A stretch of 64,000 bases of DNA from Blasia pusilla (taxonomy: Eukaryota). Below, one piece after another: positions 1-64,000 of the stretch. Both the position numbers and the translations under genes were made by a program. The stretch covers positions 10,106,001 to 10,170,000 of the forward strand of contig CM114271.1 of assembly GCA_050084515.1 (NCBI GenBank). The letters run 5' to 3'. How positions within the stretch are numbered: position 1 is the first letter of the stretch; every line of letters starts with the position of its first letter. Below the pieces are notes generated by a model. That model had not been told where the DNA came from. It saw only the letters and a program-made list of their open reading frames with translations, and searched no databases.

Positions 1-1429
1 CAGCACTAGGTTGGCTGTTGTTTTGTAGGCAAGAATGCAGATGGAGCAATACCTATATATGGAGCTTGATGAGGTTGCGAGGCGAGTTTCACTATGATAT
101 GTGGCATAATTATGCTTCCATTTTCCTGACTTGTTATCTACGTCCGCTGTACATGGGTATTAGAGTTCCCTACTGAAGGACATTTCAATGCTAGGGGCGC
201 AGGATTTGGAGCAGGTAGGGACCATCGATTTGGTCCTTGCTCGTTGGCCATGTCAAGGCCTGTCAAGTGCTAGACGGGATTGCAGGTTGGTTGACACTCG
301 ATCCAGGTTGTTTTGGGAGATGTTGAGGATCTGTGATACCCACCATTTTTAAAATTTTTCCTTTAAAAGATTTTTTTGTACAGAATTAAGTACAAGTCGT
401 CATGGACGAAGACTAAAGACTGAGTATTTTATGAAGATTATATATAAGCAAAGGAAGGAAGCTCTTTGTCAAGATCTTAAGTACTGCGGTGTACCAAAGT
501 GAATGGAAGTTGTATACATGTGAGTGAAGCTCTCGTCAGGAAACAAGGAGATTGGAAAATCAAGGACTTGTTTTGGAGGAGTAACAAAATTTGAAGATAG
601 TTTAAAGTAAAGAAGGAAGTGGTGCGTGTTGCAATAAAGACATGTTAAGGAGAAGAAGTGCTAGAGAAAGACTATGAAGACACAGGTACTCCGTAAAAGA
701 AGGAAGAGGGAAAAGAAGTATCATATCTTCTCTATGTAGCGAAGACTTATGAACGAAGCACTTTTGAGGACATGAGGAGGAAGAAACAGCTTCGCGCAAC
801 TGAAGCTGCTTCGCAAAGTAACGAAGATTGAAACAACTTTGCATAGAAAAGAAGACAATAACCAATTCCAAGAGGCACACCCTTAGAGTAGTTAGGATGT
901 AAAGGGGTATACCGTTCCAGGGAAGCACAGAAGGGTACAACGGTTAGTGTTAGCGGATTCATAGGGATTAGGGGAAAAGTAACCAGAAGTGTAGATTAAG
1001 TAGTTAAGAGGATCTAAACAGATTCTTACACATCAAGAAGCACTTCATATCTCAAGAACTCATGCATTTTGATCCAATATTTAAAGAGTGTTAGAGTAGT
1101 TTGTGTTATCATTCTCGTAAGACGTTGTTATGCTGTAGGAATGATCCAAGCTAAGAAAGAGAGTACCCTCTCCAACTTGTATTGCCTTGAGACCCTCATA
1201 TCTTTGATGGAACGAATGTCTCCCCTTTCTTCAATTTGATGTGCGGAGTTGGTGTATGATCTTATTGGGTCTACAAAGAGAGGAAAGGATGTTTCTTGCA
1301 TTCCATAATGAAAGAATAGACAATAAGAAAGATGTATGAAATTTGTTAGAAAGAGAGTAACCTACCTTGACAGATTAAGTTCTAATAGTAGGATAAGCCA
1401 TTGACTCATTATGTTCTTTGTGAGATTCT

Positions 1430-1741
1430 TGTGGAAAACTGCTAAAGAAGCATAATTTGTGGGAAACGGCTCTCACACTCACACACCATTATGGAGAACA
1501 AAATTTGCAATGAGAGACTAAGTGGAGGCAAGTCCCCTTCTCATTTATATAGGGTATGTACAAGCAATCCTAACCCTTATCTTAACCATAGTCTCGAGTT
1601 AGACTAACTGTGATTAACTAACCCTAGTTAAGATAATCGCGCTTAACTAACTAACCAAAATTAAGCTTCCCTACTTCATGTAAGTACCAAATATAGCAGT
1701 TCAGGTGTCTCATGAGATTGACTGTAACTCAATCTTCAATA
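1430..1741 (-). repeat. Copia 3' LTR
   Basis: ~310-bp direct repeat of 6419-6729, adjacent to the PPT. Confidence 0.93.
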
Positions 1742-4700
1742 CTCCCCCTCAAGCTTATATCGAAATCTTTAACGCCTAAATCATTTCTAAACATCTCAAA
1801 CTTATCTCTAGACAATGCCTTTGTAAAGATGTCATCAATTTGTTGATCTGTGTCTATATACACAAGACCAATTTCTCCTACAACTACTTTCTCTCTGATA
1901 AAATGATATTGCATCTCAATATATTTTGTACGAGCATGAAACACAGGGTTATTAGCAAGCTTGATGCTACTAATATTATCTGCATATATTACACTAGGTC
2001 CTAAGTTACTAACATCAATCTCAACAAGTAATCGATGAAGCCACACCGCCTTATATGTTGCATTGGTTGCTCCTCTCTACTCAGCCTCTGTTGAAGATAA
2101 AACAATTGTAGGTTGCTTCTTTGAAGCCCAACTTATAGTTACGCTTCCCAAAGTTAATGAATAACCAGATGTGGAGTATCGATCAGACACACTTCCTGCC
2201 CAATCAGCATCTGTGAATCCTTGTAATTGAAAACTTGGAGGAGGTTCAAATTGAAGCGCGAATTAAATAGAGAATTTCACATACCGCATAATCCTCCTCA
2301 CAGCATCAAGGTGAGATTTTTGAGGTGCTGGCATAAACTTGCTCACTAGGCCAACAACATAGCTTGAATCTGGTCTAGTTATAGTTAGATAGATTAAACT
2401 TCCAACCATACACGTGTATATATTAGAATTTGCAAGCAGCCCTCCTTCATCCACTCTTGACTTCACACTCTGGTCCAACGGTGTAAAGATTGTATTACAA
2501 GCCGTCATACCATATTTTGAAAGTACATGAAGAGCATATTGTCGTTGTAGTAACCACATGCTCTCTCCAACCTTGATAAACTCAATACCAAGGAATTACT
2601 TGAGTTCTCTCAAATCCTTCACATCAAATTCTGCTTGTAACTTGAGCTTGATTTGTTATACCATTTCTTCAATACTCCTAGTAATCAGGAGATCGTCAAC
2701 ATACAACACAATGAGAACCGTATGATCTTGTCCTCTCAAGATATATAACGAAGAGTCAGAATCACATACCCTAAAATCCAACTCTTATAGGACGTATGTA
2801 ATCTTGCCATACTAAGCTGTTGGAGATTGTTTGAGCCCGTATAAAGCTTTCTTCAACTTACATCCGCGAAATGGAAACTTGGGATGCTCGTATCCAAGTG
2901 GTTGAGTCATATTTACCTCCTCGTATAGATATCCATTCAAAAAAGCATTCTTAACGTCCATGTGATGTAATCTCCACTTCTTACTTCCTGCAATTGCAAC
3001 CATTGTTCTCGTAGTCGCCATCTTTGCAACAGGGCTAAATTTTTCCTCATAATCGATGCCATATTATTGTGCATAGCCCTTAGCCACCAATCTCACTTTG
3101 TATCTCTTAATTCTACCATCTTGATTGCGCTTGATTTTGTAAACCCATTTGCAACCAATAGCTCCCTTACCGGAAGGTATATCAACTAGCTCCCATGTTT
3201 GTTGATGTCTTAATGCAGCAAGCTCTTCCTCCATAGCTTCAATCCATTCGACTTTACTTGCAGCTTCTTCAAAACAACTCGGCTCTTGTTCTTGAAGGCT
3301 AGTCATCATATATGCATGACGTGTCGCAAGGAAACCTTAATTTATGAATTTATGAACTGGATGTGTAACTCTACTTGATCTACGAAGTTGTTGTTCAGAG
3401 ATAGATGCCTTTGACACCTGACTTGAGCTCTGACTAGTGTCAGCTGACTCAATACGTACTCCTCCTGTCCATGGACTCACAGATTTAATTGATGAATCTA
3501 GGACCTCTCCTAATCCTACACTAGTACTTGGGGAAGTTGAAGACAATGTTTGTTGGTTATCAGTCACATTCTCCCCCTCAACAAACGAGTGTAGGGGTGG
3601 AATAGGCTCAGATGGAGCATACCATGACTTTAGCTCATGAGAGACAACATCGCGACTAATAATAAGCTGCCTAGAGGATGGAATGTAGCACTTATATCCC
3701 TTAGTTCCATGAGCATAGCCAATGAAGATACATCTTTCAGACTTGGGGTCTAATTTTTTACATTTCTCAGAATAAACATGAGCATAATAAATATAGTCAA
3801 ATACTTTCAAGAAGGAAAATTCATGTTTACTTCCTCTAAAGACTTCAAATGGAGTTTTATCATGAACTTTTGTTGTTGGAGTTTGGTTGATTTAGAAGAC
3901 TACACATGCTACAGCCTCTGCCCAATACACTTTAGGCATCTTCTTCTCATTCAGCATAGCTCGTGCCGCTTCAGAAATATGTCGATTCTTCCTCTCAGCC
4001 ACTCCATTTTGTTATGGAATGTAACCGCAAGTCACTAGACGTTGGATGCCATTCTGACGTAAATAGTCATCAAACTCTGTTGAAAGGTACTCTCCTCCTC
4101 CATCACAACGCAATTTCAGAATGTTTTCTTCAGTGTGCTTCTCTACTAGAACTCTAAATATTTGGAACATTGAGAATACCTCTAACTTGGCTTTTAGAAA
4201 GTATACCCATATATACCCAGAGAAGTCATCAAGAAATGAAATAAAGTACTGGCTACCACTAAGGTTATGTTGTGATGTTGTCCACACATCACTGTAGATC
4301 AACTCCAATATCCTAGATGCTCTTATACCTTGCTTTGGAAAAGGAAATATAGCTTGTTTTCCAAATTGGCAAGCAGGACATACCTCTAACGTAGCAAGAT
4401 TCGCTAGTTTAGGGAGTCATATTATTATATTAGATGATGAAAGACTCTATAATCTTTGAAGATTCATATGTCCAATTCTTTTATGCCACACATCTAGATG
4501 TGTGACTTGTTGGCCGGTTTGACCATACATTGCTGTTTGAATCGCTGGCATAGAAACATCTAATTTGAACATTTTACCATATCTAGTTCCTTTGGCTATC
4601 GTAGTCTGGTCATCCATTATTTCAATGAAACAACCATCTGCGTTAAACTTCACTTGATAATCCTATTCTATTATCTGTCCTACAGAGATTAGGTTTCCTA

Positions 4701-5901
4701 CAATGGTAGGAACATAGAGAACATTTCCAAAAGCACAAAGACCATCTGATGTTATTGGAACTTTAGCGGTATGCGTGAAAGGATGTTGAGTGTCATCTCC
4801 TATGAGCACAATTGTACCATCTATCATCGGCTCCAAACTACTGAACCATTTCGCTTGTGAGGTCATGTGATTTGATGCACTAGAGTCAATGTACCAATCT
4901 GCTGTTGAGTCTTTTTTGACCATTGCTCCCATATGATGAGTCATGACCAAAAGATGCTCCGTTTGTGAATGTTGTTGTTCTTGGTATTGCTCTTGGTGTT
5001 GTTGCTCCACATACTTTTGTTGTTGTAAGGCTCTTGTTCTCATATCTGTCTTCTTCTTGAATCAAAACTTTGCATAGTGACACTTTATCCCACACTAATT
5101 GCAAGATCCAGGGACCCTCTGTTGCTGATCTTGACCCCAACGATTTCCACCATCACCACCTTGTGATTGTGTCTAGTACTGATTCGTAGTTGATTGAGTG
5201 ACGTTATATTGAGTGCCTCTTCCTCCATATGCTTGATATCCATCACGACCACGAACGCTTCTGCCACGACCCCTGCCTCTGTTTGATCCATAACCTGCAA
5301 ATAGCGCACTCTCTTGCACACTAGACAAGCTATCGTTGCCTACTAGGCGCATGTCTTCACTGATTAACAGTGAGACTAACTCTTGAAAGGTTGGATACTT
5401 CTCTCTCACAGAGATAGAGGTCTTAAAGAACTTGTAATCCTTTGAAAGGTCTTGAAGAGTGAACAAAATCTTCTATTGTCACTCCAATGCTATTCAACTC
5501 ATCAACAATATGTTTGATACTCAAAATATAATCATTGATGCTCTACGATCCTTTCCTTACTTTGTTCAATTGCTATTTCAATTGAAGCTTTCTGGCCTTT
5601 GTAGATTCTAGAATAGATTTTCCAATGCATCCCATGTCTCCTTCGGATTATTTACATCTTGAATGTGACCTATCATTGGCGAACTGATTGTTATTGAAAT
5701 GTAGTGGATTACTTGCCTTGCACGTTTGTTCCAGGCCTGAACATTCAAGTTTGTTGAGTCATCTTCTGGCTTGGCTTCATCACCTATAGCAAGCTCCCAT
5801 AGTTCTTGAACAATGAGAAATTGTTTCATGCGATACTTCTAGACATTGTAATTTTGCTTATGTAGCTTATCGCCTGTGATTGCTATTGAGGAATACTCCA
5901 T
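1729..5901 (-). pseudogene. Copia gag-pol (gag, protease, GAG-pre-integrase, integrase, RT, RNase H) with stops and frameshifts
   Basis: ORF fragments carry WYIDSSASNHMT (PR), WHKRIGH, LRCDGGGEY (INT), [40 protein letters not shown] (RT) and NPVFHARTKYIE..DIFTKAL (RH). Confidence 0.95.
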
Positions 5902-6418
5902 GACGAACGATTTCTCTCACAAAAATATAATTTCAGGTTCTCTACTGCTCCAATTACAACATAGACCACTCCTATACAAAAATTGACCTGAAATTTGCCA
6001 AAATTGATCAACTGTGTGAAAGAACTAGTCGAAATTGGCCTGTAGAGAGCAAATTGCACAACTTTTCTTCATTAATTGCACTTTCCTACACTTAAATTGT
6101 TACTGCAGGAGCTCAGAATGTCAAAATCAAGCAATTTTGGGTGCGTTGGAAAGCTCTAGACAAGCTCTACAAATATAACTGGATTCAGCCTTCAGAATCA
6201 TTCTAGCCTACGCATACCGAGATGGCTAAGTCGACTGGGAAAGCTCTAAAAAATGCCTCCAAAGTTTTATCACCGTCAAAGCTCCACCTGAAATTTGTAC
6301 CCACTGAGCTCTGAACAAAATTTCCTTCTCCCAAACTGAAATTGTGCCTTCTCTTGCCTCTCTTCTCTCCTCAAACACCAAGAATTTCAAGTGATGTTCT
6401 CCTATCGTTGTGATACCA

Positions 6419-6729
6419 TGTGGAAAACTGCTAAAGAAGCATAATTGGTGGGAAACGACTCTCACACTCACACAGCACCATGGAGAACAAAATTTGCAAT
6501 GAGAGAATAAGTGGAGGCTGGTCCCTTCTCAATTTTATAGGGTATGTACAAGCTACCCTAACCCTAACCTTAACCATAGTCTCGAGTTAGACTAAATATG
6601 ATTAAATAACCCTAGTTAAAATAATCGCGCTTAACTGACTAACCAAGATTAAGCTTCCCTATTTCGTGTGAGTACCAAATATAGCAATTCAGTTATCTCA
6701 TGAGCTTGACTGTAACTCAATCTTCAATC
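6419..6729 (-). repeat. Copia 5' LTR
   Basis: Direct repeat of 1430-1741, adjacent to the Met-type PBS. Confidence 0.93.
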
Positions 6730-8529
6730 ATTCTTTCTTGGTTGAGCAAGATACAGATTATGAGAGTTCATTCTTTATCCACTTGAGAAGATACTTTGAG
6801 GGAAATGAACATATTTTGTGTTAAGTGAAGTCGTTCTTGTTTTCTTGTTTTCTACAATATTGGGAAACTTCATGAATTATTCTTATTTATTACAAACTAC
6901 TTCTCTTTTCAGGAAAGCGTAATCTTCTTGGGGAACAAACTATATACTACTTCATCAAAAGATGACAATTTCTATTCTCTTGTACATTACATATAGAGTT
7001 GAGAATTTTTGTTCAGGATCTTACGACACTTGCAAGCATATTTGTCTCGTTCTCCAAGGTAAATTTTGGAGAATGTGCCAATCTTAAGTGATTCAAGATC
7101 CCGTGTGGTGACGAGTGCAAATCTGGTCCACGCATGGATCAACCTAGTAGTGTTGTTAGATGTGGCGTATTGTAGGTTCACATCCACATCAGCCACATCT
7201 TTGGTGGACCAACTTGGTGCCATATGAGGTGTTGTGGAGGGCTATGTGGGAGTGGAACGCCCCTCCGATTGTTGGTGGATTCTATTATAGATCCAAGTCA
7301 TCGATCATAGGCAGTGAGGTACGATGATTGACCGCCGCTGATCGTGGTCAATAGGATTGGCATGGCACTAGCAACCTTTCTCAAATTTGTGACTTTTCCT
7401 GCTTCCTATGCATACAAGAAGGCATAAATTGCTTGGTTTCAATGGTTTGGGATGAGCAGGTACAGCGGTTGGTGAAGCCCAACGCCAATAAGCGAGAGCA
7501 AGCGATGGGATTTCCCACAGGAATGACGGTAGTATTGTCACTATCAGAGGCATCATGATGACATGTCTTGGGTGAGGCAATGGACTTAAACTGCTTGACA
7601 TGGATCATCAGCTTAGGAGTCGCTGAGTAACGTCGTTTGAGATTTCGACAAGTTAAAGCTTTTGCGTTGGTGAGCCCCATGCCTACTAAGATGGTTGAGG
7701 CAATGGCTGGGGGCGGATCTGAGGAGATCTGACACACCAAGGATGATAGGGAGAGACACCCTTGGACTTCTCCGGATGTTTTGCAGATACGCCGAGAGAT
7801 ATGATGTACAACTCAAGGAAAAGGTAGTTTCTTAATCGCAAAGTATTAAGTTTGTTCCCAAGAGATCACTATTTCTTGAGAAAAGAGAGGATTTATAAGA
7901 AATATAAAGAATAATTTCTTCTTCATTGAGTAGTTCAATAGCTTCAACAACCGAGTCTTCAAACAAAACTCTTCTCAAGTGCAGAAAGGGAGTCTTGCGA
8001 GTCTTGGATACCAAAATTCAAACAAGGACCTCAAAGAGACCTCAAGAAGATTGCAGCTCACCCTACTTTCAGAACTGAATGTGTCACGGTAGGTTACTCA
8101 TTGTCTAACAACTTTCCTACTCTCTTATTGATTATTTTATGGAATTCTGAAATCAAGGACTCAAATCTCATCCCTACACCAGCCCAATAAGATTGACATT
8201 CAACTCCGCACATCAAAAAGAATGAGCGAGGACACTTCTCCTACATCAAAGAGAGGAGGAAACTAGAAAGCATTAATAGCTTCAGAGTGTACAAGGCTCT
8301 TCGGCTCAAATCATCCCTTAAAAACGCTTCTCACATAATCAACAAGAGTGCTGGGAACTCGAGACCCAAGGAATGATCACAAAGCGGAAAGATGTATGAA
8401 GAGTAGGAATAGGAAGAGTTGGAACATCTGAACCGTGAGATTAATAATTAGAAATCTACAGGGAAATAAGAAGAACCACGAATTGTAAAGAGAATATTTA
8501 AAGAGTAAGACAGAAGAGCAAGGGAACCG

Positions 8530-9622
8530 CTTCGAAAACTCTCAAGAACGAAGTCAAATGCCTCAAGGTCGTGTGCACAGCCTGCACTGCCAAACTGTCC
8601 CTTGAGCTTGAAGGGAGTACTACTGGTTCTACTCCATCGAACACGGGTGTTTCCGCTACCTCTACTTCTTCTTCTTCAAGTGCTTTGATTCTGACCCTCT
8701 TGGGTCTTGGTATATCAAGCGATTGTGAGGGCGGCCGAGAAAAGGATGCTTCCGCCAGCCTTTGCTTAGTTCTTGGCACACTTTGAGGTGTTTCCGCTAG
8801 AGTTACTGCTGCTCCTTCTCGAGTACCCAAAGCAGATGCTTTGGTTGTCTTTGGCCTTCTACTTGGGGTAGCCATGACCCACTCCGCAGACTCGTTACGG
8901 AAAATTTCCCCAACTAGGAGGTACAAATGAATTAAGAAGGGAGAGAGATAAGACTTCTCTCCCGGTGTCTAAGCTCCTATCAAATCGATGACATGGGCAT
9001 GCACCAGCGCTGCAAAGTCTACTCCTGGCTCTTTGGGCTGCAGATGCATATTCCAAAGAGTGTAACATTGCTTCACACGCTTATGACTCATATAATAGGT
9101 CCTACCAAGATTGAACATAACCTGGTACAACTTACAGAATTGCGCGAATAGAGGAGGACTCAACATTTGCGGCTTGTAGCCGTTCTTGCCTAATTGTTCT
9201 ACTGTGATGCACCCAAGTTCTTCAAGCTCCTCCTGTCGGATGAGAGCATCATAGTCCAGTTCTTCTTCTCGAGCCGCAGGAAGCTCATACGCGACATGCC
9301 ACAGATTGGTGGACCAAGTGTCCGGTTGCGCCCGATATTTGTAACCCTGCTTGCCAAATTCAATCACCTTAGAGCTTGAATGTAGCTCCGCAAGTAACGC
9401 CACCAAAGACTACAACCAATCGGCTCCAAAGAACTGCCACAAAGATCTCTCCTCCAAGGCTTTGCACAATTCACTTGAAATACCTAACGTTGGGTACACC
9501 CTGCACTTCATGAGAGCCATATCCTCCTTCCGACCTGAGTCTGCGTGCTTCCGAAGGTTCTTGCGAGATCTCTGCACGGCCCTCGTTGGTCGACTCTTGA
9601 CAGTTCCTGGTCCTCTTGCCAT
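8530..9622 (-). pseudogene. Accessory ORF of unknown function downstream of integrase in the Athila-like element
   Basis: Consecutive fragments 9410-9622, 8969-9406 and 8498-8926 are separated by single stops. A clear homologue lies at 46482-47296 (shared LFAQFCKLYQ, GRTYYMS, PGVDFA.LVHAHVIDL, PGEKSYLSPFLI). Confidence 0.75.
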
Positions 9623-9931
9623 GTGAAATGAGCAAACGCGCGCCCTTGGTCCGACTACTATTGTGCCTAATAACCGCCAGTCTTACGTAATGGACGCGCA
9701 TTTTGTAACGGCCTTTTGGCACTCTTCGCGATCTAGTGCAAAGAACTCGAGGACAAAGAGCAAGATGGAAAGACAAAGATTGCGAGGAAAAAGAAGGAAA
9801 AGACCCGAGACAAAGACCACCATCCCTTGTCTTTCTTGAGTCTTTGCGAGTCCTGGAGGTCTTTACTTCAACATTCTTGAAGTCTTCAGCGCAAGTCCTA
9901 CACCCTCATTCCTTACCCCCTCCCTCAGTCT

Positions 9932-12438
9932 TCAATCGGGTGTATGATATCTTTGCACATGCATGCCATTCACTCTTGTTGGAAATACTTCTCCTCTTAA
10001 TATTTCTAGTTGTAAAGAACCATTTTCAAAAATCTCTAGGACTCGATAATGTCCCATCCAATTTAACTTGAGCTTCCCTAGGAATTTCAGATGACGATTA
10101 TCATAGAGCAGCACCAAATCTCCTTCTTTAATTGATTGTGGTCTTAGGTTCTTGTCGTATCGCTTCTTTCTTTGGGTTTGGACAGTCTTTGTATGGCCAA
10201 GAGCAAGATGTCTTGCTTCCTCCACATCCACCAAGTCCTTGTTTCTCTTTTCTGTGATAGCCAACTCTTCGTTGTTTCTCTCATCTTCTAGAATTTGGTA
10301 GGTGGGCACATCCCATTTGATTGGAACAAGGGGTTGAATTCCATATGTCAAATAGAATGGTGTGTACATGGTAGTGACTTTCTCCGTTGTTCGGTAGGCC
10401 CAGAGTGTAGTAGGAATCTTGGTATCCCAGTCATATGAATATGTGACAATTAGGCGGTTCAAAATCCTGCAAATGAGCCCATTGGACTTCTTTATTAACC
10501 CATTGGCTTTGGGATTGTAAGGTGTAGTCTTCCTATGCTTGATCGGGAAGTGATGTGTTAATACTTTGACGATCTTGTTGAGGAAATGGGTCCTTTTGGT
10601 CGCTTATGAGTTCCAATGGATAGCACAAATACCTGGTAATTATTATCTCATATAAGAACTTGGCCACTACCTCAGTGTCATCTTTGGTAGTAGCTACTGC
10701 TTCCACAATATTGGTACAAGAATATGTAGCAATTAAGATATACTTCCGGCAGGTCTGCCTAGTGGCAAGTGAGATAGGTCCCAAAAAATCAATACCCCAC
10801 TTCTCAAATGGGGCTAAAGGGAGAAAAGGTACCAAAGGCCAACGAGAAGTCGTTGTTGGCCTTCTTGCTCTTTGACAGGCATCACACTTTTGGATGAAGA
10901 ACCTAACATCCCGATACATTGTAGGCCACCAATAGCGTGCGGCTAGGATCTTCTTGACTGCATAATGCCCTCTTGCATCCTTCGAATGCATAGCAACAAT
11001 CACTCAAGGAACTTCCTCCTTCTCCAAGCATCTCATGTCTTCCCTTTGTTTGTCTTTTCTATTTTGTGTTTTTTGGATTTGGTTTTTTTTTCATACGTGG
11101 CAGGTTGAACTCTACAAAATCAACTGATATCATTCCAGGTGATCCGGGTATTCTTCATTTGCGCCAAGCTTGAATAACACCTTGTGGCAGAGCTCATAAG
11201 GCCCTACCTTATGTAAAAACACTGCACGTTCTTGTGCTGTCATAGGGGCTAGAAATGTAAGAGTGACCAGGAATCGTAGAATATCTTTGTACGAAGATCT
11301 TTGCAAGGTCTCTTCGCTGCTCAAGAATAGATTTTCATCCATAAAGTTGTCTTCCAAGGTAATTGTGAGGTCGGTCTTGGGCAGCCTCAAGCGCGATAGG
11401 AAGTCCGCGTTGGTATGGATCTTCCCTGCTCTTGTTACTATATCAAAGGTCAACTCTTGCAACTACACATCCACCTAGCAATCCTCCCGGACAAGTCTAC
11501 TTTGACCACAAAGGCACGAAGCACAAAATGGTTGATATGAAAGAAAAATGGATACCCCATCAAGTATGTCGAATCTTTTTACAGGTGAAGACCATTCCCA
11601 AGGCTTCTCTCTCCGTAGTCGTGTACTTCTGCTCTGCAATTGAGAGTTTCCGGTCTACATAGTAGATGGGGTAATCCTTCTTCTCATCCAACTGACTTAG
11701 TACTACTCCAATCGCAAACGAAGAAGTGTCTACATACACGTGGAACGTCTTTGTCCAATTAGGAGGACGAACCACAGGAGCCGTTAGCAGCGCATGCTTC
11801 AACTCCTCAAACGCAACTTGACAAGTTGGAGACCACTCCCACTCCTCTGTCTTCTTCAGTAGGGTAGTTAAAGGCTTCGCCTTTAGTGCGTTATCCTTAA
11901 TGAATCGGAGATAGTACCCCACATGCCCCGAGAATCCTCTTAGCTCACGAAGACTCGTGGGAGCTTCCAACTCTGAAATTATCTCTACCTTAGCCTTATC
12001 CACTTCGATACCGCGCAAAGACACTCGATGTCCCAATAGGATATCCTACTTCATTGCAATGTAAGACTTCTCTGGGTGCAAAGATAGTTGCACTTCTTGG
12101 CACCGAGACAAGGTTAGCTCCAGCTTTAGCAAATGTTTGGTTGCCGAGCGGAAGACACAAAAGTCATCCAGGAAAATTTCTATGAATCTTTGCAAGTAGT
12201 CCTGAAAGATCAAAATCATCACTCTTTGAAAAGCGGTTGGAGCGTTGCATAGCCTGAAAGGCATCACTCAATAGGAAAAAGTGCCTCAATCCGTAGTAAA
12301 GGTAGTCAAGGCCCGTTCCTTTTCTCTAATAGAGACTTGATTGTAACCTAAATATCCATCCAAGAATGTAAAGCGTTCATGACCGGCCACTTTATCTAAG
12401 ATAGTATCATTGAAGGGCACTGGGTGATGATTCTTCAA
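9932..12438 (-). pseudogene. Ty3/gypsy RT (C-terminal part), RNase H and integrase
   Basis: ORFs 12046-12267, 11560-12036, 11130-11462, 10533-11003 and 9932-10462 carry canonical gypsy motifs. Confidence 0.9.
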
Positions 12439-15400
12439 TCGCGAAGATAGGACTGAAAATATAAGATAGCAAAGAGAAAGGCAACAAAGACTACAAAGAG
12501 CAGGAAGATTGTGAAGACTGACTCATCACGGCAATTTTGGAAGCCAGATTTGGAGCTGCGCCAGAGTTAAAAGAGAGCGGAAATGGAGTGCCACGGCAAT
12601 TAGCAATCTTAGGAAGATGGTCACTTAGGTCAAAACTTTCCGGTCTTCAAAAATACCATCCTCCGTGAATACCAAGGCACTGAATCTACCGCCCATCTGC
12701 CACCAGGCTGAAGTAAAACCTCCCCGAGGCTGTCTGGACTCCGGGCCGAACCTCGGCTTACTATCCAAACCGGGCTCTTGTCTATCAAAAAGAAAAGAAA
12801 AGAAAAATGGTGGAGACTGCATAGACAAAGCCAAATCGTCTGGCTTTGCTGTCACTGGCTATTCACGCGCAACAGGCGCTGTCTGAGATGGGGTTAGGGC
12901 AGATGTAACCGGCGGACTAGCTAGCCTCAATGGAGGAGGTTAGGAGTAGCACTTAGAAATCTAGATTAGAATAGGAAGATCAATCATACTTGTAAAAGAC
13001 TAGTTATAGAATGAATAAGAAGAAGAAGAAGAAGGGATCATTCCCTTGTGTTGCGAATTCTCCAGTAATATTGATCACAGTCATTCTTTTATGTGGGAAG
13101 TTTTCTTAGTAGTCTTGTTAAATTGGGTAAGGAGTTTGTTGGGGATGATCCAAGCCAAAGAGTCTTTTGTGCTTTGAAGCTTGTAATACTTTCTAGTCTT
13201 TCCACTCTTTGATGCAAAAGAAGAGTCTTCTCTCATGCTTTTTGATGTGCGGAATTGTATGTGGATTCTATTGGACTGCAGTAGAGATGAGAGTTGAGTC
13301 TTGTAATTTTGAAATTTCAGAAGATAATCAGGAAGAAGCATAGGAAAGCTATTAAATAGTGAGTAACCTGCCATGACAGATTTAGTTTTGAAAGTAGGAT
13401 GAGTCGCCATTTTTTAGGTCTCTTTGAGATCTTCGTAGAGCTTTGTTTTTCAAGATTCGCAAGAGTCTTCATGTGCACTTGAGAAGACTCTTTTCCAAGA
13501 GGGAAGAAAATGCTTTTATTATTTTGTACTTGTACAAGAGTGTCATTGTAGTTAGTCAGTAAAAATCATTGAAGAAGGAGTTTATTCTTGATATTCTTTA
13601 TAAAACCTCTCTTTACTTAGGAAACAGTGGTCTCTTGGGAACGAACTGAGTTCTTTGCAATAAAAAGAGTATCTTTTTCCTAGATTTGTACAGTATATAA
13701 GGAAATAGGTAAGGAATTTTTGGCGCTGCTGCCGTGGATCACTAGATCTCCCAAGCAAGGAGAGGTAGCGAGAGACAGTGGGGTATGGGAGTAGAACAAG
13801 TCGTAGGACCCCCACTTGGTGTAAGACGGGTACTACAAGCGGAGGATCCTTCTGCGCTGAGAGTACCATGGAACTAAGAAAATTATCCAAAGAGTCTTCA
13901 TTCCCATAGAGTGGAGCCTTGTGTGCGGGGTGAGGCGTTTAAGATCTTTGGACGTTTTGGATGGATCTGGAAAGAAGCATTGAAACGCGCGAGCAAAGAT
14001 CTGAGGGAGAAAGAAGAGAAAGAGAAGAGCAAAGTGCCTGGAGACCGCCAAGGACACCTGCGAAGAACCGTTCCCCTCTTTGTCCAAAGCCTTCTGGGCG
14101 AAGACAAGAGAGAAGGAGGTCACCTATGCCTCTTGATTCACCACCGAAGCCAGACCCAGAAGAGGAGTGGGATCGGTTTGACCACCACAACTCGGATGAA
14201 GAGAAGGATAACAGAGGGGATGTGCCTTCCCCATCAAGTGGTGGAAGTCCTCTAAGTAGTGAAGGCAGCGAACCACCGATGGCACAACCACGCAAGGCGC
14301 TTCTGAGATATCCCACCTTTGCAGGAAGCAAGCGAGATGATGGGTATGACTTCATGTTGGAGTTTACCCATGTGGCAAAAGAAAATGGAGAAGGATGAGA
14401 GGAGGATCTCCTTAGAGTCTTTCCTGGACTCTTAAAGAAGCATACCAGTCAGTGGTATGAGGGGATAGACGCAGAGCATTTGGAAACTTGGAAGACCCTG
14501 CTTAAGACGTTTCTTCATGAGTTTGGGGACCTAGAATTTGATGATCGCCTCCTTACGAAGCTTCATGATTTTAAAAGAAGAAAGAGACTTTGAGAGAGTA
14601 CATTGAGAGATTTCACAGCTTGGCTCGTAAGTTGGAGCACACCACTATGCCACAATTAGTGGATTGGTATATGTTGGGTTTATCCAAGGAGATGGATCCC
14701 TACTGTTGCAGGAGGCAACATGACTCATTAGCATTTGTCATCGCCTCTTTAGAAGCTTACAAGGCGTTGGAGAAGTCCAAGCGGACGTGGAAGAAGTGAC
14801 ATCATAGGAAGTGGACAAGCTCTTCATGAGAGGAGTCTTCGTCTTCTTCGAACTCTCGGGATACCTCGGCGGGCAGCACTAGCAGCAAAGACTCCGAGTC
14901 TGAGGAGGACTCCAAGGGCAAGAAGAAGAAGAAGAAAGCAAGACGCCTAAGATGGTCTTTGTCCTCAGGGAAGGGACGTAGGGACCAGAGCGCAAAGACA
15001 GAGAGCCGCAAGTCGGTAAGCCTTGATCGTAAGACTAAGAAGGATGGGGAGAAATCCGCCAACAGTGAATTGACAAAGCAAATGGCCGAATTAAAGGTAC
15101 ACTTGGCGGCCCAAAATGATTCTCGAAGAAGGTCACGTCTTATGCGGCCTAACATATGGTGTAGTGCTTGTGGGACTCAAGGGCAAACAGTGCCAGAGTG
15201 CCCACTACAACGAGACTTACGTTGGATGCAAGAAGAAACCTCAAAGGAAGAGGGATGGTATGAAGCAGACTAGTGGGAGGGATGCTATGCGGTTCAGGGA
15301 GTTCCCGAGGCTAGTACTTCTCGTAGCTGGATCCCTAGATACATGCCGCCAAAATATGGAGAGCATAGGCCTCTATGACAGATCATGGGACCCGCAGCAT

Positions 15401-18038
15401 TCACCCCACCCATCAAAAGAAATTGATGCTATAATTGTGAGGCAACCGATCATTGGGCAAACAACTGTCCCAACTCAAAGAGACTAGTGGGGTTGAATTC
15501 ATTGTGTGGTAATTGCAAGAAGGGAGGACACACTCCAGTGGAGTGCTCGGAACCTCAAGTGCCGCGGCTCTTGGTCAAATATGTAACCACTCCACCGGCA
15601 CCAACCAAAACCAAGAATGAGGTTAATGTGCAGCTAGTGCGCGTGTGGAAGAAGTCACCACACCAAGGATGCCAAGGAAGCTGACAATGAAGGAAGACGA
15701 CCCTGTAACGAGATCGACAAAGAGTCCTCAGATTGGCCCAAAGACATTCTCAACAAGGTCTTCCCATTGGAAACCACGTCCAAGTCTAAGAAGAAGACTG
15801 TGAGAGCAAGACCCCAGAATCTTCATCTTTTGAAAGTGTTAGGTCTACGAAGAAAGCGGTTGAGACATTTCTGCGCGGGAAAGCTATTCTGAAAGGTAAT
15901 GAGGACCTAACTTTTGATCGTAATCATCCAAAGTACTTCCATCCGGAAGTAGAGGAGCAGGTCCGTAACCAAGTTCAGGAAGAACAAGCAAGGGGAGTCT
16001 TCGTGCAATGACCCTTACATAAGCACAAAGAAGTAAAAATGGAGACCTCGTTGGCTTCCCCTTTGGTGATGGAAGCTTACGACTTGCTGAAGTATTTGGT
16101 TGCCATTCCAACAAATATGCATTTTTTGCACTTACTTATGGATAATCCCATTTATGGGAAAATTCTCCAATGTTGGAAGGTTGGACGTAAGAAGAAGGCA
16201 GGAGCAAAGAAGCTCCCACTGGTGGATTTTTTCCGCATAGAAGTTGAAGACCTTGGTGTGTCGGAAGTGGAAGTTGAAATTGAAGGGCATACCATCAAGA
16301 AGGTCCCTATAGATTCTGGAAGCAGGATCAACATCATGACAGAGTAGATCGCTCAGGCTTTAGGTCACACTAAGTATGAATCCACCGATAAGTATTTACG
16401 CTTCGCGGATCAGTCTCGTAAGCGGCCCTTGGGGCAGCTGACCCAGATATCCACTATGATAGGAGGGGTTCTATTTCTACTAGACTATCTTGTCCTTTAG
16501 CCTTTGACAGTCATAGATTACCCCTTACTCATTGGAAGACCGAGGCTTTATGGGGCTGAGGTCAATTCAAATTGGAAAAGACGAAGATTCACGTTCCAAA
16601 CGCCATCAAGTACTTCCAAGAAGTTGGTGAAGTTGTCTTGGAAGTCTCGGCCGTCTCAAGGAGAGACACCTGCCATGGATGAGGGGTATACCTTGGATCA
16701 AGACCTGGCAATTGATACTGAGTCCTTGTCCTATGTGTGCTACTAGGAGTGCTATGAGATAGATGAAGAATTTCTACAATCAGAGCAAAGCAAGTCCTTC
16801 CCAAGAGAGGAGCCAACTAGGCTCACTACCTACCAATTCACGGACAAAATGGTGTAGGTAAAGGACTACCAAGAAGTCTTGATCAGCAATACTAAGGCAT
16901 TACGTTTGTCTGCAGACTTGATGCATCTAAAATTTCACTATATAAAACTTTGCTTTCGAAGTACCTTGATGTGTTTGCCTACACCATGGATGAGATAAAA
17001 GGAGTACGAGCCAAATATGGGGAGCATAGAATTGATCTAAAGCCTGGGGAAATCCCTGTGCAAATGTGGTAGTATAGATTGAATCCAAAGTATTCCTTAA
17101 TGGTCAAAGATGAAAATGATCAGAGGTTGGAAGAAGGAGTCATCTATCCGGTGCTTAGTAGTGAGTGGATGTCTCCCATAGGCATTGTTCCGAAGAAGAA
17201 GTCGGGTAAGATCAGGGTATGTCAAGACTATAGGAAGCTTAATGCGGCCACCCTGAAGGATCATCATCCCCTGCCCTTTACCGATACTATCTTAGATAAA
17301 GTGGCTGGTCATGAACGCTACACATTCCTGGACGGATATTTCGGTTACAATCAAGTGTCCATTAGAGAAAAGGACCGGGCCCTGACTACCTTCACCACAG
17401 ATTGGGGTACTTTTGCCTATCGAGTGATGCCTTTTGGCATGTGCAATGCCCTTGCCACTTTTCAAAGAATGATGATCTCTATCTTTCAGGAGTACTTGCA
17501 AAGGTTCATAGAGATCTTCTTGGATGACTTTTGTGTCTTTAGCTCGACAGCCGATCATTTGCAGAAGCTAGAGCTGAACTTGGCTTGGTGCAAAGAAGTG
17601 CAATTGTCTTTGCACTCAGAGAAGTCTTACATTGCAATGAAGCATGATATCCTATTGGGGCATCAAGTGTCTTCGCGTGGTATAGAAATGGATAAGGCTA
17701 AGGTGGAAATAATTTCAGAGTTGGAAGCTCCCATGAATCTTCATGAGCTAAGAGGATTCTGGGGGGTTCTATTGCCCGTTCATTAAGGATTATGCACTAA
17801 AGGCAAAGCCTTTAACTACCCTACTGAAGAAAACTGAGGAGTGAGAGTGGTTGCCAGTGTGTCAGACGACATTTGATGAGTTGAAGCAGGAGTTGATAAC
17901 TTCTCCTGTGCTTCGTCCTCCGGACTGGACGAAGACATTTCAAGTGTATGTAGACACCTCTTCGTTTGCCATTTGTGTAGTACTAAATCAATTAGATGAG
18001 AAGAAGAAGGATTACCTTATCTATTACGCAGGTCAGAA
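12439..18038 (+). mobile_element. 3'-truncated Athila-like Ty3/gypsy element (partial 5' LTR to ~13697, PBS, gag, PR, RT, start of RH)
   Basis: LTR homology, PBS TGGCGCTGCTGCCGTGGA (13721-13738) resembling the tRNA-Asp-type Athila PBS, and the coding motifs listed in the next feature. Confidence 0.88.
14279..18038 (+). pseudogene. gag (three CCHC-like knuckles), protease, RT, partial RNase H
   Basis: MAQPRKALLRYPTF..; CSACGTQGQTVPECP, CYNCEATDHWANNCP and CGNCKKGGHTPVECS; VPIDSGSRINIM (PR); QDYRKLNAAT..FLDDFCV (RT); QVYVDTSSFAI (RH). Confidence 0.9.
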
Positions 18039-19297
18039 ATACAATTGATAGATCATTTGGAATGATCTCAACGTGTAAAATAAATTTGCAGCATTCCCAT
18101 CGTCCTCTGAAGGGGAAATATCTCTAAAGCATGTCAATACTGATTCTAGAGAATCACACAATGTGGTCACAGCTTGCCAACGGGATAACCATCTAATCTT
18201 GTGGTATCTCTTCATAACTCGTTGGGAGTCATTGAATTTTTCTTGCAACGATGCTAGAATTGTTTTCCTCTTGGACGACCTTCTAAAGTAACCAGCTATT
18301 GCATTGAGAATCGAATCGACTTCAGAGGATATTGACTTGCAATCAGGAGCTTTCGCAGCTGACAAAGCCGCCAAAATTGTTCTATGGGCTACACAATGAA
18401 CTGAAAGAATATAGGGATTTACCTTCTGCTTTATTTGGGAGGCCACCCCTGTCTGGCTACCTACCATTGTAGAAGCTCCATTTGAACCAAATGCTACCAT
18501 TGTGGAGAATTCTAACCCTCCATCTTTGATTAGTTGCAACAAACTTTCAGTAATAGCATTGGAACATTTTGATTCGCAACGAAGTAGTCCCGGAAAACAA
18601 CATTCTGCGTGGCCCTCTTCAATGAAGGTGGCAAACAAAACCAAATGCCCTGTTACAGATATATCAGTTGACTCATCGATCATAATGCCATAGAAAGGAG
18701 AGGCTTGAACTCTCACAAGAGTTCTTCTAAACAAAACTTGGCTAATGAAGTAACACATCTCACTACAACTCTTTTCATCATGATATAAATCTCAGGTAAT
18801 AGAGGTATTGATCAATAACATTAACTTACAAAGGCTAGGAAATTAAAAAAATGGCATAGCCTCCTTCGCAAGGAAGTATGCGCACTTAAACAATGTCAAC
18901 AACGCGATTTCACAAGTGCGGTTGGTGGTGGAAACTTCTTACCCCCATGTGCAGCCCATGCAAGCTTGATGTGCTCGTTGGACTTGGCATGATCAGTGAA
19001 GGCTGAAACCTTACAGTTTATTGCGCCATCTTTGGCAAACACACTCTTTCCTTTCCCCTTCTTACAAACTTTACAAAAGATTCTACCAAGGGTTGAATCC
19101 CACTCAATCCAATCATACATCGAATATCATACATCCTTGCATGCTACACGAACTTTTCCAGGTACATTCGCACTGCTTCCTAACAAAGGCGACTCATCTC
19201 TATCATCAGATGAGTGAGACAATGCGATAATGTCACGCTCGTTATTGATTCGTTCCTTACCTAGGAAGGAAGTCATTGTCTTTTTCCTCTTGGCCAT
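18039..19297 (-). pseudogene. N-terminal half of hAT transposase (ZNF862-like type)
   Basis: N-terminal zinc finger (IFCKVC..H), YGIMIDESTD, VHCVAHR and KIRWLSR motifs, with frameshifts. Confidence 0.88.
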
Positions 19298-19898
19298 ATG
19301 CACTACTGGGCACTGGGCAACTATCTGGACTACAACATGAAAGCACGGAAGAAGGGCTACCCCACGGGAATAAGCTGGAATGGAGGAGCTGCAATGAGCT
19401 CCAAGATTTCAAAGTAAAGAGCAAAGTAAAGTGAGAGTAAAGTAAATAGTGAGCTGATAAAGAGCCCGCGGGATACGGCTAGGAGGAGGACACCCTGGCT
19501 CAAATCGAGATAAACCTTGGCCCAAATGAACATAAACCCTGGTCCAAATCGAGAGAAATCTTGGCCCTAATGGACAGAAACCATGGCCCAAATCTAGAGA
19601 AACCCTTGACCAAACAAAGAGAAACTCTGGCCCAAATTTGCATAAACCCTGAATCGCACGATGGAAAAAAAGGTGAAGTCGCGGTCGTGTCTAAACAGTT
19701 CTCAACGCTGGAAGTCCCCACCCGTAACCAAGTCGAACTAGAGAGAGTGTGAGTCTCTGAGAGCCGAGAGAAGTTGCAGCAGCTGCGCAACTTGGAGAGG
19801 CCCGCGTAAATGTAGGCGATTTGCGGAGCAGCAGAGCAAATCGATGCAAACTTGCTAAGGAAACAAAAATAAGAAATATATCCCGGCTGCTTGAGAGA

Positions 19899-20004
19899 TG
19901 TCGTGCGAATCCACATCGTCATACAACATACATCGTTGACATACCATACTCACATACGTACATAACATAGACGAGAGTATCCACAAACGCAAGTGTACCA
20001 CAAC
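19899..20004 (-). repeat. Repeat unit A, terminal copy (106 bp)
   Basis: Direct repeat of 20375-20480, with two substitutions seen. Confidence 0.95.
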
Positions 20005-20372
20005 TGAAATCCGTGAAAGACCTACTGTCATAAAACACGTTTACAATCACATACAATCGAGCCAAACCCACTCCACGATGGGAGAATCCAGGTCGAAGCT
20101 TGCGGGAAACACCATAGCCAAGAGCTCTACTCACTACCAAGGCTAACTCCCAACGCAATAGGCTCAACTCAAAGAACTGACTGTTCTTTGAGTGCACTCC
20201 ACCTTATATCCTCCAACCTAAGAGCGGGCCCTACTAGGAAACTCACCCCCAACTGAGTAACCTCCAACCCTATGTATGGAACCGCATCTCTACCAAGCCA
20301 CTACGGTCCTACATAAGGAATGACCTCTACTAGCACACTATACTCTACGACATAATCCGTATGGTCATGACA
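20005..20372 (-). repeat. Repeat unit B, 3' copy (~370 bp)
   Basis: Direct repeat of 29271-29640 with only a few differences. Confidence 0.95.
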
Positions 20373-20374
20373 GC

Positions 20375-20480
20375 TGTCGTGCGAATCCACATCGTCATAC
20401 AACATACATCGCTGACATACCATACTCACATATGTACATAACATAGACGAGAGTATCCACAAACGCAAGTGTACCACAAC
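20375..20480 (-). repeat. Repeat unit A, internal copy directly after the polypurine tract
   Basis: Direct repeat of 19899-20004. Sense AGGGGGGCGA (20490-20481) abuts it, and GC separates it from B. Confidence 0.95.
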
Positions 20481-20653
20481 TCGCCCCCCTAACTGGCGGT
20501 TAGGTCCCTCTAACTCCCAGGTAGCCCTATACATCTACTACATGCTATACACCTTCTTGGGTGCCTGAATCACAAGGCCGGGTGCTAGGTTGCCCCATCG
20601 TTAGTCGCACATCTGTAATCCATATCATGCAAAGATCAAGTCATCTACCTCTC

Positions 20654-20794
20654 CTAAGTACATCGAGGACAAACCCACCTTCCAAGAGGGAACAACATCC
20701 AAACGTGGAGTCAAACACATCATGTGCCAACCCCTAGAACACCGATCACACACCAACATACGGGTGCGTTACGTGCAGACCCACACAACATGCA
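20654..20794 (-). pseudogene. PHD finger (C4HC3) at the C-terminus of pol
   Basis: Manual minus-strand translation: CMLCGSARNAP / MLVCDRCSRGWHMMCLTPRLDVVP / GRWVCPRCT*, with two 1-nt frameshifts. It is not visible in the ORF track. Confidence 0.88.
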
Positions 20795-20799
20795 CCTCA

Positions 20800-21970
20800 A
20801 GCTAGCACGTATCATGGCTAAGCTTGGGTCAATCAGATACCATCCACATTTGGAAGATGACATGGCGCACAATTACGCACATGGTCCTTCCAAACAACTC
20901 CATCACGACCCTCCAACATGAGAACTCCAGAAGCTAACACCTCGCGCACTCATAAAATAGTGCGGCCTGCCGTCACATCCAACGTTGTCAGGGCAATCTG
21001 CTGCAAATAGACATAGTCCCCCACATGGAACCTACGAATCGATGGTCGATAACCTCCACCTCGAATGGTTGCATACCGCAACGTATCCCCTGTGTTGAGC
21101 AATGGCAAGATTCTCAAAGGTCGTTGGCATAACTCTCCGAAAGAGCTCCGCCCGTTGAGAACACACCCTCATCCACATCTCCGGGTCATCAAGGTTCACC
21201 ACCTCACTAGACTCCCGACCAATTCTTTGGCAAGTCGGATCTCGGCCGTATAATGAAAATAAGGTGAGAAGGAAGCCAAGGATGCTTGACGATCGAACCT
21301 ATACCCCATGGCTAACCATGGCAATCGAATATCCGGTCTCCAAGATGCCCTTCAGAGGCCATACTTGCGCAATGCCCTTTTCATCGCCCCGAACCACACG
21401 CTCAGCCAAACCATCCGCCCCGGATGATCTCGAGACGTGGTCCGATGATCAATCAACGCCTTGTCACACAAGACTGAAACTCATCCTGAAACTCAGACCT
21501 GGTTGGTCAAGACTTGGTGATGCACCAAAATGACTAAGCACTCTATCCAAACGCATACGCCATTCCCTCACTCGCCTTGTCCGGTAATGCCACCAACTCA
21601 ATCCACTTGGAGAAGTGCTCCACCATCACCAACACATATCGATGATGTCGTACAGTCAACGGTAACGGTCCCGCAAAGTCCACACTCCAATGGTAACCCA
21701 ACCCCATAATAGGCAAGGGGTGTAATTGTGGTGTATGGGCATTAAATGATGCCCTCACCCGGTCACAAACCATACAATGTGACACCAACTGCTGCACCTG
21801 AGTATGCATGCCACGCCACCAATCTTCGCCAAGGAGTAAGCTATACGACGCTTTACCCCAAAATGTCCCAACTCCTCATGGGCATGTCGCACAATGCGCT
21901 CTCTCTGAGCCAAATGTGGCACTACTCGTACTCTACCATCCTCCCACACGCGGAGAATATGTGTTCCCTC
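20800..21970 (-). pseudogene. Ty3/gypsy integrase
   Basis: HAHEELGHFG..CMVC (HHCC) and WSVDFAGPLP..VMVEHFSKWIE (DDE core), frameshifted. Confidence 0.9.
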
Positions 21971-23640
21971 CAATCGATACCTCTTAGCACGTTGAAGAAC
22001 ACGGTCTCGCTCCTTGGCACCCTACTGGTTCGTAGGAACTCCAACACCAACGCATCATCATGAATATCACGCTGATCCGTACCACCATCTCCAACCTTAG
22101 GATCTGAAGGCTGGCCATCTACCCTCTGACTAGAGTAAGATATCATGTGGTCCTCCATACTAGAGTCCACCCCTAACCAACATAAAAAGGCGGATGCATG
22201 CCAACCTGGCACCATCTCCTCATCAACCTCGCCATGCCATCTAGCCCTTGTTGTATCCTCTTGGCTAGTACATGGGTTCCTACTCAACCCATCAGCATCA
22301 AGGTTGGCAACTCCAAGTCTATGTACCACCTGGAAGTCATACTCCTGTAAGATAAGAGCCCACCGTGCAAGCTTCCCTGTAAGCTTGTCCGACTCCATCA
22401 ACCACTTGAGCGGTTGGTGATCAGTAACAAGGGTAAACTGGGTGCCAAACAAGTAACACCTAAAGTGTGCCACAGCCCACACTACTGCCAAGCACTCTCC
22501 CTCATATGAACTATAGCGCGACTCCGCTGCATTATTCGAACGACTTGCATAGGCCACCACAAACTCCATGTGCTCATCATCATGTTGTGTCAACACCGCT
22601 CCAAGTCCCAACCTACTCCAATCAGTGTGTAATTGAAATGGGCGCCCTCTGATAGGTCTCCTCAAGATAGGCGCCGCCACCAACTGGGCCTTAAGCTCCA
22701 CAAAAGCTCTCTCCTGATCATCTCCCCAGTGCCACTCTTGATCTGATTTCAGCAATTGGTTCAAAGGCTTTGCCATAGCACTAAATTCCTTCACATACCT
22801 CCGATAGTAGTTCGCCAATCCCATGAATGCTCGAACTCTACTCACATCTACCGGACACGGAATAAGAGCAATAGCCTCCACCTTTGCTTGCTGAACTCCC
22901 AAACCACCTGGATAGATCACATGACCCAAGTACTCAACATCCTCATGGAAGAACTTACACTTTCCTGGATGCAAACGTAGACCATGAGCTTTCAACCGCT
23001 CAAACACCATCTGCAAATATATTTGATGCTCCTCCACCGTGTTACTGAACACCAAGATATCATCAATGTAACACCGAACAAAATCCAACCCTGCTAGGAT
23101 CCTGTCCATCACTCTTTGAAACTCGGCAGGTGCATTCTTCAACCCAAAGGGTAAGAATTTCCACTGGTACAAACAATCCTTGCCATGAGAGTTGACACCC
23201 CAAAATGTTGTCTTGGCCTTGTCACTCTCCCGAATCGGCAATTGATGGTATCCTGCCCGAAGATCCAAAGTACTGAAAATCTTTGCCTGTCCCACCACAT
23301 CAAAGATCTCCTCATGTGTAGGCATGGCATACCTATCGGCCTTGGTTTGCCGATTGATAGGACGGTAATCTCCACACATCCGCCTATCCGTAGTTGCCAT
23401 GCATATCCTTTTAGCAAGCATGACAGTGGTCGATGCATACTCTCCATGCGACAACTCCACTAATCCAGCCTCCAAAAGATCCAACGTCCTACTCAATCAA
23501 GTCCTCTCCATATCACTATATCGGTAGGGACGACGGTAAGATTGGCGTATCACTAGCCAAATCAATCCGTATACCGGGTCCAACCAGAGAACCCAACTCC
23601 TTCATGCTAAAGGCAAAACAACTCCTATAAGCACGTAGGA
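21922..23640 (-). pseudogene. Ty3/gypsy reverse transcriptase and RNase H
   Basis: The 524-aa ORF contains RMCGDYRPIN, LDLRAGYHQ, LPFGLKNAP, YIDDILVFS, LHTDWS..GAVL, YEGECLAVVWAV and TDHQPL. Confidence 0.95.
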
Positions 23641-23994
23641 ACTGTGTCAAGCGTCGTTTCTCACCTCCCGTAAGCTTGGGCCCAAGTAATGGCTTCCAAT
23701 TCTCCTCCACTGGCACACTAGAGGGAGAGGACGATGCCATTGGTCGCTCATAACCCCCTCACAAGATGGTACACCCTTAGCTACACCATCATCTGAGCAA
23801 ATAACTCCTCCACCATCATGAGCAACCAACTCCATATGCCCAGCCATTACATCCCATTTACTCCAAGGATGCAAAATACTACTCTCCTCGCCCCCAGCCG
23901 ATGCCTCTACCGTCCCGGTAGCCATCGAGCTCATTACAAGGGGTGGAAGACCCACAGACATAGTCCAAAGTCGACGCTGCTCGGCCATACCAAG

Positions 23995-24940
23995 ACTCAA
24001 AATCCAAGTCAAACAATTCAGGTCCATGGCCTGACCCAACACATGACGTCGTGAAGCCTCACAAATAGAAGCAACCGTTGTCACACCAGTAGCAAATCCC
24101 ATCGCACGCTCTCTCTCATTAGTGTTAGGCTCCACCAACTGTCGCACATGAGAATCCCATACAAGCCCCGGACCACCTTCCCTGTAGGCATGTGACGAGG
24201 GAAAACTCACAAATGTGGGTAGTGCCATCCTAGGCTGGCCCACACGGTTCACCACCGCCATGGGTGACCGATCAATAACCCTCACCACTTGAGAAAGTCG
24301 CCCAAGATCAAGATACTATCCACTTTGTAAGGCGAGGATCCCGCCAGACCGCATCATATGCTCGACGTAGAACCTCCTAGGCAACAAGTTTGTCCACCAC
24401 AAGCGTGGGCGATGTGCACGCTGAGCCAACTCTTGCATCAACAACACCGCTGGTCCAATCCAAGACCGCACCTCATGAACACTCGCCATCATCTGGGTCC
24501 GAGTGTCACCCAACAATGGAACATTCTCCAGAATGTAAGCTAGAGCACGTGCCTGATGAACCTGAAGATGTCGTAACACCCGTAACATCTCCCAAAACAA
24601 TCGAGACCTAGGGTCATATAATCCCTCACCACGACCAGCACGTGTATGACCCTGACATGACCATCCAGCAATCACCAAATCCACAGGACCAATACCCTCA
24701 AAGTCCTGCGCCCCCAACAATGCAATGTGTGATGGTAAAGCACGCTGGTACCCACTAATAGCTGATGGCGGCAACAACTCAGGATACCTCCGCATCAACT
24801 GACCAATATGTCGGGATGAGACTCTCTGGGCCGTCTCATCTCGCTCCACATACACGTATCTCCGCCTGGAATACCGCCCGCAACATCAGAGCCAAACCAG
24901 TGCTAATCCCACCAAAGAGATCTAACACACAAATGCCCTC
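23995..24940 (-). pseudogene. DNMT3-like DNA (cytosine-5) methyltransferase domain within pol
   Basis: Motifs in canonical order: VLDLFGGISTG (I), YVERD (II), DLVIAGWSCQG (IV), RLFWEMLRVL (V), YILENVP (VI), AHRPRLWWTNL (VIII), ERERAMGF (IX), RRHVLGQAMDL (X). A few frameshifts. Confidence 0.92.
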
Positions 24941-25299
24941 CGCGGATCTTGCGCCATACAATGGGTGTAGTATCCAAAGGAGATAACCCAATCGGGCCAC
25001 AAGTAGGAGTCCGCCGTGGGGCCTCCTCTTCCTCGTGAGGTATAATGACCTCACACCAAGCCTCTCTGCACTAGGCGTCGCCTCTGCCGTAGTGCACCGC
25101 CTGAACTCCAAAGTGGCACATCCAACGATGAGGATGCCACTGCTGCAAAAATAGGGACCTCCTCTACCTCCTCATGCGCAGGAGAATCCATAGCAGAAAC
25201 ATTACCCTCCAAAAAGTCTCCTGGCCAAGTGACTACTCCACTAAAACCAGCCACAGATGCTAACACTGTTGGGGAAGACCCTCCTGGTCGAGCCCCAGA

Positions 25300-25780
25300 A
25301 ATAAATCTCACACGAACTTGGCTCATACGTCCATCCCGGACGCCAACCAGGTCAGAAGACGCCTGTCTCGACCCGATAATCCATCTGAAAACCCATCGGG
25401 TACAATATTGCTCCTCCAACTAGTACATCATACGACTCGGCTGATGTGACTACCGCAGATACTCCCAACCGGGAGCTATCAGTCGCATGATCTGGTCTCA
25501 ACTGTACAGAAAACTTTTCCCGTGTCATGAATTGAGACCTATCATTGGCTCCTCCAAGTGATGTTTGAATCTGGAATGGGCAAGGCTCAAGCTCTGACCT
25601 CCGAATACCCAAACCAATACATGCCGCCTTTCCCAACATCAAGGTTGGGCACCGAGTCTAACAAGACTCTATCGGTCTATACACTCCCCAGTAGGACTCA
25701 CCAATCGGAAGATCCCACTCCGGTTGTCCAACATACATACACCAGGTGTAAGCCTCTCACGATCAATGGTGGCCGGGTGG
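25300..25780 (-). pseudogene. Aspartic protease
   Basis: RVLLDS(G)AQP.MLG (frameshifted here, intact LLDSGAQP in the copy at ~56900) followed by YDVLVGGAIL. Confidence 0.8.
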
Positions 25781-26299
25781 TAATGCATCCATCTTCGCCG
25801 CCGCCAAGTAGCACCGGTACTCAATGCTACTCGACATAGAGGGTCGCTCCACCGCAACACCCTCATCCACCTCAACACGTAGCAAGAACACCCCACGTTC
25901 ACACAACGTGGTCGCGAATCGAAATACAGAGCTAAGTCAACTCCTAAAGCCATCGCTCCGTGGCCGAAAACAATGGGGATCCCAACACTGAAGTTGCCAT
26001 CCGCACATAATCTTGCATTGATCTTTGCATCCGTGTCTACTACACGCGATGTAGATGCCTCGATCCCCACACTCGGCTCAATAGGCTGCGAGGAACCATG
26101 GATGGAGTCCTAAGCACCTCGCAGACAACAAGAATGATGGGAAGCCTAGCTCGCCTCCCGGCCTCACCCTCTATGGGTCCAACTCACAAAGAGCACCACG
26201 TGGCTCGACGCTCGAGTGGCTCCTCTCAGAATCGCAGCTTGGTGATGCCTCAACTTTGTGTTGCACTCGCCATATAAGAGAGATCATCCCCTCCATAAG

Positions 26300-27783
26300 A
26301 GGTGGAAGCCCCTGCTCCCGAACTGATCTATCTTTGGATACCAGCCATAGTAGCCAACTTCTGCTCCAACTGCTCAATCCTGGCAGCCATAGCTGACTCT
26401 GTCGTAGTGGTAGGGGCTACCACCAGTGGTCCACCTCTACCACCCCTACCACCTCTACCACCTCGGCCTCTCGGAGCTACTCCACCACGGCCACGGCCTA
26501 ATCTCAACTCGGGATGGAGATCAAAGCAACGCTCTCGAGGATGACCTAGTCTCCCGCAATGATCACACTGAGTTGGGGCCGACTGAGGCCCATCCTCCAA
26601 AGTCCGTCTCCCATCCTCTTGGGGACAAAACTTCCTAACATGATCACCTCCACATGTCCAACATGATCGCCCTGCCGCGAGGCAAAGCAAATGAAGGCAA
26701 TGGTCTCTGCACAAATGTCCTCTAGGACTTGATCGAGGTCGCGTGTACCCCCACGACTCCCACTACTACTACCACCACCACTACTACGAGATCGTGAGGT
26801 GGGGGCGGCTGAACACGAGAAGTAGTAGTTGTATCCCTCTCGAATGCGGATGTCACCACTCTCTCCTTCACCATGTTAAGCTCAATCTTCTCAGATAGAG
26901 CAAACACATGGGTCAATGTGGGTGAATCATCACTCATAAGAGTAGCATCACGCACCCTACGGCACAAATCTCTGCCCAAGATCCCATACTAAAACCGGAT
27001 GCTCGATCCTAAGTCACACCCTGGGTAATCGAAATCAGCGTCGATACGCGTGTATGCCTCACGAAGACTCTCACCGAGTCTTTCGCTCAAAGTCCTGAAG
27101 ATTCCTCAACTTCTCCGTCTTCACTCCTTGATAATTCTTCCTCAACCTCTTGAAGAACTCGCAGAACCGGGCTAACGATGGTGGGGCACTAGTACCTCCA
27201 CTAGTACCCCCACTAGTACCTCCACTTTGGTACCCCCACTCGGCTCAGATTCGCACCACCACTCGGGTCGGGCCGGGCCGGGCATAGTAGGAGCACTACT
27301 ACCAATACCACCATGGGTGATAGACACATAGCCTGGAGACCAATATTGTCTCCATGCCTCAATCTCAGCAACATGGTCCTTCCTAGACTCATGGTAATCA
27401 TCCATAGGTGGTCCTTCCAAGTGCTGAAACAACCCCTTCCAAGCCAAGAAGGGTGTAAACAACGTGGCATTCCGCAACATCTGCATATCACACCACGTAT
27501 CAAACTCCTGCATGAAGTCCTCCAACTCAATGGTACCCACTGCACCCAAGTATCGTCGTGGGCCCTTCATGGCCCCATATCCACCGTCCATGTCCCAAAT
27601 CAATGGAGCTGCAACACTCGATAACAACGTAGAAGACTCGGTGTTTGGAACACCCTCGTCCTCCTCTTCATCAACCGTCGGAAGTGAAAAAGGTGGCCAA
27701 TACCTAAATCCACTCCGTGTGAAACCACCACTGTCCGCACCACAGTCCCCAACCAGACCACCCGACAGCTCCGTGATGACCAA
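26300..27783 (-). pseudogene. gag with zinc knuckles and RGG-rich tail
   Basis: CWTCGGDHVRKFCP, CDHCGRLGHPRERCF and RGGRGGRGG; homologous to 57660-59100. Confidence 0.82.
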
Positions 27784-29259
27784 CGCCGATGCCGCACCAC
27801 CACCAAATTACCCAAGTGACGTCGATGTCGCTCTACTATTGTAGCTCTACTAGCTATGGGTGTAGGCAATCTAACCTCTCATCACTACAAGAAGCCTCCC
27901 ACGGTCTACTGGTCATCACTCCAGCCTCACTACCGGTAGCACACAGGAGTAACACTACTCTGGAAATCAGCGTTAACCCTAACAATGGGCGCGCAAGCAA
28001 GAAGCACGATGGAGGGGATCCAAACACAGGAAGTCCAACGACAACCCTCCAACCGCAAATGAAAATCAAGGTAACACAATCCACCAAACGTGGTGCCCCT
28101 GAATCCACAAAACCCACCACACAATTCTAACGCAATAGCTACTCCGCCGTGGTCGATGACGACTAGTCGAACTCGCAAAGACCTGAAAATATCACTGCAT
28201 GGAGAGGCTACACCGTACTATGCGCTAGAGGTACATCAACCAAAAACTTGAGATGCATAAAGCGCCTAACACATCTCCGAACAAAGACCAAATGAGCTAC
28301 AACAGTCAGACATCGGCCTAGTTAAGAACTCAAAGCAATTAAGCGTCCTCCAGCAGAATAGCCCAAAGATGGGTGACCAGTTATGCAAAACTCAAATCCC
28401 AAATCCTGCAAAAATTGCCTCACGCCCAAGCAAGCAAGCTTGCTTGCTTGCTCTTTGCTCCTTACTCCGCCTCTCACGCCCACTCGCCCCGAGCTACCAC
28501 GAGTTGCCTCAAAGCCTCAAAACGCCGTGATATGCCCCGTTCGCCACGCTTCGCCATGCTTCGCTATGGAGAGAGGTCCAACCAGGGCGCCCCCAACGGG
28601 ATAGGCGTCTCCAAAAATGAACGAGTCACCAACCAACCAGCCCCTCCGATCCACTGTCCACCATAGCCAGACCTTGAGCTGTCCGCGAAATTTCGATCAG
28701 AAATTACTTCACAAATACGTGACCGAAATCAAATCTGTTTCGATCAGAATTCAATTGACCACCATAGCTATCTCCCCACAAAAACTCAGCTACAACCGAG
28801 CTCCGTGCCGAGCTAAAAATCAGACAAACTTCTTTGTCCATACACCTCTAGAACAAAATCCAATGGCGCTTCCGCCAAGTTTCATGCACGCAGAAATCCA
28901 TAACGCTCCACGCACTCGAGCAGATAGCTTCACATGAGATCACAATACAAGTAGCAATAGGAACCTCTCACCCGATCTGGATGAACTTCAACAGAGCTTC
29001 CGCACTCCAAGCTCTCCACATCGAAAAGCGTCGAACACGAACAGAATCTTCAATGCTTGATAACTTCCAACTCCCTTGACGAAATCCATCTCTGGTAGCG
29101 TTGGAAAGCTCTCAGCAAGGCGCTTCTTTCCCAACCAACCACGCACCTGATTCACACCTCCAACATAGGCAACAAGCCCCGAACATCCACGGCTGAGTAC
29201 ACAATCAGCCCTAACCAGATCCTACTGATCTACAATCGAAGCTACCATCGATCTACTCC

Positions 29260-29270
29260 AGTTCTTTGAG
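29260..29270 (-). promoter_or_regulatory. Putative self-priming primer-binding site
   Basis: Sense CTCAAAGAACT directly follows the CA end of B. It lacks the TGG start of a tRNA PBS and is the exact complement of sense AGTTCTTTGAG (29446-29436). Confidence 0.75.
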
Positions 29271-29640
29271 TGAAATCCGTGAAAGACCCTCATTGTCATA
29301 AAACACGTTTACAATCACATACAATCGAGCCAAACCCACTCCACGATGGGAGAATCCAGGTCGAAGCTTGCGGGAAACACCATAGCCAAGAGCTCTACTC
29401 ACTACCAAGGCTAACTCCCAACGCAATAGGCTCAACTCAAAGAACTGACTGTTCTTTGAGTGCACTCCACCTTATATCCTCCAACCTAAGAGCGGGCCCT
29501 ACTGGGAAACTCACCCCGAAGTGAGCAACCTCCAACCCTATGTATGGAACCGCATCTCTACCAAGCCACTACGGTCCTACATAAGGAATGACCTCTACTA
29601 GCACACTATACTCTACGACATAATCCGTATGGTCATGACA
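29271..29640 (-). repeat. Repeat unit B, 5' copy (5' LTR equivalent)
   Basis: Direct repeat of 20005-20372; sense TGTCATG...GATTTCA. Confidence 0.95.
29444..29476 (-). promoter_or_regulatory. Putative LTR core promoter (TATA plus initiator)
   Basis: Sense TATAA starts at 29476, and the A of an Inr-like TCAGTT is at 29446, 30 nt downstream. Confidence 0.6.
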
Positions 29641-31725
29641 GAGAACACAGTCCGGGAACAATGGAGGGTTGCAGCCTTTCCAAGAGTCACGGACGTGCCA
29701 CACATTGAGCAGCCCCCATACCGATCCTTAGCAGTAACGCTACCAAGCCCACTAAAAACGACCAAGCCAAGGCTGCCAAGTAGTAATGCGAGCAGCAAGC
29801 TTACAGGATTGGGAAGCACAATAGCAGCAAGACGGAGCGCCAGGAGCCAAGCTACAGAAGATTTCACAACACGAGAACCTGACGTGAGAGACAGCACTGG
29901 AGCAACAACGCGAATGACGTTTGTGAAGGTCAGAAACATGACCAGCGAGCGGTGAGAGGCAAGCTTGCATGATCCAACAGCAGCAGCAACGATACGAAGC
30001 ACTAGAACAGCAATGCGAAACTCGGGGAGAGACAGCCACTCGAACGGCAAGGCGAATGAAGATCTGAGGGGAAGAAACGCGAGCGGCGAGAGCAGCGAGA
30101 CGGAGCGTTGGGAGCGGAGACTCCACGAGTCCACAACATGCGAATGAGGCCCCCAAGGGCGCGCAGTGGGGTCTCCACCCTACTACGAGCCCCTAGGGGG
30201 ATATGGCACTTCTACTTCCAACCGTCGGATTCAGATCGGACGGCTCAAATTAGTGTGCCCTAAATGGGCTTAGGGCACACATTTGAGCGGACGGTCTAGA
30301 TCCATCAGTCTCCCCCTCATCGAATCCTCAGCGTCACTCGTACTTTTCCGGCAGCTGGCACCCCAGGCGGAATATAACCGTCCGCCGGTAAGAGCACTCC
30401 AGCCAGTAACCGGTTTCCCTACCCGGACGGCGCCACTTTTTGACGTCTTCCTGCCGGGAAACAGTCAAATTCCAGCGCCTTGTCTTTGTGCCTGACAGTT
30501 GCCAGTATCTACTCAATTTCACCCGGAACTGCTGCCGGGAATTTTTTCAAATCGTCGGAAATGTCTGAAAACTGCCGGCCGGGATTACTCATAACCTCGG
30601 ATCTCTCCGAACATTGCTACAGAAATTCCATATTTAATGGAACGAATAACATTAGAAGTCACTGAAAAGTGACGGGGCTATGGATCCTCAATAATCGTTG
30701 AAAAATCACTCGAGTGGAGTGTTGGTGGAAAGTTCAACCTTTCAGGCTCTATTCTAAGACAGATTCTTATGCCGCGTTTGACTGAGATGCCGATTCTGCT
30801 GAACCTGTTCTCGTAATTCCTACTCCGGATTCCACCGCCCCAAATCATTAGCCTGGACCACTCACTAGCTGGGTACGTACGCCACGCCGAAGTACTAACT
30901 CTTATCTTCTATTCAGGAACACAGAGCCATCGCTTGCCGGCCATTTTTTGGATGTCATGGGATTACACTTTCGTGCGGAACAATCGCTCCAGAGGAGTGA
31001 CTGACTCGCCGTTGGCAGGGTAGTCGTGTCCATCAAGTCACATTCTGGACAGCCCCGGAATAGAGACATCCGATTTCAAACCGCAGTGGTGGTACATTGT
31101 CAGTCACTTAAGTCTAACCGAGGTATCTAGCTGGGGTCCGGAATTGGCGGTAAGTCTACTTCAAGTCTTGTCACCTGGTTCCATCAACAAGAGTCATCAA
31201 ATTAAGCCTGTTTTTCTTTTAATTCCTACAATTTTGATCCCCAGCATTGTCGTTTAGTTTTGGCCCAACTCTTACCCAAATAAAGGAATGCTAGAAGCTC
31301 CCGGTGGATCGACGTGACGGCGGGCTTTCATCACTCCTGAATACAGACGCCCAGCACCCACCTAGTGCGTAAATGCGTGGAAGCATGAGACTTGTGATCT
31401 TTGACATAATTCTGCTAACAGGTGAGATCAGGAGTTGATAATCTCGATCAGAGCAAGCGAATAGTGATCCCAAAGTCATTCCGTAGTGAAAGGTTAGCAG
31501 GTATGTAATTTACTAAACCAGCCCGTGAGATTACAGAACATGTACGCTCAGAAGTCGTTTGAGAGAATCGCCATGATAGACCGCAAGAAGAAATTAGTAT
31601 GTGGTGCTGATTCTGTGTCACATAATCCTGCTCGAGTGTCACTTGTATATTCTTCCAACGCAATGTCAACTTTTGCTTTCCTCTTGGGCGGTCGCGCTCA
31701 TCGGCCAAGAGAGTAAAGAGCCTTT

Positions 31726-31745
31726 TTCTCTCTCTCTCTCTCTCT
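31726..31745. repeat. (TC)n microsatellite
   Basis: Run of TC dinucleotides. Confidence 0.8.
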
Positions 31746-32805
31746 ATGTTTTCTAGTCGCCTTTGCTACGCTTGTAACTCATTAGATAAGTAAAAACTGA
31801 AGATGAGCTTAAGTAATCTAACCTGAGGTTTGTTGAATAACTCAATAGGGACTATTAGGGAGTCCGCAGTTTCCTTCAGTACCGGAGCTGCAAAATCAGC
31901 CATGTCAGTGGGAAGCGGGGACTGAGCACCTCTATCATCATCAGAGTTACAGCTCCCTTCCGTACGAGCGTCAGCTTAAGTCGCATTGTCGTACTCTCTG
32001 GATGGGTAAGATTTCATCACCGACTTCCTCATCTTCCAGAACTGACAGAAACAGTAACGCCTTGGGGCCTCTACTAGTCTGATGGTACGCAGGGATTTCA
32101 TCACAGGCCATACTCCGGACTAACAAAGTTCTTCTCAGGCCTACAAACTAAGCGTTCACGTCAGTAGGATAGAAAAGCATCTCTTGCCATCGACCCAAGG
32201 ATCGTAGTGGCAAATCTGGCGATACGATATGGTCTGGTCGGACTGATAACAGTGCTATACGCACGATAGGGTTCGCAAGTTGCGCTCCAGTGAGAGCGCA
32301 CTCACCGCGGGAACTCACAGAACAGAGCCGCACAATGAATAAATAGGATAGGCACGAGGGATCCATGTGAAGAACGAGGACTACGTTCACTGATCACCTC
32401 TGACTTAGCTTTCAGTTAAGACAGGCCTAATATCTTTCCGTCGACCCTCGGACCAGCTTCTATCCTGATGGATTTCCCATCCTATTTTCTATTTAAGTTT
32501 ATATTCTTCATAGAACACGGGATAAACCGAATACTACACTACCCGAATATTGCGCGGGCGCCAAGAGCAGATGTCAGGATTGATGAGTGTCGCGCTTTCA
32601 GTTTGTCTGACCCCACAAGATTCCACCAGAGCACGACACGTACATGCAGCCTTCAATGGCAGAGAGTACAGGCTCGGGGAGTCTCCACCACAGGCAGTCG
32701 TATTGGATACCCCATGTGTACAGTAGCCCTCACGATTGTGCCAGTAGAGTGGTGACTTCAGTCCGGTCACTCGGCTGCCCGAACGCTCCCGCTCCCATTC
32801 GGATA

Positions 32806-35800
32806 CAAGGTTTTTTTGAATTGTCGGGTTATTACAGGTATCATTGATATTTTTTCGGATATTCTTTTTAAGTGCATGTCGTAATAGGAATATTTGTAGC
32901 TTTTCAATTATTTTCTGGAAATTCTTTTTCTCGTCGGTTAAAATTCGAAAAAAAAAATTTCTAATTTTCTTATTTCTGGGGTTGAATTTTTTTTCTCTGC
33001 CAATTTCCGATCGAACTTTGTGAAGCTGGCCAAAAACCGACCGTTCCTAACGTGGCCGGAATTTTTTTTCTTCACACACTCCTTATATTCTCCACAACCC
33101 TGCAATGCTGAAAAACCTAATTCCTGATATCAAATTCTTCCCCTGAAGTAGACATGCAATCTTCTAGTATGCAATAAAAAATGCAATCTTCTAACACAAT
33201 AAAAGAAAATCATCCTTGACAGGAGTTGAACCTGACAGAACTCCCACCAGTTGGGAACCAAGGATCCTACCCCTCTTGAATACTTGGAGCCATGAGGCTC
33301 CAAGTATTCAAGAAGGGTCCTACTTCCTAAGACCTAAATGATCAAAGTCTTCTAATCTAGAGGGGTTTCAATAACTTCAACTTCCTCATTCGGGGAGATG
33401 TATCTATCAGGATTTGCAAACAAGTACCTAAAATGAGCAGAATTCTTCCACAATATCACAGACTCAGACAACATCTCCTCATAATCAGAGGAAGGTCCTT
33501 CTAAGGCAATCCTCAAGACAACATCTAAATACTTTGTGGTGAACCTATTACGAGATTTACTCTTGATCGTGTTTTGAATGGAAAAGGCTCTCTCACATAT
33601 GGCAGTACTAACACACTGGACTCTAGCTATATTTTCCAAAATCAACAAATTAGAAAACTTACATTGCAATGACGGACTCCAACTTACCATCGCCCACAAG
33701 TCTCTGAAGTTGCGATCTTTCCACTCAGTGGTAGCCATCAATTTGAAAGATTGGAACTCTTGCTTAACAATCAAAGAATTAATGATAGTTGGTTGCAACA
33801 CACCCCGTAATGGCAATTGATTTCCAAAAAAACCACAAAAATCATCTAAATCTTTACACCCCCAACTATTCAATCCCACTTTCCGAGAAGGCATGTGCAA
33901 AGGATTGATTATTCTCATAGATCCAATCAGGTTATTATCTCGAAATTGCTCATGTAAAGATATACACACACTTTCAGCAAACCTTTTCAGAAAGAATAAT
34001 GCATCCTCTAAGTCCCTTTCGGTCCGATCTTGAGACATAGCAATGCTATGAAACTTATTTCCCCTCATCGTGGATTGTAAACGACAAAGATAACCACCAA
34101 GTGGCCCAAAATCAAGAAGTATATGGTAACATGTATCTTTAGAGAAGGTGGAGGCATTCAAGTCATGAGTTTCCATGACAAAATTCATGGTAATCCTAGC
34201 TATCTCCGAATTCAAAATGCTCCCTATAGTGCTAATATTCACAAACTTGTACTGAAATATCTAACTCGGATTTGCAAGCATCGAAAGAATGTCAGCCAAA
34301 AAGTACACTTGATAGATCATTTAGAATGATCTCAACGTGTAAAATAAATTTGCAGCATTCCCATCGTCCTCTGAAGGGGAAATATCTCTAAAGCATGTCA
34401 ATACTGATTCTAGAGAATCACACAATGTGGTCACAACTTGCCAACGGGATAACCATCTAATCTTGTGGTATCTCTTCATAACTCGTTGGGAGTCATTGAA
34501 TTTTTCTTGCAACGATGCTAGAATTGTTTTTCTCTTGGACGACCTTCTAAAGTTACCAGCTATTGCATTGAGAATCGAATCGACTTCAGAGGATATTGAC
34601 TTGCAATCATGAGCTTTCGCACCTGACAAAGCCGCCAAAATTGTTCTATGGGCTACACAATGAACTGAAAGAATATAGGGATTTACCTTCTGCTTCATTT
34701 GGGAGGCCACCCCTGTCTGGCTACCTACCATTGTAGAAGCTCCATGTGAACCAAATGCTACCATTGTGGAGAATTCTAACCCTCCATCTTTGATTAGTTG
34801 CAACAAACTTTCAGTAATAGCATTGGAACATTTTGATTCGCAACGAAGTAGTCCCGGAAAACAACATTCTGCGTGGCCCTCTTCAATGAAGGTGGCAAAC
34901 AAAACCAAATGCCCTGTTACAGATATGTCAGTTGACTCATCGATCATAATGCCATAGAAAGGAGAGGCTTGAACTCTCACAAGAGTTCTTCTAAACAAAA
35001 CTTGGCTAATGAAGTAACACATCTCACTACAACTCTTTTCATCATGATATAAGTCTCAGGTAATAGAGGTATTGATCAATAACATTAACTTACAAAGGCT
35101 AGGAAATTAAAAAAATGGCATAGCCTCCTTCGCAAGGAAGTATGCGCACTTAAAAAATGTCAACAACGCGATTTCACAAGTGCGGTTGGTGGTGGAAACT
35201 TCTTACCCCCATGTGCAGCCCATGCAAGCTTGATGTGCTCGTTGGACTTGGCATGATCAGTGAAGGCTGAAACCTTACAGTTTATTGCGCCATCTTTGGC
35301 AAACACACTCTTTCCTTTCCCCTTCTTACAAACTTTACAAAAGATTCTACCAAGGGTTGAATCCCACTCAATCCAATCATACATCGAATATCATACATCC
35401 TTCCATGCTACACGAACTTTTCCAGGTACATTCGCACTGCTTCCTAACAAAGGCGACTCATCTCTATCATCAGATGAGCGAGACAATGCGATAATGTCAC
35501 GCTCGTTATTGATTCGTTCCTTACCTAGGAAGGAAGTCATTGTCTTTTTCCTCTTGGCCATGTGCACTACTGAGCACTGGGCAACTATCTGGACTACAAC
35601 ATGAAAGCACGGAAGAAGGGCTACCCCACGGGAATAAGCTGGAATGGAGGAGCTGCAATGAGCTCCAAGATTTCAAAGTAAAGGGCAAAGTAAAGTGAGA
35701 GTAAAGTAAATAGTGAGCTGATAAAGAGCCCGCGGGATACGGCTAGGAGAAGGACACCCTGGCTCAAATCGAGATAAACCTTGGCCCAAATGAACATAAA

Positions 35801-37164
35801 CCCTGGTCCAAATCGAGAGAAATCTTGGCCCTAATGGACAGAAACCATGGCCCAAATCTAGAGAAACCCTTGACCAAACAAAGAGAAACTCTGACCCAAT
35901 TTTGCTTAAACCCTGAATCGCACAATGGAAAAAAAGGTGAAGTCGCGGTCGTGTCTAAACAGTTCTCAATGCTGGAAGTCCCCACCCATAACCAAGTCAA
36001 ACTAGAGAGAGTGTGAGTCTCTGAGAGCCGAGAGAAGTTGCAGCGGCTGCGCAACTTGGAAAGGCCCACGTAAATGTAGGCGATTTGTGGAGCAGCAGAG
36101 CAAATCGATGCAAACTTGCTAAGGAAACAAAAATAAGAAATATATCCCGGCTGCTTGAGAGAACACAGTCCGAGAACAATGGAGGGTTGCAGCCTTTCCA
36201 AGAGTCACGGACGTGCCACATATTGAGCGGCCCCCACACCGATCCTTAGCAGTAACTCTACCAAGCCCACTGAAAACGACCAAGCCAAGGCTGCCAAGCA
36301 GCAATGTGAGCAGCAAGCTTACAGGATTGGGCAGCACAATAGTAGCAAGACGGAGCGCCAAGAGCGGAGCTACAGAAGATTTCACAAAAGGAGAACCAGA
36401 CGCAAGAGACAGCACTAGAGCAGAGACGGGTACTGGAGCAGCAACGCGAATGACGTCTGTGAAGGGCAGAAACGTGACCAGCGAGCGGCGAGTAGCAAGC
36501 TTGCAGGATCCAACAACAGGAGCTGCGATATGGAGCATTGGAACAGCAACGCGAAACTCGGGGAGAGACGGCCACTCGAACGGCAAGGCGAATGAAGATC
36601 TGAAAGGGTAGAAATGCGAGCAGCGAGAGCAACGAGGCGGAGCAGCGAGACGGAGCCTTGGGAACACAGACTCCACGAGTCCACAACATGCAAATGAGGC
36701 CTCCAAGGGCCCGTAGTGGGGTCTCCACCCCACTGCGAGCACTTGGGGGATATGCCACTTCTACTTCCAACCGTCATATTCACATCGGACGGCTCAAATT
36801 AGTGTGCCCTAAATGGGCTTAGGGCACACATTTGAGCGGACGGTCTAGATCCATCTGTCTCCCCCTCAGCAAATCCTGAGCATCACTCATACTTTTCGGG
36901 CAGTTGGCACCCGAGGCGGCAAATAACCGTCCGCCGGTAAGAGCGCTCCCGCCAGTAGTCGGTTTCCTTACCCGGACGGCGCCACTTTCTGACGACTTCC
37001 TACCGAGAAATAGTCCAATTCCGGCGCCTGGTATTTGCGTCTGACAGTTGCCGGTATCTACTCAATTTCACCGAGAACTACTGCTAGGAATTGTTTCAAG
37101 TCGTCAGAAATGTCTGAAAATTGCCGGCGGGATTACTCGTAACCCGGGATCTCTCCAAATATTG
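32806..37164 (-). mobile_element. hAT DNA transposon copy 2, complete (4.36 kb)
   Basis: Perfect 8-bp TSD TTCGGATA (32798-32805, 37165-37172), termini CAA...TTG, and a hAT transposase inside. Confidence 0.93.
33352..35561 (-). pseudogene. hAT transposase (ZNF862-like type), disrupted
   Basis: Zinc finger, DESTD, HCVAHR, RWLS and the C-terminal dimerisation motif STAICERAFSIQNTIKSKSRNR, with stops and frameshifts. Confidence 0.92.
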
Positions 37165-37942
37165 TTCGGATACCGTTTCCTTTAACGAATAGAGAAACAG
37201 GCACCATTCGGGTTGTGTGAAGCATCATTTTGAATTTGACGGCCAGAAATTTCATCTTACCAGAATGTGGAGACTGACATTACATATGAATTAACGTGTG
37301 GTTACCATCAGATGTTCTTATGTGAGGCAGGAATCTCGAGAAGCTAGGTTCTTGTCGAGGTTAGATGTGTCCATGTTTCCTTGGAGATTTCATTCTTAGG
37401 TCTGCTGACTCTGCTCCCTGTCCTAGAGTACACTGTTGTTGACTGTGCAACTGTACGTAGGCAGTGGTAACAAGTTTGCGGCCAACACAATTTTAAACAC
37501 GAAGGGACGTCAAAGGAAGCAAATATTAGACATCCCTGGAATGGCATTAGCTAGGTAGATATTGCTTTGTTTAAGGAGTTTCAACGAGTTGTACTCATGT
37601 TAAACGATGAAGTCGGGTATATTGTTGCAACTTGTAGTAGTAGGATTGTTCCTTCAGGATGATATATTTGAGTGCACATGTTGAACATGGCCAATGGGCT
37701 GAAACAATTATAATCAAAACTGTGCACAATAGGAGCTTCTTTTAAAGTAGGTTACACTCGTATGATACGAACATGTAGAGACGATCTTGTTGGAGTAACA
37801 AAATTGCCATATGGAGTGCAAGAGTATGTGGAAAATATAGCGATTCTTCCACATAAAATTTCATTACATCGGAAATGAATATGAAGATTTTTTTTGACAC
37901 AACATTGCAATGATATTCATTGATGGATTGAGAATAAAGGGC

Positions 37943-40220
37943 TGTCACATCTTATTTCGACGTAGGTAGAGTTCCATCGCATGGACGACATAGAGATTTA
38001 GCGGGCTGTTTGGATATAACTTCATCTCGAGATGTCGGAAGATAGGAAGAATCACCGGAGTTGGAGATTGCATGACCTGGTTCATGAACGCCTCCCCAAA
38101 GTGATAAACTAAATAGCAAGTGAACCAGCGCCTATCTACAAAGAATACCTTGACATGGTAAGGATTGAGGAAAGGAAAGTCGGGCACAACTCGTGCTCCA
38201 CCCCTATCCATGCTTGACAGAAATTCTCTACTCTCCTCAAGAATGGGTTTTGGCGGAGTTATTCTCCCAAGAGGGGTTATCCACTCTCATTGGGAAAGTA
38301 ACAAGCCAAAACATCCGCTATTTTAGTTTGACTAAACTCCTCTAAGGTGACAAACCTCTCATCCCCACACACACTTACCACACTCTAGAAACCTCTCTAA
38401 GAATAGACCATGGTCAAGTTACTCTCCCAAGAGGGGTGATCCACTCTCATTGGAAGAGCAAGCAATCCCAAAATCATACACTCAAGAGAGACACGAGAGA
38501 CTCAAAATGTGGAATAGAAGGTGATGAACCCTTGAAGGTCCCTCCTCTTTATATACTCACAAGGGATCCACAAGAGTAAGAAATAGACTTATCTTATCTT
38601 GTGCCACATGGCTTCCTCTCAAGGCTTAGCCAATCACATTTTGACACAAATAGATTTCCTCTTATCTCTTCCAAAATATCCTCTTTTACCCACTTGATAT
38701 TTTCCAAATTATCCCAACTAACCTAACCACCAACCAAGACTACTTTTTCTTTTTATTAAAGCAACTAATTTACTTTTATAAAGTCATCTTTTATTTATTA
38801 CCTCCTTTTCTAAAGTTGGGCCCGCATAAAAGAGGCACCATAAAGAGGTTTAAACATAAGAATTTCCTTTTTCTAAGCCAATTTACTTAATACTAATGAA
38901 ACTCTATCTAACACTTAATAACAAAGGAATTTACATACTGGTTGATTTTACTATACGACACCATAATGGCGGCAATGGCAACCAAGGGGTGGACAACGGC
39001 CGAACGCGGCTCTGAGCAACGCTAGGCGATGATAGCGACCGACGGTGGATCATTGACGATGATGGTTGACCATTGATGGTGATAGTTGACAATTTACGGT
39101 AGACCATTGATGGTGACTATAACGGTGATGACTGCCGCCGGCCCGGCGGCTGGTTTAGGGTTTGAACAATTTAACCCTAAAAATTGCCTAGCAATGGTAG
39201 TTTGGCAAGATTGACCATAACTTTTTGCTTGCAACTTCAAATTGTGCACTATTTATTGTGCAGCCTGCACAGCTTCATGACCTACAATAGTGTAAATTTG
39301 TTTTTAGAATCAGACATTCCAGTAAAAAAAAACGGGGATTGTTGTAAAGCCCAATGTCTCTTTCTCCTACAAAAAATTTGGCGGCGCTTCTGCGCTGATT
39401 TCTCCCAACGAAAATGTAAAACATTCTAAGAGCACAAATCAAAAAGCTACATGGTGCTCCCAAGAGCATTGGCATGGGGCAACTTGCCCCCATACTCAAT
39501 CCCTATAAAAAATTGGGCAGCTCTTCCGCGCCATTCTTCCACAAAAAAAATCGGCAAAGGAAACATCACAAGTAAGCGGCTCTTGCTCCGGTGAGCACTC
39601 CCACAAACCGCTGAATAGGGAATACGATCCCCAACTTGCAAAACTAGTGAGTGACCAGTGAGTTGCCCCATGAAGCTCTCTCACTCACTCATTCACTCTT
39701 TGTAAAATAAGATCCAATCTCTCTCACAACACCATAGTTCTCACATGTGTGCACTCTCATATGTCTCTCTCAATGTCAAACCAAACCCACTCTCCTAATG
39801 AGAGGCTTGGGTTACACAAACAAGGCAAGCAAGACCATAACTCCGCCGCCTCATGCCAAGAGGTTCAACAAAGAGAGAATGAGCTCTCAAGCTCTCTCTC
39901 TTTGAGGTATACCCCTCCCCTCTCCCAAGCTCTCTCCATGGTAACCTATGCTCCCAAGTCACCTCCTTGGCTCTTGACCTGATGTAGGAGGTCAAGGGCC
40001 ACTTACCAAAAATAGAAAGTCGATCATATACTCAAAATGGTATGTACCTAAAATAGTAAGTTCCTCAATATGGCTCCAAATGAGTTGAAACAAAGGGGAA
40101 ACCTGCTCTCTCAGGTTTCCCGGGGCCTTACCAGGTCATCCTCAACCTACTAAACATGTCCTCCACTACTCACGAAGGCGCTCTACTAGATCTCACCGAT
40201 CTATCCTAAAAGACGTGACA
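37943..40220. mobile_element. ~2.3-kb LTR-like segment of another family
   Basis: Inverted termini TGTCAC...GTGACA and no convincing coding sequence. Its right end resembles 61664-61750 and an internal block resembles 60400-60465. The flanks AGGGC/GCCAC do not form a TSD. Confidence 0.5.
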
Positions 40221-40227
40221 GCCACGA

Positions 40228-42836
40228 AATGTACAAAGACTACTTAAAGAGTAAATCATAAGAGTGAGGGATCATTCCCTTGTGTCTTGCGTTTTCAGTA
40301 CTTTTTTTGATTGTGTATAGAATTTCTTTAGGGATGATCCAAGCCAAGAGTCTGGTACCCTCGGAAGCTTGTAATACTTTCTAGTTCCCTCCACTCTTTG
40401 ATGCACGAGAAGTGTCTTCATTCATTCTTTTTGGTTTGCGGAGTTGGAGGTCAAGCTTATTGGGCTACAGAAAGAATGAGGGTTGAGTCTTGGATTCAAA
40501 AATTGAGAGGATAATCAAGATAAAGTATGAAAGATGTTAGATAACGAGTAACTTGCCATGATAGATTAAGTTCTGAAAGTAGGATGAGCCACAACCTTCT
40601 TGAGGTCTCAATGAGGTCCTTGTGGAAGCTTTGATATACAAGATTCGTAAGAGTCTTTCCCAACACTTGAAAAGAGTGGTGCTTGGAGGGAAGAAAACCA
40701 TGTTGTTCTTTTGTACAAGTGAAGACTTAGTCATTGCAGTTAGTTAAGTGCTTAGTGAAGAAGGAGTTATGCTTGATAATTCTTATAAAACCTCTCTTTA
40801 CTTAGGAAATAGTGGTCTCTTGGGAACAAAGTTAATACTTTGCGATTAAAAGAGTACCTTTTTCCTTGAGTTGAAAATTACATAAGGAAGTAGGTAGGAA
40901 ATTTTGGCGCCATTTTCGGGGATCACCAGATCTCCCAAGCAAGGAGAGGTAGCGAGAGAGTGGGGTATGGGAGTAGAACAAATTTCCAATCCCCCACTTG
41001 GCGTTGGTGTTGGACAGGTACTGTTGGCGGAAGATTATCCCACGTAGAGAATACTATGGAAATAAGTAGCTCATCCAAAGATTCTTCAGATCCATGGAGT
41101 GCATTGAAGCCTTGTGTGTTGGGTGAGGCGCTTACCAAGGAGATCGTTGGAAGTTTTGGATGGATAAGGAAAGAAGTCTGGAGATGTGCGAGCAGAGAAC
41201 CAAGAGACGAAGAAGAGAAAGAGAAGAGTGACGTGCCTAGAAACCACCAGGGACACCTGCAAAGAATCGTTCCCCTCTTCGACCGAAGCAACCTGGGCGA
41301 AGATGATAAAAGAGGAAGTTGCCTGAGCCTCTTGATTCACTGGCAAAGACAGACCCAGATAAGGAGTGGGATCCGTCCGGTCCATAATAGCTCGAACAGA
41401 GAGAAGGATAAAGGTACTACAGGGGACTTGCCTTCCCCATCAGGTGGCGGAAGTCCTCTTAGTAGCGAAGACAACAAAGCACCGATGGCGCACCCACGCA
41501 AATTATTGTTGAGGTATCCCACCTCTGCTTGAGGTGAGCGGGACGATGCAGATGAATTCATGTTGGAGTTTATCCATGTAGCAAAAGCGAATGGAGAGGG
41601 CTCAGATAAGGATCTTCTTAGAGTCTTCACTGGACTCTTAAAGAAGCGTGCCAGTCAGTGGTATGAGGGGATAGAAGAAGAGCACCTAGAAACTTGGAAA
41701 TCCTTGCTTAAGGCATTCCTTCATGAGTTTCGGGACCTAGAATTTGATGATCGCCCACTAACTAAGCTCTGTGATCTCAAGAGGAGGAAGAAAGAGACTT
41801 TGAGAGAGTATAGTCAAAGATTTTGTAGCTTGGTCGGCAAGTTGGAGCACACCACTGTGTCACAATTGGTGGATTGGTATGTGTCTAGTCTATCCAAGGA
41901 GATGGATCGTTACTATCGCAGAGGATATAGAGACTCATTAGTAGTTGTCACTGCCTCTATAGAAGCCTACGTGGCCTCGGAAAAATCCAGGAGGATGCAG
42001 AAGAAAAGACACGAAAGGAAGTGGACTAGTTCCTCATTTGGAGACTCTTCGTCTTGGTCGAACTCCTCAAATACCTCATCAGGAAGTACCAGAAAAGACT
42101 TAGAGTCTGAGGAAGACTCCAAGGGCAAAGGCAAGAAGAAAGCGAGAAGCCCAAAATATTCTTTGTCTTCAAGGCAAGGGCACAAGAACAAGAGTGTAAA
42201 ACCGGTTAGCCGTAAATCAGTGAGTGCCGCTCGCAAGATAAAGAAGGATGGGGAACAGTATGCAATCTATGGATTGACTAAAAAAATGGCCAAGCTAAAG
42301 GTACATCTGGCGGCCCTGAAGGATTATAGAAGAAGGCTGGGTCTTATGCGGCTTAACATATGGTGTAGTTCCTTTGGAACTCAAGGGCATACACTGCAAG
42401 AATGCCCACTCCAACGAGATTTACGTTGGGTACAAGAAGACCCATCCATGGAGGAAGGATGGTATGAAGCAGATGAGTGGGAGGGTTGCTATGCAGTTTA
42501 AGTAGTCCCAGTGAGTGGTACTCCTCGTAGCTGGATTCCTAGATATGTACCTCTCGAGTATGGAGAGTAGAGGCCTCTACGAGAGATTATGGGACCAACA
42601 GCTTTCACCCCACCTACCAAAGAAATTGTTGGTATAATTTTGGGGCAGCCAATGACTGGGCAAATAATTGTCCAAACCCAAAGAGACAAGTGGGGTTGAA
42701 TCCCCTATGTGGCAATTGCAAGAAAGGAGGGCACACTGCAGTGGAATGCGTGCAGCCTCTAGTACCAAGACTCTTGGTGAAATATGTAACTACTCCACCA
42801 GCGCCGGAAGAGGCCAAGAATGAGGTTAATGTGCAA
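40228..42836 (+). mobile_element. Athila-like element fragment: partial 5' LTR (to 40882), PBS (40905-40922), gag pseudogene (41485-42836)
   Basis: Colinear homologue of ~13000-15630; PBS TGGCGCCATTTTCGGGGA; cut at 42836 by an inverted LTR. Confidence 0.87.
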
Positions 42837-44330
42837 TGTAATGTACAACCCAAGGAAAAAGGTACTCTTTTAATCGCAAAGTATTAAGTTTGTTCCCAAG
42901 AGATCATTGTTTCCCGAGTAAAGAGAGGTTTTATAAGAAAAATCAAGAATAACTCCTTCTTCACTAACTTTACTGACTAACTACAACGACACTGCCTTAC
43001 AAGTACAAAAGATTAAAAGGATTTTCTTCCCTTTTGGATAAGACTCTTCTCAAGTGCACACAAAGACTCTTGCAAATTTGCAATAACAAAGCTCCACGAA
43101 GACCTCAAAGAGACCTCAAGAATGGCGGCTCACCCTACTTTTAGAACTAAATCTGGCACGGTGGGTTAGTCACTGTCTAACAGCTTTCCTATGCTCTTCT
43201 TTTGGACTCTCATTCCTACTGCAGCCCAATAGAATCCACATTCAATTCCAGAAATTAGAAACTATGAGAGAAGACTCTTCTTTTGCATCAAAGAGTGGAA
43301 AGAACTTGAAAGTATTACAAGCTCCAGAAAGTAAAAGAGTCTTTAGCTTGGATCATCCCTCAACAACCTATCCACCAAAAATCCTCACAAGTACTGAAAA
43401 ATTTCAAACGTAAGGACATAACCCTTCTTCATCTGCTCAATCACAAGTATGTGGAAGATTCAAGACATCAGGGAATGACCCCTCCTTCTACTAATTTGCT
43501 CTTTAAATCGTCTTTACAATCTTTGATTTATCTGCCTATTCTGATCTAGATTTCTAACTGCTAATCCTAACCTACTCTATTCAGATTTTCCAACCCTCCA
43601 TCTTTCTAAGTTGGTTGATTGTCGTGATGTTTTATTTCTGCTCCATTTTTAACCGCTGTGCCGCTCCATTTCCGACTTCCAAAATTGCCACGACGATTCA
43701 TTCTTCCCATTTTTTCGCGCTCTTTGTAGTGTTTGTAGTCTTTATCTTCGCAGTCCTATCTTTGCGCAAAGACTCTTATCCTTAGGTTGCCGCGGAGAGT
43801 CCTCCTTTCTACTTTCAATCGACTGTACCCAAAGCATTCTTTATCTTTCTACTCCTATTCTTAATACATCTTCTCGCTTTGTGAAGACTCTTTAACTTCT
43901 TCTACTTCTTCCTCTTCCTTCTTTGAGTTCTTAGTCTTTGCTCTTGAGTCTTCACTCTTGATTCGTTGTACCTAGTCTTTGCACAAAGACTACCTTCATT
44001 CTCCTTTGCAAAGAAGCTTTTTCTAGTCTTCATTGACAATCTTTTACATTGTTCTTCCTACGATCTTCATTGCGAAGCACCCGTGCCTCTTCTTCTAACT
44101 TCTTTGCCTATCTTTTCCTACTTTTACTCAATTCTCACTCTTCCAAGACAGTCCTAAATCTTCTAACATCTCCTGTCCTCCCATCAGAGCTATGTCAATC
44201 AAGGTTTTCATGCAATTTCAGTAAAGTAAGACTCTTTACTTCCGGTATTGAGTCTTTAGTCTTCACCCGAGGAAGATTTCTGTAAAAAAAATGCTCTTTT
44301 TGTCAAAATTTCAAAAACGTGGGCACTACA
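42837..44330 (-). repeat. 3' LTR of an Athila-like element
   Basis: Plus strand TGTAATGTACAAC...GGGCACTACA; PPT (sense GAGTGAGGGGG-TA) at 44343-44331. Confidence 0.85.
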
Positions 44331-44439
44331 TACCCCCTCACTCAAATGTTCGCCGTCCCGCGAACACTCTTCTCGATTCTACTCTACTCTTGCAATATTC
44401 CTAAGGACTCCTATCATCTGGTAGTTCTACAATTTCTAC

Positions 44440-47296
44440 ATCATAGGGAGGTCAGCCATGAATGGTCGATGGTCGGTTGACAATACTTGGCGTGTTATTC
44501 TTCATCCTCTCGCTCCACCCTGCCACTACCTTCAAAGAAACTAATACTATGTTTTGCACTCTTACTTTCGAAGGTACGAAAGGCGCTATGGGCGGTTCTT
44601 GTAAACATGGAGGTTTTGCCACCTCAGGTAATATAGCAGTATGCTGCTGGAACTGCCTCTTCCAATACTGGTCGCCATACTCCAGCTCCTCCGTGATTTG
44701 GGCTTCAAAATTCTTGATTGCCTCGTTGATAAGATCCTGGGCCTCTTAGAGTTCTTTGCGTACTTCTGCCCTAAGTTTCTGATTGGCCTCTAGCATTACT
44801 ATCTTTGCTGAAGCTTGGCTACATTGAGATACCAAGTCACTATTTGTCTATTGTTGATCCATAATCACCTTCCCCTTCTTCACACTCTCCAACATCGCAC
44901 TCTGCAGATTGGCTTGAAGAAGATCAATATGCTCTTGCACAGACTCTTGTAACTGTGCAAAGATCTGATCCACTCCGTGCTCAATGTTGATCGCAAAGCT
45001 CTACCCCTTTTGGACATTGCGCGCTTCATACCGGGCTTCTACTACTTTTTCTTCGGCCTGGAGAAGAGCCTTCCTAAGATTTTCGATTTCTTTCTTTTGC
45101 TTCTTTGGTTTCTTAGTCTTTGGTCTTTGTTCACAATCTTTGCACAAAGACTCCCTTGGATCTTTTGCTGGAGAGAAGAAGTCCTTTATAGGTCTTCGTT
45201 AATAGTCTTTACCATCTTCCCACACTGCGGTATTCACCACGAAGCACCCGCGCCTCTCCTACTTCTTCCTTGTCATTCTCCTTTCCTACTCTTACAAAAA
45301 TTCTCATTCTTGTAGAACAGTGCTCTATCTGTCACTCTGTCTTTTCCCTTCAGCGGAGTTCTCCCCATTCCACACTTCCATGCTTCAACACAATTTCTGT
45401 GAAGCATTCTTCTTTACTTCCCGTTTTGAGCCTTCAATTTTGGGAGGAGGTCGGCCATGAATGGTCGATGGTCGGTTCACAAGGTTGGACGTTGTGTTCT
45501 TCATCCATTCTTTCCACGCTTTCACCACTCTCGAAGAACCCAAAACCTCATTCTACACACGCACTTATGTTGGAACAAAGGGTGCGATAGGTTGGATTTG
45601 TAGACATGGTGGTTCTTCCACTTCTGGTAACGCCGCCGTATCTTCTTCAAACTGTCGCCGCCAATGTTGATCAACATACTCCAGCTCTTAAGTGAGCTGA
45701 GTTTTGAAGTTATGGATTGCTTCCTCTATTAATTCTTGTGCCTCTTCGGGTTTGACATGGATTTTTTTGCAAAGCTTATGATCTGCCTCAAGTACGGAAA
45801 TCTTGCCCGTGGCTTGGCTCCACTGAGAAACCAAGTCAATATTTGTTTTTTGTTGATCTATAAGAAGCTTAGACTTCTTCACGTTCTGCAACATTGCGTT
45901 CTTGAGTCCCGCCTGGAGAAGGTCAACTTGCTCTTGTAACTTCACCTCGTGGAGAGAAGACTACTGGAACTGATCGTGGAGCAGATCCGCATCGCAATCT
46001 ATGTCGATCGCCAGGCTTTCCCACTGCCTTGAATTTGTGGATTCATACTTTGCTTCCACCAATTTGCTCTCTACTGTGTGGAGAGTCTTCTTCAACTCGT
46101 TGATTTCTTGTTCTTGGGTGCGGGTCTATCGTTCCATGGACTCACGAAGCGTCCTTTGTAACTGTGTTTCCACCGCTTTGTGTTGCATCTTTGTGATGAC
46201 GGTTAAGTAGGCCTAAGAAATAGCGCTAGCTGGAAAACTACCAATCCTCTTCAATTCCTGCAAGACAAGCTCAGAAATACCTATGAACGAAGTCAAGTGC
46301 TTCATCATAGTATTCATAAGTTGCACCGCAAACCATTTATCCCATGCTTGAAGGAATCACCGCCGGCTCAACTACCGCTGCGACTCATGGCTCGGGCTCT
46401 TCCTCTTCTGGTTCTTGGAATGCAATCTTGACCCTCTTGGGCCTTGAAAACTGTGGTAAAGGTGAGGGAGGTTGGGACACTCTAAGGCATTTTTGCAGCT
46501 TCTCTTCTACCCAAAGCTGATACTTCGGTCATCCTTGGTTTCCTTACTACTGTAATCGCGATCCAATCTGCTGCTTTGTCCGATGTTACCTCATCAACAT
46601 GTATGTACAGTCGAATCAAGAAGGGAGAAAGATAGGACTTTTCTCCCGGCGTCAATGATCCAACTAAGTCGATTACATGGGCATGCACAAGACCTGCAAA
46701 ATCTACCCCAGGTTCGTGTGGATGCAAAAGCATATTCCAGAGGATATAGCATTGCTTCACAAGTTTGTTACTCATGTAATAAGTACGACCAGGATTGAAT
46801 AAGATCTGATACAACTTACAAAATTGCGCAAACAAGGGCGGAGAGAGAATTTGTGGCTTGTAGCCATTTCTACCAAGGCCCTTTGCTGTCACACACCCTA
46901 ATTCCTCAAGCTCCTCTTGCATAACCAGAGCATCACAGTCCAATTTGTCTGTGGGCACCGTAGGTAGAACATACGCCAAAGATCGGGCAACCAAGTGTCG
47001 GGCTGGGCTCTGTGCTTGTATCCCATCTTCATGAATTTGTTCACCCTTGGTATCGAGTGCAATTCTGTGAGCAAAGCCAATAAATATTGCGACCAATCTG
47101 CTCAAAAGAACTGCCAGAAAGAACGCTCCTCTAGTGCTTCGCGAAGCTCTCTTGAAATCCCCAAAGTCAGATACACGCCGCACTTCATGAGAGCCGTGGC
47201 AGAACCACGATCCATTCTTCCCTTCCTTCCTCTTGGTGCGCAAGATTTGGTGATCACATGCTTAAGTCTACTCTTGACGGTTCCTCGACTTGCAGT
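44440..47296 (-). pseudogene. Athila-like 3' accessory ORF remnants (two stacked, diverged coiled-coil-like C-termini plus N-terminal domain), with an LTR fragment at ~45080-45440
   Basis: 46482-47296 is homologous to 8530-9622, and 44447-45070 resembles 45441-46090. The start codon appears displaced to 55483-55485 by the chromovirus insertion. Confidence 0.7.
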
Positions 47297-48164
47297 TGTC
47301 GCGACCCTCATGACCAAATGAGTGCCAAGCGGAACATCGGAACATTAGCGGGCTCACGCTAAGATGGTTTGCGTGTTGGAGTAGTCTCGAAGAGGAGACA
47401 AGAGACGAAACGCGAGCGAGGCTTCACGTTTCAGATGTTGTGGTCGCGACCAAGAAACCTGGACCAAACGCGGAATGAGACTTGAAAGAAGTCGAGTCTA
47501 GAAAGTGGGTTGCCAAAAGGAAGAATCCGGATTTGGAACGCCACTAGCGTTTGAGAGTTTCCGACTGTATTTTTAACCATAACTTTTAGCACCAAGATGC
47601 GTTTGGATTAAATAAGGGTGCGTTGGAAGGCTTACATAAAGCCTCTTCAAACGCACTAAAGATCTTTGCAAACGCAGGGGCAGCGGCTGAGAGAAAACCC
47701 GGAAACAATTGTAAGTGGAGTCGGGTTGAGGGCCACAATGAAGGGCCCGACCCTCCTTTTCCAAAGGGGGGGTTATTTGAGAACCCCAGAAGTACTAGTA
47801 AGGGGGAAGGTCTCCGAGAGTGCTTGGAACCCGAACGCCACTTTGGGCGCCGCGGGGCGGCTCAAGGGCATGGAAGGGAACGCGAGTTTGGGAGTTGGGT
47901 TGGAAAACCTGCACCGAGTCTATTGAGGCGATTTTAGACATCCCTCTTGGATTTCACCCCGCGACTCAATTACTTGGGTCTCGGTTAGGAACTCACACGA
48001 GGTCCGTTGAACAGTTGGGATCGCTACGCGCGCAAGTGCCATTTCAGATCCCTAGACTAACCAAGAAGTCTGTTCCAAGTCTTGAAGGACTTGCCATGTT
48101 TTGGAAACTAGGAACTAAGGAAGGTTGAGCTTGATTGACGTTCAAGGAGAGTAGGGGCGCGACA
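47297..48164 (+). repeat. Chromovirus 5' LTR
   Basis: Direct repeat of 54521-55477, followed by the PBS. Confidence 0.93.
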
Positions 48165-48313
48165 AGTGGTATCAGAGCTTATCCTTGGTGAGCGAGAACT
48201 TGGGGTCGTGGGATCAACCGAACGCTTGGGAAAACTCAAGGTAGCGGCTAGACTCAGACGCTCAAGGAGGGACGCAAGAAACGAGGAGGAGATCTGAGTG
48301 AGTTGGCTTGAAA

Positions 48314-51300
48314 ATGGCGATCGAGGGAGAACAACCCAAGAAGTGCCGAATCAAGCGAAGTGAACCAAGAGAGGAACCAATGCCGGACCGTGAAGCTATG
48401 GAGGAGAAGGAGACTCCCGAAGAGCTAAACGCCAGTCGTGAGGACGTTCCAGAGGCGATGCCTTCCGCGGGGCCATCGGGCCCAAACTGAGGGGAACGGA
48501 CCGAGTCAAGCCAGACGTTGGATTTGTTGAAGCTGTTGGTGGAGCAGATGTCCCAGCAAAGCCAGCGGATTGCAGATTTAGAGGCCACCTGAACTCCAGG
48601 AATGGGCAAGAAGCTCTGCAAGACAAACCTGTCCACGCCATTCACTGGGGTGGGGCGCTCACGGAAAGTGAAGGATTTCCTTACGGAACAGGAACTGTAC
48701 TTTGAGGCGCAGAGGGCAGTTGAGCAGGACAAGGTGACTGTAGCCGTTACTTTCCTGAAGGATCATGCGCTACAATGGTGGACAGCTCAACGAGAGGAAT
48801 ATCTGGGCGGCAAGTCACCTTTGAGTTGGGAGGAGTTCAAGGTGTTGATTGGGGATCGATTCACTCCAGAGGACCAAGGGTTGCGCGACACGGTGGAATG
48901 CGTGCGGATGCGGCAGAGTGGTTCCTTTAGCGCGTATGTGAGGGAGTTTAGTGCAAAATTGACTTCTATTCCAAAGATGGATGAGCACGCGAAGAAGGCT
49001 ATCTTCATTAGTGGACTCAGGCCAAGTGCTGAAAAGGCCCTTTACCGAATGCCGACGTTGCTAGATACCTGCGCGGATCTTCTGAAGCTGGCGGAGCGGA
49101 TTGGGGAGACGATGAGGTCCAAACCAAGAAACCCTTTGAGCCAAAAGGTTTTTCGAAGAAGTCGAAAAATAAGGAGGCATTCAAAAGAGTGCAGAGTGGG
49201 GGCCAAAGACGATCCAGAGAGAATGCGCCTGGCAACAAAACGAGTGGAACTTCATGCGAAGCCGAGAGGAGGACAACACTCAAAGTCAGGGAACGGCAAG
49301 GTCATATGCTACAAGTGTGGTGAACCGGGGCACCTGGCGAAAGTGTGTTCGAAACCAAAGGTTAGTAATGGGAGTATGATTGCATTTGTTGTTAAGCATC
49401 TGTTGGCGGGCGATCTCGAGACGTCCCTTCAGGTCACCAAGAGGACGCACAATTTGGTGTACCTAAGATCCAAGATTGCTGATCGCGATGTGTTTTTGCT
49501 CGTGGATACAGGTGCTTTGCACTCCTTCCTAAGCCCAAGAATCGTGAAGGAACTGGGGTTGTCTACCTCTAAGGCGGATGAGCCCATTTGAGTAGGATTT
49601 GCAGGAGGCAAGTCTCATCGGACTTCTGATTTGGTCTTGGGTTTGATAGTAGGATGCGGGGTATTCGAGTTGAAGGAGAATTTCACTGTGTGCGAAATGG
49701 ATGACATTGACGGAGTCTTGGGGAATACATTCCTAGATGCGTATGAGGTGGAGTTAAGACGTAGAACCTTGAGGTTGAGCGTCTTGCTAAAAGACAAACG
49801 GTTACAGGTGCGGTTGGTCCGTGAGGTTCCGGCGAAAAAGGAGTTAGTGAACTCGATTACAAGGAGGAGCATGACCGAGTTGGAGGATGGATTTCTCTGC
49901 TTGATGAGACAAGTGGAGGAGGCTACAAGCAGAATACGCAGAGATCAGGACACTGCTTCAAGGAGAATCCCAGAACCACTCCAGGAAGTGGTCAAGGAGT
50001 TTGAGGATGTCTTGACAAATGAGCTTCCGACTGAATTGCCGCCACATAGAGCCGTCGATCATAAGATAGAGATCATACCTGGTTCCCAACCGCCTTCAAA
50101 AACACCATATAGGTTGAATCAGGAGGAACTTCTTGAGTTGAAAAGGCAATTAAGTGAGCTCTTGGAAAAGGGTTACATTAGGACTAGCAAGTCACCTTCT
50201 GGAACACCAATTCTGTTTGTAAAGAAGAAGGATGGAAAGATGAGGCTGTGTGTTGATTACCGTGCGCTGAATAAAGTGACGGTTCGGAGCAATTATCCTC
50301 TTCCGAGGATAGATGATCTCTTCGATAGGCTGGCAGGCGCGAGATATTTCACTAGGATTGACTTGAAGTCAGGATATTACCAGATTCGGATTGCCGAGGC
50401 AGATGTGGAGAAGACTGCGTGTAGGACAAGATACGGTTCCTTTGAGTTTGTAGTGATGCCTTTCGGTCTATGTAACGCGCCTCCAACGTTCACCACATTG
50501 ATGAACTCCATTTTTCACAAGGAAATGGATGAGTATGTTATTATCTTTATTGATGACATACTTATCTATTCGAAGTCACTAGAAAAGCACATTCGACATG
50601 TGAGTGTAGTAACGGATTTCTATCAAGAGTTCAATAAGAAGTATCAATTGATCTGAATTCGTTCCCTTTCAGAATAGGATCTGGATCAGAAATTACATTT
50701 AAAGATTTTGAGTTGATTCTGTGTAGTCTATGCATCAACAAAGCATAAGGTGAATTTAACAGCAACACCAGACTGAGTGATTAACGTGTACATCTGAACA
50801 GGATTTTAGTTATAAGGAGTTTAACTTCTCCTAACATGGAATTAAATCGAAGGGAATGTCAAATTCTAGAGACAGGGGAGTACATAAGTGTTCTTGACCA
50901 AAAGAAGAGACTACGGTGAGACATATGATCTCCCTCTGCCAAACTCATTCGAAACAGAGATGAGGGGAGAAATGATTCTCAATTAATACGTCTGCTCTTT
51001 ACTCCTGTCTGAAGATACTGTTATCTGTCTCTAATTCCATCCTCAAAGCCATCAGTAATAAGTGAGACTGATTTTGGAGTTCAAAGAGAAATAATTCGTC
51101 ATTCCAAGAAGAGCAACTAGTATTGATTCTATGGAATTGGTCAGTTTCGTTCTTCCATGGTTGATCTCGAAAGGTGAGAGTCTTCTATCACAAGAGCAAC
51201 TCTTCCAGGTAAGGATCTGACTATGAAAATGAAAAAAGACCCTTTCTTTGACTTCCGGACTATGGTTTCAAGGGGTCGAAAGCTTATACTCATAACTGTA

Positions 51301-53830
51301 ATTCTGTTTAACTTCTTCCCAAAGCTACCAACCGTTCAACTTCTGCAGTGTTCACCGGATTAATTTCTTCACTAAAAACTGTCACGTAACTGTCAAAAGT
51401 AGGAACTCTTGGAAAGGTACACTTGTGATCCCTCGAACTCATAATTAATTTCTAATGATTTAAGGGGGTCCATAACGGAACGTTCCTAATTTCAAATAGC
51501 TTCCACTTTATTCTCATTTCCTAATATGTATTCCCTACTTTTAAATCTAAGTGAAATATTTCTTACTAAGGGAATTATTTCCGAGAGGTATCTAAACTCG
51601 TCTAAAATCTCTACAACTTAAGAAAGATGTATATCACATTGAGAGCGGTCTTGTCTAAGCTGAGGGAAAATCAGCTGTATGCGATTGTAGAGAAGAGCGA
51701 ATTTGGTTTGAGCAAGATCAAATTCTTGGGTCACGTGGTCAATGTAGATGGCGTCTGTCCAGACATGGAGAAGGTGAAAGCGATTGTCGAGTGGGAACCC
51801 CTATCCACTGTAAAGGGGATGAGGAGGTTCATAGGTGCGTTGCAATTCTATCGCACTTATGTGAAAAAAATTTCGGGAATTGTGAGACCTATCACGGATT
51901 GGATAGCAAAGTTTGCCAACACAACTTGGACCCAGGAAGTTAATGAGGCATTCAGCCGAGTGAAGCAGATTCTATCGCAGAACCGATTGAAGTCTGCCGG
52001 AGTTTGACAAACCGTTCGAAGTGCATACCGATGCTAGTGATTTCGCGGTTGCAGGAATGTTGGTGCAAGAAGGGAGACCGGTGGCATACGAAAGCAAGAA
52101 GCTTAGCGATACTGAAAGGAGATGGCCTACTCACGAGAAAGAGTTGTTCGCGGTGGTACATTGCTTGAGGAAGTGGCGGCATTATCTAGGGCTCCACAGG
52201 ACTCGAGTATTCACTGATAATATATCACTCAAGTATTTTGAGACCTAGGATCGAGTGACAGCGAAACAACTGCGATGGCATGATACCTTGGCGCTGATTC
52301 ACAAGCCAGGTAAAGATAATGTGATTCCAGATGCATTGAGTCACAAGGAGGAACACATGCCATCGACGACACAGGTCTTGAGAGCAATGTTCCCTAAAGA
52401 AACAGACCTGGAAAGAAGGATTCGTGAAGGATATATGAAGGATGCTCACGCAAGGGAGTATCTGAGGAAGTTGAAGCAGGGTGAGAAGGTGGCCAACATA
52501 AGTTTGAGGCACGGTTTACTAAGGTTCAAACAGAGTAGGATCTATGTAGGGCAAGGCAAGATGCAGACCAAAGTGTTAGCGGAGTGTCACACTTGACCCT
52601 TGGCATGACATAAAGGAGAGAAATCTACGCTAGCTGTTCTGTCGAAGCGGTTCTTTTGGCCCAACATGAAAGAGGATGTTGCTCAATATGTGACCTGCCA
52701 AGCGAATAGAGTCTCTTATGATAAGAAACAGGGCTTGCTGCATCCCTTGCCAATGCCAGAAAGACCCTTGCAAAGTGTGAGTATGGATTTCATCACGAGT
52801 CTTCCGGAATCTGAGGGATACAACGCTATACTTGTGATTGTTGATCGGTTTAGCAAGTTGGCGAGATTCGTACCGACGGTGGATTTCGCAACGGCTTATA
52901 CGACCTCGCAATTGTTTCTTGATAGCTGGTGGCGTGCTCACGGGTTGCCGAGGAGCATTGTTTCAGATCGGGATCCAAAGTTTACCAGTGCTTTCTGGAA
53001 GCACTTGTTCAGAAGGTTTAAGACCAAGCTAAGTTTCAGTACGGCTTTCCACCCACAGACGGATGGGGCCGATGAAAAAAAGGTAAACTCTATCGTGAAT
53101 CAATACTTAAGGAATTATGTCGTCTTTGATCAACGAGATTGGGTCAAGTGGTGAGCATGGCGGCATCTTTGCTACAACTCGACCAAGCATTTCGCGAATC
53201 GAGAATCTCCGTTTCTCCTAGCAAATGGACGAGAGCCAGAAGGGCCTCTTGACCTAGCCCTTTCGAAGGGTACTACATTGGCACGAACACGGCAAGCGAC
53301 GGCAGAAGGTTTGTTCGTGGAGATTCGAGAACGGGAAGAGCGAGCAAGGCAAAGTCTTGTAAAGGCTCAAATGAGGTACGTTAAGCATGCTAACAAGAGT
53401 CGGCGCCAAGTGTGGTTGAGTGTGAAGAACCTCACTCTTCCGAAAGAGTTTATGTCGCCCGCCAAGTATCTTTGGACCGTATGTGATTGTGGCAAACCTG
53501 TTTGAGGATGTGTATACGTTGAGGCTGCCGGACGAGTTCAAGATTCACCCGACCTTTCATGTGTCATTTTTGAAGAAATATCTTCAAGATAATGGACGTT
53601 TCGCGTGGAGACAGGTGGTGAGACCGCACCCGATCATCATAAATGAAGAGCCGGAGTTTGAGGTGAAGACCATCTTACGTTCGAGGCGTCGGGCCAACAA
53701 GTATGAATACTTGGTAAAATGGAAGGGCTACCATGTGAAGGAGGCGACTTGGATTGCGGAGGCGGATTTGGAACACGCGCAAGAGTTGTTGCGAGACTTC
53801 AAGCGAACACAAGCGAAGCACATACGTTAG
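48314..53830 (+). pseudogene. Chromovirus gag-pol (gag, CCHC, PR, RT, RH, INT, chromodomain)
   Basis: [72 protein letters not shown] and EFEVKTIL..YLVKWKGY..ATW. Confidence 0.95.
50605..51638. mobile_element. Solo LTR inserted in the chromovirus RT
   Basis: TG...CA termini and TSD GTGAG/TTGAG (50600-50604, 51639-51643). Removing it restores the RT frame HIRHV|RAVLSKLRENQLY. Confidence 0.85.
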
Positions 53831-54520
53831 TACGAGGAGAAGCTAGAGACATGACTTGTAACCAGTGGAATCTTGGGCTGAAGGCCGTTGTAACTAGAAT
53901 ATGCTAGTGTTGCAATAAAGGAGTGTATGGATTTGGAGATTCGATGCCAGAGTTGATTGCAATTTGTATGTGGTAGTGCATGGCTATGAGTTGTTCATCA
54001 TAGGCTTAGGATGTAAGTCAAGAGGACAGACAAGGAGTATTTGAGGTGAGAGCTCGTATGTGGATAAGCACCTAGAACAGGACCTTGTGTTGGATTACAC
54101 TCGGGCTCGCCCTAGCGTCGGCGGGGCAGATGAAGTCTGTCTTGGGGCTTGGGGTGATCTTACTTGTGGCTACATAAGTAAACTTAGTGACGCGCCTAAG
54201 TCGAATACGAGAGCGACCCAATAGTAGTACGATTTGTAGACCATGTAAATAGGTGTGATGTTTACAGGAATGAGTCAGAAGAGTCTAAGGTTGCACACTT
54301 AGTTAGCTTATTTGATAGGTTAGTTCCTTGGAACTAGTCCAAGCTTATCAAAGAGGAGAGGCTAATAATTCTAAGTGGGGCAAAGCGACAACTATAGACT
54401 AAGAGGAATTGCGGGTTAGCCACCAAAACGCAATTCAATGTCAAGGGGTAGGCTGCCCAGGAGACTTGATATAACAAAGGTTTGCGTTGATGAGGGCATC
54501 AACCTCTAAAGAGGGGTGAG

Positions 54521-55477
54521 TGTCGCGACCCTCATGACCAAACGAGTGCCAAGCGGAACATCGGAACATTAGCGGGCTCACGCTAAGATGGTTTGCGCGT
54601 TGGAGTAGTCTCGAAGAGGAGACAAGAGACGAGATGCGAGCGAGGTTTCGCGTTTCAGATGTTGTGGTCGTGACCAAGAAACCTGGACCAAACGCGGAAT
54701 GAGACTTGAAATAAGTCAAGTCTAGAAAGTGGGTTGCCAAAAGGAAGAATCCGGATTTGGAACGCCACTAGTGTTTGAGAGTTTCTGACTGTATTTTTAA
54801 CCATAAATTTTAGTGCCAAGATGCATTTGGATGAAATAAGGATGCATTGGAAGGCTTATGGAAATCCGGTTCAAATGCACTAAAGATCTTTGCAAACGCA
54901 TAAGCAAAGGCTGAGAAAAAACCCGGAAACGACTGTGAGTGGAGTCGGGTTGAGGGCCACAATGAAGGGCCCGACCCTCCTTTTCCAAAGGGGATTTTAT
55001 TTGAGAACCCCAGAAGTACTAGTAAGGGGGAAGGTCTCCGAGAGTGCTTGGAACCCGAACGCGAGTTTGGGAGTTGGGTTGGAAAACCTGCACCGAGTCT
55101 ATTGAGGTGATTTTAGACATCCCTCTTGGATTTCACCCCGCGACTCAATTACTTGGGTCTCGGTTAGGAACTCACACGAGGTCCGTTGAACAGTTGGGAT
55201 CGCTACGCGCGCAAGTGCCATTTCAGATCCCTGGACTAACGAAGAAGTCTGTTCCAAGTCTTGAAGGACTTGCCATGTTTTGGAAACTAGGAACTAAGGA
55301 AGGTTGAGCTTGATGAGACGCTGAGTTGAGAACTCGGTGGGTTGGAACGCTAGTTGGCCCACACCCGACTAACAAGAGTGCGTGTTTGGGTGCAGATCGG
55401 CGATGAGATCGTGATCTACTAAACGTACGCTTCCGCAACACTAAAGATTGATGTTCAAGGAGAGTAGGGGCGCGACA
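54521..55477 (+). repeat. Chromovirus 3' LTR
   Basis: Direct repeat of 47297-48164, preceded by the PPT. Confidence 0.93.
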
Positions 55478-55502
55478 GCAGCCATGTGAATTGAGTGAAT
55501 GA

Positions 55503-58500
55503 ACTATGCCAATCCTGTTGACCATAGTCAACGGCGGCCGATCATCGTGCCTCACTGCCTATGATCAATGACCTAGAAACAAAATAGAATCCACCAACAA
55601 ATCAGAGGGGCGCTCCACTCTTGCATACGCCCTCCGCAAAACCTCATTTGGCACAAAGTTGGTCGACCAAAGACGTGGGCAGTGTGCTCTAGAACCTACA
55701 CTCGCCACATCCAAAAACACAGTCGAGCCGATCCATGCGCGCACCTGATGTGCACTCGTCACCACAAATAACCTCGAATCGCCCAAAATTGGCATATTCT
55801 CTAGAATGTATGTTGGAGAACGGGACTGATGCTCTTGTAAGTGTCGCAAGATTTGCATCATCTCCCAAAACAACCTAGACCGAGAGTTAGCTAATCTGCT
55901 ACCTCGTCCAGCACTCTACTGGCACTCACACGGCCAACCAGCAATGACCAAGTCTATGGTCCCTACCCACTCCAAGTCCTGCCCCCAACAATAAAATGTC
56001 CCTTGGTAGGGAACTCTGGTAACCCTGGATAGGGAACGCAGACAACAAGTCATGAAAATGGAGACGTAACTGTGCGACATGGTGAAGTGAAGCGCGCCTC
56101 GTAACATCATCAATCTCCACATATAGGTACTGCTGCATGCGTGCTCCTGCATGCAAAAAAGCAGCTGACCTAATGTTGATTCCTCCAAAGAGATCCAACA
56201 CCCGAATACCCTCCTCTGGGATGCGCCACATAATGGGTGTGGTATCCAAGGGCATCATCATAGCACTCTCAGCTATCTTGGGTTCCTCTGACCCGTCAAG
56301 CTCTGGTGCAAACGTCCATGTAGTCTGCACCTGCTCAATGGCTAAGCGTTGAAGATCCTCAGTCCAGCCCCAAAGTGGAAATTCTTCTCCACGGACTGAT
56401 GCGGCGACCATGACACTCCTCTCCATAGACATTTCAAGAACGGGAGTATCCTCTGCATGGATATGTCCCTCAATCAAATCACTAGGCCAAGTGATGGCAA
56501 TGCTAAATGCTGCTAAGATCACCATCACTCTTGGCTGGCGCTCGATCATTGCACTTGTGAATCGAACGGGTAATGAGCTAAGGGGCCCATCACCCAATTT
56601 CCATCCTCGTCTGAAGGATGCTAACTCCTCCCAATAATCCAAGGAAAACCTCATCGGGTACAATATTGCTCTATCAGCCAAGACGTGGTAGGATTCTACA
56701 TCAATCACCATCGCCTTGGCTCACACCACAGACTCACGTGTAGGATGTCCCAGGCGAATCCTCACCATGACCTCATGTCGGGTGATATACTATGTGGTAC
56801 TTGCTCCATCCAAGGATGTCTATATCTGGAATGGACAATACTCCACATCAACCCTTGTCAGCCCCAAACCTGTGAATGCCACTTTCCCCAACATTAGGGT
56901 TGCGCTCCTGAATCCAACAAGATGCACTGCATACTAAAAGCTCTACCCCCTGGACTCACCAACTGGAAGACCTCTCCATGGTTATCCAGAAAAAATAACA
57001 CCCGGAGAAGCCATGGCACGCTCTATTGCGGGTCTAGCAGGCATCTCCGCCATCCTAGCAGCCGCAGCCTACCATGAATATGACGTGGACGGCCCAAGCA
57101 TCAATTCCAAGGGCAGGTCCATCACCTCCTCTACAATCACCTCTGAACGCGATGCAAGAAATCCAACTCCACGCTCATATAGCGTAGCGTCCAGCCGGAA
57201 AACCTCGACGGACGTACCTCCCAATGTCATAATATCATAAGCAAAATAATAAGGAGCGTAGTACACAATAGTGGCTGCCCCCAACAATGTGCTCAACACA
57301 TGCTCCTTCTGAGCATCAGCTATAGGAATCGTCGCACTCGCTTCTCCCATCTTCCTCTATGCGTGCACACCAAAAACATCACCAACTCTCCAAGAACTCT
57401 GATCAGGTACCATCGATGGGGTCCTCATTACCTCGGAAAACATGAAGGACTAAGGAAGATTGGTCTATTTCCTGGCTTCCCCTCGCTATGGATCCAACTC
57501 TGCGGCTACTCCACACTTAACAACTGCGGCGGCCTCCATATGGGAAACCTCGCACATCCAACCAGGATCCTCTATATCTTTGGCGGCTCCATAAGACGTC
57601 AGTGCCACGGATCCGGCATCGGGTAATCTCACTGCCATAGCGGCAATCTGATGCTGTAGCTATTGTATCTAAGCAACCATCCTAGCCTCATGCCTGGCAT
57701 CTCCCTCGATGCGTCTAGGTGGTGGGACTCTACCTCCTCCACGGACAACTCCACCATCCCCTCGGGCAAATCCAACTCCTCGTCCCCCAAGGGGACTACC
57801 TAGTACACGACCTCTAGGCCCACCTGGAGAGACACCTTGCTCTGGTGCCCTTTCTGGCCCTTGGTCTGAACATAACTCAGGATGCAAGCTGAAACATCTA
57901 GCACGTGTGTGACCGTACCTTTGACAATAGTCACACTGATAACCTCTTGGTGCAGCACCATCTCCTCCTCCATGCTAAGGCACACTACCATGACCCTGAC
58001 GAGTGCAATCGCGTTGATGATGGGCTCCACCATATGACCAACAAGTAATCGTAGGTGGCTGGTACTGAGCCGCATATGAAGGCGTAGGTCTCTATGGCAC
58101 GGCCTCCCGGTATCCTCCCTGAGTTCGTGGTGCCACAAACCTATCTCGGAATCCACGCTGCTGCATTGGTGGTGTAGGCAATCGTGACTGCTCTCGCCCA
58201 GAACCCATGGTGGTTACAGTCTCCTCCGCCATGTTGCGCTCAATGTTATCGGTGGTCCTAAAAATATCTCTCAACGTAGGGGAGTTATTCATAAGAAGCA
58301 CCCATCTCGCACACATGTCCGTAGGGTCCCGTCTAGCATCACGTACCATGACTGGATAGCCTAAGCCTCTGTCACCCCATGAGTGACATTTATCAACCCT
58401 TGCAAGTGGGTGTAAGCCTCACGCAAACTCTCACCCGACCACCTTTGCAACTTCTCCGTCCGTACCCCTGGTAGCTCGCCCTCAACTCAGCAAATAACTC

Positions 58501-59150
58501 AACCACGGGGTTGAACTTGGGACAAACTTGACTGGATGATGCAATTGCTCCAGTGCGAGTCACCCCTCCTACAATATCACCGGTGGAGGAACCCTCTCCT
58601 GACTCCTCCTCCTCATCTGGAAACGGCTTAGTCCATGATGATAGTAGAGTCTCCAGGCCTCAATCTCATGGGCACATCTCTACGAGAACTCATGGTAATC
58701 GTCCATGGGTGCCCCCTCTAAATGCTGGAACATTCTGTTCCATGCTCTAAATGGGTTGAACTCTCTAGAGTTCCTAGCCTATTGTGAATCACACAAACCC
58801 CTAAACTCCGCAATGAAGTCGTGTAACTCTATAGTGCCTATAACACCCGAAAACCTACGCGGTCCTCTACCTTGATCGTCCATCTCATACGGCCAACTGG
58901 TAGGACCACTCAATATGTGCAGTGGATCACTAGCACACTCCTCTACACTCTCCCCCTTGTTTGAAGACGACACAGAAGGAGATCGAGGTGGTCTCTCACG
59001 TGGAGACTCTCGAAACCTCACACCACTCCGGGTCAACCCTCTAGAGCTACTCTCAGGTCCACCACCTCGCCTCTCAAAGTATCGAACGGACGCCGTGATG
59101 ACCCTCGTGCCCCTCACATGATCACTCTCAACCTCACAAGTAATCACTCA
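55503..59150 (-). pseudogene. Diverged copy of the DNMT-gypsy family: gag, protease and DNMT3-like motifs I-VIII, truncated
   Basis: GPRRFSGVIGTIELHDF (gag), LLDSGAQP (PR), IRVLDLFGGIN, YLYVEID, DLVIAGWPCECQ, FWEMMQIL, YILENMP and AHCPRLWSTNF. Confidence 0.88.
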
Positions 59151-60467
59151 AGCACTCAACTAAACAGGCAGCACTTAATCCACACTCTCTCACTAAGACG
59201 TGTGTTGTGCAGCAACAAGCGGCGTAGTGCAAAAAATAGACTATTGTCCTATCATCTCATTGACAGGACATACCCTCAACTCCGGACATCCCACACAGGT
59301 CTATGTCCCCTAAACCCATACATCAATGATGCTCTCAACATCTACACCAAACCCAATATCCCAAATAACTGCCCAATACCCGAAAATCCCTAACACGTGC
59401 AGGGCAAAAGACTAGAATGGGTAACATGACAATAAATGTCGATGTCGCTCCTCAACAAGTGCAAATCTTGACCCAAACTCTGTTGTAAAGACAACTCCTC
59501 CAAATAGCACGTCATACTCCCCTGGTACTAAGGATGCTCAAATCTCCTCGATGTGCTGTGCAGATCCAACGGTCTGGTCAGGCACTGGCGGCACAGAATG
59601 GCTACATACGGCATGGCACTCAAGAATGGGATGCGGCACTTGGCCGCATACCCTCCTTAGTCTATAAAATACAATATGCTCCGAATGATGGTACGGCTCC
59701 TCGATCGAGATGGTGCGGTGCGGCCACGAGCGGCACGACGCAGCAATAGGCGGCGCGTTGCGGCTACAGGCGTCACGACATGGTATTCGATTGTCATCGA
59801 GTAGCTAAAAATCACGGCATAATAAAGCAAAAGGAACACTTTGACCTCATCAATTAGAAAATGCAAACGGCCGACCGCGGCAGTCTTGGACAAAGCCTCA
59901 GACGCCCGGCTCTACGGGTGGCAATAACATAGGATCGGACGGAGGAGCGCATGGCTGCATGGCGGCTCAGTATTTTGTTGGCACTAGGAGGTCTGACAAC
60001 TAGGTAGAGGCCCTGAAGCATCGATGGACCATATAGCATACAACGCCGGTCTCCGGCACAGTCGGCTAGGACGTGGTAGGAGAAATGTTGTCCCCTGCAA
60101 AATTTTTAATTTTATTTTAACTAGAATAACCCCCTAGGAAAATTGGATCTCCATTATCTTTCCTTACTTGATAGCCCCCCTCCTGATAGGTCTGCAAATT
60201 GAATGCCTTACCACAAATCCCTCCTAAGATTGAGGGTCAACACCCCCCAAAAATGGGATTTACTCACCCTACCTCAAAATAACTGAATTCACTTGACCTA
60301 TCCACCAAGTAAACTAAATTTTTTTCTACCTCTCAAGAAAGAATTCTACCCAAAATTTTTGAAATTTCACTCACACCTTGGAACGGTGGCTATGGCAGCC
60401 CAACAAAAATGATCATAACTCCGTGCTCCATTCTCCAAATTGTGCACTGTTTCTTCAGGACAAGCTT

Positions 60468-61663
60468 CTTTGTAAAGAAGATGGAAGATAGTGTGTGTAC
60501 AAAGACTAGAAAAGAAGGACGAAGACTCCAGAGCAAAGACTAAGAACTCAAAGAAGGAAGAGGAAGAAGCGGAAGAGGTCAAAGAGTCTTCACACAAGTG
60601 GACAAGAATATTAAGAAGAGGAATAGAAAGATAGAGAATCCCTAGGAGAAAGTTGAAGTAAAGACTCTTCGAGACGGCTGAAGGATAAAGAGTCTTTGCA
60701 CGAAGATAGGATAGGAAAGAGAAAGACTACAAAGACTAGGAAGAGTCTTTTGCGAAGAACGGCGAAGAGCACGAAGACTAAACCGTCGCGGCAGTTTTGG
60801 AAGCCAGAAAAGGGAGAGTCGCGGAAATTACAACCGTTTAAAAGGGAGCGGAAAGGAAACGCCAAGACAATGAAAAGTCTTAGGAAGATGGAAGGTTGGA
60901 GAAATTGGAATCAAAGCGTTAGGATTAGTAGTTAGAAATCTAGATTAGAGAAGGAAGATCAATTGAAATTGTAAATATTATTTAAAGAGAAATTAGTAAA
61001 AGAAGGGATTATCGTTTTCCCTTGCATCTTGAACTCTTCAATACTCTTTCGTGTATCTTGAGTCTACCAACAGTCTTGGTGAGTGTGCAAGGATTTTTGT
61101 TGGGGGATGATCCAAGCTGAATAGTCTTTTACTTTCTGAAGCTTGTACTACTTCTGAGTTCTTCCACTCTTTGATGTAGAAGAAGAGTCTTCTTTCATTC
61201 TTTCTAAAGTGCGGAACTGAATGTGGATCTTATTGGGCTGTAGTAGAGATGAGAGTTGAGTCTTGTAGTTTCAAAATTCCAGAAGATAATAAGGAAGAAG
61301 CGTAGGAAAGTTGTTAGACAGTGAGTAACCTGCCATGATAGTTTTAGCTCTAAAAGTAGGGAGAGCCGCCATTCTTGAGATCTCCTTAAGGTCTTCATGG
61401 AGGTTGGTTATTGCAGATTCACAAGAGTCTTTCTCTACACTTGAGAAGAGTCTTTTCTATGAGGAAAGAAGAATATCTTCTTCTTTTTTTTACTTTTATG
61501 AAAATAGAGTTGTTAGAGTTAGTGAAGAGTTTTAACTGAAGCTAGAAGTTATTCTTGTTATTTCTTATGAAGCCTCTCTTTACTTAGGAAACAATGGTTC
61601 TTGGAAAAAAACTTAATACTTTTCGATAGAAATGGTATCTTTTTCCTTAACTTGTACATTACA
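60468..61663 (+). repeat. 5'-truncated Athila-like family LTR
   Basis: Homologous to 12439-13697 and ends TTGTACATTACA. It is embedded in remnants resembling the 37943-40220 family. Confidence 0.75.
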
Positions 61664-61750
61664 TGATCCTCAATCTCTTAAGCCTATCCTCTTCTACTTG
61701 CAAAGGTGCTCTACCAGATCTCTCTGATCTATCCTAAAAAAGTGGTGACG

Positions 61751-64000
61751 GTGTGCAGGAGTCAAAGGTAGAGGCTATTTCATGCATTCCACGCCCTACA
61801 TATGTGAGTCCAGTTCGTGCATTCATGGGATTGGCGAATTTTTGTTGATTGTACGTCAAGGGTTTTTGTTTGATTGCGAAGCCACTAACCTTGCTGACCA
61901 AGGTGGATCAGGAGTGGTTCTAGGGGGATGAGCAAGAGAGAGCATTTCAACTACTCAAGGACAGGTTGACGTCTATGCCCATATTGAGGAGACCGATCAG
62001 GGGGCGTCCTTTCTAGATGCATACAGATTGGAGAATGTCAGGGCTTGGAGCGATGCTCTCCCACCATGACGATGAGGGTAGAGAGTTCTTGGTGGATTAG
62101 CCTAGTGTGGTATCCACATTTTTGAAATTATGGTAGAAAGATCATTTTTGTAAAGAAATGTAGTGAAGTCTTCACTAATTGAACACTGAAGGCTCAAGAC
62201 TGGAAGTAAAGAAGAATGCATTGCAGAAATTGTGTTGAAGCATGTCAAGTCATGGAAGTGTGGAATTGGGAGAGCTCCACTAAAGGGACAAGACAGAGTG
62301 AGAGATTGAGGATTGCCTTAGAGGAGTGAGAACTTTTGTAAGAGTAGGAAAGGAGAATGATAGGGAAGAAGTAGAAGAGGCGCGGGTGCTTTGTAGGAAA
62401 GACTACGGCGAAGACCGTAGTGTGGGAAGATGGTAAAGACTATTAACAAAGACTTGTAAAGGACTTCTTCTTTGTAGTATAAGTTCAAAGGGACTCTTTG
62501 TGCAAAGATTGTGAACAAAGTATGAAGACCAAAGAGCAAAGACTAAGAAAGCAAAGAAGCAAAAGAAAGAAGAAGAAGGAATCAGCGAGAGTCTTCATAA
62601 AGCGGAAAGATGTATGAAGAGTAGGAATAGGAAGAGGAATAATGTTTTAAAGAAAAAGGATGGAAGGAAGGTTGCAAAGAGAACTTCTTTGCGGTGGCAG
62701 CAACAATAGTATAGTCTTCGCGAAGGTAGGGAAGAGAGTCTTTGTGAAGATAGGAGAGGAGTGCTTCGCGTCCAGCAAAGACTGTAGATAGTGAACTGTC
62801 GCGACAGTTTTGGAAGTTAGAAATGGAAGGGCGTCACAGTTCAGATGGAAGTAGAAGGGAATCAATAGAGAAATCAACCGACTCAGGGAAAATGAAGGGA
62901 TGGAAGAATTGAACCATAAGATTGACAGTTAGAAATCTAGAAGGAAGTAGAAAGGCTACATAGAAAGAGCTACGAATTGTAAAGAGACTATTTAAAGCGA
63001 GTAAAATAGAAGAGCAAGGGGTCATTCCTTGTGTCTTGAGTTCCCATCACTCTTGTTGATTGTGTGAGAAGCATTTTTAAGAGATGATCCGAGCCGAAGA
63101 GCCTTGTACACTATGAAGCTCTTAATGCTTTCTAGTTTCCTCCACTCTTTGATGCAAGAGAAGTGTCCTCGCTCATTATTTTTTATGTGTGGAGCTGAAT
63201 GTCAATCTTATTGGGCTGGTGTAGGGATGAGAGTTGAGTCTTTGATTTTAGAGGATAATCAAGAAGAGCGTATGAAAGTTGTTAGACAGTGAGTAACGTG
63301 TCGTGAGAGATTTAGTTCTGAAAGTAGGGTGAGCGGCAATCTTCTTGAGGTCTCTTTGAGATCCTTGTTTGAACTTTGGTATCCAAGATTTGTAGAACTC
63401 CTTCTCTGCACTTGAGAAGAGTTTTTTTTTAGGAAAGAAAACCATTTTAATCTTTTTTACTATTGAAGACTCGATTGTTGAAGCTATTGAACTACTTAGT
63501 GAAGAAGAAGTTATTCTTTATATTTCTTATAAATCCTCTCTTTTCTGAGGAAATAGTGATCTCTTGGCGATTAAGAGAGTACCTTTTCCTTGAGTTGTAC
63601 ATTACAACTATTCGCTTGAACAATGTTGTATGAGGGTGAGTGCTTGGTTTTTGTGTGGGATGTCACACATTTCAAGTGTTACTTATTCAAAAACCCCTTT
63701 ACCATCATAAGTGATCATCAACCACTTAAGTGGTTGATGGAGTCGGACAAGCTAACATGGAAGCTTACGAGGTGGGCTCTATTGTTGCAAGAGTATGATT
63801 TCCAAGTGGTGTATAGACCTGGGATGCTCAACTAGGATGCAAATGGTTTGAGCCATAATCCATGTCTGAGTTAGTTAGATGCTACTGGAGCTTGATGGCA
63901 TGGAGAGTGTGATGAAGAGTTGGTGCCAAGATGGCACGTATCAGCCTATTTGGGCTTGTTTGCTATAGAATGCGAGAGTGTTGAGACTTCGATGGCGAGG
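61751..64000 (+). pseudogene. RT-connection/RNase H fragment of the DNMT-gypsy family, split by a solo LTR
   Basis: GVQESKVEAI..VRAFMGLAN, HTDW, YEGECLV and SDHQPLKWLMESDKLT..LQEYDFQVV closely match the 21922-23496 ORF. Confidence 0.85.
62106..63606 (+). mobile_element. Solo LTR of the Athila-like family (~1.5 kb)
   Basis: TGTGGTATCCAC...TTGTACATTACA with a degenerate TSD CCTAG/ACTAT. The host RH sequence resumes after it. Confidence 0.82.

Follow-up and report, generated by a model that had tools for sequence, protein, structure and literature searches.

A Ty3/gypsy-type retrotransposon of Blasia pusilla with split terminal repeats and a putative integrase site inside its LTR

The stretch of Blasia pusilla DNA analysed here (64,000 nucleotides of contig CM114271.1, hereafter the window) carries a Ty3/gypsy-type LTR retrotransposon on its minus strand, from position 29640 to 19899. 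The element is multi-copy, and the copy seen here is degenerate. Read in the sense direction, its parts follow the order TSD-B-PBS-gag/PR/DNMT3-like/RT/RH/IN-PPT-A-GC-B-A-TSD, where A and B are two repeated segments, the TSD is the target-site duplication, and the PBS and PPT are the primer-binding site and the polypurine tract.

The coding region begins with a degenerate gag and protease-like region (25352–27807, minus strand as for all coding features below), which was recognized by eye and has no Pfam support. A CCHC knuckle lies in the ORF at 26328–26762, and a DSG motif is present in the homologous ORF of L001, a metagenome contig carrying a related element. Between the protease and the reverse transcriptase, three broken frames (23647–25171) encode a DNMT3-like C5 cytosine methyltransferase domain. 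It matches DNA_methylase (PF00145) at 4.5e-07 and methyltransferase motifs can also be read in it, while a 449-aa ORF of L001 matches DNMT3A catalytic domains at 5e-11, with DNMT3A/B/C as the best solved relatives. This domain was overlooked by the original prediction, which was made from the letters alone. A 524-aa open frame at 21922–23496 follows, with RVT_1 (4.2e-32), RT_RNaseH (3.7e-37) and RT_RNaseH_2 on the one ORF. The integrase lies downstream at 21543–22021, split over two frames that hold an H2C2 zinc finger and the N-terminal part of the rve core. In this broken copy the Integrase_H2C2 and rve matches are below the Pfam cut-offs. In the homologous L001 ORF rve scores 1.3e-13 and 51.5 bits against a cut-off of 32.6, and the D, D and E residues are readable. 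The enzyme is a DDE (rve) integrase with an H2C2 zinc finger, and the order protease, RT, RNase H, integrase, with Gypsy-type RT and RNase H, is that of Ty3/gypsy elements. No match to a tyrosine recombinase (Phage_integrase, PF00589) was found in 20 window ORFs and 6 L001 ORFs. The nearest named proteins come from liverworts and mosses; among 33 protein matches, 16 are from Marchantia, two from Calypogeia, two from Sphagnum and none from Klebsormidium.

The termini depart from the Ty3/gypsy plan of two identical LTRs bounded by a PPT and a PBS, as the 5′ end has B only and the 3′ end has A-GC-B-A. The first copy of B (B1, 29271–29640, minus strand; TATAAG at 29476–29471, hairpin at 29461–29435) begins right at the flank, its TGTCATG... 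forming the integrated 5′ end. Directly after B1 comes ACTCAAAGAAC (29261–29271, minus strand), a putative self-primer binding site that is complementary to GTTCTTTGAGT at 29445–29435. At the other end, and also on the minus strand, the polypurine tract AGGGGGGCGA (20481–20490) adjoins A1 (20375–20480), the start of the LTR as reverse transcription defines it (U3 start). After a GC dinucleotide (20374–20373) B2 follows (20005–20372; TATAAG at 20208–20203, hairpin at 20193–20167), then, from the B2/A2 junction at 20005/20004, A2 (19899–20004), whose last bases ...CACGACA are the integrated 3′ end and are followed directly by flank. The two copies of A are 98.1% identical (104/106), and the two of B (29640–29271 and 20372–20005) are 97.8% identical over 370 nt. 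The RT-defined ends look usable (GT-TG...CA) yet appear unused.

The repeat that lies between PPT and PBS, A-GC-B, is out of register with the integrated ends, which are the start of B and the end of A. These ends, TGTCATG...CACGACA, are the two halves of a near-palindrome, CACGACA-GC-TGTCATG, which is kept at 20366–20381 (minus strand) and consists of the A end, the GC spacer and the B start. It is the proposed internal att site of the integrase. Both the register shift and the palindrome-half ends had been claimed in the original prediction, and they hold down to the last coordinate.

Is the unit from B to A really one insertion? On the plus strand GAGA stands at 19895–19898, on the 3′ side of the element (TCTC in sense), and at 29641–29644 on its 5′ side. 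The flanks 18037–19898 and 29640–30616 match one continuous paralogous segment (34301–36162 / 36158–37164). In the alignment this uninterrupted segment has one GAGA (36159–36162), against a copy on each side of the element in the filled site. The empty site shows that everything from B to A, with TG...CA at its ends, was inserted in a single event that duplicated 4 bp of target, and that the TSD is more than a four-nucleotide coincidence. The duplication length expected of a DDE integrase was thus borne out.

To look at other copies, we used the exact 20-nt A-GC-B junction as a layout-neutral probe, which finds only copies that retain the junction (B-int-A and solo B-A forms are invisible to it); two related families were sampled. 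Seven metagenome contigs from six distinct sites carry the identical 20-mer, L003 and L004 being one site. Their family is 75–82% identical to the window element at the nucleotide level and also has a DNMT. The PPT and internal region precede A1 in L001, L002, L003, L004 and L007; the window PPT is unchanged next to A1 in four of these and has one change in L003 (GGGGGGTGA). L002, L003/L004, L005 and L007 run on after B into a complete A and from there into unique flank; in L006 a remnant of A follows B. The left end of L001 reads flank, then TGTCATGACC...B, then ACTCAAAGAAT, that is flank, B and PBS. Counting the window, flank directly after B, as in an ordinary 3′ LTR, was seen at none of seven distinct sites, and B upstream of A1, the mirror layout, likewise at none; contigs that run through high-copy repeats may be inter-copy chimeras, and only their flank-anchored ends are fully trustworthy. 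Ordinary LTRs in other copies had been named in advance as grounds for refutation, which failed. The split layout is not a one-off; it recurs in a second family. The window family and the contig family are set apart by 12–13 substitutions and an 8-nt indel in A, all of which A1 and A2 have in common, as expected if one template regenerates both copies. Between families A is 80–82% identical, and the first half of B is left unaligned by BLAST.

A further point, absent from the original prediction, concerns priming. No tRNA-like PBS adjoins the LTR of the window element. In Tf1/sushi-type elements the transcript primes itself, its first ~11 nt pairing with the PBS. The site after B looks like a self-primer of this type: in both families it is an 11-mer complementary to a site 32–33 nt past a conserved TATA box, which is the predicted transcript start, and L001 has the same arrangement as the window. 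There are two differences from Tf1: the complementary 11-mer doubles as one arm of a local hairpin within B, a feature hard to place in the Tf1 model, and the transcript start is a predicted one. In the minimum-free-energy and centroid structures the two 11-mers are paired with each other, and the folded leader has an overall energy no better than that of shuffles (z = 0.12).

RNA run X22 is of the sense strand, with a depth of 103 over A1 and the 5′ part of B2 against 13 over the 3′ part of B2 and A2. In the same run 42 reads hold internal sequence to 20481 and diverge exactly at the PPT/A boundary. The ends of RNA molecules at 20211, just upstream of the B2 TATA (20 molecules), and at 29509 (six) fit the predicted transcript poorly and may be due to clipping against diverged expressed copies. 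Deletions spanning the B/A junction were seen in two low-depth X1 contigs and in L006, and are what an end-joined junction would show.

An unusual LTR arrangement is known from TOC1 of Chlamydomonas. For Gypsy elements the permuted-repeat layout is already in print: a sentence in the Figure 4c legend of de Mendoza et al. (2018, PMC5890265) gives KnitGypsy-Dnmt3 of Klebsormidium nitens a DIRS/PAT-like repeat order. The passages of that article on this element include neither a TSD nor end sequences, primer sites or a mechanism. KnitGypsy-Dnmt3 has a Dnmt3-related DNMT inside its Gypsy Pol, and the window element shares both this DNMT3-like domain, between protease and RT, and the DIRS/PAT-like order of terminal repeats. 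The original prediction had overlooked this published precedent.

How might such an element replicate? We infer a cycle of self-priming, a joined-end intermediate and integrase cleavage of the palindrome. The PPT next to A and the 11-nt self-primer site next to B would serve reverse transcription in the manner of Tf1, giving a cDNA with an A-GC-B LTR at both ends. The U5 end (the end of B) would then be joined to the U3 start (the start of A), most simply in a 2-LTR circle, creating the B/A junction. Integrase would cut after CA on both strands at the CA-GC-TG palindrome of the PBS-proximal LTR. This palindrome can be seen as two overlapped 3′-processed ends, such that one cut with a 2-nt stagger would yield two canonical processed ends (recessed CA-OH with a 5′-GC overhang). 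Their insertion with a 4-bp stagger would give TSD-B-PBS-int-PPT-A-GC-B-A-TSD. Such a provirus is the 2-LTR form in circularly permuted order and would still be transcribed from B1. One complete LTR (A-GC-B) would remain as the template for the next cycle, with A2 as a by-product.

There is precedent for the cleavage step. The integrases of PFV (PMC1180852) and HIV-1 (PMC1905944) are described as cleaving the palindromic LTR-LTR junctions of 2-LTR circles, and re-integration from retroviral circles is treated in PMC4372172. As in the cycle proposed here, integration-competent ends are regenerated when a DDE integrase cleaves at a CA...TG palindrome lying inside the viral circle. In the retroviral accounts the RT-defined ends meet at the palindrome, and its use leads to an ordinary LTR provirus, whereas in the window element it lies 108 nt inside the LTR, has its halves 2 nt apart and, when used, yields a permuted provirus. 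What is a salvage route in retroviruses appears to be the normal route here.

On balance we lean towards an att site that lies inside the LTR made by reverse transcription, a position that the sequence itself indicates, with integration depending on joined cDNA ends. Of the mechanism first proposed, the register shift, the palindrome-half ends and the 4-bp TSD stand. The 2-LTR circle itself does not follow from them, as the same product would come from any route by which the U5 end meets the U3 start, for instance an end-to-end template switch by RT, or end-joining that follows strand transfer. Moreover, a free 2-LTR circle with two identical palindromes predicts the mirror form B-A-GC-B-int-A as well, and its count of 0/7 has P = 0.008 if the choice is unbiased. 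This points to a biased choice of palindrome or to an intermediate that is not a symmetric circle.

One such alternative, which we regard as unlikely though the best of the competitors, reverses the order of cleavage and joining. In the left LTR of a linear cDNA the palindrome is 108 bp away from the end; integrase would assemble there, cut it and insert both processed ends, one with a 106-bp A fragment and the other with the body of the element; host end-joining would then unite the free blunt cDNA ends (the B end and the A start) in the chromosome, with no free circle. The product and TSD would be identical to those observed. The one-sidedness would be explained, since only the end-proximal palindrome is used (108 bp against 370 bp), imprecise B/A junctions like those of L006 and the two X1 contigs are predicted, and the far better conservation of A than of the first half of B between families would fit an integrase-bound fragment. 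The cost is a chromosomal double-strand break repaired at each insertion. We know of no precedent for an integrase carrying a detached end fragment, which counts against this order of events, and the observations at hand do not separate it from the circle.

Less probable still is that reverse transcriptase makes the tandem LTR: on reaching the U5 end, the plus strand would take the opposite end's U3 start as its new template. The resulting linear cDNA, A-GC-B-int-A-GC-B-A-GC..., would be over-length, and integrase would trim both its ends, at the first and last palindromes. The product is again unchanged, the asymmetry would be set by which strand jumps, and the B/A junction is base-perfect in the window copy and at four metagenome sites (L002, L003/L004, L005 and L007). 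However, this route is purely hypothetical, it requires integrase cuts 100 bp or more from both ends, and the junction deletions (X1 contigs, L006) suit ligation better than templated switching.

We think it very improbable that a tyrosine recombinase, the element's own or one acting in trans, moves the element through a circular intermediate as in DIRS/PAT-like elements. To our knowledge tyrosine-recombinase (YR) elements make no TSD, which counts against such replication. Here there are a 4-bp TSD and TG...CA ends, the six different flanks have no common target sequence, the PPT and primer site are in LTR-retrotransposon positions, and a tyrosine recombinase domain is found in 0/26 ORFs while an rve integrase with its DDE triad is present. 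That said, "DIRS-like" is the label used in PMC5890265, and the plan of split direct repeats (A1-int-B1-A2-B2) is the defining feature of PAT, Ngaro and Viper: as PMC4157794 describes PAT, Toc, Ngaro and Viper, their X1-ORFs-Y1-X2-Y2 is identical to the plan here with X = B and Y = A, transcription starts from the first repeat, and the ends can be restored from the internal Y1-X2 unit, both as predicted here. In the same account these elements carry a gene for a tyrosine recombinase but none for a DDE integrase. A rearrangement peculiar to this locus, a nested insertion or an assembly error is hardly credible and, as far as the present data reach, is already refuted by the empty site, a single clean insertion, and by A-GC-B-A blocks beside five other flanks on independent contigs of another family, with a comparable structure published for K. 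nitens (PMC5890265), even though this is a single copy, with no further A or B within the 64-kb window, and no listed long read spans its A-B-A block.

We put forward, as a possibility that falls somewhat short of probable, that there is a streptophyte lineage of DDE-integrase LTR elements in which a joined-end (2-LTR circle-like) form is an obligatory and productive integration intermediate. Its scope so far is the bryophyte-like relatives found here plus one charophyte record. The selection of one palindrome for cleavage might even involve the encoded DNMT3-like enzyme, and likewise CAGCTG, the CHG-type core of the att site. If the proposal is true, the att site would be a palindrome in the interior, made up of two processed ends that overlap, and every provirus a circularly permuted cDNA. 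Split direct repeats would then be an outcome of integrating from a tandem-repeat circle and not a signature of tyrosine recombinases, and the family in the window would link LTR elements structurally to those of the PAT/Ngaro type.

Both repeat pairs of the original prediction were recovered at the same coordinates with a repeat finder and BLAST. In sense orientation (minus strand) the B copies (29640-29271 and 20372-20005) are 97.8% identical over 370 nt and the A copies (20480-20375 and 20004-19899) match at 104/106 positions. The same searches found no further copy of A or B in the 64-kb window. On the minus strand, the 5′ part of the element runs from the flank ...TCTC into TGTCATGACC...B...GGATTTCA and then CTCAAAGAAC..., the start of an internal region of ~8.8 kb whose 3′ end reads ...AGGGGGGCGA. 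The 3′ part comprises GTTGTGG...A...CGCACGACA, the dinucleotide GC, a second TGTCATGACC...B...GGATTTCA and a second GTTGTGG...A...CGCACGACA, followed by the flank TCTC.... The termini, which make up an imperfect terminal inverted repeat, are of the form TG...CA and are the two halves of the near-palindrome CACGACA-GC-TGTCATG, which lies at 20366-20381 (minus-strand reading) as originally placed.

A comparison of the window with itself shows both flanks of the element to be paralogous to a single uninterrupted stretch at another place in it. Identity to that stretch is 98.4% for the left flank (18037-19898, against 34301-36162) and only 86.8% for the right flank (29640-30616, against 36158-37164), an asymmetry across the insertion point. 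In a three-way alignment the empty paralogue reads ...CTTGA-GAGA-ACACAG..., and the filled site reads ...CTTGA-GAGA, the element, then GAGA-ACACAG.... Because the uninterrupted copy has one GAGA, the entire B...A unit was inserted as a single piece with a 4-bp target-site duplication (TSD). The empty site rules out a nested-insertion origin of the split layout, and single-piece insertion with a TSD likewise rules out later rearrangement or recombination with a neighbouring copy. The structural logic of the original prediction, namely the layout, a single insertion with a TSD and ends formed by the palindrome halves, holds.

The window is rich in nested retrotransposons. Three further fragments of gypsy relatives that carry a DNA methyltransferase (DNMT) have 40-70% amino acid identity to the element, and lie at 29-331 and 7009-7801 (plus strand), at 55646-58934 (minus strand), and at 61744-62094 and 63629-63952 (plus strand, including a reverse transcriptase given as 61744-63952). 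All are cut by nested insertions, and a search for their ends in the window did not find them. Two ordinary LTR pairs, each of ~90% identity, are located at 1415-1740/6405-6728 and at 47297-48135/54521-55314, the latter enclosing a reverse transcriptase at 50138-52413. A tandem array of 22-bp units (GAAACCCTGGCCCAAAT...-like, 65-82% between copies) at 19489-19664 adjoins the 3′ flank of the element on the outside.

The split layout recurs. An exact 20-nt probe for the A-GC-B junction, which occurs exactly once in each of the ordinary (A-GC-B at both ends), split (B-internal-A-GC-B-A) and mirror (B-A-GC-B-internal-A) layouts, matched seven metagenome contigs (L001-L007). These form a sister family that shares 75-82% identity with the window element across the BLAST-aligned part (at most 7.3 kb, in L001). 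The probe had 0 matches in viral_contigs; its sole match in genome_contigs (L008) was rejected as chance, being a bacterial contig without other similarity. The polypurine tract (PPT) and internal region lie upstream of A1 in L001, L002, L003, L004 and L007, while L005 begins inside A1 and L006 has unrelated sequence there. B leads into a full-length A, and this A into unique flank, in L002, L003/L004 (counted as one site, given their common flank), L005 and L007. A deletion in L006 takes away the terminal 8 nt of B together with ~80 nt of A, sparing the A end and flank. The L001 contig stops within B, and its left end reads flank, TGTCATGACC...B, ACTCAAAGAAT. An ordinary 3′ LTR end, with B abutting flank, was found at 0/7 distinct sites (window included), as was the mirror signature of B upstream of A1; these counts apply to junction-bearing forms, which are all that the probe detects, in two related families, and a contig that crosses high-copy repeats may be a chimera of different copies. 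By the terms of the original prediction, ordinary LTRs in other copies would have marked a one-off rearrangement. Such LTRs were not seen at the seven sites, and the split layout is confirmed as a family trait.

The 12-13 substitutions and the 8-nt indel that separate the two families are common to A1 and A2. The A copies are therefore homogenised, like LTR halves made from one template. By hand count, CpG decay to TpG/CpA in L002-L007 affects ~10/24 sites in A1 versus 1/16 in A2. The decayed sites recur in different contigs, and the window copy has no such asymmetry. One possible cause is mosaic assembly, in which A1 would adopt the majority state of the family and A2 would be anchored by its unique flank; another is a real mutation difference between a transcribed and an untranscribed copy. 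The flank of L007 (689-5795, sense) resembles, by eye, a copia-type polyprotein gene, so this copy too appears to be nested in another retrotransposon.

The PPT adjoins A1 in the window, L001, L002, L004 and L007, and in L003 with one change, GGGGGGTGA. In the RNA run X22, 42 reads match the internal sequence to 20481 and then diverge, which marks the PPT/A junction as a genuine boundary between subfamilies. Immediately 3′ of B1 is ACTCAAAGAAC. Its exact complement, GTTCTTTGAGT, lies within B, where it forms the right-hand side of an 11-bp hairpin; the distance from a TATA box upstream to its start is 32 nt in the window and 33 nt in the contig family. The arrangement in L001 is equal. The two 11-mers are paired in both the MFE and centroid structures of the predicted leader, a fold whose overall energy is no better than that of shuffles. 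We read the 11-mer after B as a putative self-primer, presumably of the Tf1 type. A tRNA-type primer-binding site is disfavoured, since the nearest TGG past B is 10 nt away in the window and 23 nt away in L001. Whether or not the element is self-primed, reverse transcription defines an A-GC-B LTR, with which the integrated ends are out of register by 108 nt. Both junctions share a CA-NN-TG form, CA-GC-TG at 20366-20381 and CA-GT-TG at the B/A junction (20001-20010), hence the ends defined by reverse transcription also resemble conventional LTR termini. Despite this resemblance they appear unused.

The gene order is gag-PR-DNMT-RT-RH-IN. The window element is degenerate, with frames broken throughout; an open frame of 524 amino acids carries RVT_1 (4e-32) and RT_RNaseH (4e-37) in Pfam. 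Pfam also places a C5 DNA methylase domain in this copy (4.5e-07) and gives sub-threshold matches to Integrase_H2C2 and rve, and a CCHC knuckle is visible by eye in gag. Ten further sense ORFs gave only a weak H2C2 match. The related full-length copy, L001, has an integrase core (rve, 1.3e-13) in which the D, D and E are readable. Its 449-aa methyltransferase ORF keeps motifs I, IV and VI, and has the catalytic domains of DNMT3A/B/C as its closest solved relatives (5e-11). No tyrosine recombinase was found among the 26 ORFs scanned. The core of the palindrome, CAGCTG, includes CHG sites, and the element encodes its own DNMT.

The order B-internal-A-GC-B-A is a circular permutation of LTR-internal-LTR, so the U5 end must at some step become linked to the U3 start. 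The resulting B/A junction is base-perfect in the window and at four metagenome sites (L002, L003/L004, L005 and L007), and a deletion runs across it in L006. A circle is a plausible joined intermediate. The cutting enzyme, probably the element's integrase, would cleave each strand of CA-GC-TG directly 3′ of CA, leaving recessed CA-OH ends with 2-nt 5′ overhangs. Because this double cut would leave canonical processed ends, the palindrome is, in effect, two overlapped att ends. There is precedent in PFV (PMC1180852) and HIV-1 (PMC1905944), in which integrase cleaves palindromic junctions in circles. An even choice between the two palindromes of a symmetric circle would give 0/7 mirror copies with P = 0.008. 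Two variants would account for this absence. The first involves a cut in linear cDNA at its end-proximal palindrome, with the free ends sealed once strand transfer has taken place. In the second, the tandem LTR is made during reverse transcription, by an end-to-end template switch of the plus strand. On present data neither is separable from the circle.

The element is transcribed and multi-copy. First mates of X22 are overwhelmingly plus strand across it, which for stranded libraries of the usual kind means minus-strand, sense RNA. Mean depth is ~100-140 over 20152-20919 versus 13 over 19768-20151, implying that A1 is transcribed far more than A2. The predicted transcript is not matched by the RNA ends at 20211 and 29509, which are not interpretable as a poly(A) site and a transcription start and were left out of the definition of R. 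Two internal joints in X22, 21046>27505 (6458 nt skipped, 5 reads) and 21129>22107 (977 nt skipped, 16 reads, 9-nt filler), suggest transcribed, internally deleted derivatives of the family. In the sequencing runs X1 and X3, summed contig depth over the element, which is not a copy number, is far above that of the flanks. Precisely the B/A junction is bridged by deletions in two contigs of X1 (20005>20045, with a 7-nt filler, and 19969>20105). On the element stretch the Logan contigs of X1, X3 and a further run, X6, are ~85-400 nt long, below the length needed to tabulate layouts.

Elements of this kind are already recorded, though barely described, and ours is a new example. KnitGypsy-Dnmt3 of Klebsormidium nitens combines a Gypsy Pol with a Dnmt3-related DNMT, and de Mendoza et al. 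(PMC5890265) report this repeat architecture for it in a single sentence. Neither section 9 of that paper nor its Fig. 4 legend gives ends, TSD or mechanism, although its supplements may hold more, and we found no further literature on KnitGypsy. The nearest named proteins of our element are bryophyte, and its host is probably a bryophyte: its 33 protein matches (~60-72% identity) comprise 16 from Marchantia polymorpha, two from Calypogeia fissa, two from Sphagnum and 13 unnamed, with none from Klebsormidium, the host of KnitGypsy-Dnmt3, and identity of lineage is not implied. PAT, Ngaro and Viper have an equal repeat plan (PMC4157794). Their defining tyrosine recombinase is absent from our element, which has a TSD. 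Searches for split direct repeats with integrase and LTR retrotransposon returned reviews and tyrosine-recombinase papers only, TOC1 with split direct repeats returned no paper, and Marchantia or liverwort retrotransposons with DNMT or methyltransferase returned nothing on this family. No mechanism for a DDE-integrase element with split repeats was found in the literature searched, to which the supplements of PMC5890265 may add. The present analysis adds proof, from the empty site, that integration was of the DDE type, and it adds the overlap of ends within the internal att site, the putative self-primer and a layout that is one-sided.

LTR retrotransposons and retroviruses are textbook cases of integration at ends set by reverse transcription, and 2-LTR circles are regarded as dead ends. 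LTR-finding software, and the rule that split repeats signify a tyrosine recombinase element, will misclassify families such as this one as truncated, nested or DIRS-like. As the element is transcribed and multi-copy, its mechanism lends itself to direct tests in a plant system. Integration in a shifted register in all sampled copies, with a TSD and a DDE integrase, suggests that the att site can be separated from the cDNA ends and that a joined-end form can be the normal substrate.

Follow-up and report, generated by a model that had tools for sequence, protein, structure and literature searches.

The window analysed here, a 64-kb stretch of DNA (64,000 nucleotides) from the land plant Blasia pusilla, carries a Ty3/gypsy-type retrotransposon with a DNMT3-like C5 cytosine methyltransferase (C5-MTase) domain inside its coding region. 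This element, copy 1, lies at 19899-29640 on the minus strand, with its coding regions arranged as gag (CCHC), protease, DNMT3-like C5-MTase, reverse transcriptase (RT), RNase H and DDE integrase. With considerable confidence, the whole of the evidence is explained by a decayed gypsy element of an old, DNMT3-carrying streptophyte lineage akin to KnitGypsy-Dnmt3. Gypsy elements of this kind have so far been described only in a green alga; here they prove to be widespread among liverworts and peat mosses.

Architecture and termini of the element

The features of copy 1 and of two relatives in the window are given below, with the basis of each assignment in brackets.

29641-29644: target-site duplication GAGA on the 5' side of the element (junction strings located)
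29271-29640, minus strand: repeat A1, 5' LTR-like, 370 bp (98.1% identity over 371 bp with 20005-20373)
29261-29270, minus strand: decamer CTCAAAGAAC, resembling a primer-binding site (PBS) and adjoining A1 (complementary to GTTCTTTGAG within the repeat)
26328-27807, minus strand: gag region with a CCHC zinc-knuckle stretch, decayed (tblastn, Marchantia P0010 residues 1-534)
25334-25936, minus strand: protease region (homology only, 52% identity to P0010 residues 542-746)
23803-24973, minus strand: DNMT3-like C5-MTase domain and tail, pseudogene (ORFs, Pfam, PDB search, homology, fold)
23746-23751, minus strand: homologous site of the family's conserved in-frame stop, TAG-CAA-CCC (alignment with relatives)
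22339-23382, minus strand: RT and RNase H (Pfam, ORF 21922-23496)
21343-21875, minus strand: DDE integrase, zinc-binding and core domains, decayed (tblastn, Sphagnum fallax P0033 residues 1101-1241)
20482-20497, minus strand: polypurine-tract (PPT)-like run, AGTTAGGGGGGCGAG in element orientation, directly upstream of B1 (junction analysis)
20375-20480, minus strand: repeat B1, 106 bp, ending in CGCACGACA (96.5% identity over 114 bp to 19892-20005)
20005-20372, minus strand: repeat A2, 3' LTR-like (repeat comparison)
19899-20004, minus strand: repeat B2, the true 3' terminus, ending in CA (repeat comparison, junctions)
19895-19898: target-site duplication GAGA on the 3' side of the element (junction strings)
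55508-58934, minus strand: copy 2, a truncated and diverged relative whose gag, zinc knuckle, protease and DNMT follow one another as in copy 1 (tblastn, ORFs)
2-7801, plus strand: copy 3, a third diverged relative represented by its DNMT domain (homology)

Copy 1 is flanked on each side by a 4-bp target duplication, and an uninterrupted paralogous site at 36153-36168 holds the target sequence once. In element orientation, A1 starts with TGTCATGACC and ends in GGATTTCA, B1 connects to A2 via the dinucleotide GC (20373-20374), and the end of B2 and the start of A1 make up the terminal inverted repeat TGTCRTG. The repeats are laid out as A-coding-B-A-B, an arrangement found in DIRS elements. A private rearrangement of copy 1 was rejected as the source of these unusual termini because four other loci share them, with the same B-A-B order (L013, L044, L071 and L074), and because the layout is reported in the available text of a 2018 paper (PMC5890265). 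The target duplication of L071, CATA, is likewise 4 bp long.

An ordinary TGG-type primer-binding site is absent after the 5' repeat of copy 1, and no tRNA gene was called anywhere in the 64-kb window. The PBS-like decamer also stands 3' of the 5' repeat in L071 and L074, while L044 has TTTAAAGAAC; a putative self-priming role is suggested for it. The junction of A1 with this decamer recurs, with up to four mismatches, at 28 metagenome loci in addition to the window copy. The PPT/B junction is found on the element strand of 17 loci and in the window copy, with two more matches on the opposite strand. The combination of A-coding-B-A-B repeats with a DDE integrase may reflect integration from circular or end-joined cDNA via an internal CA-GC-TG site. 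A search of the literature on split direct repeats in gypsy elements returned, by title, only tyrosine-recombinase elements and general reviews.

Preservation of the coding region is uneven. RT and RNase H are the best kept, with Pfam matches in ORF 21922-23496 to RVT_1 (E 4.2e-32) and RT_RNaseH (E 3.7e-37) and no in-frame stop across 383 aligned codons. The integrase is matched by Integrase_H2C2 (E 1.1e-4) and rve (E 2.8e-4), both under the curated cut-offs. Pfam matched no family on either gag ORF piece of copy 1 and no protease on the window ORFs; the active-site stretch of the protease is disrupted, and Pfam aspartyl-protease domains occupy the corresponding position in the relatives P0084, P0208 and P0215.

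Identity and decay of the methyltransferase domain

The minus-strand ORFs contain C5-MTase motif I (VLDLFGGISTGL, near 24930), the motif II region (RRYVYVERDETAQRV), and motifs IV (DLVIAGWSCQGHTRAG), VI (YILENVPLL), VIII (RAHRPRLWWTNL), IX (EPNTNERERAMGF) and X (RRHVLGQAMDLN, near 24020). These motifs are colinear, which bears out the non-permuted order claimed in the original prediction, and its span of 23995-24940 is right for motifs I to X; homology extends the domain and its tail to 24973-23803. The domain had also been placed on the pol strand, and it does lie on the same strand as the protease upstream and the RT downstream. The Pfam search that had been proposed as a check was run and matched PF00145 in a 189-aa ORF at 24316-24885 on the minus strand (E 4.5e-7, 30 bits, cut-off 22). 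By phmmer, the window piece has 31 matches in the PDB at E<=0.01, led by human and mouse DNMT3A (E 4e-5). A library of 1.84 billion proteins yields 1338 matches at E<=1e-3, 262 of them at E<=1e-10. The C-terminal DNMT ORF piece taken alone gave nothing in Pfam and nothing credible by phmmer against the PDB; it was identified by its 66% identity to Marchantia P0010.

A family profile of 31 members, searched against the PDB, is matched best by DNMT3A (E 1.2e-29, colinear over profile positions 61-382), followed by DNMT3C and DNMT3B (about 1e-28) and HhaI (3e-10), with no DNMT1 or CMT chain at E<=0.01. The match to DRM (E 4.8e-17) is confined to profile positions 64-192, aligned to chain residues 227-349, and covers the C-terminal part of the DRM chain only. 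An AlphaFold model of the domain (pLDDT 81.1) likewise has DNMT3A/3B/3C as its top Foldseek matches (E about 1e-18, TM 0.82 on the target). Profile and predicted fold together identify a DNMT3-like, non-permuted C5-MTase, and the DNMT3 type assigned earlier is upheld. Host DNMT3 proteins bear N-terminal readers, PWWP and ADD in animals and a plant-specific domain in plants, according to the available part of PMC12344493. Neither PWWP nor ADD was detected by Pfam in the window ORFs and the 42 relatives scanned, and the element therefore has a DNMT3-like catalytic domain and not a host-type DNMT3 protein. The window piece scores 82.9 bits against Klebsormidium P0099 versus 26.8 bits against human DNMT3A, in a comparison from which plant host DNMT3 was absent.

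Copy 1 is a pseudogene, unable to make the enzyme because it has 13 in-frame stops over gag-protease-DNMT (12 of them across gag-protease), at least 8 frame changes, and a Ser in place of the catalytic-loop Pro (motif IV, PC to SC). Within the DNMT domain there is an in-frame TAG at 24316-24318. Motif I (24973-24875) is read in frame -1 and motifs II to X (24864-23803) in frame -2, with the frame change near 24870, and several short segments have locally lost register with related sequences. All three copies in the window are dead, and so are most known copies, given that 54 of 80 related metagenome loci contain no ORF of at least 300 aa on the element strand. CpG observed/expected does not differ between copy 1 (0.71) and the whole window (0.64), so there is no sign of self-methylation.

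Distribution, origin and selection

The two other window copies have the domain order of copy 1, with 48-55% amino-acid identity. Copy 2 is 49% identical to copy 1 in gag, 48% in the protease and 55% in DNMT (tblastn), and its motif IV, GWPC, is followed by a stop. The DNMT domain of copy 3 is in two parts, 2-331 and 7009-7801, with other insertions between them, among them a copia-type element (Pfam SH3_retrovirus on 3340-3891, minus strand; repeat 1430-1740 matching 6419-6728). Outside the window, this order recurs in proteins of Marchantia, Riccia, Calypogeia, Sphagnum, Closterium and Klebsormidium; Marchantia P0004 and P0006, for example, run from DNMT through RT to RNase H, and P0010 from gag to DNMT. 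An unbroken contig ORF, P0110 (2188 aa), reads CCHC-DNMT-RT-RNase H-integrase, and locus L054 has the full domain set in a single frame. A different order, RT-RNase H-DNMT-integrase, occurs in 18 of the 30 long relatives scanned. In metagenome sequences, relatives of the domain were confirmed in 144 stretches, of which the 80 best were retained; DNA identity of copy 1 to any of these is at most 86%, and the 80 loci therefore represent other hosts or subfamilies.

All named relatives among the matches listed belong to Marchantia polymorpha, M. paleacea, Riccia, Calypogeia, three Sphagnum species, Closterium and Klebsormidium. Names of vascular plants, hornworts or Physcomitrium are missing from the matches listed, which in one search were the best 120 of 318; with only about a quarter of the proteins named, this is weak evidence of absence. 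The lineage thus spans charophyte algae, liverworts and Sphagnum mosses. Protein searches by word listed no host-type plant DNMT3, and the trees, made by quick searches with SH-aLRT as their only support, therefore do not set the element's domain apart from host DNMT3. The window copies sit in the starred bryophyte clade of both the DNMT and the RT tree. In M. polymorpha, several gene models are 90-100% identical to one another over the domain, and 3 of 16 keep every catalytic motif. The original prediction had held that such a domain is not a standard feature of land-plant gypsy elements. No report of a bryophyte or other land-plant gypsy-DNMT element was found in the literature searched (subscription journals and supplements lay outside it). 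That view is refined here in that an element-borne DNMT3 is usual in a single gypsy lineage, one with a wide occurrence among liverworts and Sphagnum.

Could the window domain be a one-off, that is, a host DNMT3 retrocopy or fragment caught in a gypsy element, or an assembly chimera? Its many frame changes, with motif I in a different frame from the rest, might be taken that way, but three diverged window copies share one order, as do many annotated proteins; the relatives include the 144 confirmed metagenome stretches; and copy 1 aligns to L014 over 6.8 kb, unbroken around the domain. This conserved architecture refutes a one-off insertion or chimera, which we regard as extremely improbable, and points to DNMT as an integral, old module of the element lineage, which indirectly supports the earlier observation that no target duplication or termini suggest a secondary insertion. 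A subtler question is whether the bryophyte elements gained DNMT3 independently of those in Klebsormidium and Closterium. Retrotransposons have captured DNMTs repeatedly, as described in the available portions of two sources (PMC5890265; bioRxiv 10.64898/2026.05.21.726589), and the window piece is only 36% identical to Klebsormidium P0099. Convergence could also draw on the moderate deep support of the DNMT tree (SH-aLRT only 83-90, with the root on a long branch) and on the RT-RNase H-DNMT-integrase clade, which nests between gag-protease-DNMT clades. Set against this are the identical position of the domain, after the protease and before RT, the rare A-coding-B-A-B layout common to both, and the agreement of the RT and DNMT trees on three major groups. 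In addition, P0099 matches the Marchantia domain at E 1.8e-56, whereas the window piece matches DNMT3A at E 4e-5. Independent gain is accordingly rated as very unlikely, and a single old DNMT3-carrying lineage is the reading followed here.

A further alternative concerns function: the domain could have been retained for a role other than catalysis, such as binding DNA or chromatin or choosing integration sites, with no methylation. In the only published assay, KnitGypsy-Dnmt3 produced no detectable methylation in yeast, a result that its authors call inconclusive in the text available (PMC5890265). Against this, 31 sequences with a mean column identity of 23% show no or almost no variation at the catalytic Cys, the ENV Glu, the RxR Arg and the glycines of motif I, and all six strict motif patterns are matched in P0010, P0025, P0028 and P0012, features that pure binding would not need. 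A non-catalytic role is on these grounds unlikely. By the Nei-Gojobori method, dN/dS for DNMT is 0.78 among the 109 closest pairs and drops to 0.20 among the 267 deepest; the corresponding values are 0.52 and 0.23 for RT/RNase H and 1.10 and 0.27 for gag-protease. The dS of the deepest pairs is saturated, so a value near 0.2 is rough. At the family level, these sequence comparisons indicate purifying selection on DNMT about as strong as that on RT, and the neutrality against which the prediction had proposed a dN/dS check does not apply to the family.

Expression and comparison with known systems

An in-frame stop separates DNMT from RT in 53 of 54 related loci (TAG 33, TAA 20, TAC 1), a count from which 3 spurious pattern matches were left out. 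Its context is TAG-CAA-CCC in 30 loci and TAA-CAA-CCC in 19, with CAA-CCA following TAG in L054 and TAA in L038. At any other codon position, a stop occurs in at most 17 of about 80 loci. ORFs from several relatives, including Marchantia and Calypogeia, end 94-100 residues past motif X, and the clade of P0110 is without any stop between DNMT and RT. At the homologous site (23746-23751), copy 1 has a one-base gap relative to its relatives and passes from frame -2 to frame -1. A stem of about 95 nt downstream of the stop has weak support, with 18 double-change cells versus 8.3 +/- 4.1 in shuffled data, mostly from one pair. Judged from the aligned loci, an in-frame UAG or UAA between DNMT and RT is conserved in the bryophyte branch.

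Since the conserved stop parts gag-protease-DNMT from RT-RNase H-integrase, the enzyme probably belongs to the Gag-protease side and not to pol. The idea in the original prediction that it is packaged with pol is thus probably wrong in detail. The mechanism moderately favoured is one in which Gag-protease-DNMT would be the main product and RT-RNase H-integrase would arise only via occasional read-through of the stop. The enzyme would then be made at Gag-like abundance and freed by the element's own protease.

RNA reads from three runs map to the element (2332, 2220 and 2464), at a depth of 14-35 across the DNMT bins. Only 172, 142 and 164 of them, respectively, are at least 99% alike, so that the transcripts derive from relatives or a different strain and not demonstrably from copy 1. 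First mates are about 10 to 100 times commoner on the plus than on the minus strand. Close relatives are transcribed with a strong strand bias, probably in sense, an orientation that presumes stranded libraries of the common type.

As a tentative possibility, the enzyme may methylate cytosines, probably in CG, on the element's own cDNA or fresh insertion, and so shape host silencing of the new copy. A fuller scenario, which we consider doubtful as a whole, is that land plants including Marchantia polymorpha harbour recently active gypsy elements with Gag-protease-DNMT3 as the main product and RT/integrase made by UAG read-through. Their enzyme would be present in virus-like particles at capsid-like abundance and would methylate the element's cDNA at integration or earlier, and in this way the retrotransposon would set its own epigenetic state.

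Several known systems offer points of comparison. In gammaretroviral gag-pol and the tobamovirus replicase, downstream polymerase domains are expressed via a leaky stop, and the tobamovirus-type read-through context is UAG followed by CAR-YYA. The bryophyte elements resemble these systems in having a single in-frame UAG between what would be an abundant upstream product and a rarer polymerase extension, with CAA after the stop as in tobamovirus. They differ in that the boundary falls after protease and DNMT and not after gag, that the second downstream codon is mostly CCC (TAG-CAA-CCC departs from CAR-YYA at its last base), and that read-through is putative.

Among cellular enzymes, DNMT3A/3B/3C (6w89, 6u8p, 8tci) share with the element domain colinear motifs I to X and the signatures AHRxRxxWxNL, ERxxGF and RxxLG, whereas sequence identity is about 20-22% and the element domain forms part of the polyprotein of a retrotransposon. 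Plant DRM (4onj, 7l4c) is also a DNMT3-related catalytic domain found in plants, but it is circularly permuted, with motifs VI-X before I-V, and the element domain is colinear with DNMT3A. SymbioDIRS-Dnmt3 of Symbiodinium, by its description in PMC5890265, likewise places a Dnmt3-type domain in a retrotransposon polyprotein with A-coding-B-A-B repeats, and its enzyme carries out de novo CG methylation in yeast. That element has a tyrosine recombinase and belongs to the DIRS class, unlike the window element with its DDE integrase, TG..CA ends and 4-bp duplication; membership of copy 1 in the DIRS order was rejected on its rve and Integrase_H2C2 domains and its target duplication.

Why retrotransposons carry cytosine methyltransferases has been a question since 2018, in algal and dinoflagellate hosts that are hard to manipulate. 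The presence of the lineage in Marchantia polymorpha makes it approachable in a model plant that can be transformed and whose methylomes are mapped. The stop after DNMT changes the working model as well, in that the enzyme would be an abundant Gag-side product and not a rare pol domain. For annotation, element copies inflate the counts of 'DNA methyltransferase genes' in bryophyte genomes, and several are so named in public records.

The closest known system is KnitGypsy-Dnmt3 of Klebsormidium nitens, whose acquisition of the domain was placed 'in the K. nitens lineage' (de Mendoza et al. 2018, Nat Commun 9:1341; PMC5890265, as far as its text was available). By the same text and its Fig. 4c legend, it has gypsy domains, DIRS-like A-coding-B-A-B repeats and, within its coding region, a Dnmt3-like domain that is non-rearranged and free of introns. 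Its key residues are conserved and it is under purifying selection, as holds here for the family and not for copy 1. Klebsormidium P0099, with CCHC and DNMT domains, is a direct homologue at the 36% identity given above. The differences are that the present host is a land plant of bryophyte grade and that copy 1 is dead; the in-frame stop conserved after DNMT in the bryophyte branch may be a further one. Because the gypsy domains, the DNMT3-like domain and the repeat layout are all shared with KnitGypsy-Dnmt3, the Blasia element is a land-plant extension of a known kind.

The methyltransferase domain and its host element

The original prediction placed a C5-methyltransferase with non-permuted motifs between protease and RT, and this is confirmed in copy 1, a decayed Ty3/gypsy element on the minus strand. 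Stop-to-stop ORFs and the sequence give, on that strand, motif I VLDLFGGISTGL, then RRYVYVERDETAQRV, then motif IV DLVIAGWSCQGHTRAG, followed in order by VI YILENVPLL, VIII RAHRPRLWWTNL, IX EPNTNERERAMGF and X RRHVLGQAMDLN. Pfam matched four of the 11 window ORFs scanned and found nothing in the other seven. Against the PDB (phmmer), the 189-aa DNMT piece drew 31 matches at E<=0.01, led by DNMT3A (E 4e-5) and then DNMT3B; the C-terminal DNMT piece alone drew no match in that search. The domain is real and far above chance.

Features of the three copies in the window
29271-29640 and 20005-20372, minus strand: repeat A of copy 1, 370 bp (self-comparison, 98.1% identity over 371 bp; junction strings)
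20375-20480 and 19899-20004, minus strand: repeat B of copy 1, 106 bp (self-comparison, 96.5% identity over 114 bp; junction strings)
24316-24885, minus strand: ORF matching PF00145 (Pfam E 4.5e-7, 30 bits, cut-off 22)
21922-23496, minus strand: ORF matching RVT_1 and RT_RNaseH (Pfam E 4.2e-32 and E 3.7e-37)
21543-21875, minus strand: ORF with weak integrase domains (Pfam)
58934-55508, minus strand: copy 2, whose gag, zinc knuckle, protease and DNMT are 40-55% identical to those of copy 1
2-331 and 7009-7801, plus strand: copy 3, a DNMT domain split by inserted DNA (homology)

The family profile, built from 31 members (alignment A2), was run against the PDB, and the AlphaFold model of the relative protein P0003, built with the same alignment (pLDDT 81.1, pTM 0.79), was submitted to Foldseek. 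DNMT3A, 3B and 3C topped the latter (E 6e-19, TM 0.82 on target; 219 matches at E<=1e-3). The profile ranking and the Foldseek matches together support the assignment as DNMT3-like, not DRM-like; the confinement of the DRM match is as expected because DRM is permuted. DNMT1 and CMT were absent from the profile matches at E<=0.01, and Pfam found no PWWP or ADD domains.

Family profile against the PDB
DNMT3A: E 1.2e-29, colinear from motif I to motif X
DNMT3C, DNMT3B: E about 1e-28
DRM: E 4.8e-17 to 5.5e-14, profile 64-192 only, against the C-terminal part of DRM
M.HhaI: E 3e-10
DNMT2: E 6e-7

The limits of the insertion, 19899-29640, are set by an uninterrupted paralogous site at 36153-36168; the element ends in TG..CA and is flanked by a 4-bp target duplication, GAGA. 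In its own orientation it reads A, PBS-like CTCAAAGAAC, gag, protease, DNMT, RT, RNase H, integrase, purine run, B, GC, A, B. The whole coding region is covered by tblastn with Marchantia and Sphagnum proteins, with at least eight frame changes; the gag-PR-DNMT part holds 13 in-frame stops, the 383 codons of RT/RNase H none. Within the DNMT, motif I lies in a different frame from the rest, a TAG occupies 24316-24318 and the catalytic Pro-Cys has become Ser-Cys. Copy 1 is a pseudogene. It may have been defective already when it inserted, because the damage exceeds that predicted from the 2% repeat divergence.

The surroundings are also repetitive. Copy 1 sits within a different repeated unit, about 2.9 kb long, carrying a 252-aa ORF that lacks a Pfam match; compared with the uninterrupted paralogue at 34297-37164, its flanks (18034-19898 and 29640-30616) show 98.3% identity in the left half and only 87% in the right. 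Another gypsy element at 47297-55314 (plus strand; Pfam identifies gag, protease, RT and integrase), with repeats at 47297-48135 and 54521-55314 (93-99% identity), reaches to within about 200 bp of copy 2's truncated end. Retrotransposons lie nested in the window, and none of the 23 window ORFs of at least 140 aa scanned was recognised by Pfam as a host gene.

Relatives, selection and expression

The DNMT domain belongs to the element. A word-indexed search gave 33 longer relatives among 1528 candidates at E<=1e-3, including Marchantia polymorpha, Calypogeia fissa and Sphagnum; Pfam places the DNMT upstream of RT and RNase H in the Marchantia proteins P0004 and P0006, and toward the C-terminus of P0010, a CCHC protein also from Marchantia. 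Other protein searches brought in relatives from Marchantia paleacea, Riccia sorocarpa and two additional Sphagnum species. An exhaustive search returned 1338 relatives at E<=1e-3, from which 30 long matches were scanned with Pfam. The order gag/PR-DNMT(-RT-RH-IN) was found in six, including Klebsormidium nitens GAQ93235 and two Closterium proteins; 18 had RT-RH-DNMT-IN, often with a PHD finger, one had RT-DNMT-Dam and five the DNMT domain alone. These alternative orders, RNase H-DNMT-integrase and RT-DNMT-Dam, imply that the DNMT module has moved within gypsy polyproteins. A metagenome sister group carries the homologous DNMT between RNase H and integrase (P0073, P0090, P0103, P0118, P0157, P0166, P0170 and others), usually with a C-terminal PHD finger; P0165 is listed beside it.

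Both trees were quick searches on rows without host DNMT3. In the DNMT tree (66 rows), all three window copies group with Marchantia, Calypogeia and Sphagnum in a starred clade (96-98), copy 1 adjoining the Sphagnum group (83). A weakly supported backbone separates this clade from the Klebsormidium, Closterium and P0110 groups, and the RT-RH-DNMT-IN group forms one starred clade. Judged by the closest relatives with names, the host is a bryophyte. The RT tree (42 rows) joins copy 1 to P0004, P0006 and the metagenome locus L054 (100), with 86% identity to P0004, and separates all DNMT-bearing elements (91) from the window's three other gypsy RTs.

Scanning of metagenome contigs gave 379 pattern matches, of which 144 were confirmed as relatives and 80 kept. 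An ORF of at least 300 aa on the element strand is missing in 54 of these 80, and the only nearly intact locus found is L054 (6810 bp), whose gag-PR, DNMT and RT-RH-IN share a single reading frame that contains two in-frame stops. From copy 1 to L054, dN is 0.38 for DNMT, 0.17 for RT and 0.70 for gag-PR.

Median dN/dS (codon-wise Nei-Gojobori; closest pairs pS<0.1, deepest pairs pS 0.6-0.74)
DNMT: closest 0.78, deepest 0.20 (267 pairs)
RT/RNase H: closest 0.52, deepest 0.23
gag-PR: closest 1.10, deepest 0.27

The close-pair values reflect neutral decay after insertion and the deep-pair values the active lineage, so that at family level the domain is not evolving neutrally. In the active lineage, constraint on DNMT was about equal to that on RT, a rough figure with deep-pair dS saturated. 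Alignment A2 shows little or no variation at the catalytic Cys, the ENV Glu or the RxR Arg, and six strict motif patterns are all matched by three of 16 Marchantia gene models and by Calypogeia P0012. L054 is strongly CpG-depleted (observed/expected 0.28, TpG/CpA 1.46; decayed copies 0.59-0.71), which fits long-term CG methylation of an active lineage, in this single case.

Three RNA-seq runs, whose species label equals that of the best DNA match, placed 2332, 2220 and 2464 reads on 20400-29250. First mates fall overwhelmingly on the plus strand (118 vs 9.5, 129 vs 0.9 and 111 vs 2.2 in bin 22472-22767); if the libraries are of the usual stranded type, the RNA is the element's sense strand. 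Read depth over the DNMT bins is 14-35, and it increases toward the 3′ end. The RNA comes from close relatives or another strain, since only 172, 142 and 164 reads are at least 99% alike and every read departs from the window at many positions. At the frame break near 23537, 33 of 37 reads of run X22 carry a one-base indel relative to the window. Some reads in each of the three runs (11, 14 and 25) join 21129 to 22107, skipping 977 integrase-region bases with 9 other letters between; in a transcribed relative, these letters therefore stand in place of that stretch.

A conserved stop between DNMT and RT

The DNMT tail and RT leader share a frame in 36 of 51 loci, and a stop occupies a single column (..SPKVFA*QPMASSS..) in 28 of 28 translated junctions, the divergent L054 included. 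A pattern search at this site, after removal of three spurious rows (two L031, second L078), left 54 loci: 33 with TAG, 20 with TAA and one with TAC. The top contexts are TAG-CAA-CCC (n=30) and TAA-CAA-CCC (n=19), with CAA-CCA after the stop in L054 and L038. At any other codon, stops occur in at most 17 of about 80 loci; P0010 positions 990, 1094, 1097 and others, where as many as 17 of about 80 decayed copies carry a stop, are nonsense hot spots, either recurrent or inherited. In copy 1 a one-base gap falls exactly at the site of the conserved stop, which is the point of its frame change. The ORFs of P0010, P0028 (Marchantia), P0012 (Calypogeia), P0018 and P0009 terminate 94-100 residues past motif X, those of another clade end at their own conserved C-termini, and several eukaryotic gene models skip the site.

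The primary product would thus be gag-PR-DNMT, with RT-RH-IN made via read-through of the stop. Across 28 sequences, a stem that begins about 10 nt downstream of the stop shows 94.8% pairing; the covariation in its favour is thin (18 double-change cells vs 8.3 +/- 4.1 shuffled, with 5 of 500 shuffles reaching 18) and comes mostly from one pair. The stop is a bryophyte-branch trait, because the P0110 clade has one continuous ORF. The original prediction had the enzyme packaged with pol; the conserved stop (TAG or TAA in 53 of 54 loci) argues against this and would put it on the Gag side, leaving the observation confirmed and its interpretation partly supported.

Repeat layout and known elements

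Copy 1 is a dead gypsy-DNMT3 element, a land-plant addition to a known kind and not a new kind. PMC5890265 places the origin of KnitGypsy-Dnmt3, the Klebsormidium nitens gypsy element with a Dnmt3 domain, 'in the K. nitens lineage', and bryophytes appear there only for host Dnmt3. DNMT3 in retrotransposons of 'streptophytes' is mentioned in PMC12344493 and bioRxiv 10.64898/2026.05.21.726589, both citing the 2018 paper. The literature searched, supplements aside, yielded no report of a gypsy-DNMT from a liverwort, a moss or any other land plant. The present analysis adds the host range, including the model Marchantia, the split-repeat layout common to the window element and KnitGypsy-Dnmt3, and the conserved stop, which would assign the enzyme to the Gag side of the polyprotein.

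Directly past the 5′ repeat of copy 1, the decamer CTCAAAGAAC (29261-29270) is complementary to GTTCTTTGAG within the repeat (29436-29460; also 20168-20192), which itself pairs as a hairpin with a second CTCAAAGAAC. The decamer is kept in the metagenome loci L071 and L074, and L044 has it with a single change. The 5′ repeat of copy 1 is not followed by a TGG-type tRNA primer site, and the arrangement resembles that of self-priming elements such as Tf1.

The junction order purine run, B; B, GC, A; and A, B recurs in L013, L044, L071 and L074 as in copy 1, and L071 has the target duplication CATA. The ends are unequal (A-coding-B-GC-A-B, with a 7-bp terminal inverted repeat, TGTCRTG), and the internal B-GC-A junction is identical to both termini abutted (..CGACA GC TGTCATG..); it looks like circular or end-joined cDNA opened by a DDE integrase at an internal CA-GC-TG site. 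DIRS-order elements have this A-coding-B-A-B layout, but the window element differs from them in its DDE integrase and target duplication. KnitGypsy-Dnmt3, as described in the 2018 paper (PMC5890265), has the same split-repeat layout, and this shared A-coding-B-A-B arrangement strongly supports placing the window element in the KnitGypsy-Dnmt3 lineage.

Follow-up and report, generated by a model that had tools for sequence, protein, structure and literature searches.

The window, the whole 64,000-nucleotide stretch of DNA that was analyzed, contains on its minus strand a 9.7-kb LTR retrotransposon of the Ty3/gypsy type (29640-19899), as delimited by self-comparison of the window and by the junction sequences. 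The element is inserted in a host repeat, of which an uninterrupted paralogue is present at 34297-37164. Relatives were collected by scanning metagenome contigs with a reverse transcriptase (RT) alignment, which yielded 79 loci (L numbers); the informative ones were grouped into four families (F1-F4) whose RT identities to the focal element range from 46 to 80%. The features of the focal copy, in the 5' to 3' order of the element, are as follows.

29641-29644, minus strand: 5' target-site duplication TCTC; the same TCTC flanks the 3' end and is single at the empty-site paralogue (36158-36162 region).
29271-29640, minus strand: 5' repeat B, TGTCATG...GGATTTCA, 370 nt, 98% identical to 20005-20372.
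29476-29472 (TATAA), minus strand: TATA box GGATATAAGG, from reading of the sequence.
29461-29451, minus strand: U3 arm ACTCAAAGAAC, the same sequence as the segment at 29270-29260 and the third copy of the motif.
29446-29436, minus strand: proposed self-primer AGTTCTTTGAG, exact complement of 29270-29260, with a predicted start at 29446.
29270-29260, minus strand: proposed primer-binding site (PBS) CTCAAAGAACT, directly after the end of 5' repeat B.
27172-27807, minus strand: gag-like ORF fragment; gag matches 60-79% identical in F1 loci, no Pfam match.
24316-24885, minus strand: C5 cytosine DNA methyltransferase (DNMT) domain in a broken ORF (PF00145, E 4.5e-07).
21922-23496, minus strand: reverse transcriptase and RNase H (PF00078, PF17917, PF17919).
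20842-21875, minus strand: integrase, H2C2 zinc finger and rve core, frameshifted; weak Pfam matches, and tblastn with the L066 integrase.
20688-20762, minus strand: remnant of a C-terminal PHD finger; tblastn with the L066 integrase-PHD sequence, residues 347-371.
20490-20481, minus strand: polypurine tract AGGGGGGCGA, directly before repeat C.
20375-20480, minus strand: first copy of repeat C, 106 nt, the start of the RT-defined U3, 96% identical to 19899-20004.
20373-20374, minus strand: GC dinucleotide separating C from the B that follows, central in the palindrome GACAGCTGTC.
20005-20372, minus strand: 3' repeat B, from self-comparison and the junction sequence.
19899-20004, minus strand: second copy of repeat C, ending ...CGCACGACA, the 3' terminus of the integrated element.
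19895-19898, minus strand: 3' target-site duplication TCTC, from the junction sequences.

The focal copy is dead, its ORFs being broken by stops and frameshifts. The DNMT domain (PF00145) lies between protease and RT both here and in L066, a member of F2. Identity of the RT-RNase H ORF was 82% with its best match, which is unnamed, 80% with a protein that carries the name of the liverwort Calypogeia fissa, and 45-63% with proteins from Marchantia, Closterium, and Klebsormidium (45-54% for Klebsormidium). In L066 the integrase is followed by a PHD finger (PF00628, E 2.9e-10), and a search for a chromodomain at the integrase C terminus of L066 gave no match. The integrase-PHD alignment spans F1-F4 and extends to the remnant in the focal copy. 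The term "non-chromodomain" gypsy in the initial annotation is correct; the C terminus of the integrase has a PHD finger conserved across the lineage. No tyrosine recombinase domain was matched in the scanned ORFs of the focal copy and L066. A diverged relative with gag, protease, and DNMT is also present inside the window at 55646-58934. No inverted pair of at least 10 nt was detected upstream of it within 58900-60100, and pairs at 60579-60750, considered for comparison, were set aside because they belong to an unrelated AT-rich repeat.

Read 5' to 3', the integrated element consists of B, the PBS and internal region, the polypurine tract, C, GC, B, and C; the same B-internal-C-GC-B-C layout was found in L041, L063, L066, and L067. 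Target duplications of 4 bp flank all four complete copies examined (TCTC in the focal copy, AAGG in L041, GGTC in L066, and CCAA in L067). The polypurine tract is kept directly before C as AGGGGGGCGA in L041 and AAGGGGCGA in L046, with a G run in F2-F4, and the junction palindrome GACAGCTGTC was recovered with at most two mismatches in 22 of the 79 loci. Since the putative PBS fixes the end of U5, it and the polypurine tract together make these DIRS-like repeats a circular permutation of an ordinary LTR running from polypurine tract to PBS. The predicted PBS and the polypurine tract thus define an LTR of the form C-GC-B, in which B comprises the 3' part of U3, R, and U5; in integrated copies this LTR is present in permuted form, in agreement with the permuted-LTR model put forward in the initial annotation. 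The integrase-defined ends (TGTCATG...CACGACA), flanked by the 4-bp duplications, fall at the palindrome ACA/GC/TGT inside the C-GC-B LTR.

Elements of the DIRS/Ngaro/PAT type are tyrosine-recombinase retrotransposons that have split direct repeats (A1-internal-B1-A2-B2) and integrate without target duplication. The present element resembles them in its split direct repeat layout but differs in having a DDE integrase (H2C2 and rve) and 4-bp target duplications. According to de Mendoza et al. 2018 (PMC5890265), a Dnmt3-like DNMT is embedded in the Gypsy-type Pol of KnitGypsy-Dnmt3 from Klebsormidium nitens; in their Fig. 4 legend the repeats of this element, which has Gypsy domains, are described as arranged as in DIRS, A-coding-B-A-B. 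Both the C5-DNMT inside a Pol of gypsy order and the A-coding-B-A-B layout are found here, although the host differs, being a liverwort-like land plant; the repeat layout itself is therefore already in print for KnitGypsy-Dnmt3 in that legend. The words "primer binding" are absent from the main text of PMC5890265, where priming, a polypurine tract, target-site duplications, and a palindromic junction are likewise undescribed. In the papers searched, we found no mention of KnitGypsy beyond de Mendoza et al. 2018, and, judged by titles and the opening lines of abstracts, no work on integrase-encoding gypsy elements with split direct repeats.

Near the 5' end of the element, the minus strand reads GGATATAAGG, then the U3 arm ACTCAAAGAAC, a 5-nt spacer (AGTCA), and GTTCTTTGAGT, which contains AGTTCTTTGAG. 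In the TCAGTT motif the A is at 29446, which puts it 30 nt downstream of the T that opens TATAA. From GTTCTTTGAGT the sequence continues for 163 nt to ...GGATTTCA, where the 5' repeat B ends at 29271, and CTCAAAGAACT adjoins it. The initial annotation had placed TATAA, the A of TCAGTT, both 11-mers, and the end of B at these same positions, and each proved exact on the minus strand. It had also described an exact 11-nt complement directly after B; in the focal copy the perfect complement reported by a repeat finder is longer, at 13 nt (29447-29435 versus 29271-29259), and takes in one flanking letter on each side of the 11-mer, the terminal A of B and a G. According to the same program, the U3 arm (29461-29451) pairs with 29445-29435 as a local hairpin with an 11-bp stem and a 5-nt loop. 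The further statement that there is no TGG-starting tRNA-type PBS holds in that none of the segments begins with TGG; as an account of the vicinity it is incomplete, since the tail of the focal 11-mer overlaps with a TGG at 29260-29258, which lies 10 nt away from where B ends. That TGG is not conserved among the F1 relatives.

The focal complementarity is not due to chance. The complement of the 11-mer arose in only 15 of 20,000 dinucleotide-shuffled LTRs, and of 8769 internal 11-mers just two matched the 5' LTR exactly as reverse complements, both at this site (offsets 0 and 1). A search of the 64-kb window with the motif pattern, allowing at most one mismatch, gave 9 matches against 2.48 expected, a number reached in none of 100 shuffles. 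Across 709 kb of loci there were 11 inverted pairs of at least 11 nt with a TATA sequence 24-40 nt upstream; only five were located at element PBS sites, and the other six, representing three distinct sequences, were in AT-rich DNA. The pairs in L004, in L062/L063/L072, and in L068/L071 were rejected as AT-rich or palindromic chance pairs. Viral contigs scanned with the RT ORF gave five pattern matches, none of them a relative.

The initial annotation had named covariation of the two 11-mers among diverged family members as a check, and the outcome was favorable: perfect or near-perfect complementarity is present in four families with differing sequence pairs. In F1, whose LTRs are ∼75% identical to the focal LTR, the pair is AGTTCTTTGAG / CTCAAAGAACT. 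The TATA box is kept as GGTATAAAG, and the LTRs retain TATAAAG followed by CTCAAAGAACA and then TAGTTCTTTGAG. Among the 12 distinct 5' copies sampled in F1, the focal one included, the core complementarity is 11/11 in four (focal, L011, L040, and L041=L042), 10/11 in L007 and L034, 9/11 in L027 and L058, and 8/11 in L001=L002; the start of R is deleted in the remaining three (L014, L020, and L052). The PBS segment CTCAAAGAACT is exact in nine of these 12 copies, and its columns are 0.98 conserved versus 0.75 for the next 20 columns. Mean column conservation of the self-primer segment is 0.956 (18 F1 sequences). The U3 arm hairpin is conserved in F1, with analogous hairpins in L075 and L017. 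Pairing at the 12th position of F1 is inconsistent. At the pair 29447/29259 the genome is variable, G>A accounting for 84% and C>T for 64% of the DNA word depth; we rejected it as an instance of covariation (C:G to U:A) because the variants are unphased and a T:C mismatch is present in five of the nine F1 relatives with a readable 12th position.

The other families are more diverged. F2 (L063, L066, L067, and L068) has an RT ∼50% identical to that of the focal element, and its pair is AGTTTTTCTAGA(ATT) versus (AAT)TCTAGAAAAACT, the latter directly after a B that ends in ...TTCAAT. The segment AGTTTTTCTAGA starts 32 nt after TATAAAAG. The core match is 12/12 in L066, where it lies within a 15-nt perfect duplex, 11/12 in L063 and L068, and 9/12 in L067. 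This family has no U3 arm, yet it retains the 15-nt complement. F3 (L017, RT 64%) has a 16-nt pair, GACATTCTTGTCAAGT / ACTTGACAAGAATGTC, starting 26 nt after TATA, and the GC-rich F4 (L075, RT 46%) has a 12-nt pair, GGCGCGAGCACA / TGTGCTCGCGCC, starting 30 nt after TATA. F3 and F4 are represented by one locus each, with C-GC before B and the PBS after it, an arrangement that may reflect assembly collapse. The distance from the TATA box to the complementary segment is thus 26-32 nt in all four families, and a comparison of F1 with F2 shows both partners changed at three to four of the paired positions. The predicted duplex is maintained by compensatory differences across the four diverged families.

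The position of the complementary segment relative to repeat B is equally informative. In F1, B ends as ...CATTTTCA and is followed by CTCAAAGAACT in 5' copies and by (G/A)TTGTGGTAC, the beginning of repeat C, in 3' copies. The same holds for F1 and F2 together: in 5' copies the complementary segment stands directly after B, and in 3' copies B passes directly into C, which is also what stands after the polypurine tract. From the B/C joint in 3' copies and the B/PBS joint in 5' copies it follows that minus-strand DNA synthesis must start at that boundary, which bears out the earlier identification of the end of B as the true end of U5. Synthesis starting there would in turn require the 3' end of the primer to pair with 29270. 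Provided that the RNA starts at the A of AGTT, a primer of 11 nt in F1 and 12 nt in F2 would be implied.

Folding of the R-U5-PBS region of the focal copy gave minimum free energy (MFE) and centroid structures in which nucleotides 1-12 pair with the PBS, within a whole fold that is unexceptional (z = -1.13). For L066, the MFE and centroid structures pair nucleotides 1-15 with the PBS, and the fold had z = -4.05, with none of 200 shuffles as good. Some copies are also complementary upstream of the proposed +1: the match totals 13 nt in the focal element, 17 nt in L041/L042 (from 5 nt further upstream), and 13 nt, shifted, in L027. This leaves a margin of a few nucleotides on both the RNA 5' end and the primer length: the RNA may begin slightly upstream of A29446, and the primer may exceed 11 nt.

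Transcription was assessed over 28700-29760 by comparing two of three raw RNA-seq runs with the same species label (X22 and X23), one contig set that may derive from RNA, and one DNA contig set. The reads are strand-specific, and their pattern fits sense RNA if the first mate represents the strand opposite to the RNA; assuming this usual mate orientation of stranded libraries, the data fit transcription of the element family on the sense strand. RNA depth was 77-186 across B, 3-38 in the leader, and 14-29 over the B/PBS boundary. A fall in depth from about 29384 to 29300 points to a poly(A) site and to a U5 that is short. Reads running from the start of B upstream into GC-C numbered 117 in X22 and 147 in X23, so that C is transcribed as part of U3. 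Six to seven reads per RNA run diverge near 29294 toward the 3'-copy end of B, and the X22 consensus runs into C. At a threshold of one-fifth of the local depth, neither a step in depth nor a pile-up of molecule ends was reported at 29446, where the U3 depth contributed by 3' repeats (77-143) equals the R depth; the sole reported pile-up comprised 19 molecules at 29479 (X22). Because U3 reads from the 3' repeats cover the site, the RNA-seq data neither support nor refute a start at 29446. The proposed start is placed there by the promoter geometry and by the point at which the complementarity begins.

Taken together, the complementarity in four families, its abutment on the end of U5, and its spacing from the TATA box agree with the self-priming reading of the initial annotation, and we consider it likely that this element primes its own reverse transcription in the manner of Tf1. 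The genomic RNA would begin at A29446 or a few nucleotides from it, ∼30 nt downstream of the TATA box. The first 11 nt of this RNA, AGTTCTTTGAG, would fold back on CTCAAAGAACT, which abuts B, and the RNase H of the element would cut the RNA within the duplex, after nucleotide 11. The freed 3' OH would then prime minus-strand DNA synthesis, as in Schizosaccharomyces pombe Tf1, with no tRNA being used. We infer the exact transcription start, the RNase H cut, and the priming itself from the arrangement of these sites.

Alternatively, the two segments might pair as a long-range RNA stem whose closing of R-U5 serves some other purpose, such as packaging, dimerisation, translation control, or assistance in strand transfer, with another primer annealing nearby. 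The duplex is predicted in the folds whatever its use, and some copies are complementary past the proposed RNA 5' end, which is itself deduced from the promoter. We nevertheless regard such a stem as an improbable explanation, since in F1 and F2 the B/C junction puts the start of synthesis exactly at the 5' edge of the segment, an abutment that the stem leaves unexplained, and since no other conserved primer site adjoins B (conservation falls to 0.75 downstream, and TGG is unconserved).

Very unlikely, in our estimate, is priming by a host tRNA, a tRNA half, or another small RNA complementary to CTCAAAGAACT, to which the match with the LTR would be secondary. The four segments are unrelated to one another, each matches its own LTR at a like distance from the TATA box, and none begins with TGG, so that four different RNAs would be needed. 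A different LTR element in the window carries at 48167 the sequence TGGTATCAGAGC, which we take to be the canonical plant PBS for initiator tRNA-Met, and tRNA priming thus appears to be in use by neighboring elements. Within the sequences searched for tRNA genes, namely the window and the 79 loci, ARAGORN detected none. Half-tRNA primers are reported for some plant copia lineages in parts of Neumann et al. 2019 (PMC6317226), which would give such a primer a precedent.

We give scarcely any credence to a palindromic promoter element at the transcription start (CTCAAAGAAC-loop-GTTCTTTGAG) whose copy after B is a duplicate that arose by chance or by recombination and is not involved in priming: the U3 arm and the start of R do form a near-perfect palindrome centered on the proposed start in F1, F4, and partly F3, and 16 of 18 nt agree around the two direct copies in the focal element, but F2 keeps its 15-nt complement without a U3 arm, the extended direct repeat is unconserved in F1, the copy after B is the best conserved stretch of the leader, and the exact abutment on the end of U5 is again unexplained.

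Tf1-style self-priming can be compared with the systems already described. Tf1 uses an 11-nt primer generated by a cut between nucleotides 11 and 12. As in the Tf1/sushi group, the predicted PBS after the 5' LTR complements the proposed transcript start, the duplex closes R-U5, and a primer of 11-12 nt is implied. The present lineage differs from that group in having a PHD finger after the integrase and no chromodomain, in the DNMT between protease and RT, in its split permuted repeats, and in a U3 arm able to sequester the start of R in three of the four families. The integrase C-terminal chromodomain that marks the Tf1/sushi chromoviruses, including plant Tcn1, is lacking here, and the lineage is set apart from them by domain content. 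Self-priming has been described for Tf1/Tf2 and for the Tf1/sushi group (Tj1, Maggy, Skippy, and sushi-ichi) in passages of PMC4600332 and PMC6317226. The latter, in the sections concerned, reports predicted self-priming for 12% of the surveyed elements and, in plants, for the Tcn1 chromoviruses of mosses and clubmosses and for the TAR lineage of Ty1/copia (Neumann et al. 2019, PMC6317226). It states there that non-chromoviruses use various tRNAs and were not found in algae (PMC6317226). Like Tcn1 and TAR as portrayed in those sections, the element analyzed here is a plant LTR retrotransposon, apparently without a tRNA-type PBS, for which self-priming is predicted from sequence; judged on domain content, its lineage is neither Tcn1 nor TAR.

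The permuted ends call for a further step, for which we offer a tentative model that may well prove wrong. Integration would proceed from a form in which U5 is joined to U3 (a 2-LTR circle or concatemer) and not from the linear product, with the DDE integrase cutting at the internal palindrome ACA/GC/TGT. The B/C junction at every 3' end would be the U5-U3 joint, and self-priming and a U3 "anti-primer" hairpin, which would mask the 3' copy of the primer sequence, would belong to the same adapted cycle. Self-priming is in itself a known mechanism, here in a lineage without an earlier description of it; the more novel part would be the route by which integration yields the permutation, for which we infer an intermediate with U5 joined to U3 that is cut at the palindrome inside the LTR.

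Self-priming is established for Tf1. In the account given by the relevant sections of PMC6317226, self-priming in plants has so far been predicted only for the Tcn1 chromoviruses and the TAR copia elements. Its probable occurrence in a separate streptophyte lineage that carries a DNMT and a PHD finger would mean that tRNA-independent priming is more widespread than this, or that it has arisen more than once. The possible use of an LTR-LTR junction form as the substrate of a DDE integrase would be directly testable in this family, which is still transcribed in a living plant.

In the two raw RNA-seq runs of the same species label (X22 and X23), reads over the 5' repeat B of the focal retrotransposon contained a joint from 29319 to 29607, going back 289 nt, with 4 nt shared (n = 4 reads in X22 and n = 9 in X23). 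The first end lies close to where depth drops at the end of R, and the second is 35 nt inside B. The joint was not found in the DNA contigs mapped to the same region. Its source could be a variant with tandem LTRs, a molecule that is circular or arose by template switching, or a library artefact. The sole pile-up of read starts or ends that was reported is in X22, where 19 molecules start at 29479, adjoining the TATA box (neighboring depth of 89).

At three loci among the metagenome relatives (L017:8550-9040, L027:3355-3715, and L075:11450-12000) the order is C-GC-B followed by the primer-binding segment where a second C would otherwise stand, which could represent a tandem or alternative isomer or an assembly collapse of the two B copies. 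The ends of L075 are identical over 141 nt, and in L027 an inverted partial B also adjoins the primer-binding site. One copy of family F1, near-identical at two loci (L041:1842-2033 and L042:4655-4846), has a complementarity of 17 nt that extends 5 nt upstream past the A in AGTT; such a longer match would fit a transcript start further upstream, or a longer primer copied into the primer-binding segment.

Features of the focal element, its relatives, and the window
20366-20380, minus: palindrome GACAGCTGTC(A/G)TG at the C/B junction of the focal element
20688-20762, minus: remnant of the PHD finger in the focal copy
24316-25171, minus: C5 cytosine DNA methyltransferase (DNMT) domain (PF00145) within the focal Pol, between protease and RT
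55646-58934, minus: additional diverged fragments of DNMT-carrying gypsy elements, protein identity of 40-70% to the focal ORFs
7-331, 7009-7801, and 61744-63952, plus: further such fragments, same identity range
47297-55314, plus: a different LTR element of gypsy type, with 93-99% identity between paired LTRs
L066:12620-12778 (F2 relative): PHD finger (PF00628) downstream of the integrase core, where a chromodomain would be

The palindrome was found in 22 of the 79 loci, and each of its two halves forms one end of the element as integrated (TGTCATG...CACGACA). It resembles the circle junction of a retrovirus, incorporated here in the LTR.

The focal element is inserted within a repeat of ∼2.9 kb (18034-19898 plus 29640-30616), an intact paralogue of which lies 4 kb off at 34297-37164. 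Identity to this paralogue is 98% on one flank and only 87% on the other, an asymmetry that might stem from gene conversion or a composite repeat. The different gypsy-type element, with an RT ∼31% identical to the focal RT, contains TGGTATCAGAGC at 48167, which corresponds to the initiator-tRNA-Met primer-binding site.

The DNMT domain is also present in relatives L066 and P0084. The DNMT-in-Pol arrangement of the focal element, in a liverwort-like genome, agrees with the one published for KnitGypsy-Dnmt3 of Klebsormidium nitens (PMC5890265). The diverged fragments in the window are nested amid other repeats, and none of them keeps a recognizable 5' LTR plus primer-binding segment. By tblastn, the PHD finger after the integrase core is conserved in all four families, which suggests that these elements may be targeted by reading histone tails.
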